Shown here piece after piece: positions 1 through 64,000 of a DNA stretch of 64,000 nt (position 1 is the first letter of the stretch; each line of letters starts with the position of its first letter). The position numbers were made by a program, and so were the translations under genes. The DNA is taken from positions 1 to 64,000 of the forward strand of contig CAUYUJ010000143.1 in the NCBI GenBank assembly GCA_963575745.1, given 5' to 3'. The DNA comes from Prorocentrum cordatum. Taxonomy: Eukaryota. The notes under the pieces are model-generated. The model had not been told where the DNA came from. It saw nothing but the letters and a program-made list of their open reading frames with translations, and did no database searches.

Positions 1-997
1 GGGGCCACGAAACGTGTGAGGGGTGTGCCGAATTGGGTGTGCGTGACGCACGCGGGCGGCAACACTGGGGCCTTCGGCGGAGCTCTTATGCGGCCACGAA
101 ACGTGTGTGGGGTGTGCCAGATTGGGTGTGGGTGACGCACGCGGGCGGCAGCACTGGGGCCTTCGGCGGAGCTCATATGGGGCCACGAAACGTGTGAGGG
201 GTGTGCCGAATTGGATGTGCGTGACGCATGCGGGCGGCAGCACTGGCGCCTTCGGCGGGGCTCCTATGGGGCCACGGAACGTGTGAGGGGTGTGCCGAAT
301 TGGGTGGTGGTGACGCATGCGGGCGGCAGCACGGGGGCCTTCGGCGGAGCTCCTAGGGGGCCACGAAACGTGTGAGGGGTGTGCCGAATTGGGCGTGGGT
401 GACGCACGCGGGCGGCAGCACTTGGGCCTTCGGCGGAGCTCCTATGGGGCCACGAAACGTGTGAGGGGTGTGCCAAATGGGTGTGGATGACGCATGCGGG
501 CGGCAGCATTGGGGCCTTCGGCGGAGCTCCTATGGGGCCACGAAACGTGTGAGGGGTGTGCCCAATTAGGCGTGCGTGGCGCATGCGGGCGGCAGCACTG
601 GGGCCTTCGGCGGAGCTCCGATGGGGCCACGAAACGCGTGAGGGGTGTGCCGAATTGGATGTGCGTGACGCATGCGGGCGGCAGCACTGGGGCCTTCGGC
701 GGAGCTCCTATGGGGCCACGAAACGTGTGAGGGGTGTGCCAATTGTGTGTGGGTGACGCATGCGGGCGGCAGCACTGGGGCCTTCGGCGGAGCTCCTATG
801 GGGCCACGAAACGTGTGAGGGGTGTGCCGAATTGGGCGTGGGTGACGCACGCGGGCGGCAGCACTGGGGCCTTCGGCGGAGCTCCGATGGGGCCACGAAA
901 CGTGTGAAGGGTGTGCCGAATTGGGTGTGGGTGACGCATGCTGGCGGCAGCACTGAGGCCTTCGGTGGAGCTCCTATGGGGCCACGAAACGTGTGAG
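1..997 (+). repeat. ~89-bp tandem satellite, array 1 (runs off the window start)
   Basis: The unit GGGGCCACGAAACGTGTGAGGGGTGTGCCGAATTGGGTGTGGGTGACGCATGCGGGCGGCAGCACTGGGGCCTTCGGCGGAGCTCCTAT repeats head-to-tail about 11 times with no unique spacers. Confidence 0.97.
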
Positions 998-1212
998 GGA
1001 GGGTCCGCGGAAGCCGTTGCCATTCGGTTGCCTTATAGTTTCGTTTCGGTGTCGTGTTGGTTTCCGTTTGGTGTCGTTTCCGTTTGCGATTGGTTTCCAA
1101 TCGGTGTCCGTTTGGTTTCTTTCTGAACTATCTCTGGATCCCTTCTAGGTTGCTCTTTGCTTGGCCCCTGTTGGTGGTGGGATAGGGCGGGGTGGCGAGG
1201 GCGCGGCGGGAG

Positions 1213-1556
1213 GTGACGCACGCGGGCGGCAGCACTGGGGCCTTCGGCGGAGCTCCTATGGGGCTACGAAACGCTGTACTGGGTGGGTGAAACGCAGGGA
1301 AGAAGGGGAGGAGGGAGGAGGAGGGGGAGGAGGAGGAGAGGAGAGGAGAGGAGAGGAGAGGAGAGGAGAGGAGAGGAGAGGAGAGGAGAGGAGAGGAGAG
1401 GAGAGGAGAGAGAGGAGAAGGAGAGGGAAGAGAGATGAGAGGAAGGAGAGGAGAGGGATAGGAGGACGACGTAGCGGGGGCGGGGACCGTCTCTTCAAAA
1501 CGAGGACCCAACACCACAGGATGGTTGGGAAATACTGCCACAGGATGGTTGGGAAA
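1213..1556 (+). repeat. Satellite terminal module, copy 1 (last unit, purine microsatellite, 3' hairpin)
   Basis: CGCTGTACTGGGTGGGTGAAACGCAGGGAAG-(GAGAG)n-GGGGACCGTCTCTTCAAAACGAGGACCCAACACCACAGGATGGTTGGGAAATACTGCCA, repeated at ~3690-3913. Confidence 0.85.
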
Positions 1557-1769
1557 AAACATACAAAAACACCTGGCTTCGCAACACTGATGTTCTAAAA
1601 AAGTTTACGCGCGCGCTCTTGCGAAATCTGAAGGAACCATAGGCTATTCAAGATTTCCAAATACATATATATATATACATATCTCTATATATTACATATA
1701 TATATATATATCCTGGCGAAGGACCCAACCATATGCAATTGTGAGTACCGCAGTTGTGAATATCTTCTT

Positions 1770-3750
1770 CGGTGGAGCCCCCTACGGGGCCACGAAACGT
1801 ACGAGGGGTGTGCCGAAATGGGTGTGCGGGGCGCATGCGGGCACACCCACTGGGGCCTTCGGCGGAGCTCCCTATGGGACCACAAAACGTGCGAGGGGTC
1901 ACGAAACGCGTGAGGGGTGTGCCGACATGAGTATGCGGGACGCATGCGGGCACACCCACTGGGGCCTTCGGCGGAGCTCCCTTTGGGGCCACGAAACGTA
2001 TGAAGGGTATGCCGAAATGGGTGTGCGGGACGCATGCGGGCGGCAGCACTGGGACCTTCGGTGGAGCCCCTCTACAGGGCCACGAAACGTGCGAGGGGTG
2101 TGCCAAAATGGGTGTGGGTGACGCATGCGGGCACACTCATTGGGGCCGTCCCCACGGTGGAGCTCCCTATGGGGCCACGAAACGTGTGAAGGGTGAATGG
2201 GCGTGCAGGACGCATTCCCTATGGGGCCACGAAACGCGCGAGGGGTGTGCCAAAATGTGTGTGCGGGACGCATGCAGGCGGCAGCACTCTGGGGCCTTCG
2301 GTGGAGCTCCATTTGGGGCCACGAAACGTGTGAGGGGTGTGCCGAAATGAATGTGCGGGACGCATGCGGGCGGCAGCACTCGGGCCTTCGGCGGAGCTCC
2401 CTTTGGGGCCACGAAACGTGTGAGGGTGTGCCGAATTGGGTGTGCGTGACGCATGCGGGCGGCAGCACTGGGGCCTTCGGCGGAGCTCCCTATGGGGCAC
2501 GAAACGTGTGAGGGGTGTGCCCAATTTGGTGTGCGTGACGCATGCGGGCGGCAGCACTGAGGCCTTCGGTAGAGTCCCCTATGGAGCCAAGAAACGTGTA
2601 AGGGGTGTGCCGAAATATGTGTGGGTGACGCATGCGGGCGGCAGCACTGGGGCCTTCGGCTGAGCTCCCTATGGGGCCACGAAACGTGTGAGGGGTGTGC
2701 CGAATTGTGAATGCGTGACGCATGCGGGCGGCAGCACTTGGGCCTTCGGCGGAGCTCCCTACGGGGCCACGGTGTGCCGAATTGTGCGTGGGTGGCGCAT
2801 GCGGGCGGCAGCACTGGGGCCTTCGGCTGAGCTCCAATGGGCCACGAAACTGTGAGGGTGTGCCGAATGGGTGGGGATGACGCATGCGGGCGGCAGCACT
2901 GGGGCCTTCGGCTGAGCTCCTAGGGGGCCACGAAACGTGTGAGGGGTGTGCCGGATTGGGTGTGGGTGACGCATGCGGGCGGCAGCACTGTGGCCTTCGT
3001 CTGAGCTCCTATGGGGCCACGAAACGTGTGAGGGGTGTGCCGGATTGGGTGTGGGTGACGCATGCGGGCGGCAGCATTGGGGCCTTCGGCGGAGCTCCCT
3101 TTGGGGCCACGAAACGTGTGATTGGTGTGCCGAATCGGGACATCGCGGCGTCGTGACGCATGCGGGCGGCAGCACTGAGGCCTTCGGCCGGAGCTCCCTA
3201 CGAGGCCACGAAACGTGTGAGGGGTGTGCCGAATTGGGTGTGGGTGACGCATGCGGGCGGCAGCACTGGGGCCTTCGGCGGAGCTCCTATGGTGCCACGA
3301 AGCGCTTGAGGGGTGTGCCGAATTGGGTGTGGGTGACGCATGCGGGCGGCAGCACTGGGGCCTTCGGTAGAGTTCCCTATGGGGCCACGAAACGTGTAAG
3401 GGGTGTGCCGAATTGGGTGTGCGTGACGCATGCGGGCGGCAGCACTGGGGCCTTCGGCGGAGCTCTTATGGGGCCACGAAACGTGTGAGGGGTGTGCCGA
3501 ATTGGGTGTGGGTGACGCATGCGGGCGGCAGCACTGGGGCCTTCGGCGGAGCTCCTATGGGGCCACGAAACGTGTGAGGGGTGTGCCGAATTGGGTGTGG
3601 GTGACGCATGCGGGCGGCAGCACTGGAGCCTTCGGCGGAGCTCCTATGGGGCCACGAAACGTGTGAGGGGTGTGCCGAATTGGGTGTGGGTGACGCATGC
3701 GGGCGGCAGCACTGGGGCCTTCGGCGGAGCTCCTATGAGGCTACGAAGCG
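1770..3750 (+). repeat. ~89-bp tandem satellite, array 2
   Basis: Same unit, about 22 copies, more diverged at the 5' end. Confidence 0.97.
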
Positions 3751-3913
3751 CTGTACTGGGTGGGTGAAACGCAGGGAAGAGGGGGAGGAGGGAGGAGGAG
3801 GGGGAGGAGGAGGAGAGGAGAGGAGAGAAGAGGAGAGGAGAGGAGAGGAGGACGCGGGGACCGTCTCTTCAAAACGAGGACCCAACACCACCGGATGGTT
3901 GGGAAATACTGCC
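3690..3913 (+). repeat. Satellite terminal module, copy 2
   Basis: Near-identical to 1213-1540 but with a shorter (GAGAG)n tract. Confidence 0.85.
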
Positions 3914-4157
3914 AAACGGGCTTCGCGCGCGCGCAAATCGAAATCTTTCGAACGCCCTCACGCGCGTGCCGTCGCGAGAATCCTTTTGCAAAAAAACGGG
4001 ACGAAGCGCAGACGCGCGCGTCGTCGCGCGCGCATACCGAAATCCTTCAAAAACCTTCGGTGTCGGAAGGAATTCCAAAATCGCGTGTCCCAAAAAATAC
4101 ACAAGCACCAGGTTTCGCAACACGGATTTTCAGTCAAAGCGTGCGCGCGCGCTCTTG

Positions 4158-4713
4158 CGTCGTCGTCGTCATCGTCGTCGTCGCCGTCCTCCCTCCTCCT
4201 TCGTCGTCGTCGTCGTCGTCCTCTGTCTTTCCTTGTCGTCGTCGTCGTCGTAGTCTTGGCGTCGTCGTCGCTTCCGTCGTCGTTGTCGCCGTGGTCGTCC
4301 TTCCTCCCTCGTCGTCTTCGTCGGCGTTTCGTCGTTGTCCCTCCTATTTCGTCGCCGTCGTCGTCGTCGTCGTCGTCTTCCCTCCTCCCTCGTCGTTGTC
4401 GTCGTCGCCGTCGTCGTCCTCCCTCCTCCCTCGTCGTTGTCGTCTTCGTTGGCGACGTCGTCGTCATCGTCGTCATCGTCGTCTTCGTCGTCGCCGTCGT
4501 CGTCGTCGTCGGCGTCGTCGTCGTCGTCGGTGGCGTCGTCGTCGTCGGGGTTGTCATCGTCGTCGTCGTCGTCAGCATCGTCGTCGTCGGTGTTGTCGTC
4601 GTCGTCGTTGTCGTCGTCGTCGAAGTCGTTGGAGAAGTCGTCGGTGTCGTCGTAGTCGTTGTCGGCGGCGTCGTCGTCGTCGTTGTCGCTGTCGTCGTCG
4701 GCGTCGGTGTCGT
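4158..4713. repeat. Degenerate (GTC)n microsatellite
   Basis: Read directly. Similar tracts lie at ~10725-11085, 49075-49265, 59965-60115 and 63822-63885. Confidence 0.95.
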
Positions 4714-5454
4714 TGCCAAGTGCCATTTGGTACCCACCGTCACGGTCTTAAGAGGTCTTGCGACCAAGTCGCGGGTGGGAGGGTAGGATGTTTGCACGAG
4801 CAGTGGGAGAGGACAGCTTCAAGTTGAGCAAGTGATTGACTGCACCACTTAAGACTGCACCACGTAGCTTGCACAACATTGGTTGGAACACATAGGTTGC
4901 ACCACGAGGACTGCACAACATATCTGGCATCACGTAGTGCACAATACACACTGCACCACCACACTATGTATATTCTTATATACATACGTATTTTGTAAAA
5001 CACAGTTTGAACAACCTAGATTGCACCATACAGAAAATGCATTGCTAAAGCACAACCTGCATGGGGTTCACACTGGATGTTGTGTATATATACCCGTTAA
5101 ATTATGGATCTACAAATGTATATATACATATATCTGTATATGTATATATGTATGCGTGTATAGATATGTGTGTCACGCCCGGATGCGTGGCCGTGGCCGT
5201 TGCACTTGACGTTCTCCGCCTCGACGCTGCGCGCGAGGCCGCGACCGCCAAAAAGTATGTGTTTGTGTGTATGTGTGTGCGTGTGTGTGTGTGTGTGTGT
5301 GTATGTGTGTGTCCGCCACCGTGACCTGTGCACGTTGAGGCGTGGAAGAATGCCGAATGCTGTCCGGCAGGGCCTCTGTAGCCTACTCACAAACCCGAAA
5401 TTCCCAACGTCGCGCCCCCTCGCGTGCACCATCCCTGATCCACCCGTACTCGTG

Positions 5455-6060
5455 GGAGCCCATGGCTGGCCAAGACGCCCCCCGGGCGTCCTCGAAGGCG
5501 TCCAAAACGCCCAAAACGGCCTCCAAGACGGACCTGGCAGGCCACCAGGGCCGCCAAGATGGTCCAAGAGGCCTCCATGACGGCCTCTGATGGCCTCCAA
5601 ACTGCCCAAGAAGCATCCAAGACGGCCCAAGAGGGCTCCAATAGAGCCTCCAAGAAAGCCCGCAGATGCGCGAATCATTGACTTCCCGTAGGTTCTTGGA
5701 AGACTGTCGCTTTCTCTCCGTTTCGAGCTTTCGTCGGCTCAAGACAGCCCAAGAAACCTCCAAGAGCTTTCTATGTCAGCTCAGGAGGCACCCAGAGGGC
5801 CCCAAGACGGCCCAAGAGGGTGACAAGATGCCCCGAGAGGATCCCAAGTCGGCCCAAGAAGGCACTTATACGGCCCTCAAGGTTCCCCGGGCCCCAAGGC
5901 GACCCAGAGACTCTGACAGCGCCCATACGATCCAAGAACGCCCTCAGACGGCCCAGTGAGCCCCCAAGAGCCCCCAAGGCGCCCCAAGGGAGCTGCCAAC
6001 AGGCACCAGGAGGCCCCCAAGAACCCTGCAAGAGGCCCCCACCCAAAACCTTCAAGAGGC
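5455..6060 (+). repeat. CCAAGA-rich dispersed repeat
   Basis: Dense CCAAGA/GGCCCAAGA/CTCCAAGA subrepeats, the same family as 37511-38492, 40028-41134, 58960-59560 and 61427-61910. Confidence 0.8.
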
Positions 6061-6444
6061 CCGATCACAGGTGACGGCCTCGCGTGCGCCCTCAGATAGT
6101 AGCCACCCAGCATGCTTGGACTGTCCCAGTGGCGAGACTGTGCCGCAGCAGCTAGATTGTTACACATAGATCTAGACCTATGGATGTATTTACATACATA
6201 CCTATAAATAAGTGCACATGTATACGTATGTAAAACACACATATACATATAGGTATCGATAAGTGTGTGTGTGCGTGTAAAGATGTAGGTCGGACTAGAC
6301 ACACGTACATACATGCATGCATACACGCATACATGAGCACACTCATCCAGACGTGCACTCATGCATAATACATGCATACATTCATACATGCATACCTATA
6401 CGACCACCCTTCGGGTGATAAGGAGGTTCGGGGGGGGAACCAAT

Positions 6445-6903
6445 GTCTCACTCGATCGGTCTCACTATCGATCTCAGTATCGATCTCACTATCGGTCTCG
6501 CTCGATCGATCTCACTCGATCGATCTCACAATCGATCTCACTCGATCTATCTCATTCGATCGATCTCACAATTGATCTCACAATCTATCTCACAATCGAT
6601 CACACAATCGATCTCACATTCGGTCTCAATATCGATCTCACTATCGATATCACAATCGCTCTCACAATCAACGTCATCATCATCATCATCAACATCATCA
6701 ACATCAACATCATCAACATCATCACCAACATCGTCATCATCATGAGTGCACCGTCATCATCATCATCATAAACATCATCACCATCATCATCAACGTCAGC
6801 ATCATCATCGGGACAACATCATCAGCAGCATCATCATCATCACCATCATCATCTCATCATCAACATCATCATCATCATCAGCATCATCATCATCGGGACA
6901 CAG

Positions 6904-6939
<36 letters not shown>

Positions 6940-7525
6940 GTAGCATCATCATAATCATCATCATAATCGGGGCACCATCATGATCACCATCGTTCTCATC
7001 ATCAACATTATCATCAACATCGTCATCATCCTCGGGACACCATCATCATCATGATCATCGCATCATCATCGACATCATCATCAACAACATCATCATCATT
7101 GGGGCACCATCATCATCATGAGCAACATCATCATCAACATCGTCATTATCATGATTATCATCATCGGGACACCATCAGCATCACCATCATCATGATCACC
7201 ATCATCATCATCAGCATCATCATGGGGACACCATAATCATCATCAACATAATCATCATCTACATCATTATCGCCGTGACACAATTTCCATCAACATCATC
7301 ATCACCAACATCATCGGAATCATCATCATCATCATCATCGGGACACCATCATCGTCATCATCAACATAATCATCATGAGCATCATCATCCTCATCATCGG
7401 GACACTATCATCATCATCGACACCATCATCAACATTATCATCATCTTCATCGGGACACCATCATCATCATCATCATCATCATATCATCATCATCATCATC
7501 ATCAATCAACTCATCATCATCATCC
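6445..7525. repeat. CGATCTCAC minisatellite grading into a (CAT)n tract with recurring CGGGACAC units
   Basis: Read directly. Confidence 0.9.
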
Positions 7526-8774
7526 CTCGCGGGACACCGCGGTACAAATCTGGACCGCGACACCCGCGGACATCCGGGGAAACGCACAGACACCGCGGAC
7601 AAACGCGATCTGCGCACAAAGCCTGGAACTGCTGCAGTCCGGCCGCGCCTTTCAGCACACAGACCACCATCGGACACCAGGCGGACAAACCGCGGCCCCC
7701 GGCGTCGCGCGTGCAAGGTGTCATTTTGGTCCGGCCGCGCCTCACAGCCACAGAGACTTTCTCTCGCCCGCCCACGCAGCTTCGCCTCGCCCGCACGGCA
7801 CGCACGAACACGAAACCGAAATCGATTTCCCGGTAGGGGGGCTCTCCGTTCCACTTCGATCTCACCCCCTCACCTCCGACATACATGCACGCACACATGC
7901 ATGCATAAATACATGCATGATGCATGGGTACACACTTACGTATGCACATGTATATAAATACCTAAAGAAACACATACATATATACCTGCATACATACATG
8001 CATACCCATACATATATATATATATATGCATACACCTGCACATACATTCATATATACATTCATATATGCATACATGCATGCATGCATACATACCTGCATA
8101 CATACAGACATATATGTATACATATATACATGTCTGCATACATATACACCGACATACGTATACGAATAAGCGCATGAACGTGTATGTGTGTATGCCTACA
8201 TGTACAATTGTATGTATGTACATAGTTATGCATGTGTGTATGCATGGATGTGTGCATGTTTGTATGGGTGTGTGTATGTATGTATGTAGGTATGTTACTG
8301 GTGGTTCAAAGATGGGGTCCTCAGGTACGGGGCCCTTAGGACGAGGTGTCTGAACCATTGTAAATCTAACCTTCGACCCATCCCGATCTAGGACCCCATC
8401 ACTCGGTGCACCATCTTTGCACTGCCGATGCTGGCCCCAGGGAACCTTAACATATCCACACCCATCGCCTGCCGAGATCCCCGAAGCTCGATCTCCCAGG
8501 CGGCGGTGACGGATACAGTGGAGGCCAATCCACAAGAGAACCACCGCAAGAAACCCAACCCTGAAATCAGCCGAGGTTGATTGGTCCATGATCTGCGTTC
8601 TTGCACTTCAACTGCAAACGACGAAACCTAGGATACCCTGGCCCGTGGGGTCTCTTGACCGCTGGCGTGGCGTAAAGCAATTGGACATCAAGGAACCTAA
8701 AGGCGATCGAACATGCTAGCTTCGGGCTTGAGCAAACAGGAAGGTGGCGACTTCTCATTGTGGAAATAAGTTTT

Positions 8775-9450
8775 GCGCCCCTGCGGGGCAAGCGCCGCAC
8801 AGGGGACCCAGAAGCGGGCGGGTCACCCGAAAACTGGTCGAGACAAACCTGCTGTTTCACTTGCACCCTGGGCCTCATCATGAGTTAGTGCACTCCGACC
8901 CCGTACAGTCGGGGCGTTGACCTAAGGAACCCTAAATAAGGAACGAAGCCCCTTTTTTTCACAAGTTAACCTTCGACTTGCAACCAAAAATTTCAGGAAA
9001 ACATTGGGCAAGGTGTGAAACAATTAAGGAACACCGAGCCCCTCCCCAACGAAAAGGGTTCCTTCTTCAGCGCCCCGACTGTAGTACGCTTCCCCTGTGG
9101 AGCGCGCGCCGCGCAGGTGACCCACCAGCGGGTGGGCCACTTGAGGGATGATTCAAACAGACAAATCTTTTCACTTGCACCCTGGGCCTCGACATGAGTC
9201 AATGCATTGAATTCCGTGCGCTTCCCCGGTGGAGTGCACGCCGCGCAGGTGACCCACCAGAGGGTGAATCCCTCTAAAACTGCTTGAGAGAAACCAACTG
9301 TTCTACTTGCATGCTGGGCCTCGACCCAAGTTGGTGCATCCTGATTCCTCGCGCTTCCCCTGTAGAGCGCGCGCCGCGCAGGCGACCCACAAGCGGTCGA
9401 TCACCCGAAAGCCGGCTGAGACAGACCAATTGTTTCACTCGCGCTCTGAC
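8775..9450 (+). repeat. ~130-bp diverged tandem repeat (about 4 units) interrupted by a MITE
   Basis: Recurring GCGCTTCCCC...GCCGCGCAGGTGACCCAC...TTTCACTTGCACCCTGGGCCTC. Confidence 0.75.
8906..9081. mobile_element. Tc1/mariner-like MITE family A, copy 1
   Basis: TIR CAGTCGGGGC...GCCCCGACTG with TA on both sides. Copies at 19328-19503 and 22761-22936. Confidence 0.9.
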
Positions 9451-9456
9451 CCTCAA

Positions 9457-9688
9457 TCGGGGATCTTCTGACCCGGGTCAATCCAGACCCGGGTCAGCAG
9501 GAAACCAAAAACTGCAATGCAGGAAAAAAAAAACTGCAACGCAGATCTCCGCAAACCCGGGTCAGCCAATGTGCGCGGCCGCCCCGCGGCCACGACCGGC
9601 TCGCTAACCCAGGTCAGCCAGAGGGGGCCTTCGCAGGATCCTGCAGGACCTGGCGCCTTGGCTGACCCCCGTTTGCATGGACCCCCGT
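9457..9688. mobile_element. MITE family B (TCGGGG...CCCCGW, 5-bp TSD), free copy
   Basis: Flanked by a perfect CTCAA direct repeat (9452-9456 and 9689-9693), with internal CCCGGGTCAGC subrepeats. Relatives at 39949-41257 and 42210-42379. Confidence 0.85.
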
Positions 9689-11299
9689 CTCAAGGCTGCC
9701 GACCCAAGACGAGCGGGCACCTTCCGGCTCCACGGAGCGCGCGCCGCGCCGCCCGCGGAGGGGACCCACCACCAGGACACGAGCGAAGACTGGCTGGGAA
9801 CAACAGCCCGTTCCGCTTGCATCCTGGGCTTGCCGAGCGCTTGGGCGTTCGGCCACGCGCCCCGAACGCGCCGAGGCTGCCGCGCCAGACTGACGCACCC
9901 CCACGAGCGCGCGCGCTGTGAACAGACGGAGCCGCGGGCGAAGAAACGAAATGTACCCTACATGTCTAGAAGTTTCTTGGAGCTTCGGCCGCGCGCACCG
10001 AAACGCACAGACGCCTGGCAAACCCAAAATGCCCTTGAATTCGCAGTTTCTTCGAGCTGGCGAAGACCTCCCACGCCGACCGCAAGCCCAAGAAGAAACC
10101 CAAGGGACCCCGACAAAACAGAAGGTGCTTCTTGTCATGCGCCCCCACTGTATATCGACGCCTCGGATGTGGAAGCACGGGAACGCCGCCGCCTGAAACT
10201 CCCGCCGCCCCCGCAGGCTCGCAATAGTTCCTTGACGTTGGCCTCCAGCGCCTTCTGTCGGGCCCGGGGGGACATCCGGTGTGGATCCGAAGCGAACATC
10301 TGGCCGCAGGGGAGCCGCGGATTTACAAAATCATATCGGTGGATGTCAGTGGAAGTCGCGACGGAGGGTTATGTGCGGTTTTCGGGCAGCGGGGGCTCTT
10401 ATATACCAAGCGCTACTGGGGCTGTTAACAGAAGCACCCCGGGACGAGAAAGCATGTCCGAAGGCCGCCTGCAAAAAAACAATCATGACATCGGACATCT
10501 GCGACAGAATGATGGGCCCTTTCCGAAACACTAACTTTTAGCAGGGAGGTCTCCAGAAATTCACATTAGTGGCAGGGTGGACCCAGGAGGGGGCCATTTG
10601 GTCAAAGGCTACGCGAAGGGCCTGTAGAGGTACAGGAACATCATCGGGAGCGCGTACTCTTCGTCGCCCTTGGCCGGTGCGCGCGCGCTGCCGCCGCAGC
10701 CGCCGCCGCCGCCGCCACCGCCGTCTTCGTCGTCGTCGTCGGCATCTTCGTCGTCGTCGTCGTCGTTGTCGTCGTCGATGTCGTCGTCGTCGTTTTCGGT
10801 CGACCGTCTTCCGTCGTCCGTCGTCCGTCGTCGTCGTCGTTTTCGGTCGACCGTCGTCCGTGGTCCGTCGACCGTCGTCGCCGTCGTCGTCGTCGCCGTC
10901 GTCGCCGTCGCCGTCGCGGTCGCCGTCGTCGTCGTCGTGACCCTCGTCGTCGTGACCGTCGTCGTCGTGGTCGTCGTCGTCGTCTTCCGTCTCCCGTCTC
11001 CCGTCTCCCGTCTTCCATCGGCCTTCGTCCGTCGTCCGTCCGTCGTCCGTCGTCCTTCGTCAACGTCGTCGTCGTCGTCGTCGTCTGCTTCGTGGCTCGG
11101 GCTTCGACAGACGGGCTGTCGCGGGCCCCTCGCTGCGACTGCGCGCCACGGCGGCGCGCGAACCAGCGCGGCACCATCGGGCGCGCATGGAGCGCTCGCG
11201 AGCGCGGCTGCTGCTGGCTGCCCTGGGCGGTGCGCGAGGAGCGCGACCTGGCCCAGAGGCGAGAGGCGGCGGCGACCCTACTGGACCGCCACCACTCGA

Positions 11300-11533
11300 G
11301 CAGGGACCGACCGTCCCGGCATTCATATCGGCCTACCACGACATGTTCGTAGAACCCAAACATAGTCTAAGAACGAAAACACTGTTCTTAGAACATGAAC
11401 CCGACGTGTTAAAACAAGACAGTCCCAGCCAGAAATGTTCCAAGCACATTTCGTGGAAACCACAACAAAAGGGTTCTTAGAACATTGTTCGGTAGGCCTA
11501 TCGGCGAACCAGGACGCTCCGCCACTGCCTGAG
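11300..11533 (+). repeat. Dispersed repeat, second copy at ~50797-51160
   Basis: Shared GGGACCGACCG...TGTTCTTAGAACATGA...AGGACGCTCCGCCACTGC. Confidence 0.75.
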
Positions 11534-11631
11534 CCACGGCTACTCTTCTGGCAGCGTGGCGCCCCACGGCGAAAGGGGGGCGCTTCTCCACGCGCGACGG
11601 CTGCCAGGGCTGGGTCTGGAACGACACTGAA

Positions 11632-11667
11632 GTCGGGCCTGTCCCCCTACAGGAGGGATTTTCGACG

Positions 11668-11728
<61 letters not shown>

Positions 11729-11885
11729 GGACTATTTTCTGCATATTTTTGACCCTTTTGGATTAATCTGGGGAGATTATTAATTTTTGTCGACTATGCT
11801 TTAAAGATTTTTGGCAATTTTGGACAATGCTGAGGGTATCTTATATTTGTCGTCGAAATCCCCCTGCAGGGGGACAGCCCCGACC
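11632..11885. mobile_element. MITE family C (TIR GTCGGGCCTGTCCCCCT..AGGGGGATTTTCGACGA) with internal poly(A)
   Basis: ~35-bp imperfect TIRs. Second copy at ~42814-42997. Confidence 0.8.
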
Positions 11886-12699
11886 AAAAAAGACACGAGG
11901 CGCGCCAGCGCAGGCCTGGCGCAGGGCGTGCGGCCACCGCCTCGGGCCGCCGGCCCCTCGTGGGAGGGGCTGGACCCGGAGAGGCCAGCGCAGGGAGAAG
12001 GCGGAGGAGGAGGAGGAGGGAGGAAGGAGGATGTAGGCGGAGATGAGGAGGTAGAGGAGGGAGGAGGAGAGGTAGAAGGAGGAAGGAGGATGGAGGAGGA
12101 GGAGGAGGAAGGGAGGAGTAGGAGGAGTGCGGGAGGCGAAGGAGGATAGAGGTGGAGAGAGGATGGGAGGAAGGAGGAGGAGAGGGAGGAGTGGAGGAGA
12201 GGAGTATGGGAGGAGGAGGAGGAGGAGGATGAGGAGGAGGAGGAGGAGGAGAGGGGCGGGGGGAGGAGGAAGGAGAAGGAGGAGGAGGTAGGAGGAGAGG
12301 AGGGAGGAGTATGGGGGTATGGAGTTATTGGCGGTCGGGCGTGAGGAGTCGTGCGGGCGAGGGTCTTGCTGCTTAAGGCGCGCTTGTTCGTCGTCTGCTT
12401 CTTATCGTCTCCCGCTGTTTGCTTCTATTCTTCTTCTTCTTCTGCTCGTGCTTCTTCTCTTCCTCTTCTTCTTCTCTTCTTCTCTTTCTTCATTCTTCTT
12501 CTTCCTTCTTCTTCTTAGACTTCTTCTTCTTCTTCTTCTGACGCTTCCTTCTGCGGTCTGTATCGCTTCCTTCTGTCTTTTTCGTTCTCTCCCCGCGCTA
12601 TCAGCTCCTAGCTTCCACGCCGCCCCCTCAGAGACCTCCGGAAGCAGGGCGAGGCAGCACCCTCCGACTGCTCTGCATAAAAAAACGACCGCCCCACCC

Positions 12700-15600
12700 G
12701 TCCGGTAATAAACAGCTGCCCAGAAGGAGGCGCGGCACGCGAGACAGTCCACGGGCTTCTTCCCGGAAGGACGAAGACAACTTCCCGGAGGTCGATTTTA
12801 GAAGCCACGGATTTAGCAGCCCTTGCCCGGCTTCCGAGGGGAGAAGGCCAAGCAGCCCACGAACGTCTTCGCTCGGCTCAAGGCGGAGCGGGCGAAGGCC
12901 AACCAGAAGATGCAGGCGATGGTCAGCAAGCAGTCCAAGGTGCAGACTACGAGGAAGCGGCTGGAAAAGCTGGAGGCGGAGCGCGACCTGGCTGCGGAAG
13001 AATACGCTGCAGCAACGGTGGCCCTCCAGAAGCTCAACGCGGAGCACCTGGCCGAAGTCTAAAGGGGCGACTACGGGCGAGGCTGCTGGCGGTGACGTCA
13101 CGACATGTGTCCTGGGCTTCGAGATCCCAGGGGACTTGCTGCGGGAGATGCAGGAGGTCGACGACGCGGAGGTCCAAGCCGAGTCCGCTAAGTTCGAGGA
13201 CGAGCTTGCAGCGCTACCAGGATGAAGGCAGGAACACGCTGGAGGACGCCGAGAGGCGCAGGGCGGAGGCCGAACAGGTGTGCGAGCAGCTGTACCAGGA
13301 CGGTGAGCAGAAGGCGGAGCAGCTCAAGGCGGCGGTGGCCAAGGCGAAGGCAAGGGCGAGCAGTGCGCTGAAGTAGCGCAAAAATCGAGGGCAGAGGAGG
13401 GGCAGCCGCAGCGGCGGCCGCGCCAGGCCCAACGCCAGGCGATGCCAGCATCCAGGCGGCAGTCCCCACTTGACCAGGGGGCGAAAACGAACGGCTCGGA
13501 GGAGCCAGAGCCAGCGGCCGATGTCACGGAGAGCGGCAGCGCTGCCGAATTCGAGGACTACGGGGACGAGTTCTGAGGAGGAAGAGGAGGAGGAGGAGGA
13601 GGAGGAGGAGGAGGAGGAGGAAGAGGCGGCGGAAGAGGCGCTGCGAGGTGAGGCCCTCCCGGGGGAGCGGCTGCCACCGAGCGGCAATTGGCCTGAGGGG
13701 GGAGACGGGAACAGTGAAGAAGCAGCCAGGTGGTGAGTATGGTCAGGCGGGTCTGGCAGCGCCTCAGGGTCCGCTGCAGTCTGGCAGTGCACATGGTCCG
13801 GCGGGCCTGGTACAGCCGTGAGCTCTCCCTCGGACCTGGCGACTGGGTCAGGCAGTTGTGGGCAGCCTGTGAGACATTGCCCAAGGCACGGCCACAGAAG
13901 CGCGGGCTCGGAGTGTGTGGAGATCTGGTCGACCAATACCAACATCTGGGGATCGGCGGCCAAGCTGCTGGAGGAGTCGCAGGGCAAGGGCACGGACGTG
14001 CCCGAGCACGTGCTGCTGCAGGAGTACCCCTGCAAGTCCAGGAGGGCGCTTGAGGGCATCTGCAAGTGGGCGAAGCGCGTGGCTGGAAGGCATGGGCCAG
14101 GGAGGCGCGTGCCACAGTAAAGGCGCAGCTGAAGTCGAGCGGAAGAGTGGCGGTACTCACTTCGAGGGCGCATGGCAGTGCGGCGGCATCAGGATGGCAT
14201 CGACTGGGACGGCCATTTCATCGAGGGAGTCCGAGTGCCACAAGCGATGAGGCGATGCAGGTGGTGCTTCAGGCGTGGATGCCGCTGTGGCCCAATGAAT
14301 CCAGGAATCGCGAGAGCAATCCATGCGAGAGGCCCATCACAGGCCAGAAGGCAAGCGACCTCTTGAAGGGGTATCGTCTAGGTGCAGGGCTCAGATGGGG
14401 CCGCCTGCATCCAGGGGTACTCATGCAGATGCCAACGGAGTATGAGGATCGGTTGCTGGAGATCCTCGACATGTGGGAGGCGGACGCGAAGCCTCTGGAC
14501 CTCTCCACGATGGTGACGGTGTTCTTGCCCAAGGTGGAGGGAGGGTTGCGACCCATCCACCTCGCGGCGTTCTGCACGAGGCTGTGGAGTCGCATCCGCC
14601 AGCCGCTAGTGCAGCACTGGGAGGCCGAGATGCCAGACCAGGACCACTTCTGGGGAGGAGCGCGCACGCCCTGAGACATGGCGGATCCTGGATTTGGCTA
14701 AGTTCTGCGAGCACGTTTCCCACGACGAGCTGGGGCAGGAGGGCGTGCTGGTCGGCTTCCCTCAGGAGCTGCTGCGGCTGCAGAGCATCAGCTGCAGAAT
14801 GTCGAGGAGAGCCAAGTGGGGGGAAGACGGTCAACGAAAGAAGCTGGAGGTGAACGGTACGCTGGCGGCGGCGCGTTCATGTGCGACGGGCCTGGCCAAG
14901 GTGCTGATGCAGAGGACGATCTGCCTGCTGGCGAAGGAGTGCCCGCTGGTGCGGTACCAGAGCGTGGTCGACGACGCGATGGTGCAGGCGACGGGCAAGG
15001 CGGAGCAGGTGAGGAGGCAGCTACCCGAGGCCCTTGCGAGGATGGTGGAGCGGCTGGAGGCCACGGACCTGGTCGTCTCGTAGAAGAAAACCAGGTACAC
15101 GGCGGGCGAGGCGGCCACGGCGGCGGCGATGGCGGCAGCCTTCGCGGAGGAGTGGCTGGCGCTGGAGCAGGCGGCAGGAGCCCGCAACATGGGCTCCGAC
15201 GCCACGGGCGGCAGGTGGAGGAGATGCGAGGAGCGGAACCAGCGCCTCGCGAAGGCGGCGAAGGCGGCGAGCAGAGTGCAGAGGCGGAGGGCGGCAGGAG
15301 CTGCGCGGGCAGGGCACCTGCAGAGCAGCAGCCCGACAGCGACGCCGGCGTGGGGGTGACGGGCTTCCCCCGACGGCAAGCTGCACCGGCTGCGCCTCCA
15401 GGCCTGCAGGGCCATGGCGGGCTGCCAAGAGGAGCGGTGGTCACGCTCAGGAGAAGGGCGTCGCCCAGGGCGGCGGCCAGAGACCCACGCACGCAGGTGG
15501 CGAAGGCGACGGCGAGGTGCTGTGCCGCACGCGTGGCCGAGCCGTTCGAGGCGATGCTGCTGGCGGTCAGGGCGAGCTGCTGGGAGGAGGCGAGGAGGGC

Positions 15601-17300
15601 CTGGGAGGTGAGGAGCCCGTGGCAGCAGGCGAAGAGTCCAGCGGACGTCACGGTGCTCACGATGGCGAGGGCGGGCGTCAAGACGAGGCCGGCCTTCGAG
15701 ATGGTGGCGCCCACGGGCGAGGAGCTGGACATGACGTGGCTGGGACCTGCCGTCGTCGGCAACGTGGTGGCCAGGACGGCGCAGTGGACTGCCGACGCGA
15801 GAGCCTTGCCCAGCCCAGCCCACTGGAGGCACGTCGAGAAGCTGCAGGCGGCGCAGAACGAGGAGAAATGGGGCCTGGCGCACAAGAGGGCGCCGAGGTG
15901 CTGCGTAGGAGGGTCCCAATGGACGCAGGCGAAGCTCTACGATGGGGGCTACGCGGCGCCCGACAGGCGCAGGAGGTGCAGGGCGGCCCGAGGCACGTTG
16001 CGGCACAGGCACTTCGAGTGCGACGCCAACGGGCCTGCCACGTGGGACCTCTGCCCACCTGAGGTGCCGGAGGCGGCGCGACGCGCGAGGAGCGAGGGGG
16101 GAGAAGAGGCAGGCGAGAGGTTCGTGCACGGCCTCTTCCCAGAGATGGCCCAGGGGTGGTTCCAGGAGCTCGAGAGGCCAGAGCGCGAGGTCGGGCGCGC
16201 ATGCATGAGGCCGCCGCTTGGCGCCGTCACGGGAGACACCTCCGTGGAAGGGTCGGCGGCCAGCGTGGAGGACGACGACCTCCGGCGCGCGGGCTGGCCG
16301 GTGGTGATGATGAGTCACAGGGGCAGGCTGGTGGGAGCGTGGTACGGCACGGTGCCGCTGCGGTGAGTGCCAATGCAGATTGCGCGGGGCGGCGAGGACT
16401 AGGCGTTCCGCATGCCGTCGAGGTGCTGCGCGGCCTCAGCGACGGTGTTCTCAGACTGCCAGGGCTCGGATCGACTGCGACACGAACAGGAGGGCGCCGG
16501 GCTTCGGGAGCGACCGCGAGAAGATGTGGCAAAGGTGGTGGACCGAGTTCGGCGACATGGAGGGCGTCTAGTTTGTGAAGGTCAAGGGCCACCAGTCGGA
16601 GGCGGACTGCAAGAACGCCGAGGACCTGAGGAGAAGAGGGAGGAAAGGTTGCGGCACGCGGGCGCCTTCACCGAGACGCGGCGGCCTGGGGCACCGAGGA
16701 GGAGAGAGGGCCGGCAGCAGCTGGAGGCCACGCGCGCTGGCGCAGCTGACGGCGCGACGGGTCGTCACGTCCACGGAGGAGGAGGAGGAGGAGGAGCAGG
16801 AGGAGGAGCAGGAGGAGGAGGAGTAGGAGAGGAGGAGGAAAGGAGAGAGGAGGAGTAGAGGAGGGGGGAGGAGGAGGAGGAGGAGGAGGGAGGAGGAGAG
16901 GGAAGTGAGAGGAGGAGGAGGAGGAGCTGCTGCAGGCGCAGGAGGACGCCGAGGGCCCTATCCGAGGGCTTCGCGGAGCTGGAGGTGCCCTTGTCGGGCG
17001 AGGGTGCCGGGCGGCTCGCGCCGGCTCAGGCAGAGGAGGAAGGTGGCACAGGAACGCAGGAGGGCGCTGAGCAGCAGGCGCAACGTGCAGGGCTCCAGGA
17101 GGCGCTGGTGCACCAGGGCCGCAACCGGCATGAGCGCCGACGGGCTCGTCGAGTACGGCCGAGTGGCGAGGTCCGAGGGCGCGGACGAGGACGAGGAGGC
17201 TGCGGAGGCGCCTGCGAGCGCGTGGGGGGCCGCACTCGCGAGGCGGCGAGGGCAAGGTGCGAGGCGCCCAGCGGGAGGCCGCGAGCGCAAGCGCCGAGCC
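12700..17300 (+). mobile_element. Degraded non-LTR retrotransposon: coiled-coil ORF1, RT, Zn-knuckle remnant, RNase H
   Basis: RT motifs VTVFLPKVEGGLRPIHLAAFCTRLWSRIR (14512-14600) and YQSVVDDAMV (~14955). CRAARGTLRHRHFEC at ~15975. RNase H-like EGSA..RRAGW..GAWYGTVP / VFSDCQG / VKVKGH at 16235-16595. Many stops and frameshifts; boundaries approximate. Confidence 0.85.
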
Positions 17301-19055
17301 GACGGTGGAGGCGAGGCATGCGGGGGGGAGCGGCTAGGAGGCCGCGCACGCGCGGGCGCGGCGGCCGCCGTCCGTGCCCGCCGCCGCGGGCGCTCCGTTG
17401 GACTCGCAGCGCTCGCGGCCCCCTATCCAACATCTCCAACGCTGTCGTCTTCGTCGTCGTCGTCGTCGCCTTCGTCGTCGTCGCCTTCGTCGTCTCCATT
17501 TTGAAATATGTGGGCGTCTCTGGAGGTTTTCGTCGCCGCAGCTGGACGCAGCTGGGAGATCTGGGCCCGGAGAGTGGCGGCCAGCGCGCCGTCCTCTGCA
17601 AAAGCAAAAAAAGCAATAAAATAAAAAAAAAAAAATATAAAAGAAAAAAAAAACCAAAAGCAAATCTAAATGAAATGGGGGGCAAAAAAAAGTAGAAAAA
17701 AAAAAAAAATAAAAAGGGGCAACAAAAAAAAAAAAAAAAAAATGAAAAAAAAAAAAAGAAGAAAAACATAAAGAAAAAAAAAAAAAAATAAAAAACAGCC
17801 AAAAACTGCCCACCCACCGCAACCCACCAACCCAAAAAGAACCACACCCCCCCCCCCCCACCCCCCCCCCCACACCCCCGCCCCCCCCCCTCCCCCCCAC
17901 CCCCCCCACCACCCCCCCCAACCACACAGCATCTCGGGAGCCCTCCGGCCCACCATCGTGCCTTCAAGGAGATTCGACCGCCCCTGCTGAACCCCCCCTG
18001 CCTCCTGAGAGTCCTCCTCCACTCCACCAACCCGCTCCTCCTCCTCCTCCACCTCACTCCACCTCCACCACCTCCACCATCACCACCTCCACCACTTCTG
18101 CTCCTATCTGCCTCCTCCTCCTCCTCCTCCTCCTCCTCCCTCCTCCTCCTCTCCTCCACCCTCCTTCCTCCTACCTCCTGACCCTCCTATCTCCTCCACC
18201 TCCACCCTCCACCTACCTCCACCTCCTCCTCCACCTCCTCCTCCTCCTCCTCCTGCTCCTCCTCCTCCTCCTCCTCCTCCTCCTTCTCCTCCTCCTCCCC
18301 CTCCCCCGATCCCCAGCCAGCCGCGGCCACGCGGGTGCTTCGAGCCGCGCCCAGCTGTGGCCGCGAGGGCGACCCCGGAAGCCCGAGAGCTTGGCAACCC
18401 AGCGGCACGCGTGCCCTCGCCCCATGCACGAGGAGGGCCACGAGGAGGGGAACCTTCTTGGACAATCCTGGACGCGTCTGAGGGTCTCTTCGGGCCCGTC
18501 GGTGCCGCTTTTGGGGGGGGTGGGGGGGGGCTGGGCTTGGGCCAGAGAGCTCCGAGAGACCGTGGCCAGAGACAACGAACCATCGAACACAGCAGCAGAA
18601 TAATTGGAGGAAGCTCCTCGATCACCTCCCGGTGTGCGCGGCCTTGGTTGATGTTAGAAACGCTTGGGGCGTTCTCCATGTTTTACTTTTCGGTCTTTCC
18701 GTCAACCGAAAAGGAGAACAAACGGCTGCCCAAAACAGAATCGACAATTGGGGAGCACGCCGATAGAGAGAGACGGCGCGACGAGAAACCCAAAGCGGAA
18801 AGACAACTGAACTCACAACGGAAAATAACACCGATCTTGAGAACGCTTGCTTGCCCCAAAAGGAACTTCCCCAGCGTGCTCTACATCATCTAAAGTGCGC
18901 CGCGCGGATCCTGCGCCAGCCCGTCGCACAGGCTCTCGACGAAGTCTATGGCGGAGGGGGCCCGCATCCTCTTCGGCCAGCCGGGGTCCGCCACGGCCAT
19001 GCCGGCCCTGACGCTTGCCGAGCTCAGGGCCTCGGGGCGGGGACAGCGCGAGCAG

Positions 19056-19285
19056 AGACCTACCAGATAAAGTCCGAGTAGCTGGGGCCAGAGGTCTGCA
19101 GCGTGTGGGCGATGCAGCGGTGATGCATCGCCGAGGCATCGTCCATGCCCCGGCGACGTCGGCGATGCATCGGCCACAGCGGCGTGGAGAGCATCGGGCC
19201 CCACAGCGCGCCGCACTGCCGATGCATCGGCGATGCGGCGCGATCCTCCAGCTCCATCTGCTCCGACCCTACCGGGGAGACCCAA
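19056..19285. mobile_element. MITE family D (GATGCATCG-rich palindromic)
   Basis: Internal CGCCGATGCATCGGCG palindromes. Copies at ~22955-23140, 32144-32375, 46499-46709 and 55520-55745; partial copy at 54290-54350. Confidence 0.75.
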
Positions 19286-19327
19286 AACGAGGGGGCGGGA
19301 AGGGAGAAGAGGTCTGTCCAGCGTGTA

Positions 19328-19503
19328 CAGTCGGGGCGTTGACCTAAGGAACCCTAAATAAGGAACGAGGCCCCTTTTTTCCTTCTGTTAAACTTCGATT
19401 TCCGATCGAAAACATAAGGAAAACATGAGGCAAGCTGTGAAACACTTAAGGAACGCGGAGCCCCTCCCCAACCAAAAGGGTTCCTTCTTCAGGGCCCCGA
19501 CTG
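19328..19503. mobile_element. Tc1/mariner-like MITE family A, copy 2
   Basis: TA|CAGTCGGGG...CCCCGACTG|TA. Confidence 0.9.
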
Positions 19504-19694
19504 TACGCCCGACATGGGTACGGACAACCATGGGCACGACGCCCAGCAGCACAGATTGCCCAACGCGGGCAGCGGCCGCTGGTGGGCGGGCGGCCTCCCG
19601 TGCCAAGTGGACAACGCCCGCGGTGGCACCGACAACGAGCCCTGGTCCAAATGGGCAGGACATGTTGCCCATTGTTCCGTGCCCATGTCGCTCG

Positions 19695-19854
19695 TTTACC
19701 AGACTGAAACGTATCCCTATCCCTATGCTGGGCACCTCCTCATCACGATGCCAATCTTAGGGATTCTCCTACTTTCTGAGGGAGCATCCCTAAGATTGTC
19801 ATCGCCTTCTGGCGTGTCAGTCTTAGGGATAGGGATACGTTCGAGGCTGGTAAA
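19695..19854. repeat. 160-bp foldback (nested inverted repeats)
   Basis: Pairs TTTACCAG/CTGGTAAA, AACGTATCCCTATCCCTA/TAGGGATAGGGATACGTT and CGATGCCAATCTTAGGGAT/ATCCCTAAGATTGTCATCG. Confidence 0.9.
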
Positions 19855-19910
19855 TCGCACCGATCTGTCAGCAGCGACGGTGCTGACCACGAGAGCACGC
19901 CTGCGACCTG

Positions 19911-20168
19911 GGCAAGTGGCTCGCAGACTCGTCGCGCGAACGCTCGCGGGCGGCAGCCCCGTCCCCCCACCTGCGAGGCGCCCCCGGCGAACCGCTGTCC
20001 GTGCCGTGCACCCGACATCAGCGTGCCCCAATCCAGTCCTCCCAAATAGGGTTCGCGGGCGGCAGCCCCGTCCCCCCACCTGCGAGGCGCCCCCGGCGAA
20101 CCGCTGTCCGTGCCGTGCACCCGACATCAGCGTGCCCCAATCCAGTCCTCCCAAATAGGGTTCGAGTA
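19911..20168 (+). repeat. Two near-identical 110-bp tandem repeats upstream of the PLE ORF; diverged third copy at 22618-22760
   Basis: CGCGGGCGGCAGCCCCGTCC...CCTCCCAAATAGGGTT occurs twice. Confidence 0.9.
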
Positions 20169-22127
20169 ATGCGGTCATCGGATCGCAATTGCATGACAGA
20201 GATATTTTTGGCAAAGACACGTGGGTTGTCGTCAAACCAAATGGGGAAACTCCTCATGTGTGGTAAAGGCCTGACAGGTGTGTACTTGTACGATCCGCTG
20301 AGGCAGCGCGCAGTTGTTCCCAAAGCAGGACAGCTAGACTGGTCAGTGGAATTTCTTTTGCGTTCTCACAAGAAGCACGTTTTCACATTCAAGCGTAAGC
20401 CATCGCTACAGCAGGTCAGCAACGGTTTGATCAATGTTGCGAACAAAATTGCATGGCGCCAGCACTTTTCAGGAGGCGAGGGTCTTTTGACACGGTGGCG
20501 GCACTTGCATGAACACAGGGCTTGGACCCCAAATTATCCACACGAGATTCCCGAACCATACCTCTCGTACATCACCGATGTCCGTGGGAGTGTCTGGAAC
20601 GAGTGTGCGAAATCGAGGTCGCGCTTGGGTCCTGCAAGACCCCTCCCACAGGTCATCCGGGACGCGATCAGGAGTCTCAAGTACGGATCGTGGGGGGCGA
20701 TCCCTACCGACAAGGACGGCGGTTTTGCTGTGGTGCAGAAGCTGCGCTTGGTTACTGCGCATATCAGAGAGAGGGTCGCATCGCGTTATGTCGAGATAAC
20801 TGTCGACAGATCTGTCCATGCTCAAGATATTCGCGCCGAGTACGCTGATGCGTGCAAGCAAGCAGCCAGCATGGGAGAGGATGACATCGATGCGGGTCTT
20901 CGCCGAGCGCTGTGCAGCAGAACGAGCAATCCAGAGAGCACGCGGTACAAAGTTGGAGCTACCGCGAAAACTCAAAAAAAAAAAAGCAGCTGTTCCATTC
21001 GTCTTCTCCCCACGATGCAGAAGAATAGTGTTTCTGCACCTGCAATGAAGTTTATTTCGAGCACGCTCCAGCGCCATCTTCAACATCTTCCCCATTTACT
21101 TACAGATTCCAACCACTCCATCCGCATTATCAGTGCTGCATCTTTCTCTACATTGGCCACAGCATTAAAAATCGATATAAAAGATTATTCTTATGAGCGG
21201 AACTCATGGTGTATTGTTGGACCAGAGCAGTAAGTTTCTCGACGGCACTGACAAGCAGCGCTTCCTCCTTCTCCTGCGCTTCATCCTCGACAACCAGTTC
21301 GTCGAGATCCCAGGGCTCGAGGAGGATAGAGTTTGGAAGGCAATATCTGGAAGTGGTATGGGAATGATCGGCAGCGGGGAGGTGTCAGATAGTGCGTTTT
21401 ACCGTTTGGCAGAAAAAGATTGGATTAGCGATACAGGCTATATGGCATCAGTGGGAGTACAATGTTATCTTCGTTTCAAGGATGACATCGTTGTCTTCTT
21501 CGACGGGCCCTTGCAGAATCACCAGTCTTTCTACCGAAGGCGCGCCCATTTATCTTAGTGCTTGAAAGTGTGAGCAAAGCTGAAGTGAATTTCTTAGACG
21601 TGCACTTGTTTCGCCAATATCATAATACTTTTTACAGCTATCGTGTGCACGAGAAGGAAACGAGCATCTGGACCCCGCTGGGTGCTGATAGCTCCCACGC
21701 CCCTTCTGTACACAAGGCGTGGCCCATCGCAATGGCCAGGAGGTATTACCGGCTTTCTAGTTCTCTCTCACTGGCCCGCGATAGCATAGCTGTCTTTGCC
21801 AGGCGATTGGAATCGTCGGGCACCAGTGCGTCGATAGTAAATGCAGTAAAACATGTGAAACCCACAGCTCCTCCTCTTCCGAAGGAGAGGGAGGATGGGA
21901 GCATGTATCTAGTGCTCCCCTTCTCTAGCCAATGGTTTGCAGCTAATGTCCCAGGGATTCTGGACCGCTTGAACAGGAAGTGGTCCGCTCTCACGGGAAT
22001 CACGCTCAGAGCCTCATGGAAATTAGGGGATCGTCATCTAGCTCAGAGACTGAAGGCCCTGATTTCAGATCATTGTGAAGAACATGATCTCTTTGATCCC
22101 GTGAAGGAGGTAGGTTGGGGTAGGTAG
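20169..22127 (+). pseudogene. Penelope-like element reverse transcriptase, frameshifted, no endonuclease visible
   Basis: PLE-type motifs PTDKDGGFAVV, KIDIKDY, DNQFVE, GSGMG, YLRFKDDIVV, VNFLDV and the C-terminal SSHAPSVHKAW. Frameshifts near 21190 and 21545; stop at 22127 with no GIY-YIG domain. Confidence 0.85.
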
Positions 22128-22423
22128 GTGGTTATTCTCTTTCTTTCTCAAGCTCTTGGGGGGGCACGATTTGTCCGCCCCAGTCCCGTTGTGAGAATCA
22201 TCGCAAGCAGAGTGTAACGCAGAAAGCAAAATGTAGTGACAGAGGACATTTTCACAGCGATTTTCGGGTTAACGCTTCTCTAGTCCGTAATGCTGCATTT
22301 AGGCTCAACCCGCTATGCCACCAAGGGCACTTCTGGGGTAGGCAGAGTCCCAGAGAGCCACCAAAGACACGCCAAAGGCCCAGGCCTAGCGCTCACGACG
22401 AAAACATCATCTTCTGATATTTT

Positions 22424-22473
22424 CCCTTACACGTCGGAGCGACGGCATGTCTGATGATGACGCACAGCAAGGG
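22424..22473 (+). ncRNA. Candidate degenerate type III hammerhead ribozyme
   Basis: CCCT|T; stem I ACACGTCG/CGGCATGT; core CTGATGA; 2-bp stem II; GCAA in place of GAAA; then GGG pairing back to CCC. Lies in the 3' region of a PLE. Confidence 0.4.
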
Positions 22474-22538
22474 CGGAGAGCAGGCAGGCGCCCTCTCCAC
22501 CAACCGCATGAGCCACCAGCGGCTGCTGCTGCTGAAAA

Positions 22539-22617
<79 letters not shown>
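22539..22617. repeat. Perfect (CAT)n microsatellite
   Basis: Read directly. Confidence 0.97.
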
Positions 22618-22760
22618 GGCAAGTGGCTCGCATGACCCGTCGCGCGAACGCTCGCGGGCAGCCCCTTCCCCACCCGCGAGGCGCCCGGCTCACTGCTGTC
22701 CGTGCCGTGCACCCGACGTCGGCGTACCCCAATTCAGTCCTCCCAGATAGGGTTCGAGTA

Positions 22761-22936
22761 CAGTCGGGGCGTTGACCTAAGGAACCCAAAATAAGGAACG
22801 AGGCCCCTTTTCTCCATAAGTTAAACTTCGATTGTCCATGGAAAACCTCCTGAAAACCTGAGAATCACTGTAAAACAACTAAAGAACACGGAGCCCCTCC
22901 CGAACAAAAAGGGTTCCTTCTTCAGGGCCCCGACTG
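22761..22936. mobile_element. Tc1/mariner-like MITE family A, copy 3
   Basis: TA-flanked, inserted into a short (TAGGGTTCGAG)n run. Confidence 0.9.
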
Positions 22937-25900
22937 TAGGGTTCGAGTGAGGGTCCGAGCGCATGGGGTTGGAGGACCGTGCCACCCATGCATTCGCGGT
23001 GTGATGGCGACGCCGGCGGTGTATCGGCGCCATCGGCGTGGAGAAAATCGGGCTCTACGTCGGGCCGCATCGCCGATGCATCGGCGGTGCGGCACGATCC
23101 TCCGACCTCCAACCCCACCTACTCGGGCCCGTTTGGGAGCAACTGGCAACACACATCTTGCTGCCGCACGTTATCGAAATCGCGCGGCTACTCAACGCTG
23201 CAAGTCGTCGCGGTCATCGGGCGCCGCGAACCACCACAGCAAGGCAGCGGGCCGCGGCCTAAATCGCGGGGAGAGGGACGCAACGAAAGAAGTAGCAAGA
23301 ATAAACACAACAGAATGGAACGGACCTGATCCGCTCCGCTGAATCCTAAAGGCGCAATCCCCCTCCACCGAAGATCTCGGTGTGACCGCGAAGCACAGAG
23401 ACCAGCGGGGCAGGCGGTCTTCTCACTTGATGATCGGTCACGGGGGGCGCGCTGGTGCGCGCCTGTTTCTCGCTCCCGCCCGAGGCATCCCCTCTCCGTG
23501 CAAAAAAACAGACGAGTTGAGAGTGAGGGGGAGGAGAGGAGAGGCAAGCAACGCGCGCAAGGGCCACATCTGACACGTTACAGTCAGGCTACGACTACTA
23601 TGCTGTACGGAGCAATTAAAATGTACCAAACAAATCCTGGACAACTCCCCGGACAACCCAGACAACCTCTCCGAGATGGAGACGACATGTGCCCTAGCAT
23701 GTAAGCGTGGCCAACGCTTGAGCGAGAGCACCGTTCCCTACCAGGAATGTGGCTGGCACACTGGAGAGAGCACCTTCTTCAATCAGGGGTGTGGCTGGCG
23801 CTCAAGCGAGAGCAACACCCAGTGCTCGGGCGACAGCTCGCTTCCCTATCGAGAGTGTAGTCACCGCTCAGGCGACAGCACCACTCCCGTTCAGGGATAT
23901 GGCCGGCGCTCCAACGACAGCACCATTCGGCACCTCCCCCGCGATTCCATGGGAGTCCTGTGTCTGCTCATCCTTGGGTTAGGGCATCTTTGTGCACAGA
24001 GTTCCGAGGCTGTCTCAGGCAGAACTGGCTGGACAACCTCGCGCGCAGCATCTCAGAAGCCATAGTTTCGAGGATGTCTCAGGCGAAACTGGCTGGACAA
24101 CCTCAGGTCAGGACATGCAATCCCCGAACTCAGAATTGCGAGGATGTCGCAGCGGAAAGTGGACGCACGCTGAGGAATGTGAAGACAGAAGGTTGAAGAA
24201 TGAGGAGGCCCAAGAGAGGGCTTGGGTAGGATTGCGCCTGGACAACCCCCGGACAACCCCCCGGACAACCCGGTTGACGACCCCCGGACAATCCCCTCGA
24301 GAATCCGACGTGCGGGGGGAAGGCCGTGTCCTTGTATTGGGGGTCGCCGGTGGCTCTCTTCTCTCGGACCACCTGAGGTCAGGGCATCTCTAAGACCAAG
24401 ATTGCGGGAACGGACAACCTCGTGGGCGGCATCTCCGAGCCCAGACTTACAAAGATATCGCAGGCGAAACCGGCCGGAACACCTCAGATCTGGGCATGCG
24501 TGAGCCCAGCGTTACGAGGATGTCTCAAGCGAAAGTGGCAAGACAATGTCCTCATTTTGAGCATGTCTCTGTGCGCTGGTCCCACAGATGGAACTAACTT
24601 CTACAACTGCAAGGATTTCAGCCAACCACGCTTCGTGGAGAACAACGACCAATGAGGATGTGCGAGCGGGGGCGGGTGGACGCGAGGGAAGAGGAACGAA
24701 CAAGAGGGGAAGGAGGAGAGAAGCGCCCTTTCCAGCTGGGTTTGACTGGCTCCGCCATGATTCTGATGATATTGATGATTATGGCATGTGCGTGCGCTGG
24801 CAAACCGGAACGGCACGGACAACCCGTTGCATGGACAACCCCGCGAGGGAGCCGGACAACCCCAACCCAGAGAACACCCCCGGACAACCCTCCCTGGATG
24901 CTTTTCTTTTCGATGCTACCTAATATAAGGAACGCTACTGAGAATGAGCGAGACCTTTCTTGGGCAGATAGAGGAAGAACCATGAAAGGATTTGGGGAAT
25001 CACGAACCCTCCTGAACCCAACGCGATCCTTATTTCAGCGTCTTGACTGCACCTGTCCCCCTCATCCCGTCCCACTGCGCCGAACAACGTTTCCATCCGC
25101 CCGGTAGGGTGCCCTAGAAGACCTCGACCCCCGAAGGGCAGTCGCACAACCCGACCCATCGCTTGCTGTGCAAAATCGGAAGGGGGGGCTCTCCGTGCAC
25201 TGGAGGAGGGCGGCAGCAGCAGAAGCCAGGAGAGGCGACGAAGGGCCAAAGGAGACTCGTGGCAACGCCTTCTTCGGGGAACCGGGCACGTCAATCGGGC
25301 GCGCGCTGGAGCGAGAGCGCCACTCCAAACGACGGAAGCAGCGGAGGAGGAGGAGGAGGAGGCGGGGGACGAGGGGAAGGAGGAGGAGGAGGAGGAGGAG
25401 GAGGAGGAGGAGGAGGAGTAGGAGGAGGAGGATGGAGGAGGAGGAGGAGGAGGAGGAAGGAGGAGGAGGAGGAGGAGTAGGAGGAAGGAGGATGGAGGAG
25501 GAGGAGGAGGAGGAGGAGGCGGAAGATGGATGAGGAGGAGGAGGAGGAGGAGGCTGCGCCGAAGGCGACGGCCACGGACAGCATGGCCAGCTCGAGTGCA
25601 GAACGCTCGACGTGACTGCGGCACAGACAGCGCGGGCCCGGTCTGGCGGCGTCCCAGTGCCCACGGGCTGCCCTGGCCGCATGGCAAAGATGCCTCCGCG
25701 GTCCAGCACGCACCGCCTCTGCTGCCCCCCATGGCACGCCAGAAGCGCAGCAACCACGGGATCACCCACGAGGTGTGGCACGTGTGGAAGTGCTCATACC
25801 GGTCACTGGATAGTGGATAGGCAAACCCAAGCTTGCCACGTCGCACCACCGAGCAAAAGCATGCGAATTAAGGAAGACAGAGGTGATGATTCTGGAGAGC

Positions 25901-26335
25901 AAGGGGGAAGGACACTGTCCTCCCCCTCGTTCTCCATGGTCGTTGCCTTCGTCTTCCCAAGTCCGCATGTCAAGAGGAGGCGAAAGAGGAGACGCATGAT
26001 CAAGATCACGACGATCATAAAGTATCAGGGTGGGGAGGGGAGGAAAGGAGAGGAAGAAAGATCAGCCGACTACCGAGAATAAGGGGAAGCAGGTGGAAGG
26101 TCTCCCCCCAGGCTCCCGGAGGCCTCCGAAGCCCTTCGGAAGCCTCTACAGAAGAGCACTAAGCCACGTAAACATCTAAAGTCGGAGGTCCGCGCGGATC
26201 TCTGGGAGCGGCGCCAAACTCCTGTCCACGGCGCGCGGAGCGCGCCAAGCGCGGTGCCAGAGGCGCTGCCAGGGGGGTCTAGCACCGATGCAAGAAATCC
26301 GCGCGGACTCCCAAAGCTCATGTTTGCGCTGATGT

Positions 26336-26435
26336 NNNNNNNNNNNNNNNNNNNNNNNNNNNNNNNNNNNNNNNNNNNNNNNNNNNNNNNNNNNNNNNNN
26401 NNNNNNNNNNNNNNNNNNNNNNNNNNNNNNNNNNN
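26336..26435. other. Assembly gap (100 N)
   Basis: Run of n. Confidence 1.
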
Positions 26436-27599
26436 CGCGAGGCCGTGGGCACCGATGCAGCCATCGCGCCGCACCCGAGGAAGCGGAGCAGGGAATCGAA
26501 GGGGCTCTTCTGGCCACGGCGAGCCGCGGCCACGGCCAGGAGGAGGAGGAGGAGGAGGAGGAGCAGGAGGGGGGAGGAGGAGGAGCAGGAGGAGGAGGAG
26601 GAGGAGGAGGAGGAGGAGGAGGAGGTGGAGAGGAGGAGCGCCCCACAAGAGAGAGCCCCTCCTGCTCCCAAACGCGGTCTCTACTTCGGCGCTCTGACTG
26701 CTTGCCTCCCCAGTGCGAGCACCGCGCAACGGAGTAGAGCGGCGTGCCCGCGGGGGCCGTCAGAGGATTCAGCAGGACGTAGCGGGTCGCTCTGTCCTGC
26801 GGGGGGTCGAGAAGGGGTGCGACGGGGTCCACGGGGAAGGAAGGATCTGGAATCAAGGCTCTAGCTAGGCAGTACTTCTCGTGCTCGCTCTGTCTACGTT
26901 TCCTGGGCAGTGGTTTTCGTTAATCGTACTGGGTTCGTCTTCTGTCGTTGGGTCTTCGTTCTGCCTTTGCTGCGAACCGGGATCAAAAACGAAAACGGTC
27001 CACGAAATCGCCAAAGCACCGTTTAGCTCGAGCCCTGCCTGGAATCGACGACGCGGCCGGTTAAATCGGCGATAGGCCCCCGACGGGGAAACCCGACGTT
27101 CCAGGACAAACTGAGGCGCCCCGGCCCCGATCCGGCAAAGAACGGGCGATCGCGAGTAACCAGTACTACGACGCGGCCAGCTACTCGGGGGACTGCTACC
27201 AGGCCGCCTACCCTTTTGTCCACAAATAACCCCAACCGAACCCAAACACTCAAATCTCAGGTTGGGGGGGGTACGGGTTCCACATGTGCTTTTTCAATGT
27301 TCCCCGACGCCCCCCCCCCACTGGGAAGGGAGGGCAAATCGGGGCCTTCGGGTTGGGTTGGAGTGGTTTGGTGGGTAGTGACCTCCCTATTCCGACAAGG
27401 ACGTGTACGTCCAGGACGACGGCGAACTGGCCCTGCTGGACGGCGGCGTCGACGCCTCCCCCCCTGAGCCGGTTCCCCCCCTTCGGAGGAGGGCCAGCTG
27501 AAGCAACGCCGGCTCTCCCGCCCGGCACAAGTCCACTCGAAATGGGCCCCCCGCCGGCTCTGACTGCAACAGGATGTCTGATGTCCTCGAAGCAGTAAA

Positions 27600-30500
27600 A
27601 AAGGAAAACACTATAATTGAAAGAAGGCGCCGACAAGCGCATACTTGTTGAGAGGATGCAGAACATGCAATCGCTTGTTGTCGCTGATGCACAAGATGCA
27701 ATCAAATTATTGTTGCTGCTGGCGGCTGGAACCGGCGGCTGCAAGCCACGCGGCGTGCCACGGCCGGAAGACCGCCAGTTTGTAGTTGAGCACCCGGTAC
27801 GCCAAAGTGCAGAGTTGAGGGAGGTGGTGGTCGTGCCAACCACGCAGCATGAAAGCGCTCCGTTCGGCCTGAGAGAGGTCGGCCGGGAGTGGTAGAGGTA
27901 AGTGGAGCCCGTGCGCTCGACGAACCGGCTCCGTGGTCGGACATTCGTGCATCATGTGGTGGGTGTTGTTGTCCACCTGGCAGGTGGGGCAGGTGCGCGA
28001 GGAGCAATCCGGATGCAGATGCGAAAGGCGCACTGCGTTGGGCTCGGCTGCCATCACGCACCTCTGTGCCAAAGCGAACCGGTCGTGGTCGGCCCCGGCG
28101 TGCTCGTTCAGCCACTCGCAGAGGGTCGTGTGGCAAGGCGCTGGTACGCGGCCGGCGGCCTCCTTGCGGAGCGTCCGTCGGTGGTAATGTGTCCAAATCC
28201 ATGCCCGCCATGCCTGGCGCACGTGGTGGTCCAGGTGTTCTTAGCGAAGGAGGCGAACATCGAAAGTTTGATGGTCGAAATGGTACTTCCATGGACTGTC
28301 TGTGGGCTGCCAGAAACGGGAGACGACTTGCCGGATCCGGGCAGCCAGGCGATAGCTCCACGATCCGTCCGCACGACCTCCGTGCTGCTCCTGCTCGTGC
28401 AGGTGGGTCCAGGCTCGCTCCATGGTGCGCGCGGTGTCCTCGCTACACGCCGCCTCCACGAGACACCGGATGAGAACCGAGAACTGCACCGCGAAGGGCT
28501 CCACGAGCCATCCTTTGTCCGTGGTGAGCCAGAAAGCACCGCCGTGCCTCCATGCCCAATGTCTTTGTCTCCGGTGATGGTCTTTTCTATGTCGTAGCGC
28601 ATGCTGTGCAGGTCCGTGTCGTCGGCCATGACCCACGGAGCGTCCCAGCGCCACAAGGACATGGTTGCTCTCACCATGGCCATGCGCCTCCTGGCCCCGA
28701 GCCTGGCAGCTTTGGCGATCCTGGCGATGCGTCGGAGTCGTTCCTGGAGCTCCCCTGCCCTCCGTTCGGTGCGCGGGCCGCTGCGGGGGTTGCGGGATCC
28801 AGTAAGGTCGAAAACGATGCCTAGCACCTCGATGTCGGTGTCGATGTGGTTGTCGGCGCGACTGTTGGTGAGGGGGAGGGGGAGGGGGAGGGTGCTGTCG
28901 GCGCGGTCGGTGCCGTTGGTAAGGAAGACCGCCGCCATAGAGCCCTTCTTGGGATCTTCGCGTTGTCCCGTGAGGCGGTCCAGACGTGCCACCTCCTGGG
29001 TATGATGTCGGTCTGCCTCCAAAGAGTTGGTCAGGGCCGTCCTGTCGTCGACGTACGTGTCGAAGTACTGCAGGCCGTCGACTGTGCTCTTCAAGACTGC
29101 CTTGTGCGTGGCGCCGACCACAGCCGCTCCCAGCGCAGAGCTCGGGTCGCCCTGTGCAAGACCGCTGTCTGGCGGTGGGGCGCGCATGGCGTACTCTCCA
29201 CCACGGAAAATTGTGGGCTTGTCCACGTTCACGGAGAAGAGGAAATGAGCGTGCGTGTCCGGCATGCCGTGAAGAATCGCCGCTCGCTCCGCCAAAGACG
29301 GGTCGATGTGATTGAAGCAGCTGGCCAGGTCACTGGTGCGTGCAACTGTCGGGAGGTTGTCGGCTATGCGCGCGGTGACGGCGGCCTCGAACCGGAGCAG
29401 CTGCCCGACCGCGTCTGTAGATTGGACCCTGGTGGTCCAGAAACGGTAATGTTGAACAAGGCACCTCGACAGGGTGCGCGTGACGACGGGGATGACGGCG
29501 ATCGGGCGCAGGTCCTGCGAGGAGATCTTCGGAATGAAGGTCACGTTCTGCGCGCGGAGCGCGTCCGGCCAGATGCCCTTGCCCATGATCATGTCAGCGA
29601 GGTCCGCCAGGTGCTGCCACGCAAGCGTGGGCATGGAGAGCAGGAAATCGGCGTCGTAGTCCGTGGGCCCGGCTGCGGTGCCCCGGCAACCACGTGCTGC
29701 CGCCTTGAGGCCTGCAACGGTGAACCTGTCCCACTCGAGGTGCCGCTTTCCGCCGCACTCCACGCACGGTCGGACTGGGGCCACGTATCTGGCGGCCTCG
29801 GCGAAATACTGGTCGAGGCTGGAGGTGTCTGGGGGAGCGGCCATCTTGGCGTCCCAGGCGCGCTTGGCTGCGGTCATGCTGGCGGCGCATCCCCCGGAGA
29901 GCCGGCCCGAGGTTGGATCGGTTGCGGCCGCAGAGGGGGCGTTGGCTGCGTTGCGGACGCAGGCGTAGGCAGACGTCATGGAATGATGCTGCTGTTGGTG
30001 TCTCCACTGGTTCAAGCGGGACTGGATGACCTCCTCCTCGAAGGCCGGGATGGCCCGTCGAACGCTGCAGACGGCGTCGTCGTAGGTGGCCGGGTGGGGA
30101 ATACAGCCGTCGGAAACCAGGGAGCCGAGGCTCCTGGCGAGGGAGGCGCTGAGTGCCGCGTCCTCGCCCTGGATGTTGCCGTACTGCAGGAGGCGCCGGT
30201 AGACGCGTCGGAGTCGCCGTTCTGCGACTGGCTGTCGGTGCTCCTCGGTGTTGGCGTGGTCCGCGGCAGATTTCCACACCTTGGTCCATCGCCGCACGTC
30301 GTCGCCGTCGGACCTGGTGAGGCTGTGCTGGGGGACACCGGCGCTGAGCTCCAGGGTGTCCGACCAAGCCTGCCAATACGTGCTCGGGTCGTGCCCGGCC
30401 GCCGCCTCGGCGAGGCGCGTGGTGGTGGCCGCGCGCTCCCATGCTTCCAACCACAAGGCTTTGGAGGCGGGAGGTGTCAGCGGGTGGTGGCGTCGTAGGG

Positions 30501-32135
30501 AGGTGACGTCGGCGTCGGCGCTCACGGCGAACTCCGTGCAGTGTTGGACGTGGTCGGATGGACTCTTGGCTGAAAGCTCGTGCGAGACAGGTGGGCCGAG
30601 CTTGGCATCGAGTGTCGTCAAACTGCGGCTGCGTGAATAATCGATGCACCTGCCGCCGGTATGCGTGGGGGCATCCAGGTGGCCCACAACTCGGTGGTCG
30701 ATGGTGAAGTCCGCGAGGGAAGAATAGTCGTCGTCGTCTGGCGGGGCATTCCAATCCCCAATCATGACTGTGGGTAGGTCGGCGGCAGCAGCGCGCACGG
30801 CGAGAGCATCTGCGAGAGCGGCCCTGCCGGCCTTCGATGCCGGCTTGGTGCCGGAGTGGCCGTACACTCCGATGATCAAGACGTCCGTTGAGCCGGCGCG
30901 AAGCACTGCTGATGCTACCCGGCCTCGTAGGGAGGTGGGCCAGCACCATGGATCGCGACGCATGCCTGCTGGACCGTAGATGGCCACGCCCGCTGTGTTC
31001 GGAGTGGTCGTGTGAGAGGCCGTTGCGAAGGCGTGGCCGAACTTGCTGCGCGCGGATACGCGCTCCTTCGCACGCGTCTCGTCCCAGTGAGTCTCTGTGA
31101 GCACTACGACGTCGGCATCCATGCGGGTCGCGTGTCGTAGAGCACTCCTGAGGTCGTCTTGGTTCGGGGCCCCCTGCACGTTCGAGTGCCAGACCGTGAC
31201 CGCCACCTGGCGGGCCCCTCTGTGGGGGGACGGGCCGATGTCGGAAGCTGGAGTGGGAGTGGTGAGCTGCTGTGTGCGACTGTCGTCGCCTGTAGTGGTG
31301 GGTGCGTGTCGGTGGTTCCCGCAACGGCGTCGGTGCGCAGGCGGGCCTGGATTGGCCGCCTCGCCGACCCTGCAGGCGTGGGTCCACCAAACACGGGGCC
31401 TGCATGACCGTCGCGGGCACCTTCACCTCAGAGAGTGCGGCCTCCAGCGTGCGACCTTGGCCTTGAGGGCCTCGGCGGTCTGCACTTCCTGATGTCGAAG
31501 GCCATGCTTCCAGAGCAACAGGTGGAACTCCTGGAAGCTGATGGGTGCTGGTGCTTGTATGCACGGGTCACAGAAGGCGTCGGCACGCTTCATCTTCTGG
31601 TGGCAGTGCTTGCACTGGAACTTGTACCTGTTGACGCCGGACTCGGAGACGAAGTACGGCACGGTGGTGTCGAGGTCGTGGGCGGCGTTCTGGAGAGCCT
31701 CGGGGGCGCGAGCCATCCTCTGACGCAGGTTCCGCTCGTGCCCCGCCTGTATGGCCGCCTGGTTGTTCTTCTGCAGGAAGGCCGCCACGGTGCGACGCGC
31801 ATCCGGGCCGAGCTTGTTGTCGGAGGCGGCCTGCTTGTACGTGCAGCCGCGGCAGTCGCGGCGGTGGTGGTGGAGGGGCTTGTTGGCGGCCCTCGGAGCA
31901 ATGCCTGTTGGTGGGACCCATCCACATCGATCGCATATGTTGCCGTCGCCAGGGCGAGCGTACCGATATCGCACGTCTCGTATGGTGTCGTAGAAGGCTT
32001 TGGCCGCTGGCGCCACCTCTTCTCCGGGGTGGGAGTCGAGCCAAGCAAGAGCGGCAACTTTAGCTTGTTGTATGGTGCCGGCGTCGGTGGGAGACGGCAT
32101 GCGCGTAAGCAACTGCTCTGTCCAGTGGTAAATGG
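27600..32135 (-). mobile_element. APE-type non-LTR retrotransposon (ZnF - 2A-like - APE - RT - C-terminal ZnF), recently inactivated
   Basis: APE motifs HSNVQG, LTETH, GDWNA, IDY, SDH. RT motifs FIPK..LRPI, DLASCFNHI, GLAQGDPSS, YVDD. C-terminal CPTC..H..HEC. Lesions are TGA at 31423, a frameshift near 28563 and TAA at 28241. Confidence 0.93.
28108..31206 (-). CDS. APE endonuclease-reverse transcriptase ORF of the LINE (frame stays open to 31422; tail after ~28563 is out of frame)
   Basis: 1032-aa ORF carrying the motifs listed for the element. Confidence 0.9.
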   Translation of the reverse strand: MAVTVWHSNVQGAPNQDDLRSALRHATRMDADVVVLTETHWDETRAKERVSARSKFGHAFATASHTTTPNTAGVAIYGPAGMRRDPWCWPTSLRGRVASAVLRAGSTDVLIIGVYGHSGTKPASKAGRAALADALAVRAAAADLPTVMIGDWNAPPDDDDYSSLADFTIDHRVVGHLDAPTHTGGRCIDYSRSRSLTTLDAKLGPPVSHELSAKSPSDHVQHCTEFAVSADADVTSLRRHHPLTPPASKALWLEAWERAATTTRLAEAAAGHDPSTYWQAWSDTLELSAGVPQHSLTRSDGDDVRRWTKVWKSAADHANTEEHRQPVAERRLRRVYRRLLQYGNIQGEDAALSASLARSLGSLVSDGCIPHPATYDDAVCSVRRAIPAFEEEVIQSRLNQWRHQQQHHSMTSAYACVRNAANAPSAAATDPTSGRLSGGCAASMTAAKRAWDAKMAAPPDTSSLDQYFAEAARYVAPVRPCVECGGKRHLEWDRFTVAGLKAAARGCRGTAAGPTDYDADFLLSMPTLAWQHLADLADMIMGKGIWPDALRAQNVTFIPKISSQDLRPIAVIPVVTRTLSRCLVQHYRFWTTRVQSTDAVGQLLRFEAAVTARIADNLPTVARTSDLASCFNHIDPSLAERAAILHGMPDTHAHFLFSVNVDKPTIFRGGEYAMRAPPPDSGLAQGDPSSALGAAVVGATHKAVLKSTVDGLQYFDTYVDDRTALTNSLEADRHHTQEVARLDRLTGQREDPKKGSMAAVFLTNGTDRADSTLPLPLPLTNSRADNHIDTDIEVLGIVFDLTGSRNPRSGPRTERRAGELQERLRRIARIAKAARLGARRRMAMVRATMSLWRWDAPWVMADDTDLHSMRYDIEKTITGDKDIGHGGTAVLSGSPRTKDGSWSPSRCSSRFSSGVSWRRRVARTPRAPWSEPGPTCTSRSSTEVVRTDRGAIAWLPGSGKSSPVSGSPQTVHGSTISTIKLSMFASFAKNTWTTTCARHGGHGFGHITTDGRSARRPPAAYQRLATRPSASG

Positions 32136-32143
32136 GCCCCCCT

Positions 32144-32375
32144 GGAGGCCTCCCGGACGGGGTCGGAGTGGACGGGGTCGGAGGATCGCGCCGCATCCGC
32201 GATGCATCGGCGATACATCGGCAATGCACCGGCGATGCATCGTCGACGTGGACGATGCATAGGCGACGTCGACGTGAAGCAAATCGGGCCCCACATCGAG
32301 CCGCATCGCCGATGCATCGGCGATGCGGCGCGGTCCTCCGACCCCATCCACTCCGACCCCATCTAAAAGGCCCGG
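32144..32375. mobile_element. MITE family D copy at the 5' edge of the LINE
   Basis: TIR GGGGTCGGAGTGGACGGGGTCGGAGGATCGCGCCGCAT / ATGCGGCGCGGTCCTCCGACCCCATCCACTCCGACCCC. Confidence 0.85.
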
Positions 32376-33609
32376 ACTGGAGCCCATCATGCCCCATCCT
32401 CCGAGGCAGCTCCAGCCGTGACCGCGAGAAGCCTCCAGGAGAGGCCCGCCAGGGGAGGCACAGCACGCCGGGGGAGGACGGCCGCCGTCCCGAGGGGCCC
32501 TCCTCCCGGCCTCGATCTGTCCAGGCCCGCTGACCTTGCCGTGGCCCTGGTTTCGTCGTTGGGGTGGGGGGGGGGAGGGAGGACGGAACTGAGGGGGGGA
32601 GGGGGAGAAGGGAGGAAAGAACGGGAGAAGGGGAGGGGAAGCGGAGAGACCGGGGGCGGGGGTCGGGGGAGGATGGGGAAGGGGGGGGGGAGGAGAAGAG
32701 TGGATGAGGAGGGGGGTGGGAGATTGAGGAGGGGGAGGGGAGGGGGGAGGGGGGGGAAGGGGGGAGGGGGAGGGGGCAAGCTAGGTGCGCTGGCGTCATC
32801 TCTGACGCCCTACCCCTCCCCCCCTCCCTTACTATGGCGTAGATATCCTCTTTATTCTCAAAATCGGATGTCGTAGCATGACATAGCATTACATGGTATA
32901 GTATGGGGTTGAAGATCAACGCGTAGCATGACATAGCATGGCGTGACGACTCCCCAAAGTGGGGGGGAGGAGGAGGGGCTTCTGCGGCATAAAATCAACG
33001 AATCGACACCGAATGTGTAATCACTTCCGATGGTTTCTTCGGGGGCTCGGCGCTGCAGCGGCAGCAGCGCGATTCGGAACGAGCGGAAGCGCGGAGCGGA
33101 AGCGCGGAAATGAGGCCGATGCTTCAGCGGGAGCACGACTCGGGCGGTAGGCCGAAAATGAAGCCAGCGCTTCAGCGAGAGCCGCATTTTGAACAGAAAC
33201 CCCAGCGAAAACCGTCTCCCGGGAAGCCTGTGTGTAAAAAATCCGTGCGCGGAGGAAGTCCGAGCACTTCCCAGACGCCACCCAGGGGAGAGAAAGAGAG
33301 AGAGAGAGAGAGGCGAGTCGTACTCATGCTGTGCAGCTGTGGAGGGGGAGGGAGGGGGGGAGAGAGAGGGTGGACGGGCTGGAGGGGGGAGAGAGGGGGG
33401 GAGGGGAGGGAGGGAGGGGAGAGGGGGAGGGAGGGGGAGAGGGAGGGGAGAGGGGAGGGAGGGGGGGAGAGGGGGGGGGAGGGAGGGGGAGAGGGGAGGG
33501 AGGGAGGGGAGAGGGGAGGGGGGAGGGAGGGGGGTGAGAGGGGGTGGACGGGCTGGAGGGCGGGGGGCCCCCTGCCGCCGCCCCGCGGGTCCCCGCTCTT
33601 GAAGGTCGC

Positions 33610-33726
33610 CTCCACGCGAGCGCAGACGGCCTCGGGCTCCTCGTGCTCCTCCTCCGCCGTGCCGGCCGCCATGGCCCGGGCCACCAGCGAGACCTCGAGG
33701 CGCCTGCTCGTGTCCCCGTCGGCGGC
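33610..33726 (-). CDS. Candidate exon of the host gene (AADGDTSRRLEVSLV...AVCARVE)
   Basis: High-GC3 codons, GAG|GC at both ends, phase 0. Confidence 0.45.
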
Positions 33727-34876
33727 CTCCCCGTGCACGCGCCGAGGGGCAGAAAAGCGTCGGCCCCGCGGCGCGGCCAGGCGCCCGCCCGCGGCCCCGG
33801 CCGCTTGTGCTCCCCCCCCCCCCCGCTGCTGCCAGGCTGCTTGCCCCGCGGCCCGCCAGGCCGTCCACCCCGCTCGCAGGGGGAGGGGGAGGAGGAGGAG
33901 GAGGAGGAGGAGGAGGAGGAGGAGGAGGAGGAGGAGGAGGATGCGGAGGAGGAGGAGGAGGAGGAGGAGCGGCGAGGGAGAAGAGGGAGGAGGAGGAGGA
34001 GAGGAGGAGGAGTTGCGGAGGAGGAGGAGGAGGAGGAGGCGGAGGAGGAGGAGGAGGCGGAGGAGGAGGAGGAGGAGGAGGCGGAGAGGAGGAGAGGAGG
34101 AGAGGAGGAGAGGAGAAGGGCCCCTGAGCAGTGAGCAGTCGGATTCGAGGCACAGGCGCAAAGCTTTTGGATGCCCGCGCGGAGTTCTGCGGATCGGCAC
34201 CGCCCCCCTGCATCGCCCAACTGGTGCGTCGTGGCCCGCGACGCGCGACGCGCGATCGCCCTCGCGGCCTCGCGTGGCCCCTCCTCTCCGGCCCAGGCCG
34301 CGGTGCGCCAAACCGGCTAGCTGCGCACCCCCTCGGGGCGGCCTGGGCCCCCCTCGGCGAAGCTGGACGACTAGCAGTCAAGGTACCCCTAGCCCTGTGG
34401 GAAGGGACCTGAGTTGGGAGGGCCACAAACACCAGGGATAGGGGGTCTTTTTTTTCTGAAGAGGTATCGAGCCAAACCGCCCAGATGATCTGTGGTCCCT
34501 CATGCAAAGACTGGGGCCTTCGTGATGCTACGCCGTCATCGTGGAATTAGGGTTGGGGCTTCTTGACTGGAGGCGCCGCAAGGAATGGTCCAGCGCCGAG
34601 GAGGAGGAGGAGGAGGAGGAGGAGGAGGAGGAGCCATGGGAGATCCGCGCGGCCTCCCACAGTCTACGCCCACAGTCGTGCTGCCAAAAGGAATGCTGGC
34701 CGAGCCACGGAGAAGCTTGCCCAGGCCACGGTGGGCCTCTCGGTCACGGACGGGTGTGCGTGTCTCGGGGTCCCCAAGGGCGTGCGGCGGCCCAGAGCCA
34801 AGGACGGGCCCGACAAGCAGGGCCCCTCCCCGCCCCCGAAGTGGTCCTCGCTCCAGCGCCGTAGCCGCGTGCTGAC

Positions 34877-35089
34877 TTCTGCCCCTCGGATGGAGAAGCC
34901 CCCCTCCGTCGACTGCCAGAGGTTGTACTGCTCGAGGATGGCCGCGGGCAGCAGCCCGTACATCAGCCGTGCCGGCACGAACTCCTGCTGGGCGCCCTCG
35001 AACTGCGGCGGTGGCAGACCGCGCGGCGACCTCGGAATCCCCCACGACCTCACTGCCCGGTCACTCACCCGCACGGGTCGGAGTCGGAC
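34877..35089 (-). CDS. Exon of the host gene (...QEFVPARLMYGLLPAAILEQYNLWQSTEGG...)
   Basis: Globular-looking peptide with high GC3. CAG|G acceptor and GAA|GTCAGC donor are plausible but the boundaries are uncertain. Confidence 0.7.
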
Positions 35090-36982
35090 CTGGGACAGCA
35101 GAGAAGCCGTCCTTCAAGCACATGAGGACCCTCCGCCGGCCCGAAAACTGGAGAAGGCTCGAGGCGGCCCTCCCCCAGGCTGCACAGGAACGTCCAGCGC
35201 ACGCGACGAGCGCTGAGCAGGGCACCATCCCCGCACCCACCTCGATCCGAGCCCTCGGTCCGACTGCAGGAGCCTCTGGAGGCCCGAGAGGCCCCCGCGG
35301 AGGGCGGCCCGAGCCGCTCGCTCCGTGGGGCCACGCCGAGGCCGCACCGCCTCACCACCACGGCCCTCCTCCAAGCGCTCGGCTCCCGGGCCGTGCCTCG
35401 AGTCCCCGGCGGCCGTTCGTCGGGAGCGGCCAAGAGGGGGGTGGCCAAGAGGGGGGTGTCCAAGAGGGGGGGGTGCAGACCATGACCGGCGGCATGTGCG
35501 CGGCCCAGCGGGGGGGCCTGGGACGTAATGGAATAAGAAGAGGCGCCATGAGATCTGGGGAATTATCATGGCCCGCGCCATGATATCCACCCCCCCTAGT
35601 CATCACCCCCCTCTTTTCCGCCCCCGAATTCGGGACGATCCCGGCCCAACCCGGAACGCACTGGTCGAGGCGCAGCTGCTGGAGCGCAACCCGAGGCACG
35701 CAGTCTCCCACGAGCCTTCGAGCACGCCCGAAACACCTGTGACCCCACCGACTACGGTGTTTGGAGAAAGAAATACTGCATGATCATAAACGTTCGGAGC
35801 TCCGCGCGAATTTCTTGGATCTGCGCTGGACCCCCCTCCCTGGCGCGCGGAGCGCGCCAGGGGCGGCACCGGAGGCGCCGATCCAAGAAGTCCGCGCGGC
35901 ACTCCGAAAATTCATGCTGTTGTTCTTCGAAGGGTATTACCGCGCCGCTTGGGGGCCACTGGTATCCTGCTGCGCCGGGTTCCCCACGCTGCCCCGGAAG
36001 ATGGACACCGACGGCGGGTGCGGCGGCGGCTGTGGCTCCACGTCGGGCTGCCCCGCCTGGTGCCTACCCCACGGCGGGAACGGAGGGCGCTCCTCGTGGA
36101 GACAGAAGGAGGGGTGAGGAGGGGAAGGAGGAGGAGGAGGAGGAGGAGGAGGAGGAGGAGGAGGAGGAGGGAGGAGGAGGAGGAGGGAGGCGGGAGGAGG
36201 GAGGAGGGAGGAGGGAGGAGGGAGGAGGGAGGAGGGAGGAGGAGGGAGGAGGAGGGAGGAGGAGGAGGAGGAGGAGACGAGGAGGAGGAGGAGGAGAAGG
36301 AGGAGGAGGAGGAGGAGGAGGAGGAGGAGGAGAAGGAGGAGGAGGAGGGAGGAGGGAGGAGGGAGGAAGAGGGAGGAGGAGGAGGAGGAGGAGGAGGAGG
36401 AGGAGGAGGCTTGGAGGAGCACCTGGACTTCTCGTCCTCGCCCTCTGCCCCTTCGCCTTCGCCTCCCTTCAGGGCGTCGTTGGGGGGGGCGGGGGGGATA
36501 AAGCTCCGGGGATGTGGTTCGAGGCTTGAGGCCTTCAAGCGTTTTCGTTGGTGCTCGGCAGTCTCCCGGACCTGGACTGCTCTCCAGCAGCTGCGCCTGG
36601 CCGAAAACGTTCGAAGGGTGTACCTGGACCGTCTCGCACGGACGCCTAGGGCCCGAGGTACGGCCCGACAACCAACAGGCCCAAGATGAGGGGCAGAAGG
36701 AGCTGGGGGAGGGAAAGGACGAGGAAGGAACGAGTGCATTCCTTCGGCGGCGAGCGAGGGGGGGAAGTGAGAGGCAGAAGGCCTTCTCAGAAGGCGGCGG
36801 GACCTCTCGGAAGCCCTCGCGCCTTCTGAGAAGCTTTCTCTGTCTTCGGGGACGGCAAAGAAAACTGCTCAGAAGGCCGGGCAACTTCCGAGCCTTCTGA
36901 GAAGGCCCGCCCCTTGTCACTTCCCCCCTGGGCTCGCCGCCGAAAAGATGCGGAAGATGACAAGAAATGAACGATTGCATTC

Positions 36983-37507
36983 CTGGCTGCAGTCGGTGTC
37001 TGGCTGCATCGCGTGCAGCGTCAACTGCGCGTTCGTTGTGTACTCTAGGGTTCGATGGAACCGCCTGCCGTGGCTGGTCATCGTGAAAACCTGGACCATG
37101 CCATATGCCCTGTACAGCACCACTTCCTTCCACTTCCTCCTGGATTGCTGCAGATGCGCACCTACCAACACCGCTACATGGGCATCCTTGTCCAGGGTCT
37201 CCTGGTCCGGGTCGGCAAAGAAAAATGTGACGTCCTGTGGAGGGTTGCCGATATTCACAAAGAAACTATTGCGCACTGGCTCGAACAAATCCGCAACCCA
37301 CGTTTCAGACGGTTCAAGCTCTTCAGGGTCGTACACGTCACCTGCGTTCAGCATGGGCAACCGCTGGTCAGGAACCCATGCGTGCAGCAGATAACCCTCA
37401 GCTGCAACGTAGCGGTCCTGTCGAAACTGGTACGAGCCTCGCACCTCGCACTGAATAGCACCGCGGCCATCAGTGTTGATCATCTGACACACGTCGCGGT
37501 CTCGCGA
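36983..37507 (-). CDS. Host gene coding segment (SRDRDVCQMINTDG...HGRRFHRTLEYTTNAQLTLHAMQPDTDCSQ)
   Basis: 175 open codons with a probable CAG|GA donor. The start is 37507 (precise excision) or 37483 (canonical AG). Confidence 0.85.
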
Positions 37508-37510
37508 AAT

Positions 37511-38492
37511 CCCACCAGCCCTCTGGGCGTAGGTGGTCTAGAGCAGATCCTCTTCCACCCCTCCCTCTTCCCCCTTGGGGAGGGGTTTACCCCTCCCCCT
37601 ACCCCCTCCCCTGGACCTGGACGGGGGGGGCCGCGGGTAGTTAGAGCGTCCCAGATGGCCCAAGACGGCTCCAAGAGCGCCTCAGAGAACCCAAGATGAG
37701 CTCCAAGATGGCTCAAGATAGCGCAAGATCGCTCGAGATGGCTCCTAAGATGGTTCCAAGAAGCCCAAAGACGGCCCCAAGATAACTCCAAGTGGCCAAA
37801 CAGCTCCCCAAGGAGGCCCCGAAGAGGCCAAAATCGTCCCAAAACCTAAGGAAAATCAATGATTTTTGCTTTCTCGCCTTTTCGCTTCCGATGGCCATCC
37901 GAGGCCTGGAGATGGTTCCAAGATGGCCCAAGAGGGCCCCAAGAGAGCCCCAAAAGAGCCCCAAGACGGCCCCAAGAGCGCCCAAGAGCACTCCAAGAGC
38001 GTTCCAAGAGGGGTCCAAGAGGCGATTTTAGGGGCTTCCGAGGGGGGACGCTAATTAAACCCCCCCTCTTGTTTGATCGATCTCCTCCAAGATGGCCCCA
38101 AGAAGCGCCCAGGAAGCCCCAAGAGGTCCCAAGATGGCCCCAAAATGGCCCCAAGAGGCCCCCAAGAGGCCCCCCGGAGGCCCCCAAGAGACCCCCAAGA
38201 GGCCCCAAGAGCCCCCCCAGATGCACCCAAGATGCTCCAAGAGGCCTCGGCGAGAATGCCTAATCATTGATTCTACACAGGTTTTAGCCACATGGAGGCC
38301 TCTTGGGGGGGGGCACGGATTAAGATGACTCCAAGAGCGTCTGGGAGAGCCCAAAATGACCTCCAAGATGGCTCAAGATATCCCAAGATGTCTCATAATG
38401 GCTTCCTCTGTGTGCTGCCCACTTCTCTGATCGAGGCAATTCCTCTGGGCATCGTTTCTGGATGGGCTGGTGGGGATTCGCGAAGCGACAAC
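37511..38492 (+). mobile_element. ~1-kb CCAAGA-rich element inserted in coding sequence
   Basis: Ends CCCACCAGCCC and (subterminal) GGGCTGGTGGG, AAT on both flanks. Homologous to 40028-41134. Confidence 0.85.
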
Positions 38493-39164
38493 AATGAAAT
38501 CCTCCAATGCGCGGAAGAAATTGCCTTTCACTTTCAGAGTGAACGTCTGGCAGTTTACCTCGACGATGATCCGCCGCTCCAACTGTTTCAGGTCCACTAT
38601 CGGCACGTGGCCATTGCTTGCTGTCTGCTTGGCCCATTCCTCGCCCTGGAGCTCCGCCACGTCGGCTTCACTCTGGTACGACTCTCTCATACCGAGAGCC
38701 ACGAACCTGCCCTGGTCCTCCGGGTCCTGCGCCTTGCACCAAATCAACTCCGTGAAATGCAGGAGCGGCTTACGGGTCGCTAGCTTGTATACAGTGTCCA
38801 GAACGCCACCAAACTCCTGATAAGACCTGTCTTTGTGCTCCATCCACTCGATGAGTGGGCGCCGCAATGAGCCCATGATTTCGTATACCTCTGGGTCCGG
38901 GATTGCCGTCGGTTTTTGGTTCCACGTGTGCCGGACTACCAGGAACATGAAAGAGGACAACACATCGATGGCGACTTGTGTCGAGACCTTTTTGGCGTGC
39001 CGCAAAAGAAGCAAGCGGTGAGCATGGAAATTGCATGCCAGTCTGGCCTGCCTGTTGAGGGCCGGCTCGACAGTGGGAGGAGGGCTCAGGCCGCTGGTGG
39101 CCTTCCAGCCCGTGGCCGGCGGCGTGGGCGTCAGGTCGGCCGACATGTACAGTTGCGCGTTGTC
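38493..39164 (-). CDS. Host gene exon (DNAQLYMSAD...FFRALEDFI)
   Basis: 224 open codons, AAG|G acceptor, ATT|GT donor. Confidence 0.88.
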
Positions 39165-39669
<505 letters not shown>

Positions 39670-39945
39670 CTTGTAGCCCTTCTTGTGAAAGCTCCATTCC
39701 CCCTCCGCGGCCAGCTGCAGAGTGCACGTGTCGCTGCTCGCGCCGCGCTTCACATACATCCCCTGCGCCTCCTTCACGTACGTCCCGTTCAGCTGCGACT
39801 CGCCAGCTCCCGACACGAAGACATGTCCGGCCTCCTCTGCCACGCCCGCTTCTTGCTCTGCAATCCGCTCCGCGACCACGTGAATCCAGTCCTCCAGCAT
39901 CGTGAAAGCCTTGCGGCGCAAGTGGGTCCGTAGCAAGTTCACAGC
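39670..39945 (-). CDS. Host gene exon (AVNLLRTHL...HKKGYK)
   Basis: 92 codons, phase 0, CAG|G acceptor, AAG|GA donor. Confidence 0.88.
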
Positions 39946-39948
39946 CTG

Positions 39949-41257
39949 TCGGGGACGCAATAAGCTGGGTCCGCCCAAACCTGGGTCGGCCAGGACCCTT
40001 CCGCGAAGCCCAGCTGGCCGCCTAGTACTCCCACCAGTCCTCTGGGCGTCGGTGGTTTAGGGAGTTTCCTCTTCCACCCCTCCTTCTCCCTTCGGGGAGG
40101 GGTTTACCCCTCCCCCTACCCCCTCCCCATGGACCTGGACAGGGGGTTTCGCGAGTCGTCGGAGCGTCCAAAAAGGCCTCGGCGAGGAAGCCAAACTCAT
40201 TGAGTTTACTAGGGTTTTGGCCCCATTCTGGCCTCCTGGGGGGGGGAGGCTCTAATTAGTACCCCCTCTCCCCTCCTGTGATCGATCTCACCCAAGATGG
40301 CCCAAAGATGGCCCCCAAGACTCCCAAGGGTGCCCCAAGAGGGCCCCAAGAGGTGGCCAGGAAGCCCCAAGAGGCCCCCAGGAGGCCCCCAGGATGCCCC
40401 CAAGAGGCTCCCAAGAGACCTCCAAGAGACCTCCAAGAGACCCCAAGAGGCCCCCCAGAGGCACCCAAGACGCTCCAAGAGACGTCGGCGACAATGCCGA
40501 AATCGCTGATTTGACTAAGGTTTTGGCCACATTTGGGCCTCCTGGGGGGGGCACTGCTTCAGATGACTCCAAGAGCGCCTGGGAGAGCCAAAGATGATCT
40601 CCAAGATGGCTCAAGATACCCCAAGATGCCTCAAGATGGCGCCAACGATGCTCCAAGAGGCCCCAAGACCGCTCCAAGACGGCTCCAAGGGGCCACAGAG
40701 CTCCCCCAGGAGGCCCCGAAGAGGCCAAAGTCCTCCCAAAACCGTCCAGAGGAAAAACCATGTTTTTGGCTTTCTCGCCGAGGCCTCAAGATGGCTCCAA
40801 GATGGCCCAAGAGGGCTCCAAGAGCGCTCCCAAGGCTCCCAAGAGCGCTTCAACAGGGCCCCAAGAGGCGTCCAGGAGGCCCCAGGAGGCCCCAACAGGC
40901 GCCCAAGAGGCCTCCAAGAGGCTCCCCAGAGACCCCCAAGGGGCCCCAAGAAGCTCTCCGAGGCACCCAAGACGCTCTAAGAGGCGTCTGGGACCGCCAA
41001 GAGGCCCCCAAGAAGCTCCAAGAAGCCTCCACTGGGGGACCCTTCCTGTGTGCTGCCCGCTTCCCTGATCGAGGCAATTCCTCTGGGCATCGTTTCTGGA
41101 TGGGCTGGTGGGGATTCGCGAAGCGTTAGCAATTCCCAAACCCGCGTCAGCGAAGGGCGGAAAACGGAAATCGGCCCCCCGTTGTGCCCAAACCCGGGTC
41201 AGCCAGAGGAGATTGGCTGACCAATATGAGCACTGACCCCCGCTGCGTGAGCCCCGA
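39949..41257. mobile_element. MITE family B acting as an Introner (fills GC-AG intron 39946-41259), with a nested CCAAGA element
   Basis: TCGGGG...CCCCGA flanked by a perfect GCCTG TSD (39944-39948 and 41258-41262). Confidence 0.85.
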
Positions 41258-41259
41258 GC

Positions 41260-41981
41260 CTGGACCATGTCCCTGACAGCCTCCGGCGTCAGAAGCTGCC
41301 TGTCGAGCACGTGCAGGTCCTTCTTCTTCACGGACGGGTGCCTGTCGTGCGCCACCTCCACCAGGAAGTGGGCGTAGCTCTCGACCCGGGAGGCCAGCCG
41401 CACCGAGAAGAGCACCAGGTCGACGGTGGAGCCCTCGGGGTCGCCCGTGTTCAGGCTCAGGGCCTGGTCGAGCAGCTCGCACACCATCTTCGCCAGGGCC
41501 AGCGGCGCGAAGCACACCTCGTTGACGAGCAGGCCGAACTGCGTGCCCATGAGTTCGGGCTGGCTGCACGGCACGTCGACTGGGTCGGGCGCCCACCTCG
41601 GGGTGTAGGCGGAGGGCTCCAAGAGCGAGGCCTGCACGCACTCCTGCAGCTCCATGTGCCTGAGCGAGTGGATGCGGTTCTGCTTCACGAAGAAGTTCAT
41701 GACCAGAGGGATCCTCAGGTACGGCACCGTGAGGTAAGATGCCAGCGACTCCACATCCGCCTGTCCGAGCAGTTGGTCGAAGTCAGGGAGACTGGGGACA
41801 TGCAATATGTCGTCTTCCGTCCACACGCGCGCTCCCGCAAGCACCGACGGCTGAGACTTGCTTGGGTACCTCCTCGTAGGGTCGCAAGGTCGGATGGGGA
41901 GAATCTGTTTGCCAAAGGCAGCCACGGTGTAACACTGATTCTGCGGGTCGAATTCCCACTGGAGACGTCCATCCTGATCCG
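41260..41981 (-). CDS. Host gene exon (DGRLQWEF...TEDDILHVPSLPDF...SYLTVPYLRIPLVMNFF...RDMVQ)
   Basis: About 240 open codons with a CAG|GC donor. The acceptor is 41981 (phase 1) or 41973 (phase 0). Confidence 0.9.
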
Positions 41982-42209
41982 CTCGTGCCATCAGCACGTT
42001 GGGGCGTTTCAGACTGCCTGCTAGCTGTCTGGTACGACTGCTGTAACTGTCCAAGGGCGCCGTCTCTTAGAATGCACTACCTGCACGGAGCTCCCAGCAC
42101 GGCCCTGGGGTGCCAACGCACATGAAAGCAATGTGCGTTGTTGTGCTCTTGCTTCGAACGCCATCCTGCCCAAGATTGCTTGAATACTGCCTCAGACCCC
42201 CCTGGCCCA

Positions 42210-42379
42210 TCGGGGATCTACTAATCCGGGCCAATCCAGACAAGGGTCAATCAGGCCTTGCAAGGTCATGCAAGATTCCGCAAAATCCTCTACGCAAGCC
42301 CGGGTCAGTGCAACCCTGGCCCTGCAGGGTCCCGCAAGATCCGGCGCTCTGACCGACCCCCGTTTGCATGGGCCCCCGT
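42210..42379. mobile_element. MITE family B, older intronic copy
   Basis: TCGGGGATC...CCCCGT; flanks GCCCA/CTCCA match at 3 of 5 positions. Confidence 0.7.
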
Positions 42380-42813
42380 CTCCAGAACCCCGACGTCATG
42401 ATTTGTTCATACCCTGACCTTCCAGAGACCTATTTTTTAGCACCACTGGAGACCTAAAAACCTAAAAAACTGAGCGAAACAGCCTAAAGCCAAGACGTAG
42501 AACAGCCTTGGGATAGGTGTTTAAGTCGCGTGCTATTTTTTAGCCCTCTTGGAAGGTCAGGGTTGTTCATAGCGTCGACCCCTAGAGGTCCCGACCCACT
42601 CCCCGGGACGGGTTCCTCGGCCTGTATAATTTGTTTGGCGCTCCCGAGGCCCGGCGAGGGCCCCCACGGAGGCCGAACATAGCGAACACCTCCCGCCGTG
42701 GCTTCTTCACGACCCGAGGGGGCCTGGGTTGAAGTCGGGCCTGTCCCCCTAGAGGGGGATTTTCGACGAAACCCGCCGTGGCTTCTTCACGACCCGAGGG
42801 GGCCTGGGTTGAA

Positions 42814-42997
42814 GTCGGGCCTGTCCCCCTAGAGGGGGATTTTCGACGAAAAATAAAAAATCCACCAGAATAGTCAAACAATAATCCAAAAATAGTCTGG
42901 AGACCATTTTCTGCGCATTTTTTGACATTTTTGGAATATGTTTGGGGTATTTTTCATTTTTCGTCGACAATCCCCCTGTAGGGGGACAGGCCCGGCC
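42814..42997. mobile_element. MITE family C, copy 2
   Basis: TIRs as at 11632-11885. The left junction is duplicated in tandem (79 bp). Confidence 0.8.
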
Positions 42998-43015
42998 CAG
43001 CTTTCGTCGGCAGCT

Positions 43016-43180
43016 GAAGGGGCCCCAGGACACACAAATGAGCACACACAAATAAAACGATCCCCAATAGTTTCCCCATATTTTGGGTTTTTTTTCGCCT
43101 TCCCCCCCACTTCCCATATTTTCCCATATTTTCTGGGGAATCGCCGATTCATTGTGTCTGTGTGTTTTTTTCCCTTCCTG
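43016..43180 (+). repeat. ~160-bp dispersed repeat family E (also 51170-51329, 55091-55251, 56716-56876)
   Basis: GGCCC[CT][AG]GGACACACA.AT.A..ACACACAAATAAAA...CCCCCCACTTCCCATATTTT...ATTGTGTCTGTGTG...CCTCCTG. Confidence 0.9.
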
Positions 43181-44160
43181 TGGGCAGCGCCGGCGACCGC
43201 GGGCGCGCCCGTGCGGAACCCGGCGGGCCGCGCCGGGCACGGCGCGCACGGGGGCGGGCGGCAGAGCAGAGGACGGCCGCGGAGGCGGCAGGAGGGGAGG
43301 GGCCCGGCCGCCAACACTTTTTTAGTCTGCGGGTCGGGAGCGGGCCCCTTCCGGTCAAGGGCTAAACGGGGCGCGGGTAGCTCTAATCGGGGAGACAGGG
43401 CACAGGCAGGCGGGGCCTCAGGCGGCCGGAGGGCTCAGAAAACAGGCGGCGCCGAAGATCTTGCACAGGACAAGGTGCGCCATGGCCCGGCCGCCAACGC
43501 ACGCCCCCGATGCGGCCCAGAGACTACCCCGGGCACGCCCGACTAGACGTCGGTCAGAAGAGTTCGTGGCCCCACAGGGAGTCCAGCGATTAGACGTCGG
43601 TCAGAAGAGTTCGTGGCCCCACAGGGAGCCCAGCGAAGGTTCCAGGTCCTACTGGCAGGGTCCACGTGGCGGCGCCGCCCCATGTGGGCGCAGCCCTCAC
43701 TCGGTTCGTGGCTGCATATGGTTGGGTCCTTCGTCAGGCTAATTTTCGGGGCGACTCTGGCCCCAACTTGCGCCCCAAAGAGCGGCCCACACCGGCCCCG
43801 ATGTCGACCCAGTGTCGACGATGTTCCGATCTGGTTCGGCCCCCGGGCGGGGACGCTCTCGCTTGGGCCATCTAGAAGCTTCTATCCTGGCTCCTTTCGG
43901 AACCCTTTTCGGGACCTCCTGAAGACCTTGTTGGCGCGTTTTGGGCCGACTTCGGGCAGTCTTGGGCTTATGTTGGGCAGTGGTGTGGCTATTTCTCGCC
44001 TCCTGGAAATCCATCGTCCATATCACTGATCTGGTGGTAATGATGACGGACACCAGTCAGCTACACGGTATACCTGAGCCCACTCGGCGATGGGATGGAG
44101 AAGAAGTGGAGCGCAGGAATAAGTACAATACGCAGACACACACACACACACACACCGACG

Positions 44161-44196
<36 letters not shown>

Positions 44197-44211
44197 CACA
44201 CAAACACTGAA

Positions 44212-44242
<31 letters not shown>

Positions 44243-44621
44243 CGCACGAACATACACACACACACACACACACACTCTCACACACACCCATACACATACG
44301 CACGCACGCACTCTGGAATGGGCAGGCGGCGAATGCGAAGCGTCTCGAACCAGAAGGGCCTGATAACGGCAGCGAAATGACAGTCAGCCAGGCACTTCTT
44401 CCCGAAAGAAACGAAGTCTACGCCAAAAGAAATCTCAAACAAATCACCCAACGCCGCAACAACCATGCAAGGTTGCGGCCATGATCCGTTACACCATTGT
44501 GGCGCTGCCTTCCAGCCTGCCAAAAGACAGATTTACCGAGCCTTTCGGGGGGGGCTCGGTGGAACCATCCCGAATGTGCTTCGGTGCTGCGCTGGACAGT
44601 GGCAGTGTCGGCCGCAGGCAC

Positions 44622-46494
44622 CTGGATACTGATAGTTCTTCAGCTTCGGGAAGTTCCTATTCTCGGTAACCATCATGTACTTCCACAGAAGCGTTATATC
44701 TCGCCACGCGCCATATTCAGGGCAATATTCGACAGTGTAGGAGTCAAGCATCGCCGACCCTTGGGTGGTCCTGTACAGGTGCTTCTGTATCCTCTTGGCG
44801 AACTCTTCACCAACCTGATCTGGAGCCTGCATCGACCATTGGCCCTCCTCCCAGCTCCACATTGTGTTCTTGATATGCAATTCGTCAAAATATGCGATGA
44901 TGTTGGCACGGGCGACGCACAAGTCTGGGGATGGGATTTCTATCGTTTCTGTTTGCTTCGCGAAGCAGTGGTGGGATATGCCAAAATGATCTGGCTTCTC
45001 CCCCAATGCGGGCGCAACAAGCGACCGCTCAAGATCATCTGGAGGCCGCCGGAGCACGGCGTCTATCATGGCACACATCGCCCCTAAAGTAATGATGCGC
45101 GTTGTCTCAAACTCGCGCCCGCCAGCTATAGAAAATGCGGATGTACAATATATCGTCGCTATTCGCTGCAATGTCAGGCAAAGGTCAACTTGCAACTTCA
45201 GAGTCATGACTCCAGTACCCCACACGTCCAGGAACTGACGCTTGGCTAACGACTCTGGCCCCACCGGAATTGGAAGAACTCTGGCAAACACATCGGTGAC
45301 GAGGGCACATTTCTGGTAGTGGAACCCCGTATCTCTCATGTTGTCCAGGCGGGCGCATAGCACCTCGCATGTTTTCACGGTGTGCCAGATCGAGCGCACT
45401 GCTTGATCGTGAACGGCGCTCACGCGCTCGGGGCCATCGCCAGACACGTGCGTCACACAGCCCAGCTCCCTGACCTCCCTGGGGATGCTCAGGAAGTTCA
45501 CTGCGGGCTGCTGCCGCTCATCCGTCTCCGCGCCCTCCAGGTTGGATATGTCTTGGCGGACGAAGTACTCGAAGAAGGGGAACATGTCCCAGTCGTCCGC
45601 CGAGCGGCCGTCGCCGCAGCCTTCGCCGTGGTCGACGGCTGGGATGGCGCCGCGCGCGGGCTCGGCACTGGCCGCCGGAGGTGCTCGCGGCACGGAGGTG
45701 TGCGGCGTGTCGCCGTTCGCGACGAGGTCCAAGAGGGGCGGGGCCGTCCGCTCGAGGCCACCGCCCCTTCTCAGCTGGGCGTCGCTCATGAGCTCGCGAA
45801 GAGCCCGCATCCTCTCCAGCGTCCGCTGGGGGTACTCCGCTCTCTTGCGGCCCGTTGTCAAGGCTCCATCCTCATCCTGGCAGCCCTTTGCAGTGGCAAG
45901 GGCCAGCTGCTGCAGAATCATCGAGATGAGCTGGGACTCCTGTGGGGAGAGCCGGACACAGTGGCGGAGGTCGTGCTCGATGAAGGAGACGAAGACCTCG
46001 CGCAGTCTCAGGGAAAAGAGCTTCGCCCGAGGGCGCGACCACCCGTGCTGCACGCGCAGGAGGTAGTGGAAAGTCTCGAGGTAGAGCCTGTGGAAACAGG
46101 CGTCAAAAGGCGTGCGGAAGTCAGTGTCCACCACCTTCTGCGACTTCGCCAGCGCGCACTCCAGCTGCTCCTGGGCCAGCCAAGGCAGGAGGAACTCGTA
46201 GATCTTGGACGGGTCCTGCGTCTTTTTTGTCATTGGGACCGTGAACAAGAAAAGCCACCACGCTTCGTCGTGAATGCGCTCGGCGGGGATGTCATCCAGC
46301 ACCATAACTGTTTTGCACTTCTGCTTTGGGTGCACCCTCGACGTCTTCACGTGAAACTCGCGGCCAATGCCAGTGTTGCAGAGAGCCACCCTCCAGCAGT
46401 CGCTGGCCTTCAGCTCGAGGATGAGGAACACAAACTCTGGCTCGTCCTGCCTTGGATTATTCCATGGAACAGGCACCACCATGGTGTCCCCCTC
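44622..46494 (-). CDS. Largest host gene exon (~624 codons; EGDTMVVPVPW...NFPKLKNYQYP); large protein of unknown function
   Basis: Core of the 679-aa ORF with globular composition, AAG|G acceptor and CAG|GTG donor. Confidence 0.92.
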
Positions 46495-46498
46495 CTTG

Positions 46499-46709
46499 GA
46501 GGCCGCCGAAATGGGGCCAGAGTTCATGGGGCCGGAGGATCGCACCTGATCGCCGATGCTTCGCGGATGCACCAGCGACGTCGGAATGGGGAGAAAAAAT
46601 CAGGATCCAGATGACGCCGCACCGCTGTTGCCGCACCGCCGATGCACCAGCGAGGCAGTGCGACCCTCTCTTCGGCCCCCGGAGGTCCCGGGATGCCTCG
46701 GGAGCCCTC
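46499..46709. mobile_element. MITE family D copy abutting the splice acceptor of the large exon
   Basis: GAGGCCGCCGA...TCGGGAGCCCTC with TTG on both flanks. Confidence 0.65.
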
Positions 46710-46778
46710 TTGGAGGCCCACGAGGCGGCGGGAGCAGCCCCAGCCAGAGGAGGGATGCCGAACGCGGGCAGGAAGCTG

Positions 46779-46918
46779 CGGAGGCCCGCGCGGATGTCTT
46801 GCGTCGGCGCTGGACCCCCCTCCCCAGAGCGCGGAGCGCGCCAGTGGCAGCGCCGCAGGCAGGCGGCCCCCAGGGGGGGGGGCCGAGCGCCGGTCCAAGA
46901 AATCCGCGCGAGCCTCCG
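46779..46918. mobile_element. Palindromic MITE family F (also ~26182-26312, 35793-35909, 48402-48536, 52061-52255)
   Basis: Inverted arms CGGAGG.CCGCGCGGATTTCT / AGAAATCCGCGCGG.CCTCCG. Confidence 0.85.
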
Positions 46919-46955
46919 AACGCTTCTGCTCACGTTGGGCTTCCTGCAGCGATTG

Positions 46956-47291
46956 TGGGGGGCCACATGCGAACCCTACCTAAAACGACGCGAAGATCGG
47001 GACAAAATCGGATCGGGATAACTCAAAATCTCTGAGAATCGGCGGGTTTGGAGGATGTATTGGGCGCCGCGGCCGCCCCAGAGCGTTCCGGAACGCTCTG
47101 AGAGCGCTCCGGAACGCTCTGGAGCGATTTATCCCGATCCTAGCCCTGTTTTACTACCCCTGTCCCCCACGATTTCTGAGGGGGTGGGTGGGGTTCACTT
47201 CGTTCGGGAGCTCCCGAGCGAAGCGAGCCCCACCCTCCCCCATCTGAAACCGTGGGGGTAATTAGGGGCAGGGTTCGCATGGGCCCCCCCA
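46956..47291. mobile_element. MITE with 5-bp TSD GATTG
   Basis: TIR TGGGGGGCCACATGCGAACCCT / AGGGTTCGCATGGGCCCCCCCA, with GATTG on both flanks. Confidence 0.85.
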
Positions 47292-47975
47292 GATTGACGA
47301 GGCCCCTTGCGTAGGCAGCCTGGGCTCCTGCATGTCCAGGCGCAGCTTGCGCAACAGCCTGGAGCGGGCACGCTGGAGGGGGACCCCGCTCCATGGAGAA
47401 ACACCCGGCCCGTTCCGGCGGCGCGCCGCAGATGGCTCGGCGACGCGCCCCTGGATAGCGCATCCGCGTGCTCCTGGCTGGGGTGGGCTAGCAGGCCCCT
47501 GCCAGCGAAGAATGGGCGACTGGGGGGTCGATCGATCAGCCCCCCCCCCTGAGCATGAGCCTCGTCGTCCGGCTTTCGGGTCGCAGCTCGAAGCTTCCAC
47601 GGCCGCTCGGGAGAATCCAGGGCACCCCCGGAACGCTCCCGGCGAGGCCTGGCTGCTGGAGGGCATCCCCCGAGGCTGGCAAGCCGCCGAGCATCGACGA
47701 ACACGCCAGAAAACCTCGAACCTCCCCTCCTCCTCCTCCTCCTCCTCCTCCTCCTCCTCCTCCTCCTCCTCCTCCTCCTCCTCAGCCCACCTGCCCCCCT
47801 GGCGTTGCCCATGGCGCCTCAGCAGCGCCACGACCTGGCCGGTCGCCGCCTTCCGGAGGAGCGCCTCGGCACAAGGCGGAGGCTCCCGAGGGAAGCGGGT
47901 CCCGGACCCCGCGGCCCTCCCACAGGTCCAGCTCCTCGTCCTGCGCTGTTCTCCGGCGGCCCTGGGGCCAGCTCG

Positions 47976-48100
47976 CCATCGCTCGGACGTCCATTCCCTG
48001 TGTTTTTGTTCGGTTTCGTGCGTGGCTTTTTCGCCAAATGATCAAGGATGCTCCTCGATGGTCCTCGCCGAAGGAAAACACGCACACGTCCGAGCGATGC
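47976..48100. mobile_element. Small MITE (TIR CATCGCTCGGACGT); second copy nested at ~50970-51092
   Basis: 14-bp perfect inverted repeat and two homologous copies. Confidence 0.8.
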
Positions 48101-48637
48101 CAGGCCAGTGGAGGGCCCAGGAAGCCCGAAAGCAGCTCGGGACCTCGGGCCCCGCGTCCCGCAGGACCCGCTTGCCGAATCGCATGAAGAAGCGCAAGAC
48201 GACATAAGCATACCCATCGGTCGCAAGAAGTAGGTAGAACCATGAAGTAGTAAGGCGTTGGAAAAAGATTGGGCTTCCGCCCGCCTCCTGAAGAGAAGGG
48301 AAGAGGGAAAACCACTCGACTCTTGAAGTAGGAAGGCGGCTAAAGTAGGCTGGGAACTGGAAATCCAAAATTACCTACTTTCAACGACCGATTGGAACAC
48401 TTTCGGAGGCCCGCGCGGATTTCTTGGATCGGGGCTGGACCCCTCTCCCTGGCGCGCTCCGCTCGCGGAGGGCGGCGGCGGAGGCGCCGCCAGGGGTGCC
48501 CAGGCTCCGCTCCAAGACATCCGCGCGGAGCTCCAAAAGCCCACGCGTGTGCGGGCCCAAGAAGACACGCCACCTTCACCCCCATTCACCCGGCCTCCTC
48601 CGTGCTTCTCTTCCTCTGCTCCTTCCTGGGCCAGGAT

Positions 48638-48850
48638 TTGGACGCCCGAAATGGGTACGGAAAGAATGGGTACAATGCCCAACAACAAATGTTGTCCCAA
48701 ACCAACCGCGGCCGCTGTTGGGCAGGCGGCCTCCTGTCTCGAATGGACACAGGCCGCGGCGGCGTGGACAGCGAGTCCTGTTCAAAATGAACAGGAGCTG
48801 CTGTTGGGCAGTGTACCCATTCTTTCAGTACCCATTTCGCGCGTGCAGAT
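48638..48850. mobile_element. MITE with ~45-bp TIRs
   Basis: CGAAATGGGTACGGAAAGAATGGGTACAATGCCCAACA / TGTTGGGCAGTGTACCCATTCTTTCAGTACCCATTTCG. Confidence 0.85.
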
Positions 48851-49088
48851 AGGAGGGGCGATGGAGGTGGCGGTGGCGTATACGATTAAGCACCGCAGCT
48901 TATGCAGCTCCTCCTCCTCCTCCTCCTCCTCCTCCTCCTCCTCCTCCTCCTCCTCCTCCGCTTCGATGGCACAAGCACCGCGAAAGGGGGCAGCTGCGGG
49001 CGGCCGCCGGCGGCCGGCTGCCTGCTCCGCCGCCGTCGCCGCCACCGCCGCTGTCACCGTCATCGTTACCACCGTCGTCGTCGTCGTC

Positions 49089-49147
<59 letters not shown>

Positions 49148-49311
49148 TGCCGGTGCCGGTGCCGCCGCCGTCGGCGTCGTCGCAGCCGTCGGCGTCGACG
49201 TCGTCGTCGCCGTCGTCGTCGTCGCCGTCGCCGTCGTCGTCGCGGCCGCCGTCGTCGCCATCGTCGGGCATGCTGCGGGCGACCGCCGCCGGCCGGCTGC
49301 CTGCTCTTCCG

Positions 49312-49715
49312 GACCCGGAAGAGCGCGGCCAGCTGCCGCAGGTGGCCCGCCTCCTCCGCGGTGAAAGCGGCGGGCTCCAAGTCCTCCGCCTTCGAGCCCC
49401 TCCGTGGGCCCTTGAGCCTGCCGGGTGCGCCGAAGACTCGGATCCCATCACGTCGTGACGATTACCCAGGGACGTACCCCATCCGCTCTGCGCGTGTGGC
49501 GACTGAAATCGGCACCGCCCTTGAGCCTGCCGGGTGCGCCGAAGACTCAGATCCCCTCACGTCGTGACGACTGCCCAGGGACGTACCCAGTCCGTTCTGC
49601 GCGTGCGGCGACTGAAAATCGGCACCGCCTACCTCCACAGGAGTGCACTGACGTGTGTGTGCAGTCCCCTTGAACACCTCGCCACGGAGCCGCGAGGCCT
49701 CGGCTGGGTCCGCGT
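49312..49715 (-). CDS. Two small candidate exons (ADPAEASRLRGEVFKGTAHTRQCTPVE ~49633-49715; SKAEDLEPAAFTAEEAGHLRQLAALFR ~49312-49400) separated by a 110-bp tandem duplication
   Basis: High-GC3 codons and a GAG|GTAGGC donor; other boundaries unresolved. Confidence 0.35.
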
Positions 49716-49897
49716 ACCCCCCCACCTCCTCCTCCTCCTCCTCCTCCTCCTGCTCCTGATCCTGCTCCTGCTCCTCCTCCTCCTCCTCCTCCTCCTCCTC
49801 CTCCTCCTCCTCCTCCTGCTCCTGCTCCTGCTTCTCCTCCTCCTCCTCCTCCGCCTCGGCCTCCTCCTCCTCCTCCTCCCCCCCTCCTCCTCCTCCT

Positions 49898-49939
<42 letters not shown>

Positions 49940-51472
49940 CCTCCTCCTCCTCCTCCTCCTCCTCCTCCTCCCCTCCTCCTCCTCCTCCTCCTCCTCCTCC
50001 TCCTCCTCCTCTCCTCCTCCTCCTCCTCCTCCGCCTCCTCCTCCTCCTCCTCCTCCTCCTCCTCCTCCTCCTCCTCCTCCTCCTCCTCCTCCTCCTCCTC
50101 CTCCTCCTCCTCTTCCTCCTCCTCCTCCTCCTCCTCCTCCTCCGCTGCCGTCCCTCCCAGGAGCCCCCGGAAGTGGCGCCCGTGGCGCACGTCGCGGTCC
50201 TCGAGGGGCCGGCGCAGGAGGGGAGGCGGCAGACGGCAGGGGGAGAGAGGCTGGGAGGGAAAGCGAAGCGGGAAGAGGAGGCGTCGACCACAGCGCTCTA
50301 CTCAAGACGAGAACCCAACACAGGAGGGCTGCGAAGAAAGACGGGGGAGGAGAGGGAAGGTGGAGAGCCCAGTGCTATAACAGGTCAAAACGAGAACACA
50401 ACCCAGGAGGGTTGGGAAACAATCACGACGCAAGATGTTTGGCAAATTTCGGCCTCTGGGGGCCCTCGCCAAGCCCCAGAACTGTCAAAAAACACGTGAG
50501 GGTGCAAAGCCGGTCAGGGGAAATGCGTCGAGACCTCCAAGGGTCCACATCGTGAGCAAAAAACAGAATGTCGGGGGTCTGGGGGGGGAGTATGGACGCA
50601 ACTCCTGGGAGGTCTTTGTAAGAACGAACAAGGGCTATCAGGCCGGATGGCCATGGAACGTGATCAGCCAAGATCCGGCCGAGGATCAAAACAGCTTAAA
50701 CGTGATTGGGCGGGTTCACGCGGGATTTGACCGGATTGGGTCGGTCTCGACCACAGATACTCCAGCGCCGATGCTGAATGTAACCTCCCAGGATTGAGCA
50801 GGGACCGACCGCCCTGGCATTCCTATAGTCCTACCACGAAATGTTCTTGCAACCCAAAAATGCTCTAAGAACGCAAGCGATGTTCTTAGAACATGACCCC
50901 GATGTGATGAAACAAGACAGATTCCGCCAGAAATGTTCTAAGACAATTTCGTGGAGACCACAAAATTCGCCATCGCTCGGACGTCCATTCCCTGTGCTTG
51001 TTTCGGTTTCGTGCGTTTTTTTCGGCTCGATGATCAAGGATGCTCCTCGATGGTCCTCGCCGAAGGGAAAAATGCACACGTCCGAGCGATGCCAAGAGAA
51101 GGTTCTTAGAAAATTGTTTGGTAGGGCTACAGGCGAGCCAGGACGCTCCGCCACTGCTTGACAGGAATGAAGAGGCCCTGGGACACACAGATAAATACAC
51201 ACAAATAAAAGTAATCCCCATATTTTCCCATATTTGCTGGTTTTTGTCTTCCCCCCCACTTCCCATATTTTCCCATATTTTCTGGGGAGTCGACGATTAA
51301 TTGTGTCTGTGTGTGTTTTTCCCCTCCTGCAAGAAATTGCACCCTATGGAGGAGGGGTGTCTGGACGGGGCGGGGGTTACCGCGTCACGGCCCGAGGCGC
51401 GTGCGCGGGGCGAGAGGGGGCCCCGGACCGCGCACTGCACGACGCACAGTCCTGAGAGGAAGAAGAATACTA

Positions 51473-51689
51473 CAGGGCAGCTTTGAACACATTGGATGTT
51501 AAGTTTCTTTTTTAAAATTAAAAAAGGAGGAAAAACAAAAAAAAAAAAAAAAAAAAAACCTTATGATTAATACACGATGATAAAGTTATATGAATAAACA
51601 GATGCATAAACTCACCATTGCTGGTAATACGAACTCCCTTTATTTGTCGTACGTGATCCGCACGCGGAGCATGGATCAAAAACGGCACT
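51473..51689. mobile_element. AT-rich Tc1-like MITE (second copy 56220-56388, TA-flanked)
   Basis: Shared TGATCCGCACGCGGAGCATG..AAAACGGCACTG end and imperfect TIRs. Confidence 0.75.
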
Positions 51690-51928
51690 GTGAGAACGAG
51701 ACCACTGAGAAGAAGACTGCGACGACGGGGCAGGACCATCGGAAAAAGGTCCCATGGCCCCTGGCATGGCACCCCCCGCCTGCACACCTCCTTCCTCCTC
51801 CTCCCCTCTTCCTCCTCCTCCTCCTCCTCCTCCTCCTCCTCCTCCTCCTCCTCCTCCTCCTCCTCCTCCTCCTCCTCCTCCTCCTCCTCCTCCTCCTCCT
51901 CCTCCTCCCCCGCCGGCGCCCCCCGAGC

Positions 51929-52060
51929 CTGCTCTGCTTCTTCTTGCCGCCCTCGGGCTCCCTCGCGAGGTCCCCCAGCAGGCGCTCCATCGCCAGGTCC
52001 AGCACAAGCGCGGACCGCTGCACGCTGCCGCCGGCCACCCCGAAGGGCTCCAGGAAGTTG
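51929..52060 (-). CDS. Candidate host exon part (NFLEPFGVAGGSVQRSALVLDLAMERLLGDLAREPEGGKKKQS)
   Basis: Very high GC3 in this frame; CAG|GC donor. Confidence 0.6.
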
Positions 52061-52255
52061 GGGGAACAAAAAATGACATAAACATAACAACTCGGAGGTC
52101 CGCGCGGATTTCTCGTATCGGCGCTGGGGCCCCCCGGCGGCGCCTCCGGCGCCGCCACTGGCGCGCTCCGCGCGCCAGAGAGGGGGGTCCAGCGCCGATC
52201 CGAGAAATCCGCGCGGACCTCCGAGCTTGTATGTTTATATCACTTTTTGTTCCCC
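52061..52255. mobile_element. 195-bp TIR element (family F with extended arms) inside coding sequence
   Basis: ~55-bp TIRs GGGGAACAAAAA.TGA.ATAAACATA...CTCGGAGGTCCGCGCGGATTTCTCG. Confidence 0.9.
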
Positions 52256-52377
52256 TGGAAGTGGGTCAGGAGGGTCGGCTCCTGCCAGATGGGGGCCGGC
52301 TTCTTCGTGAGCTCCTTCAGCGTCAGCGTCTTCCACGACTTCCTCTGGGCAAGTGCGTTCCACTGCTCGCGAAGCAG
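52256..52377 (-). CDS. Candidate host exon part (LLREQWNALAQRKSWKTLTLKELTKKPAPIWQEPTLLTHF)
   Basis: High GC3; in frame with 51929-52060 once the 195-bp element is removed. Confidence 0.6.
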
Positions 52378-52486
52378 CTACTCGCAGAGGGCCTGGATCC
52401 GCCGCGGGGGATGTACGATACAGTACATTGAGGAGCACGTTTTGTTCGGCCGTTTGCGAGTCAGCACTTGGCCAGTAGTGGCACGT

Positions 52487-52640
52487 GCCCGGTGATCCTC
52501 AGCGCGGCCCGCTCCGACTCCACGCGGACGTTGAAGTTCCGGGAGTCCCTCTCAGCCTTGACCTCCTCCGCCGTGAGTTTCTTCGGGTCGACCTCGCCGA
52601 AGCCCAGAGGAAGCGATACCGGTACCGCTGCACCCCAGAC
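52487..52640 (-). CDS. Candidate host exon (VSLPLGFGEVDPKKLTAEEVKAERDSRNFNVRVESERAALRITG)
   Basis: High GC3 and protein-like; boundaries unresolved. Confidence 0.5.
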
Positions 52641-52934
52641 ATCTCACGGGGTGCATCCTGACCAGAGTTTCGAGGCGAGTCGAGCCGTGGCGACGAGGGC
52701 CTCCCAGGAGGCCGACGAAGGCAAAAGCGAGGGAAGAGTGGTGGCGTATGGTGCGCTGGCAGTTGCCACTTCCCCCTACTGAGGCCTGGATTCGCCGGAT
52801 GCGGAAGTTCCCCGGGACCAGGCCCCGCCTGCCGGGGTCGCCGCTGAGCAGCAGGAGCCCCCCCTTCAGGGCCCACAGCTCGCCCGCGCCCTCCGGGGGC
52901 GCCTGCGGCGGTCGCGGCGGCGGGGGCGCCTGTG

Positions 52935-53121
52935 ATCGGCTGCACGCGAGAGTGACCCTGAGCAAGAGTGACCTTTGGTGCGCGGTTTTTTGGGGGGCGC
53001 GAGGAGGCCAAACACAAGCGCGCAAGACGCTACTATCGCACAGAGCGCGGCGATCGGGGGACCCCACTGAGCGCCCACCAAAGGTCACTCCGGCGAAGGG
53101 TCACTCTTACGCGTAGTCGAT
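52935..53121. mobile_element. MITE with AGAGTGACC subrepeats in the TIRs
   Basis: ATCGGCTGCACGCGAGAGTGACCCT...GAGTGACCTTTGGTG / CACCAAAGGTCACTC...AGGGTCACTCTTACGCGTAGTCGAT. Confidence 0.8.
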
Positions 53122-54514
53122 GTGAGGAGGGAGGGGGGGGCAGATGCCCTGGCGATGGCAACATGACAGCAGGCTCTGTGCAGTCTCTTGCCAGGTGCTC
53201 TTCAACGGGGGGGGGGGGGGGAAATAAACGTGGGGAGAAGAGGCGTGCGCCCTTTGTGGGCCCACGGGTGCAACTTGGAAGCAGTGGGGGCCACTTTTTG
53301 CAGCTCTTGACCGCCCGACGCTTATTGACCCCCCAGTTGCTGTCCGCCCGATCTTGGTGACGACGACGCCGTGTCCAGTGCTTGCGACCAAGGGGCCAAA
53401 GTGCTCTCCCGACGAACGTTGAGTGCCGCGCGTCTTACTCACACTGTTGTGCCAGTCCTCTGCTGATACTCTTCGGTGGAGGTGTAGGGTCCAGAGAACT
53501 GAGCGAAGGACGGGTTATGGCCCTGCCGACGACGTGAGCGCGTGCATTCCCAAATATCCAGCGGCCCGACTGTGTTCGAGACGTTTGCCCCCGGAACCCT
53601 CGACCCCTTCGACCCTGGACTGGCTTCCGGTTTTTCGTTGTCGGTCACTGGGGAGGTCCGAGAAGAGCTCCCGACGCCTTTGACTGGATAGATTCGAATC
53701 CCTGGAGGTCTGGATTAGGGGGTCAGGAATCGACCCCTGGTCCTCTCCCAGTGCACGGGTTGGCCAGAAGCTCGAGGCGAACCGGCCGCGACGACGAGGA
53801 GGTCTCCTTGAGGCCCAGAGGAACCCGAGCAAGCGTCCGAAAGGTCATGTTCACACCATGTCTTCCCTGAGATCCGATTCCGTAGAAAAATTATTACAAC
53901 ATCGCGAAAATCGCGACTGGAACCTTAGACCCCATCATGCTTCTGCGGAGCTTTTCGTGCCAGATCGATCCGCGAGGGCGACGGGGCCCGACACCCGGCG
54001 AAGCAGCCCGTCGTGCAAAAGTCCGCCGCCCAGATCTCAAAGTGTGCTTTCGACCAGAGGCCTGCGCTGGCGGAGGCCCCCACGGCGGCGAGTCCGGGTA
54101 GCCTCCGCCTGAGACAACGTGCAAAGGGGGATCACCACAAGGGGGGTCGCAACTGCCGCGAGGAAGCGCCATTTCCTCGCAGAAGTGGCGCCCCAAGGTC
54201 GCTCCAGAGCCTGCCCCAAACTTCCCAACAGAAACTCGTCGAGCTTCGATCGAGGGGGAGCGTGAGGGGGGGAAACCGGCTCAGCGGGAGATGCATCTCG
54301 ACCTGGGATCGGCGATGCATCGCCGATAGATCGGCGATGGGGCCCCAGAGCGAGTCCGCACGTTCCTGGACGGGTTGTGCTATCGGACACCTCTCAGCGA
54401 TCCATGGGCGGTTGGGAGTCGATGCTCCCCCCCCTGAGCCTCTCCCCCCCCCCCCCGCGTCGCTGCTCCCGGCTGATCCTCGAGCGTCGATGTCCGGGGC
54501 GGGCTGGTGACCCC

Positions 54515-54705
54515 CCTTTCTGAGGCAACTCATTGGGAGCCTCCCACATCATCTCGTTGACTCTGGCGGCTCGGCGCTGCTCGACGTCAGTCGACTTGGT
54601 ATCGACGCCAGTCGGCGCCAGATCGGCGCTGCCCCATCGATCACCAGACGCTTTCTTGACGCTGGCGCACTCCAGAAACGGAGCTACGAGGATGTACAAG
54701 GCTCC
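54515..54705 (-). CDS. Candidate upstream exon (ALYILVAPFLECASVKKASGDRWG...VNEMMWEAPNELPQK)
   Basis: Protein-like ORF segment; splice sites not established. Confidence 0.35.
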
Positions 54706-54717
54706 CACGATTCGCTA

Positions 54718-54897
54718 CTCCAGATTTCGTAAGAAAGGGAGGGGGGTCTCATTTCGGGGGGGGTCTCTTCCAGGCTATCTTGGAGGGCCTGGGGGGGTCT
54801 GGGGACGATGTTTTGGAGGGTTCTCCCACGGGGGGGGGTCTGAAATGGCTTGTCTTGGAGGGTCCAGACCCCCTCCCCTTTATTACGAAATCTGGAG
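54718..54897. mobile_element. TA-flanked MITE
   Basis: TIR CTCCAGATTTCGTAA.AAAGGG.GGGGG.TCT with TA on both sides. Confidence 0.8.
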
Positions 54898-57800
54898 TAC
54901 CGAAGGAGCCGGTGACCCCCAAGGTGGTGACGCCCCCCCCCTGGCACTGCCCGACCGCCGTAGGGCTGGCCGAAGCTGCTCTGCTGGCGGAGCAGAGGGT
55001 GCTGCGCCGGGCGCGGCGGCTCCGCCACCTGCGCGGAGAGCGCGAGCTGCTCGTCCACGTACACGTCGGCCTGGAGCGGCGAACAAAATTAAAGGGACCC
55101 CAGGACACACAAATAAATACACACAAATAAAAGGATTCCCCATATTTTCACACATTTTCTGGGCTTCTGTCTTCCCCCCCACTTCCCATATTTTCCTATA
55201 TTTTCTTGGGGACCGACGATTAATTGTGTCTGTGTGTTTTTCCCCCTCCTGATAGAGCGGCGAACAAAATGCCCAGATCACAAAGAGGGCCCCCGAAGGC
55301 AAAACTCATGGGCTCCCCGTGTGCTTTTGACTGTTTTGTCGCGTCGTCGTGTTTACGGCTTCCCGGCGCTCCAAGACGACCCCGTAGGCCCCGAAAACCG
55401 TCGCGAGACGGCCTAAGAGGCCCACAGGTGGGCACCCAAACAGCCCAAGAAGCCCTCGAGAAGACGGCCCAACAACATCTCACAGACCTTCGACGATGTG
55501 AGCTTTGCCATCCAGGCTGGAGACCTCCCAGATGGGGTCTGAGTAGGTGGGGTCTGAGGGTCGCGCCGCGCCGCATCGCCAAAGCATCGCCGAAGCATCG
55601 GCGATGCATCGGCGACGTCATCGATGCATCGACGACGTCCGCGTTGAGAAAATCTGACACCACATCGAGCCGCATCGCCGACGCATCGACGATGCGGCGC
55701 AATCCTGCGATCCCATCTAAGCGGAACCCCGTTGGCTGGACTCATCGGACCGTCAAACATGGACACAGGGCGAGACCTTGGCCCCTGGAAAGCGGTCGGG
55801 ACCTCCGGGGCCGCCATTGGGAAAATCACATCCTTCGATCGGCGGTGGACAAACCTCCTTTTGCTAAACCTCCCCTTAGTGAAAACGGCCTGGGGCCGAA
55901 ATCCACGGACCAGGACCCGCAAAAATGACGGCCGCGACGCCCTCTCGCGAGCCGAAAACGGCCAAGTCCTTAATCGACGTGTCAGTCTGTCCACCCCCGA
56001 TTCGAGGTCTGCACAAGGGGGGCCTGGAGCACGACGACGTGGCGACCTCGCGCGGTGGACTGCGGCAGCCGGCCAGCGCGCCACGCGTGGAGACGAGGGC
56101 GCGCGCACGCGCCCACGGAGCCCCGGGCCATCGGCCCCGTGTCTCTGCGCCGCTCTCGTGCGCAGGAGGGGATCGACCGCCTGCGGAACCCAGCTCGCCG
56201 CTGACCAGGAAAGAGCATACGGGGCAGTTTTTAATACATAGTTTTTTTCTTGAAAGAAGAAACGTAGTTTTCATACATAGTTGATATATGAATAAGTTCA
56301 CGCATGAACTCATCGTTGTTTTGAATGCTGAGCCCCTGCATGTTTAATACATGATCCGCACGCGGAGCATGTATTGAAAACGGCACTGTACGGGGAGCCA
56401 GACCAGATTGGCGTGTCGCGCGCGCTTCGAGGACCGAGGACTAATCAGTTTGGAGGGCGACATTTCCCCTTTTGGGGCCACGAGGGGGGCTCCTCGAAGT
56501 CCTGGTCGAAACGCACCCCCTGATAATTGGCGTTTCCCATTCAGCTAAGGCCCGCGGGCCGAATTGGCGCGTCGTGGGCGACTCCAGGATCGACATCCAG
56601 GTTCGACGACCAAAGCGTGATGCGTTTGAACTTTTTGAGCCCCCCCGAGAAGGCTCCCTCGTGGCCACGGCTCGACTCTCTGGTCGGACCGAGACCAGGC
56701 GTCGATTACTATCATGAAGGGGCCCTGGGACACACAAATAAGTACACACAGATAAAAGCATTCCCAATATTTCCCCATACGTTTTGGGTTTTTGTCTTCC
56801 CCCTCACTTCCCATATTTTCCAATATTTCCTGGGGAATCGCCGATCAATTGTGTCTGTGTGTTTCTTTCCCTCCTGATATCATACCTACTTGCTCGTGTG
56901 CTCTCGCACTGCGTTGCTCCGATCGGCCGATCGCTCGACCGCACGCCTACTGCTCGTCGGGCAACCCTCGGAGGTAAACCGAGACATACCGACACCGCTG
57001 CTCCCCGGGGCTTCTCCTCCTGACCTCGCACCTCGATGACGACGACGACGACGACGACGACATCGTCATCGTCGTCGTCATCGTCGTCGCCATCGTCATC
57101 GACCCCGACCCCCGACGACATCGTCATCGTCGTCGTCATCGTCGTCGTCATCGTCATCGACCCCGACCCCCTACCCACCCCCTCCTCCCCTTCTTCCGAC
57201 CGACCAGCAGTCCGACTGCACCTCCCCTCTGATGCCCCCTTGCTCCAGCCAACCGACCGTCCGACCGCACCTCTATGATAGGGATGAGCGGGGGGGGCCA
57301 GGAGGATAGGCTGTCCTCCCCCCCCCGCAGCGACAGTCGCCGAGTCAAGTAAGAAGCCGGTCTGCGAGCAGGTGCCCACGCAAGACTCGTTATCCCCCGC
57401 TGGCCCCAGGGACCCACAGAAACTCTCGGGTAACTGAGGACCCTCAGAAATCGACGAAGAATTTGCCCCACATATCTACTGCAACCATGTTTACGATCGC
57501 ATCGTCGACTGTACACCCCACCCACCCATCTCCTACCAGGGACCACAAACGCCCCCGTGGTATGATCCTTGGCACGCATGCTTTTTGCTGAAGACCAGAG
57601 CCCCAATCTCATCCTGTCATGAGCAAATCGCGACGGGCAGATGCTGGCCGCTTTCGGCCTCTGGGAGCCATCACCCGGCCCCGGGACGATAAATCGACTC
57701 GGGACGACGAGCCCATCGAGGGGAAGGTGTCGAGACTTCAGGGTGTCCACGCTGCGATTCTATATCTAACAATAAGAAGAAAAACTACGCCGAGGGTCTT

Positions 57801-59814
57801 GGAAGATCCTGCAGGAAACTGGTTTTCCTCATGATGGCTTCTCATCCTTGCCAATTTTGACAGCCACTGGGCCTGGAAATGGCCCCAGAACGGAGGAGGA
57901 CAGCAGGACCCTTTCTCCTCAGAGCCCAGCTTCCTCCACGGCGACCCCCACAGATCGACATCTTGACCTCTCCCGGGGTGCCGCCTGCTAAGGATCTCGG
58001 GTCGCATCCGTGTGTGGGTGTTTCTCCCCCGCAACAGCGGCAACGATGACCTGCGTGACAACTGATGACAGCCACCACGCGTCTGAGCTCGGTGAGGCCA
58101 CACGTAGACTTGGCGTGCCGAAGACGGCACGCGCTACCTGTGGCAACGGCGCTGGCTGGCTGCGCACCACAGCGGGTGGGCAGCGCGGCTGCCAACATCT
58201 GCGCGAGGGAGAGGTCACAGCCGCCAGCGGAACGCGTGTTCTGCGAAGGTGGCCGAAGCTCGTGGCAGAACTTCGGGCCGTTGTTCGCCAGAGTAATCAG
58301 GAAGGGGGGAGGAGCCAGAGGAGCCAGAGGAGAACGGATGGATGCATCAAGCCGATGTCAAGAAATTCCCCCATGATCCAAAGGATCCTTCGTATAAACG
58401 GGCATCACACAACAGCAATCAAGGATCCGCAACACAGTACAATACCTGACAAAAGGCCGGCATAGACTCCGAAATCCTGCCATGCCACAGAAAAGGTACC
58501 AGGAAAGGAGGGGAGGGAGAAAGAAGAAGCGCTGAGAAACTCAGAACACAGAAAACCATGTGCCAGGCAAACCCTGGAACAGCGAATGGCACAACGCAGT
58601 GCGCTCCAAGTCTGGGCGCGAAGCACTCGCCAGAGTCGAGATGGAATCGGGCGGCCAAACATACTGTGCACGCCTGGGGCGGACCCAAGGAAACCCAGGC
58701 AAGGGGCCCAGAGGGGTGGCATCCGGCTGCGGTGGCCCGGAGCCACCTGGAGGCGACCCCGAGCTCCTGGGCACGGGGCGGGCGCGTCCTCGGGGCCTCT
58801 GCCGACGCCCCTGGGCCTCGGCCCCCACTCCCGGGGCATGGGATCCGCAAGGAGCCCGGAGCCCACACTGCGAAAAGTCCCTCGGGGCTTCTCGCGTCTG
58901 GTCGGGGGCTCGTCGCGTCTCCCCGCGTGGACTGCTCGGGCCCAAAAGAGTGCCTCAGGACGGACCCCAAAGGCCCAGCGAGGCCCCCAACGCGGTCCCA
59001 GAGGGCCCCGAGTCGCCGAAAGATCGCTCCAAGACGCCCAAGGTGGCCTCAAGATGGCCCAAGAGGCCTCCAAGACGCCCCAAGGTGCCTCCAAGAGGCA
59101 TCCCAAGAAGGTCCAAGAGGCAAACATCCCTGATTGTCCTTAGGTGTTTGATCGATGTTGACGTTCTCGCCGTTTCGGCGCTCCGACGCTCCAAGGCGGC
59201 CCAAGAGGCCCCCCAAACCACCCCAAGACGGCCCAAATGCCTCCAAGAGGGCCCCCAGACGGCGTAAGGGCGCCCAAAGACGGCCCAAGAGGTGCCCAAG
59301 ACGGCCCAGAAGGGGGCCCAAGAAGACCTCGTAAGGGGCCCAAGGGAAGGAACACGAACCGAAAATCCAAGTCTTCCGCCCCAAGAGGCTCCGGGGAGGC
59401 CCCAAGAGGCGCCCAGAGGCCCCGAAGAGGCCCCCGAGAGACCCAAAAGAGGTCCAAAAGAAGCCCCAGCCCCTAGGAGGCCCCCAACCAATCCCCAAGA
59501 GTCTTCAAAACTGCCCCCAAGATGCCATGGAGAGGCCCCCCACGAGATCCAAACGAACAGCCAATAGGCTTCATACCCAAAGCTGCCACGCTGGCGGGAT
59601 GGGCCGAAGGCTACTATATCCGCCGCCCACTGTTGATTTATCAAAGGGGTGCCTGGCATGGTAAACTTCTTACGGTTTGATGCTGGCTCTTTTCCAAAAA
59701 GGACCCCCTCTGGGGCTTCGGCCCGTCCCGCCGGCCACCTGAAATGCTCCCAAACGAAGACAACGTTCACAAAAGAACCTCCAAGACGGCTCAAGATGGC
59801 CTCTGAGACGGCTA

Positions 59815-61424
<1,610 letters not shown>

Positions 61425-62109
61425 TAAGATGGCCCAAGATGGCCTCCAAGCTTCCCCAAGATAGTCCAAGATGGCCACCAAGATGGCCGAAGAGGGTCCA
61501 ATATACCTTTAAGTCCGCCAAAGAAGCCTCCGCGACGGGCCAAGTTGGTTTCAAGACGGCCCAAGACGGCCCAAAAGGCGCCCACGAGGCCTGTAAGACG
61601 GCCCAAGAGGCCTCCAAGAGGTCTTCCAGAAAGGTCCGAAGAGGCGACAATCATTCATATTTCTTCAGTTCCTGACGGATTTGGGTAGCTGCTTCGTTTC
61701 GGCTTTCCGCCGACGGCCCGAGACGGCCCAACAGCCCCCCAGGATCGCCCAAGAGGCCTCCAAGATGGCCCCAGAACGGCCGACGAGGCCCCAAAAACGG
61801 CCCCAAGAGGGCCCCAACACGGCCCGACAGGCCCCAAAAAGGCCCCCAAGAGGGTTCCCACTAAGCTCCCAGGAGGCCCCAAGGATGCCCCCAGAGGCTC
61901 CCAAGATGCCCCCTCCTCCTCCTCCTCCTCCTCTTCCTCCTCCTCCTCCTCCCCCTCCTCCTCCACCTCCTCCTCCTCCCCCTCCTCCTCCTCCTCCTCC
62001 TTCTCCTCCCCCTCCTCCTCCCTACAAGTACTCAATATGAATACTACTCTCCCTCTTCCCCCGATGGCGGCCTGAAAGTATTAGACCCCCCCGCGTACTG
62101 TTTTTTAAC

Positions 62110-62474
62110 ACACAGGATTCCCGGGAGTTGGGTTTTCGCCTGCGTTTTTTTCAAAATGCTGCTCTCGCAGAGGCGCCGGCCTCATTTCTGCTCCCGAATC
62201 GTTCCGAATCGTGCTCCTGCTGCAGCGTGGGCATTTTCGGATCGGTGTTTGGCCTCCGTCGTTCAGGATGGCGTTCTCGCCCCAGCGCGGGCCTCTTTCT
62301 CGCGCGCCCATCCGCCCGCCACCACCGCGCCGCACCACCACCACCACCACCACCACCACCACCACCACCACCACCACCACCACCACCACCACCACCACCA
62401 CCACCACCACCACCACCACCACCACCACCACCACCACCACCACCACCACCACCACCACCACCACCACGCACACA

Positions 62475-62509
<35 letters not shown>

Positions 62510-62660
62510 GCACCACCACCCACTACGCACGCGCGCGCGGAGCCACAGGTCCGCTACGACACGCGTCCGCGGATAGAGAAAATCAGCGCCATGGTAAGGG
62601 ATGGGAGGGAGGGGTAGGACGTCAGACATGACGCGAGCGCACCTAGCTTGTCCCCCAACC
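62110..62660 (-). repeat. Composite repeat homologous (inverted) to ~32775-33270, with an internal (CAC)n tract
   Basis: The CAAGCTAGGTGCGCT.GCGTCAT.TCTGACG and GAAATGAGGCCG blocks are shared in opposite orientation. Confidence 0.7.
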
Positions 62661-62784
62661 CCCCCCCTCCCCCTCCCCCCTCCCCCTCCTCCTCCTCCTC
62701 CTCCCTCCCCCTCCCCCTCCCCCTCCCCTCCCCCCCTCCCCCTCCCCCTCCCCCTCCTCCTCCTCCTCCTCCTCCTCCTCCTCC

Positions 62785-62819
<35 letters not shown>

Positions 62820-63820
62820 GCCATTCTCCCCCACGTGTTCTCCGAAGGGTTTCCACAACGGCTGGGGGGGACACACGGTCCGTTAGCTTGGCAGAGCTCT
62901 GGCCACAACGCTCGGCCACATGGGCGATGCCAAAAAGGCTTGGGGCGGCAGTGATTCGCCGTAGGCGTCTTCGATAGTTTTCGGGTCAGAGCTCGGGTCT
63001 CTGGCGGCCGTTCGGGACGATCGGGGCGCCCCTGGAACGCGCTCGGCGAGGCGCCGCCGCTGGAAGGCATGCCGAGGCTGGAGAGCCGCCGCCGAGAACC
63101 GACGAGAGCGCCCGAAAAACTAGAAACTTCGAACTCCCAGCGCTGCCGGGAAGCAGGCCTTCTCGGGAGGCGGCGCGGCTTCTCAGAAGTCCTCGCGCCT
63201 TCTGAGAAGCCGCCCGCGGCCTTGGAGAAGGCTCTGGAAACTGCAGGAAGCTGCTCGGAAGGCGCGAGGGCTTCTGAGAAGCCCCGCCACCCGCTGGCAA
63301 GGCCCTCCCCCTCTCGGCTACACCCCCCTGGGCTCGCCGCCGACGCAGCGTGTGGTGACAGACCGTGCGGCGCGCTCTGAAACCCAACGAGACCTCACCA
63401 CGCGGTCTGTCACCGCACGGCCCTGGGACCTCCGAGGCCCCCGTCGCCCGAGACACATCCTCGGAGGGAGCGAACTGAGTCCCAGAAAACGCGCGGCCAC
63501 GCGGAACCCCCACTGATTCACCACACGGTGCGGCCACCACACCGCTATAGGGCCCCTTGGAGAAGAGAAGGGAGCAGGCAAAGGGAGCAGGCCCGATCGG
63601 GCTGGACGAGGGGTCAACGACTCAGCTCACCCAGCCGCTTTTCCCGGCGCCTCCCGGCATCTGTGGCGCCCGATGTATCGGAGCTGACTGCATGCGGCAG
63701 CTTCCGTATCCCCCCCTTCCCCATCCCCTCACTTTCGTCCGACCCGGCCCCAAGAAGTCGCCCCCGGGAGAAAAACGCCCAGACAATCGCCTTGCCAGAC
63801 ACTCGCCTTGCCTTGCGAAC

Positions 63821-63916
<96 letters not shown>

Positions 63917-64000
63917 GCGACGGGGCGAGTGTGGCGCGAGCCTTGCCGTCGCCGTAGGCGAGCGTGACGCGCACGTACTTGCCGGCGCCTCTCTGCAACA

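What the first reader, a model, noticed from the sequence alone, without database searches (positions are those of the whole stretch)
37483..38500. 1-kb element inside coding sequence whose precise removal needs a non-AG acceptor; its ends form a ~20-bp stem
Seen: deleting 37511-38492 plus one AAT gives a seamless ALEDFI-SRDRDVCQMINT. The intron would start GT (38492) but end ...GGGATT, not AG. The ends pair (TCGCGAATCCCCACCAGCCC with GGGCTGGTGGGATTTCGCGA), bringing the exons together. Canonical alternatives exist: GT to CAG|ATG at 37483 loses 8 codons, and a GA donor to GAG|AC adds 2 codons. Both flanking segments remain stop-free for 175 and 224 codons. Inference: the options are imprecise canonical intronisation, structure-guided non-canonical splicing (as reported for inverted-repeat introns of Amoebophrya), or a recent gene-killing insertion.
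Basis: partly seen in the sequence, partly recalled or inferred. Interest (0 to 1): 0.75.

Follow-up and report, generated by a model that had tools for sequence, protein, structure and literature searches.

The report
Helitron-like insert absent from messenger RNA
A 985-base jumping element of the rolling-circle type sits inside a conserved coding exon of a red-tide dinoflagellate gene, and transcript assemblies lack it to the exact base although no possible cut site has the normal splice signals, so it is either an unusual fold-guided intron or a recent insertion that the sampled cells do not carry.

Summary
The insert is real. It is 985 nt long and splits a conserved exon of a giant DUF3638/DUF3645-family gene of Prorocentrum cordatum. 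Precise removal fits 34 of 34 homologues without a gap. Spliced transcript contigs from 3 of 4 runs laid (2 studies) show exactly this junction and none of the canonical alternatives. The four possible cut registers are AT-GG, TT-GA, TG-AT and GT-TT; none has AG. Two further copies show that the element is not a MITE with a target duplication. Best reading (0.55): fold-guided, non-AG intron like those of Amoebophrya. Main rival (0.33): the RNA comes from cells, an allele or a gene copy without the insert. No run known to be DNA was laid, so this stays open. The public gene model uses an AG junction that these contigs do not show.

The parts
37510..38494 (+). Non-autonomous Helitron2-like element, 985 nt, antisense to the host gene. 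As an intron on the minus strand it can be drawn in four registers, from 38495-37511 (AT-GG) to 38492-37508 (GT-TT).
   Evidence: Ends defined from three copies; registers; 985-nt skip in contigs
37510..37521 (+). 5' asymmetric terminal inverted repeat, starting at the first base (T) of the element
37512..37536 (+). Predicted 5' hairpin that uses the 5' repeat; similar fold in all three copies but not significant against shuffles in two of them
   Evidence: z -1.25, -0.17, -2.08
38464..38476 (+). 3' asymmetric inverted repeat, ending 18 nt before the element's last base
38479..38487 (+). Invariant mini-hairpin CGC-GAA-GCG (3 of 3 copies), followed by a variable 7-nt tail (38488-38494)
   Evidence: a fourth tail as a loose end behind 38487 in X1 and X2
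37508..37510 (+). AAT at the left junction; one of the two 3-nt repeats that make the cut position ambiguous
   Evidence: (both=3)
38493..38495 (+). AAT at the right junction; reflects the AN^T motif at both junctions, not a target duplication
37918..38244 (.). Two blocks of degenerate 11-bp tandem repeats in the element's interior (37918-38022, 38087-38244)
37492..37507 (-). First 16 nt of the downstream exon part, predicted to pair with the insert's 5' leader (38490-38478) in the pre-mRNA
   Evidence: pair probabilities 0.65-1.0
38493..39164 (-). Upstream part of the interrupted exon (224 codons)
36983..37507 (-). Downstream part of the interrupted exon (175 codons)
40029..41132 (+). Second, diverged copy of the element (1,104 nt) inside the canonical GC-AG intron 41259-39946 of the same gene

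Best explanation
A non-autonomous rolling-circle (Helitron2-like) element was pasted, without target duplication, between the second A and the T of an AA^T site in a conserved exon, antisense to the gene (ends and target shown from three copies; rolling-circle mechanism inferred from the terminal anatomy). The gene is still used, and the insert is removed from the pre-mRNA to the exact base without an AG acceptor (exact absence from spliced contigs shown; that removal happens on RNA is inferred). The cue is most likely the fold (predicted, not probed). The element's 11-bp asymmetric repeats form a helix that closes exactly at the insert's last base in the AT-GG register. After a 2x2 internal loop, the insert's 5' leader pairs with the first 16 nt of the downstream exon and holds that exon next to the upstream cut site. 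The enzyme is not identified. A U2 spliceosome with relaxed dinucleotide rules (the GT-TT register keeps a GT donor) and a spliceosome-independent cut-and-ligate route are about equally likely.
For: (a) Joint 37507->38493, skip 985, in X1 (depth 14.4), X2 (13.9) and X6 (2.3). Listed contigs of these runs leave the genome exactly at the neighbouring intron edges (36981 in X1, X2, X6, X8; 39171 in X1, X2), so they are spliced RNA. No other joint at the element's ends among the 5 joints listed. (b) X1 and X2 show 0 differences from the window over 1,206 exon bases, while X6 has 1 and X8 has 3, so X1 and X2 carry the window's haplotype as far as can be seen. The species' assembly is described as haploid (PMC10666404, passage). 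(c) The leader-exon pairing is unusual: duplex -47.8 kcal/mol against a mean of -34.5. 7 of 2,683 AN^T-type sites in the window are as strong; 1 is this site and 2 are the element's own ends, leaving 4 of 2,680. 0 of 114 sites in the host exons are as strong. 37 of 5,000 synonymous recodings of the 7 exon codons are as strong. The two copies that do not sit in this exon lack the extension (gain -8.8 and -6.9 against -20.5). (d) No second copy of the exon among proteins of 107-343 or 344-2,000 aa (weak). (e) Precise removal is the ancestral reading: best of 17 junction models, 284.1 bits. Read-through stops after 42 codons, so the insert must go for this copy to work. (f) Precedent: RNA-validated non-canonical introns with 8-20-nt inverted and 3-5-nt direct repeats in Amoebophrya (PMC7789003, passages).
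Against: No run known to be DNA was laid, so nothing shows that the cells giving the RNA carry the insert. Zero differences in 1,206 bases has probability 0.33 or 0.02 even for an unrelated strain at the divergence of X6 or X8. X6 has another organism label and one SNP yet the same joint, which fits either model. X8 (the only run on record as RNA) stops at 37485 and says nothing about the junction; X1 and X2 are RNA by guess and X6 is unlabelled. The stem statistic is post hoc: the site was picked partly for its stem, and it is one exonic copy against two others. Pairing could also come from target choice on DNA. At least 19 contigs in the rows shown keep an element end joined to other flanks (loose ends at 37507-37510), so this family is not generally cut out of transcripts. 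All 6 other introns of the public model are G[AC]-AG|G. No circular or lariat form is seen (no back-joint across the element). No Rfam family matches.
Confidence: 0.55

Rival explanations
1. Recent insertion, no special splicing. The element landed in the lineage or cells that were assembled and knocks out that copy. The transcripts come from cells, an allele or an identical gene copy that never had it (or that lost it by exact excision on DNA).
For: An exactly ancestral junction is what an empty site gives for free. The family is abundant and has close siblings: the terminal 99 nt are identical in contigs of depth 90-113, and interior contigs are 96-99.6% identical. Helitrons are 1.2% of this species' assembly and called likely active (PMC10666404 supplement). 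The assembly covers 4.15 of an estimated 4.75 Gb, so a second copy could be missing. No cut register has AG or AC.
Against: X1 and X2 match the window's exon haplotype. The leader-exon complementarity (4 of 2,680 unrelated sites; 37 of 5,000 recodings) would be a coincidence or would need DNA-level guide pairing, which the two other copies lack. No second copy found in three protein searches (weak).
Confidence: 0.33
2. Imprecise canonical intronisation: the spliceosome uses nearby G[TCA]-AG pairs (-8, +2, the +21 AG|GA..AG|G pair on a 9-nt internal repeat, or the annotated -21).
For: 92 in-frame pairs exist. The +21 pair 38442-37521 has the AG|G form used by all 6 other introns of the model. 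The public model P0001 uses 38531-37484.
Against: None of these joints appears. All score below precise removal against homologues (278.2, 270.3, 266.6, 251.0 against 284.1 bits). Contigs drop rare variants, so minor use is not excluded; this reading could only be the main fate of the filled allele if the first rival is true.
Confidence: 0.04
3. Artefact: reverse transcriptase jumps across the stem, or the assembly placed a repeat copy inside the exon.
For: A strong stem with short repeats is the setting for template switching (recalled, not from a call). The element is a high-copy repeat.
Against: A template switch should favour the 7-nt repeat (976-nt loss) or the 9-nt repeat (922-nt loss), or drop the paired exon bases; the joint seen is 985 nt and restores the ancestral protein. 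The insert has both complete ends and follows the family's AN^T rule, which a misjoin would not be expected to do.
Confidence: 0.08

Closest known systems
Non-canonical introns / introner elements of Amoebophrya A25 and A120 (Farhat et al. 2021, PMC7789003; passages read)
   Same: Non-GT-AG ends, an 8-20-nt inverted repeat between the two ends, a 3-nt direct repeat over the boundaries, repeated mobile-element origin, exact absence from RNA.
   Different: Here the host is a free-living core dinoflagellate whose other introns are G[TCA]-AG|G. The element is about 1 kb and Helitron2-like (asymmetric repeats, no true duplication) rather than MITE-like, and part of the stem is formed with the exon. 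RNA-level removal is not yet separated from an empty allele.
Helitron2 / HLE2 non-autonomous elements (Bao and Jurka 2013, PMC3627910; HELIANO, PMC11417382; passages read)
   Same: 5' T, 5' repeat at the very end, 3' repeat about 20-30 nt from the end and directly before a hairpin, possible 5' hairpin, no target duplication.
   Different: Target is A[A/C]^T rather than T^T or TTTT^. The hairpins are weak by computed energy. No RepHel partner could be looked for.
Introner-like elements of Symbiodinium and Polarella glacialis (Roy et al., bioRxiv 10.1101/2020.10.14.339549; parts 1-2 of 4 read)
   Same: A mobile element that interrupts coding sequence in a core dinoflagellate and is missing from the mRNA.
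   Different: Those described in the parts read take GT/GC/GA and AG sites from a 3-8-nt target duplication or from the element's ends; this one has neither a duplication nor an AG.
Helitron-derived introners (Gozashti et al. 2025, PMC12130899; passages read)
   Same: Rolling-circle elements are about 1% of classified introner families (example Suillus subalutaceus family 5, no duplication).
   Different: That survey lists AG and AC as the usual 3' sites and checked other cases by hand. No Helitron-derived, AG-less case in a dinoflagellate appears in the passages seen; its datasets were not seen.
Nonconventional introns of euglenids and non-canonical introns of Fritillaria borealis (review PMC11282704; passages read)
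   Same: Transposon-like introns with paired ends and non-GT-AG junctions.
   Different: The euglenid CAG/CTG pairing at +4..6 and -8..-6 is absent here, and no circular product was seen. Fritillaria's commonest sites are AG-AC and AG-AT.

Membership tests
Helitron2 / HLE2 (non-autonomous) | 5' end T with 5' inverted repeat 0-2 bp from the end | tested here: met
   3 of 3 copies start with T plus the repeat; criterion from PMC3627910
Helitron2 / HLE2 (non-autonomous) | 8-15-bp 3' repeat about 20-30 bp from the 3' end, directly upstream of a hairpin | tested here: met
   11-13-bp repeat spans 31 to 18 nt from the end, followed by an invariant CGC-GAA-GCG hairpin in 3 of 3 copies; the hairpin is not significant by energy (z -0.5 to +0.4)
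Helitron2 / HLE2 (non-autonomous) | 5' terminal hairpin that uses the 5' repeat | tested here: inconclusive
   Folds in 3 of 3 copies, with a changed loop in L001, but z -1.25, -0.17, -2.08
Helitron2 / HLE2 (non-autonomous) | No target-site duplication | tested here: met
   Copy 2 and L001 have ACT left and AAT right; only copy 1 has AAT on both sides
Helitron2 / HLE2 (non-autonomous) | Usual insertion between T and T | tested here: inconclusive
   If the ambiguous T is given to the 3' end: T^T in 2 of 3 copies and T^G in copy 1; the shared rule is A[A/C]^T
Helitron2 / HLE2 (non-autonomous) | Ends shared with an autonomous RepHel element of the HLE2 clade | not testable with these tools
   No genome held
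Amoebophrya-type introner element (IE) | 8-20-nt inverted repeat between the 5' and 3' ends | tested here: met
   11-bp perfect core within 30 nt of both ends
Amoebophrya-type introner element (IE) | 3-5-nt direct repeat over the exon/intron boundaries | tested here: met
   3-nt repeat, slide 3; it is not a true duplication
Amoebophrya-type introner element (IE) | Non-canonical splice dinucleotides | tested here: met
   AT-GG, TT-GA, TG-AT, GT-TT
Amoebophrya-type introner element (IE) | Removed from RNA of cells whose DNA carries it | tested here: inconclusive
   Exact skip in 3 of 4 runs; no matched DNA run
Amoebophrya-type introner element (IE) | Family forms introns at many positions | not testable with these tools
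   No genome held; the two other copies seen do not form introns on their own (copy 2 lies inside a canonical intron; L001 has no exon context examined)
Symbiodinium/Polarella introner-like elements | GT/GC/GA donor and AG acceptor supplied by duplication or element ends | tested here: not met
   No AG in any register of the observed skip
Symbiodinium/Polarella introner-like elements | 3-8-nt target-site duplication | tested here: not met
MITE (cut-and-paste TIR element) | Symmetric terminal inverted repeats plus target duplication | tested here: not met
   Repeats are asymmetric by 18 nt; no duplication in 2 of 3 copies
Self-splicing group I/II introns and other Rfam families | Match to a covariance model | tested here: not met
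   Only a chance miRNA hit, 21.3 bits against a cut-off of 55

The most novel reading that the evidence does not exclude
Core dinoflagellates have an unrecognised, fold-guided way of removing inserts without AG. In it, antisense Helitron2-like elements become exact introns: their asymmetric repeats mark the 3' cut, and their terminal hairpin leader pairs with the downstream exon like a guide, so only insertions whose flank happens to be complementary survive in coding sequence. Such introns are mis-annotated with nearby AG sites and may explain part of the unusually low AG|G acceptor share reported for P. cordatum.
Probability: 0.3. Interest if true: 0.85.

Novelty: new variant of a known kind. 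Interest (0 to 1): 0.63.

Why it matters
Non-AG, inverted-repeat introns are described in print for the parasite Amoebophrya. My searches and a 2024 review (passages) gave no report of them in a free-living core dinoflagellate, and none derived from a Helitron2-like element. If removal is on RNA, the pathway is wider than thought and can be studied in a culturable alga with one RT-PCR and one genomic PCR. It would also bear on a visible oddity: only 79.7% of P. cordatum acceptors are AG|G against 93-97% in the other free-living and symbiotic species. A reviewer queried this and the authors thought it not technical. Here the public model's one AG|A junction is the one that the contigs do not show. 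If instead the site is simply empty in the RNA donors, the case shows ongoing Helitron insertion into conserved exons, which is ordinary.

Tried and rejected
No whole genome was available, so copy number, an autonomous partner and other exonic copies could not be counted. More copies: 0 in viral contigs with two patterns, 0 in prokaryote genomes, 1 in metagenome contigs. My first idea, that the 7-nt repeat TTCGCGA is the target duplication (976-nt element), is rejected: copy 2 and L001 carry that motif inside the element, it scores 275.6 bits, and the contigs skip 985. My second idea, the +21 AG|GA..AG|G pair, is not seen in the contigs. DIRS-like and Crypton-like readings of the ends were considered from memory and dropped in favour of Helitron2, whose published criteria fit; they were not tested further. 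A search for an insert-free genomic reading frame among proteins found nothing, but the database also lacks the transcript-derived protein, so this is no evidence. X8 does not cover the junction. dN/dS was not computed: no close orthologue at DNA level was found (best homologues about 30-40% identical). Rfam gave nothing. Look-ups of earlier findings by sequence, by words and near this place gave nothing.

Full report
WHAT IS THERE. The minus strand carries a long gene broken into exons from about 46500 down to at least 26720. A public protein, P0001, labelled Prorocentrum cordatum by its source, matches these exons. Its longer homologues (2,235-4,980 aa) carry DUF3638 and DUF3645 (5 of 5 scanned); the window holds only the N-terminal part, which has no Pfam match. 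One exon, 39164-36983, is interrupted by 985 nt of non-coding sequence with 11-bp tandem repeats. Read-through stops after 42 codons.

THE EMPTY SITE. Of 91 homologues, 34 span the junction; they were picked by BLASTP with the 985-nt model as query, a slight bias in its favour. In their alignment none of the 34 has a gap against the precise junction through the conserved stretch from Ala-Leu to Asp-Val. A profile built from them alone scores precise removal best of 17 models: 284.1 bits, against 278.2 (+2 codons, GA-AG), 275.6 (976-nt loss), 270.3 (-8, GT-AG), 266.6 (+21, GA-AG|G) and 251.0 (the annotated -21).

WHAT THE RNA SHOWS. I laid 4 of the 24 listed runs on 36700-39178; all are assembled contigs. 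X1, X2 (one study, RNA by guess) and X6 (another study, kind not on record) each have a contig that joins 37507 to 38493, skipping 985 nt, with 3 ambiguous letters. Listed contigs leave the genome at 36981 (all four runs) and 39171 (X1, X2), the edges of the neighbouring introns, so they are spliced transcripts. The joint table lists 5 joints and only this one touches the element's ends. X8, the one run on record as polyA RNA, stops at 37485 and is silent on the junction. X1 and X2 have no difference from the window in 1,206 exon bases; X6 has one and X8 three. Limits: contigs drop rare forms; 24 of 104 loose-end rows and 32 of 256 pieces were shown; no run known to be DNA was laid, and the joined form in other runs was not given. 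The four cut registers are AT-GG, TT-GA, TG-AT and GT-TT. The other 6 introns of P0001 are all GA- or GC-AG|G, and the model's junction at this place (GT-AG|A, 21 codons lost) is not among the joints.

WHAT THE ELEMENT IS. A second copy lies at 40029-41132 inside a canonical intron of the same gene, and a third complete copy came from a metagenome contig (L001). Read on the plus strand, all three start with T and an 11-12-nt repeat. All three end with the inverted partner of that repeat, two T, an invariant CGC-GAA-GCG hairpin and a variable 7-nt tail, followed by a host T. The left flank ends in AA or AC. Copy 2 and L001 have different trinucleotides at their two junctions, so there is no target duplication; the AAT pair in copy 1 is the AN^T motif appearing at both junctions. 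This fits the published Helitron2 anatomy: 5' T, 5' repeat 0-2 bp from the end, 3' repeat about 20-30 bp from the end before a hairpin, no duplication (PMC3627910 and PMC11417382, passages). Points against a clean fit: the target is not strictly T^T, the hairpins are mostly not significant against shuffles, and no autonomous partner could be sought. That GAA mini-hairpins of this kind are more stable than such models predict is recalled, not tested. Helitrons are 1.2% of this species' assembly (PMC10666404, supplementary note part 1 of 3; its supplementary tables were not seen). The family is abundant in transcripts: the terminal 99 nt have depth 90-113 in X1 and X2, and at least 19 contigs in the rows shown join that end to other flanks.

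THE STEM. In the pre-mRNA the element's repeats pair 38474-38464 with 37511-37521, closing exactly at the last base of the AT-GG register. After a 2x2 loop, the leader 38490-38477 pairs with 37508-37492, most of which is the downstream exon (probabilities 0.65-1.0). This extension is rare: 7 of 2,683 comparable sites in the window are as strong (4 of 2,680 after removing this site and the element's own two ends), 0 of 114 in the host exons, and 37 of 5,000 synonymous recodings. The other two copies gain only -8.8 and -6.9 kcal/mol from their flanks, against -20.5 here. The test is post hoc and rests on one exonic copy. The arrangement recalls the pairing between a group I intron's guide sequence and its 3' exon (recalled); Rfam finds no such family.

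HOW IT MOST LIKELY WORKS. Shown: insertion of a Helitron2-like element into a conserved exon, and exact absence from spliced contigs at non-AG ends. Inferred: that cells carrying the insert remove it on RNA, cued by the fold. I give this 0.55. The rival, RNA from an insert-free allele, copy or sub-population, gets 0.33; it needs no new biology, and the haplotype match is only moderate evidence (chance 0.33 or 0.02). Artefacts get 0.08 and canonical intronisation 0.04. Before my odds were 30% splicing and 60% empty allele. The shift rests on the pairing statistics and the haplotype match. In the same turns I saw earlier AI notes on this genome that describe other AG-less hairpin inserts missing from RNA, several in one gene, and AT-GG introns with a leader and a helix closing at the 3' end. 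I could not check them and do not count them as evidence, though I cannot exclude that they coloured my estimate; if verified they would raise it.

COMPARISON AND NOVELTY. It works like an Amoebophrya introner element and meets three of that definition's sequence criteria (PMC7789003, passages). It is not a member of the Symbiodinium/Polarella introner classes, which use AG and a true duplication (bioRxiv 10.1101/2020.10.14.339549, parts 1-2 of 4). Helitron-derived introners are known but rare (PMC12130899, passages; datasets not seen). Repeated intron boundaries with AG|G are the described dinoflagellate norm (PMC5032977, passages). Euglenid and Fritillaria introns are more distant parallels (PMC11282704, passages). 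Searches, and a 2024 review (PMC11453091, passages), gave no report of AG-less introns in Prorocentrum or of a Helitron2-derived one; one search listed no Helitron paper on this species among the 20 of 143 shown. The library lacks most subscription journals. Verdict: a new variant of a known kind if spliced, an ordinary recent insertion if not. Interest 0.63.

Noticed in passing
window 37577-38425: In X1 and X2 most of the element's interior is tiled by contigs 96-99.6% identical to the window, the longest at about the same depth as the exons (15.8 and 16 against 14.4 and 13.9), with fixed differences at 37652, 37735, 37736 and 37990; X8 has none and X6 only a short piece. A transcribed sibling copy is the simple reading; a stable excised insert plus consensus errors in the window is not excluded. 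Depth of contigs is a poor measure.
   Followed up: partly
window 40029-41132: Second copy of the element, same orientation, inside the GC-AG|G intron 41259-39946 of the same gene.
   Followed up: yes
L001 594-1480: Third complete copy (887 nt) in a metagenome contig, with the same ends and a different interior next to the 3' repeat.
   Followed up: yes
window 39165-39669: 505-nt GA-AG|G intron made almost wholly of (GT)n and (GTT)n, with a 15-nt identical repeat at its two boundaries; contigs leave the genome at its edge.
   Followed up: partly
window 36736-36951: Multi-copy fold-back element (60-nt arms, inner 42-nt arms) in the intron 36982-36093; related copies are deep in all four runs.
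   Followed up: no
window 28108-31422 (-): 1,104-codon frame with an endonuclease/exonuclease/phosphatase domain (E 2.5e-12), by eye a LINE-like ORF2, inside the 6.8-kb intron 33591-26797 of the host gene; no reverse transcriptase match passed the Pfam threshold.
   Followed up: partly
window 44533-46599 and 42018-44621 (-): The public model P0001 starts at an internal Met; a 688-codon upstream frame matches the homologues and can be joined by a canonical GT-AG|G intron 44621-42018 (predicted only).
   Followed up: partly
window 5550-6060, 59000-59530, 61420-61910: Further blocks of the same 10-11-bp CCAAGA-type repeats without this element's ends; probably other families or fragments.
   Followed up: no
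window 37223, 37227, 37253: Exon differences in X8 (all three) and X6 (37227 only) against the window; strain differences or editing cannot be told apart.
   Followed up: no

What the first reader, a model, noticed from the sequence alone, without database searches (positions are those of the whole stretch)
39944..41262. Introner: a TIR element whose 5-bp TSD (CAGGC) supplies both splice sites of a GC-AG intron
Seen: the intron between ...RDMVQ and AVNLLR... is exactly TCGGGG...CCCCGA (39949-41257) plus one copy of GCCTG, giving CAG|GC...CAG|GC in phase 0. A free copy of the same family at 9457-9688 has its own perfect 5-bp TSD (CTCAA), and a third lies at 42210-42379, so family mobility and TSD length are shown inside this window. 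A ~1.1-kb CCAAGA element later nested inside and expanded the intron. Known: Introner elements are described in dinoflagellates and algae. Inference: this family becomes an intron only when its target contains AGG[CTA].
Basis: partly seen in the sequence, partly recalled or inferred. Interest (0 to 1): 0.85.

Follow-up and report, generated by a model that had tools for sequence, protein, structure and literature searches.

The report
Transposon-made intron in a dinoflagellate gene
A small cut-and-paste transposon landed in a coding exon of the dinoflagellate Prorocentrum cordatum and is spliced out as an intron using its duplicated target site, a clean example of a mechanism already described in other dinoflagellates.

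Summary
The window is Prorocentrum cordatum nuclear DNA. On the minus strand, a 1,314-nt phase-0 GC..AG intron (39946-41259) splits ...RDMVQ|AVNLLR.... It equals one element (39949-41257, TCGGGG...CCCCGA) plus one copy of a perfect 5-bp target-site duplication (CAGGC on the coding strand).

RNA contigs from two studies, one a polyA RNA-seq library, join the exons by skipping exactly 1,314 nt. Only the GC..AG cut fits the 6-nt ambiguity.

The element is about 212 nt of a TIR family, interrupted by a 1,097-bp minisatellite element (40029-41125). Two more family copies lie in the window. One (9457-9688) has its own perfect 5-bp duplication, CTCAA. The other (42210-42379) sits inside the next upstream intron.

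In 28 of 42 distant homologue loci the reading frame runs uninterrupted across the site.

The mechanism is already published. Roy et al. describe Polarella introner classes that take both splice sites from an AGGH or NAGGH duplication. Dougan et al. report pattern-defined introner elements in 2.4% of P. cordatum introns.

Verdict: a real, well-supported new member of a known kind, of modest interest. The "only at AGG[CTA]" rule could not be tested because no genome was held.

The parts
41260..41973 (-). Upstream coding exon, ending ...RDMVQ (CAG at 41262-41260). The 5' limit is approximate and comes from homology only.
   Evidence: Translation. tblastn of P0004 at 100% identity and of homologues. 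Covered by RNA contigs.
41258..41262 (-). Target-site duplication copy 1 (CAGGC on the coding strand). Its last two bases, GC (41259-41258), are the 5' splice dinucleotide.
39946..41259 (-). Spliceosomal intron: 1,314 nt, GC..AG, phase 0.
   Evidence: Unique splice solution reproducing P0004. Joint skipping 1,314 nt in X1 and X5 contigs.
41126..41257 (+). Right arm (132 nt) of the outer TIR element, ending CCCCGA. Carries two AACCCGGGTCAGCC-type subterminal motifs.
   Evidence: (nhmmer 1.1e-26).
40029..41125 (+). Nested 1,097-bp element. It has conserved termini (TCCCACCAG... / ...TTCGCGAAGCG) and an interior 11-bp CCAAGAGGCCC minisatellite. It inserted after the outer element.
   Evidence: Second copy at 37510-38487 with 85-88% (left) and 97.5% (right) identical termini. 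TRF. Contigs of other loci break at 40027/40029 and 41125/41126.
39949..40028 (+). Left arm (80 nt) of the outer TIR element, starting TCGGGGA.
   Evidence: (nhmmer 1.1e-13).
39944..39948 (-). Target-site duplication copy 2 (CAGGC). Its CAG (39948-39946) supplies the 3' splice AG. GC (39945-39944) starts the next exon.
39670..39945 (-). Downstream coding exon, AVNLLR...GYK.
   Evidence: RNA contigs.
9457..9688 (+). Family copy A (232 nt) with a perfect 5-bp duplication CTCAA (9452-9456 and 9689-9693). It does not form a splice site. Its genomic context is undetermined.
   Evidence: No Pfam match in overlapping ORFs.
42210..42379 (+). Family copy B (170 nt) with a degenerate duplication (3 of 5). 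It lies inside the next upstream intron of the same gene (about 41974-44580).
   Evidence: (A against B, z = 20).
37510..38487 (+). Second copy of the CCAAGA-minisatellite element. It fills most of the GT-AG intron 37484-38531.

Best explanation
A non-autonomous cut-and-paste DNA transposon inserted into a coding exon at the target CAGGC (coding strand). The transposon is about 200 bp, has TCGGGG termini, imperfect 45-nt terminal inverted repeats with GGGTCAGCC-type subterminal repeats, and makes a 5-bp target-site duplication (TSD).

Repair of the staggered cut duplicated the target, giving CAG|GC-[element]-CAG|GC. The element carries no splice signal of its own. The dinoflagellate spliceosome accepts GC (and GA) 5' sites and needs little beyond AG|GH. 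It uses the GC of the upstream TSD copy as the 5' splice site and the AG of the downstream copy as the 3' splice site.

Splicing removes the element plus exactly one TSD copy, so the mRNA is restored letter for letter. The insertion is therefore neutral to the protein and persists as a phase-0 intron. Later a 1.1-kb minisatellite-bearing repeat inserted into the element and lengthened the intron six-fold.

Shown:
- the intron limits and their coincidence with element plus TSD;
- splicing in RNA;
- family copies with independent TSDs;
- the nesting.

Inferred:
- the order of events (an insertion creating the intron, rather than an insertion into an older intron);
- the transposase type, which is unknown.
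For: Organism and gene: P0004 of Prorocentrum cordatum is 100% identical and reads straight across the junction.

Geometry: intron 39946-41259 equals element 39949-41257 plus 5 nt.

Splicing: a joint skipping 1,314 nt appears in a 1,926-nt contig of X1 and a 361-nt contig of X5 (polyA RNA-seq, another study, 2 SNPs). Only the GC..AG cut is possible among the 7 registers. The X1 contig also skips the next intron.

Family:
- Global alignment gives z = 20 for A against B and z = 8.5 for A against O (the outer element) over 500 shuffles.
- All 7 window matches to AACCCGGGTCAGCC lie in A or O; 1.07 are expected by chance.
- The three copies begin with the same TCGGGGA and end ...CCCCG[T/A] directly at their flanking repeats.
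- The TSD+terminus pattern occurs 2 times against 0.095 expected.
- The TIR z-scores are 3.3, 3.0 and 4.6.

No indel in the protein: homologue alignments run through the junction without a frame break, with at most short alignment gaps nearby. 28 of 42 metagenome loci have one uninterrupted HSP across residues 138-158.

[quoted passage not shown] Florenciella introners co-opt both sites.
Against: - Dinoflagellate introns generally show AG|G at both borders, so 3-4 of the 5 repeated letters could come from the splice consensus alone. Other introns of this gene have border repeats of 15, 0, 4, 8 and 1 nt.
- The perfect TIR is only 6 bp.
- The intron copy is strongly diverged from copies A and B. 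blastn with word size 7 found no match, and B against O gave z = 3.2 only.
- Only three copies were seen, and only one of them forms an intron, so 'family that repeatedly makes introns' is not shown here.
- The 28 loci without an intron are distant (25-40% identity), mostly intron-poor organisms, and several are duplicates of one another. No close dinoflagellate orthologue or intron-less allele could be examined.
- No autonomous partner was found. No transposase domain appeared in 57 of the 73 ORFs of at least 230 aa in the window.
Confidence: 0.85

Rival explanations
1. An older intron already existed at this position. The small TIR element (and later the CCAAGA element) merely inserted into it. 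The CAGGC repeat at the borders reflects the dinoflagellate AG|GH splice consensus rather than a target-site duplication.
For: The border consensus AG|G is common: introns 4 and 5 of the same gene have AG|GA and CAGCAG|GA repeats. Copy B of the same family and the second CCAAGA copy do sit inside larger introns without forming their splice sites.
Against: Nothing of an older intron is left. The intron consists of the element plus 5 nt only, and the element termini abut the repeat on both sides exactly as in copy A, whose repeat (CTCAA) has nothing to do with splicing. The repeat also matches at its two non-consensus positions (C at -3, C at +2).
Confidence: 0.08
2. RNA-level intron transposition: a spliced intron reverse-spliced into new sites, and copies A and B are descendants of an intron rather than of a DNA transposon.
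For: Proposed in the literature for fungal introner-like elements, as cited in PMC9860276 (passages read).
Against: Copies A and B lack the GC...CAG intron ends. Homology starts and stops at TCGGGG/CCCCG[AT], and the copies carry flanking 5-bp repeats that differ by locus. The TIR structure points to DNA transposition.
Confidence: 0.02
3. Chance resemblance: the three 'copies' are unrelated GC-rich sequences, and the 6-bp inverted ends are coincidence.
For: The window is 60% G+C with many low-complexity repeats. blastn missed the relation.
Against: Alignment z = 8.5. The motif is exclusive to the elements, 7 of 7 hits against 1.07 expected. The structural pattern occurs 2 times against 0.095 expected. 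The termini are in identical register.
Confidence: 0.03

Closest known systems
Polarella glacialis introner-like elements, class 12 (5-nt TSD; NAGGH variant) and class 14 (AGGH) - Roy et al., bioRxiv 10.1101/2020.10.14.339549 (text read); published as Curr Biol 2023 33:189 (citation seen only)
   Same: Dinoflagellate host. DNA-transposon signature. The element carries no splice site, and both the 5' G[H] and the 3' AG are recruited from a duplicated AGGH target. For class 12 the duplication is 5 nt long and the GC 5' site predominates. Phase-0 outcome. The mRNA is restored exactly.
   Different: Different species and order (Prorocentrales versus Suessiales). Sequence relation to the Polarella classes could not be tested because their sequences are not held here. 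In class 12 the GC bias is attributed to an initial C of the element in the NNAGG register, whereas here the C comes from the duplication itself. Only one intron-forming copy was seen here, against hundreds there.
Pattern-defined 'introner elements' of Prorocentrum cordatum - Dougan et al. 2023, Genome Biol 24:265, PMC10666404 (passages and supplement passages read)
   Same: Same genome. Introns with inverted repeats plus 3-5-nt direct repeats near both ends, reported in 2.4% of introns.
   Different: That work used a pattern search only (inverted repeat of 8-20 nt). In the passages read it describes no families, no termini, no non-intronic copies and no splice-site origin. The perfect inverted repeat here is 6 bp, so this intron may not have been counted.
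Symbiodinium / Aureococcus / Micromonas / Florenciella introners - Gozashti et al. 2022 PNAS, PMC9860276 (passages read)
   Same: Non-autonomous TIR/TSD elements that generate introns by co-opting target sequence. Florenciella co-opts both sites from the insertion site.
   Different: Symbiodinium elements have a 4-bp TSD and carry their own 3' site. Aureococcus elements carry both sites and add codons. Here nothing is carried and nothing is added.

Membership tests
Introner (intron-generating transposable element), TIR/TSD DNA-transposon type | Intron boundaries coincide with one element plus (part of) its target-site duplication. | tested here: met
   Intron 39946-41259 equals element 39949-41257 plus 5 nt.
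Introner (intron-generating transposable element), TIR/TSD DNA-transposon type | The insertion is spliced out in vivo and the reading frame is restored. | tested here: met
   Joint skipping 1,314 nt in contigs of X1 and X5 (polyA RNA-seq), two studies. P0004 reads through.
Introner (intron-generating transposable element), TIR/TSD DNA-transposon type | Locus-specific target-site duplications at different copies. | tested here: met
   CAGGC/CAGGC (intron copy) and CTCAA/CTCAA (copy A). Copy B matches at 3 of 5. The pattern occurs 2 times against 0.095 expected.
Introner (intron-generating transposable element), TIR/TSD DNA-transposon type | Terminal inverted repeats. | tested here: met
   6 bp perfect in the intron copy. 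Imperfect for about 45 nt in all three copies, z = 3.3, 3.0 and 4.6 against 1,000 shuffles.
Introner (intron-generating transposable element), TIR/TSD DNA-transposon type | A family whose copies form introns in many genes (the operational definition used by Gozashti et al.). | not testable with these tools
   No genome is held for this window. Only 3 copies are in the window, 1 of them intron-forming.
Introner (intron-generating transposable element), TIR/TSD DNA-transposon type | Intron absent at the homologous site in relatives (recent gain). | tested here: inconclusive
   28 of 42 distant homologue loci are uninterrupted across the site. The other 14 end or lose the alignment before it. No close relatives were available.
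Polarella class 12 / class 14 introner-like elements | TSD of form NAGGH (5 nt) or AGGH, with both splice sites taken from it. | tested here: met
   The TSD CAGGC fits N-AG-G-H. GC and AG both lie in the TSD. Definition.
Polarella class 12 / class 14 introner-like elements | Sequence homology of the element to those classes. | not testable with these tools
Pattern-defined introner element of Dougan et al. / Farhat et al. | Inverted repeat of 8-20 nt and direct repeat of 3-5 nt within 30 bases of each intron end. | tested here: inconclusive
   The direct repeat of 5 nt is met. The perfect inverted repeat is 6 nt and reaches 8 or more only with mismatches or gaps. Definition.

The most novel reading that the evidence does not exclude
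The TCGGGG family may be an ordinary, unspecialised MITE of P. cordatum that carries no splice signal. It would become an intron purely by the accident of landing in an NAGGH site.

Neighbouring introns of the same gene seem to stem from other kinds of insertion. Intron 2 is a microsatellite/poly(A)-type insert flanked by a 15-nt duplication. Another intron is filled by the CCAAGA element.

If a genome-wide census confirmed this, P. cordatum would show that in dinoflagellates almost any insertion with a duplicated AG|GH target is converted into an intron. Nesting of further repeats would then explain the very long introns (mean 4.7 kb) of this 4.75-Gb genome.
Probability: 0.3. Interest if true: 0.5.

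Novelty: new member of a known kind. Interest (0 to 1): 0.3.

Why it matters
This is a tidy, RNA-validated single-locus example of intron birth by transposon insertion in a bloom-forming dinoflagellate. The intron-forming copy, a copy with a non-splice duplication and a copy inside another intron all lie within 64 kb.

It gives the P. cordatum introner elements, so far known only as a pattern count, a concrete family with defined termini and duplication length. It also shows one route (nesting of a minisatellite element) by which such introns grow.

It does not open a new question. The splice-sites-from-the-duplication mechanism, the AGGH target rule and the phase-0 consequence are already published for Polarella.

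Tried and rejected
- Whole-genome search of the window's own assembly: no genome is held. A family census and the AGG[CTA] enrichment test were therefore impossible.
- blastn with word size 7 of the intron arms against the window found no link to copies A or B. The relation was recovered only by global alignment, motif search and profile search.
- An nhmmer profile of the three copies found no further copy in the window.
- A third structural hit (32172-34839, repeat CCACT) lacks the family motifs and spans an exon. It was rejected as chance.
- Search for an autonomous partner found no transposase domain. 52 of the 73 ORFs of at least 230 aa were scanned and five more. Sixteen were not scanned (13 overlapping ORFs in the 33-46.6 kb gene region and 3 low-complexity ORFs at 10.5-11.4 kb).
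- Exact-pattern scans of viral contigs with three element motifs found 0 matches each.
- Look-ups of earlier findings by place, by sequence and by words returned nothing.
- No consistent target-site duplication could be defined for the nested CCAAGA element. Its flanks differ between copies, and the TTCGCGAAGCG end is part of the element.
- Runs X9 and X6 gave no contig across the junction. This says nothing either way.
- Pfam gave no family for the host protein.

Full report
**Identity of the window.** The window is about 60% G+C, is rich in microsatellites and has no prokaryotic features. The ORF upstream of the finding is 100% identical to an "unnamed protein product, partial [Prorocentrum cordatum]" (P0004). 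No whole genome is held for it. The host gene lies on the minus strand and encodes a large conserved eukaryotic protein without a Pfam family. P0004 maps to exons 41700-41260, 39945-39670, 39164-38532, 37483-36983 and further downstream. Homologues show that the gene continues upstream into the 44533-46599 ORF.

**The observation.** On the + strand the sequence reads GCCTG (39944-39948), TCGGGG (from 39949) ... CCCCGA (to 41257), GCCTG (41258-41262). On the coding strand this is ...GTC CAG|GC-TCGGGG...CCCCGA-CAG|GCT GTG....

**Transcripts.** Eleven public runs held part of the stretch. The best held about a third of its words, which is roughly the exon share. I laid four runs from four studies on 39661-41900. 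Two of them carry a contig that joins 39942 to 41257, skipping 1,314 nt with 6 letters that fit either side. These are X1 (1,926-nt contig) and X5 (polyA RNA-seq library, 361-nt contig with two SNPs, so another strain or allele). Writing out the seven possible registers of the CAGGCT repeat, only CAG|GC...CAG|GC gives a G[ACT]..AG intron. The X1 contig also skips the next intron (loose end at 39662 continuing into the exon at 39157), so it is processed mRNA. X9 and X6 had no contig across the site. Contigs cannot give splicing efficiency.

**Is the insert a transposon family?**
- *The outer element.* Once the nested repeat is removed, the outer element is 80 + 132 = 212 nt (39949-40028 and 41126-41257). 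The copies at 9457-9688 (A) and 42210-42379 (B) are 232 and 170 nt.
- *Similarity.* blastn with word size 7 linked A and B but not the intron copy O. Global alignment gave z = 20 (A-B), 8.5 (A-O) and 3.2 (B-O) against 500 shuffles.
- *Motif.* The subterminal motif AACCCGGGTCAGCC (up to 2 mismatches) occurs 7 times in the window, 4 in A and 3 in O and nowhere else, against 1.07 expected.
- *Termini.* All three copies start TCGGGGA and end ...CCCCG[T/A], immediately next to their flanking repeats. These repeats are CTCAA/CTCAA (A), GCCTG/GCCTG (O) and GCCCA/CTCCA (B, 3 of 5).
- *Structural pattern.* The pattern 5-mer + TCGGGG...CCCCG[AT] + same 5-mer occurs twice on the + strand (A and O), against 0.095 in shuffles. 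One further minus-strand hit (32172-34839) lacks the family motifs and spans an exon, so I count it as chance.
- *Inverted repeats.* Left and right ends are imperfect inverted repeats over about 45 nt (z = 3.3, 3.0 and 4.6). The perfect part in O is only 6 bp.
- *Census in the window.* A profile of the three copies found no fourth copy.
- *Conclusion.* This is a diverged MITE-like family with 5-bp target-site duplications. Copy B lies inside the next upstream intron (about 41974-44580) without forming its splice sites. The context of copy A is undetermined, with no Pfam match in overlapping ORFs.

**The nested element.** Positions 40029-41125 (1,097 bp) carry conserved ends and an interior 11-bp CCAAGAGGCCC minisatellite. 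A second copy at 37510-38487 shares the left ~120-140 nt at 85-88% and the right 80 nt at 97.5%. It fills most of the GT-AG intron 37484-38531. Contigs from other loci diverge from the window exactly at 40027/40029 and 41125/41126. The nesting claim is confirmed. It must post-date the outer insertion. No consistent target duplication could be defined for it.

**Was the intron gained?** A metagenome scan with an alignment of 12 homologues returned 42 loci. In 28 of them a single uninterrupted tblastn segment spans residues 138-158 of P0004 (the junction is at 147|148), with no frame break. The other 14 stop before the site. These homologues are distant (25-40% identity), several are duplicates of each other, and most seem intron-poor. 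This excludes only an ancient, widely shared intron. No close relative could be examined.

**Mechanism.** The most economical reading is insertion of the MITE into an exon at CAGGC, duplication of that 5-mer, and use of the GC of the upstream copy and the AG of the downstream copy as splice sites. Splicing then removes the element plus one copy and restores the mRNA. Because nothing is supplied by the element, orientation should not matter. This last point is inference.

Against over-reading the repeat: dinoflagellate introns commonly have AG|G at both borders. Border repeats of the six mapped introns of this gene are 6, 15, 0, 4, 8 and 1 nt. The case therefore rests on the coincidence of the element termini with the repeat and on copy A's unrelated duplication, not on CAGGC alone.

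**Comparison with what is known.**
- Roy et al. (bioRxiv 10.1101/2020.10.14.339549, parts 1-2 of the text read) describe 15 introner-like classes in Polarella glacialis. In class 14 both splice sites are recruited from a 4-nt AGGH duplication. Class 12 has a 5-nt duplication and, in its NAGGH register, takes both sites from it, with GC 5' sites predominant. They also derive the phase-0 bias from this.
- Gozashti et al. 2022 (PMC9860276, passages) show Florenciella introners co-opting both sites.
- Dougan et al. 2023 (PMC10666404, passages and supplement passages) report pattern-defined introner elements in 2.4% of P. cordatum introns. The passages read give no family description.
- A full-text search for 'introner' with 'Prorocentrum' found 7 papers (6 listed). 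None of the listed titles and abstract openings is a family-level study of P. cordatum introners. Prorocentrum is not mentioned in the main texts of PMC12130899 or PMC9860276.
- The finding is therefore a new, well-documented member of a known kind, and its mechanism is not new.

**Verdict.** Novelty is low to moderate: interest 0.3, confidence in the mechanism 0.85.

Noticed in passing
window 39157-39675 (intron 39165-39669, minus strand): The next intron downstream (505 nt, GA..AG) consists only of microsatellites. On the + strand these are (CAA)n, (CAG)n, (CA)n and then A9. It is flanked by a perfect 15-nt direct repeat, GCGTTGTCCTTGTAG, and is spliced in the X1 RNA contig. An A-rich tail plus a long duplication looks like a 5'-truncated retroposon tail or a repair-mediated insertion that became an intron. 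This would be a different route of intron gain in the same gene.
   Followed up: partly
window 28111-31422 (minus strand): A 1,104-aa ORF has an Exo_endo_phos domain (E = 2.5e-12) followed by a weak RVT_1 match (E = 0.0034, below the Pfam cut-off). This is an APE-type non-LTR retrotransposon ORF2. It sits in the large last intron (about 26797-33594) of the annotated gene.
   Followed up: partly
window 37484-38531 (minus strand): This GT-AG intron has no border repeat. 978 of its 1,048 nt are the second copy of the CCAAGA-minisatellite element, leaving only 44 and 26 nt of other sequence. It may be a short older intron expanded by the insertion.
   Followed up: partly
window 34985-35966 and 36093-36982 (minus strand): Two further GA..AG introns have border repeats, CAGCAG|GA (8 nt) and AG|GA (4 nt). 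I noticed no inverted ends in a visual look at the border sequences, but no TIR test was run.
   Followed up: no
window 41700-46599 (minus strand): The deposited protein P0004 is partial. Homologues align to upstream exons (41973-41260 and the 44533-46599 ORF), so the real gene starts well upstream of the annotated first residue. The protein family is conserved across many uncultured eukaryotes (motif LLSYLTVPYLRIPLV) but has no Pfam model.
   Followed up: partly
window 26335-26434: A run of 100 N (an assembly gap) lies just downstream of the last mapped exon of P0004.
   Followed up: no
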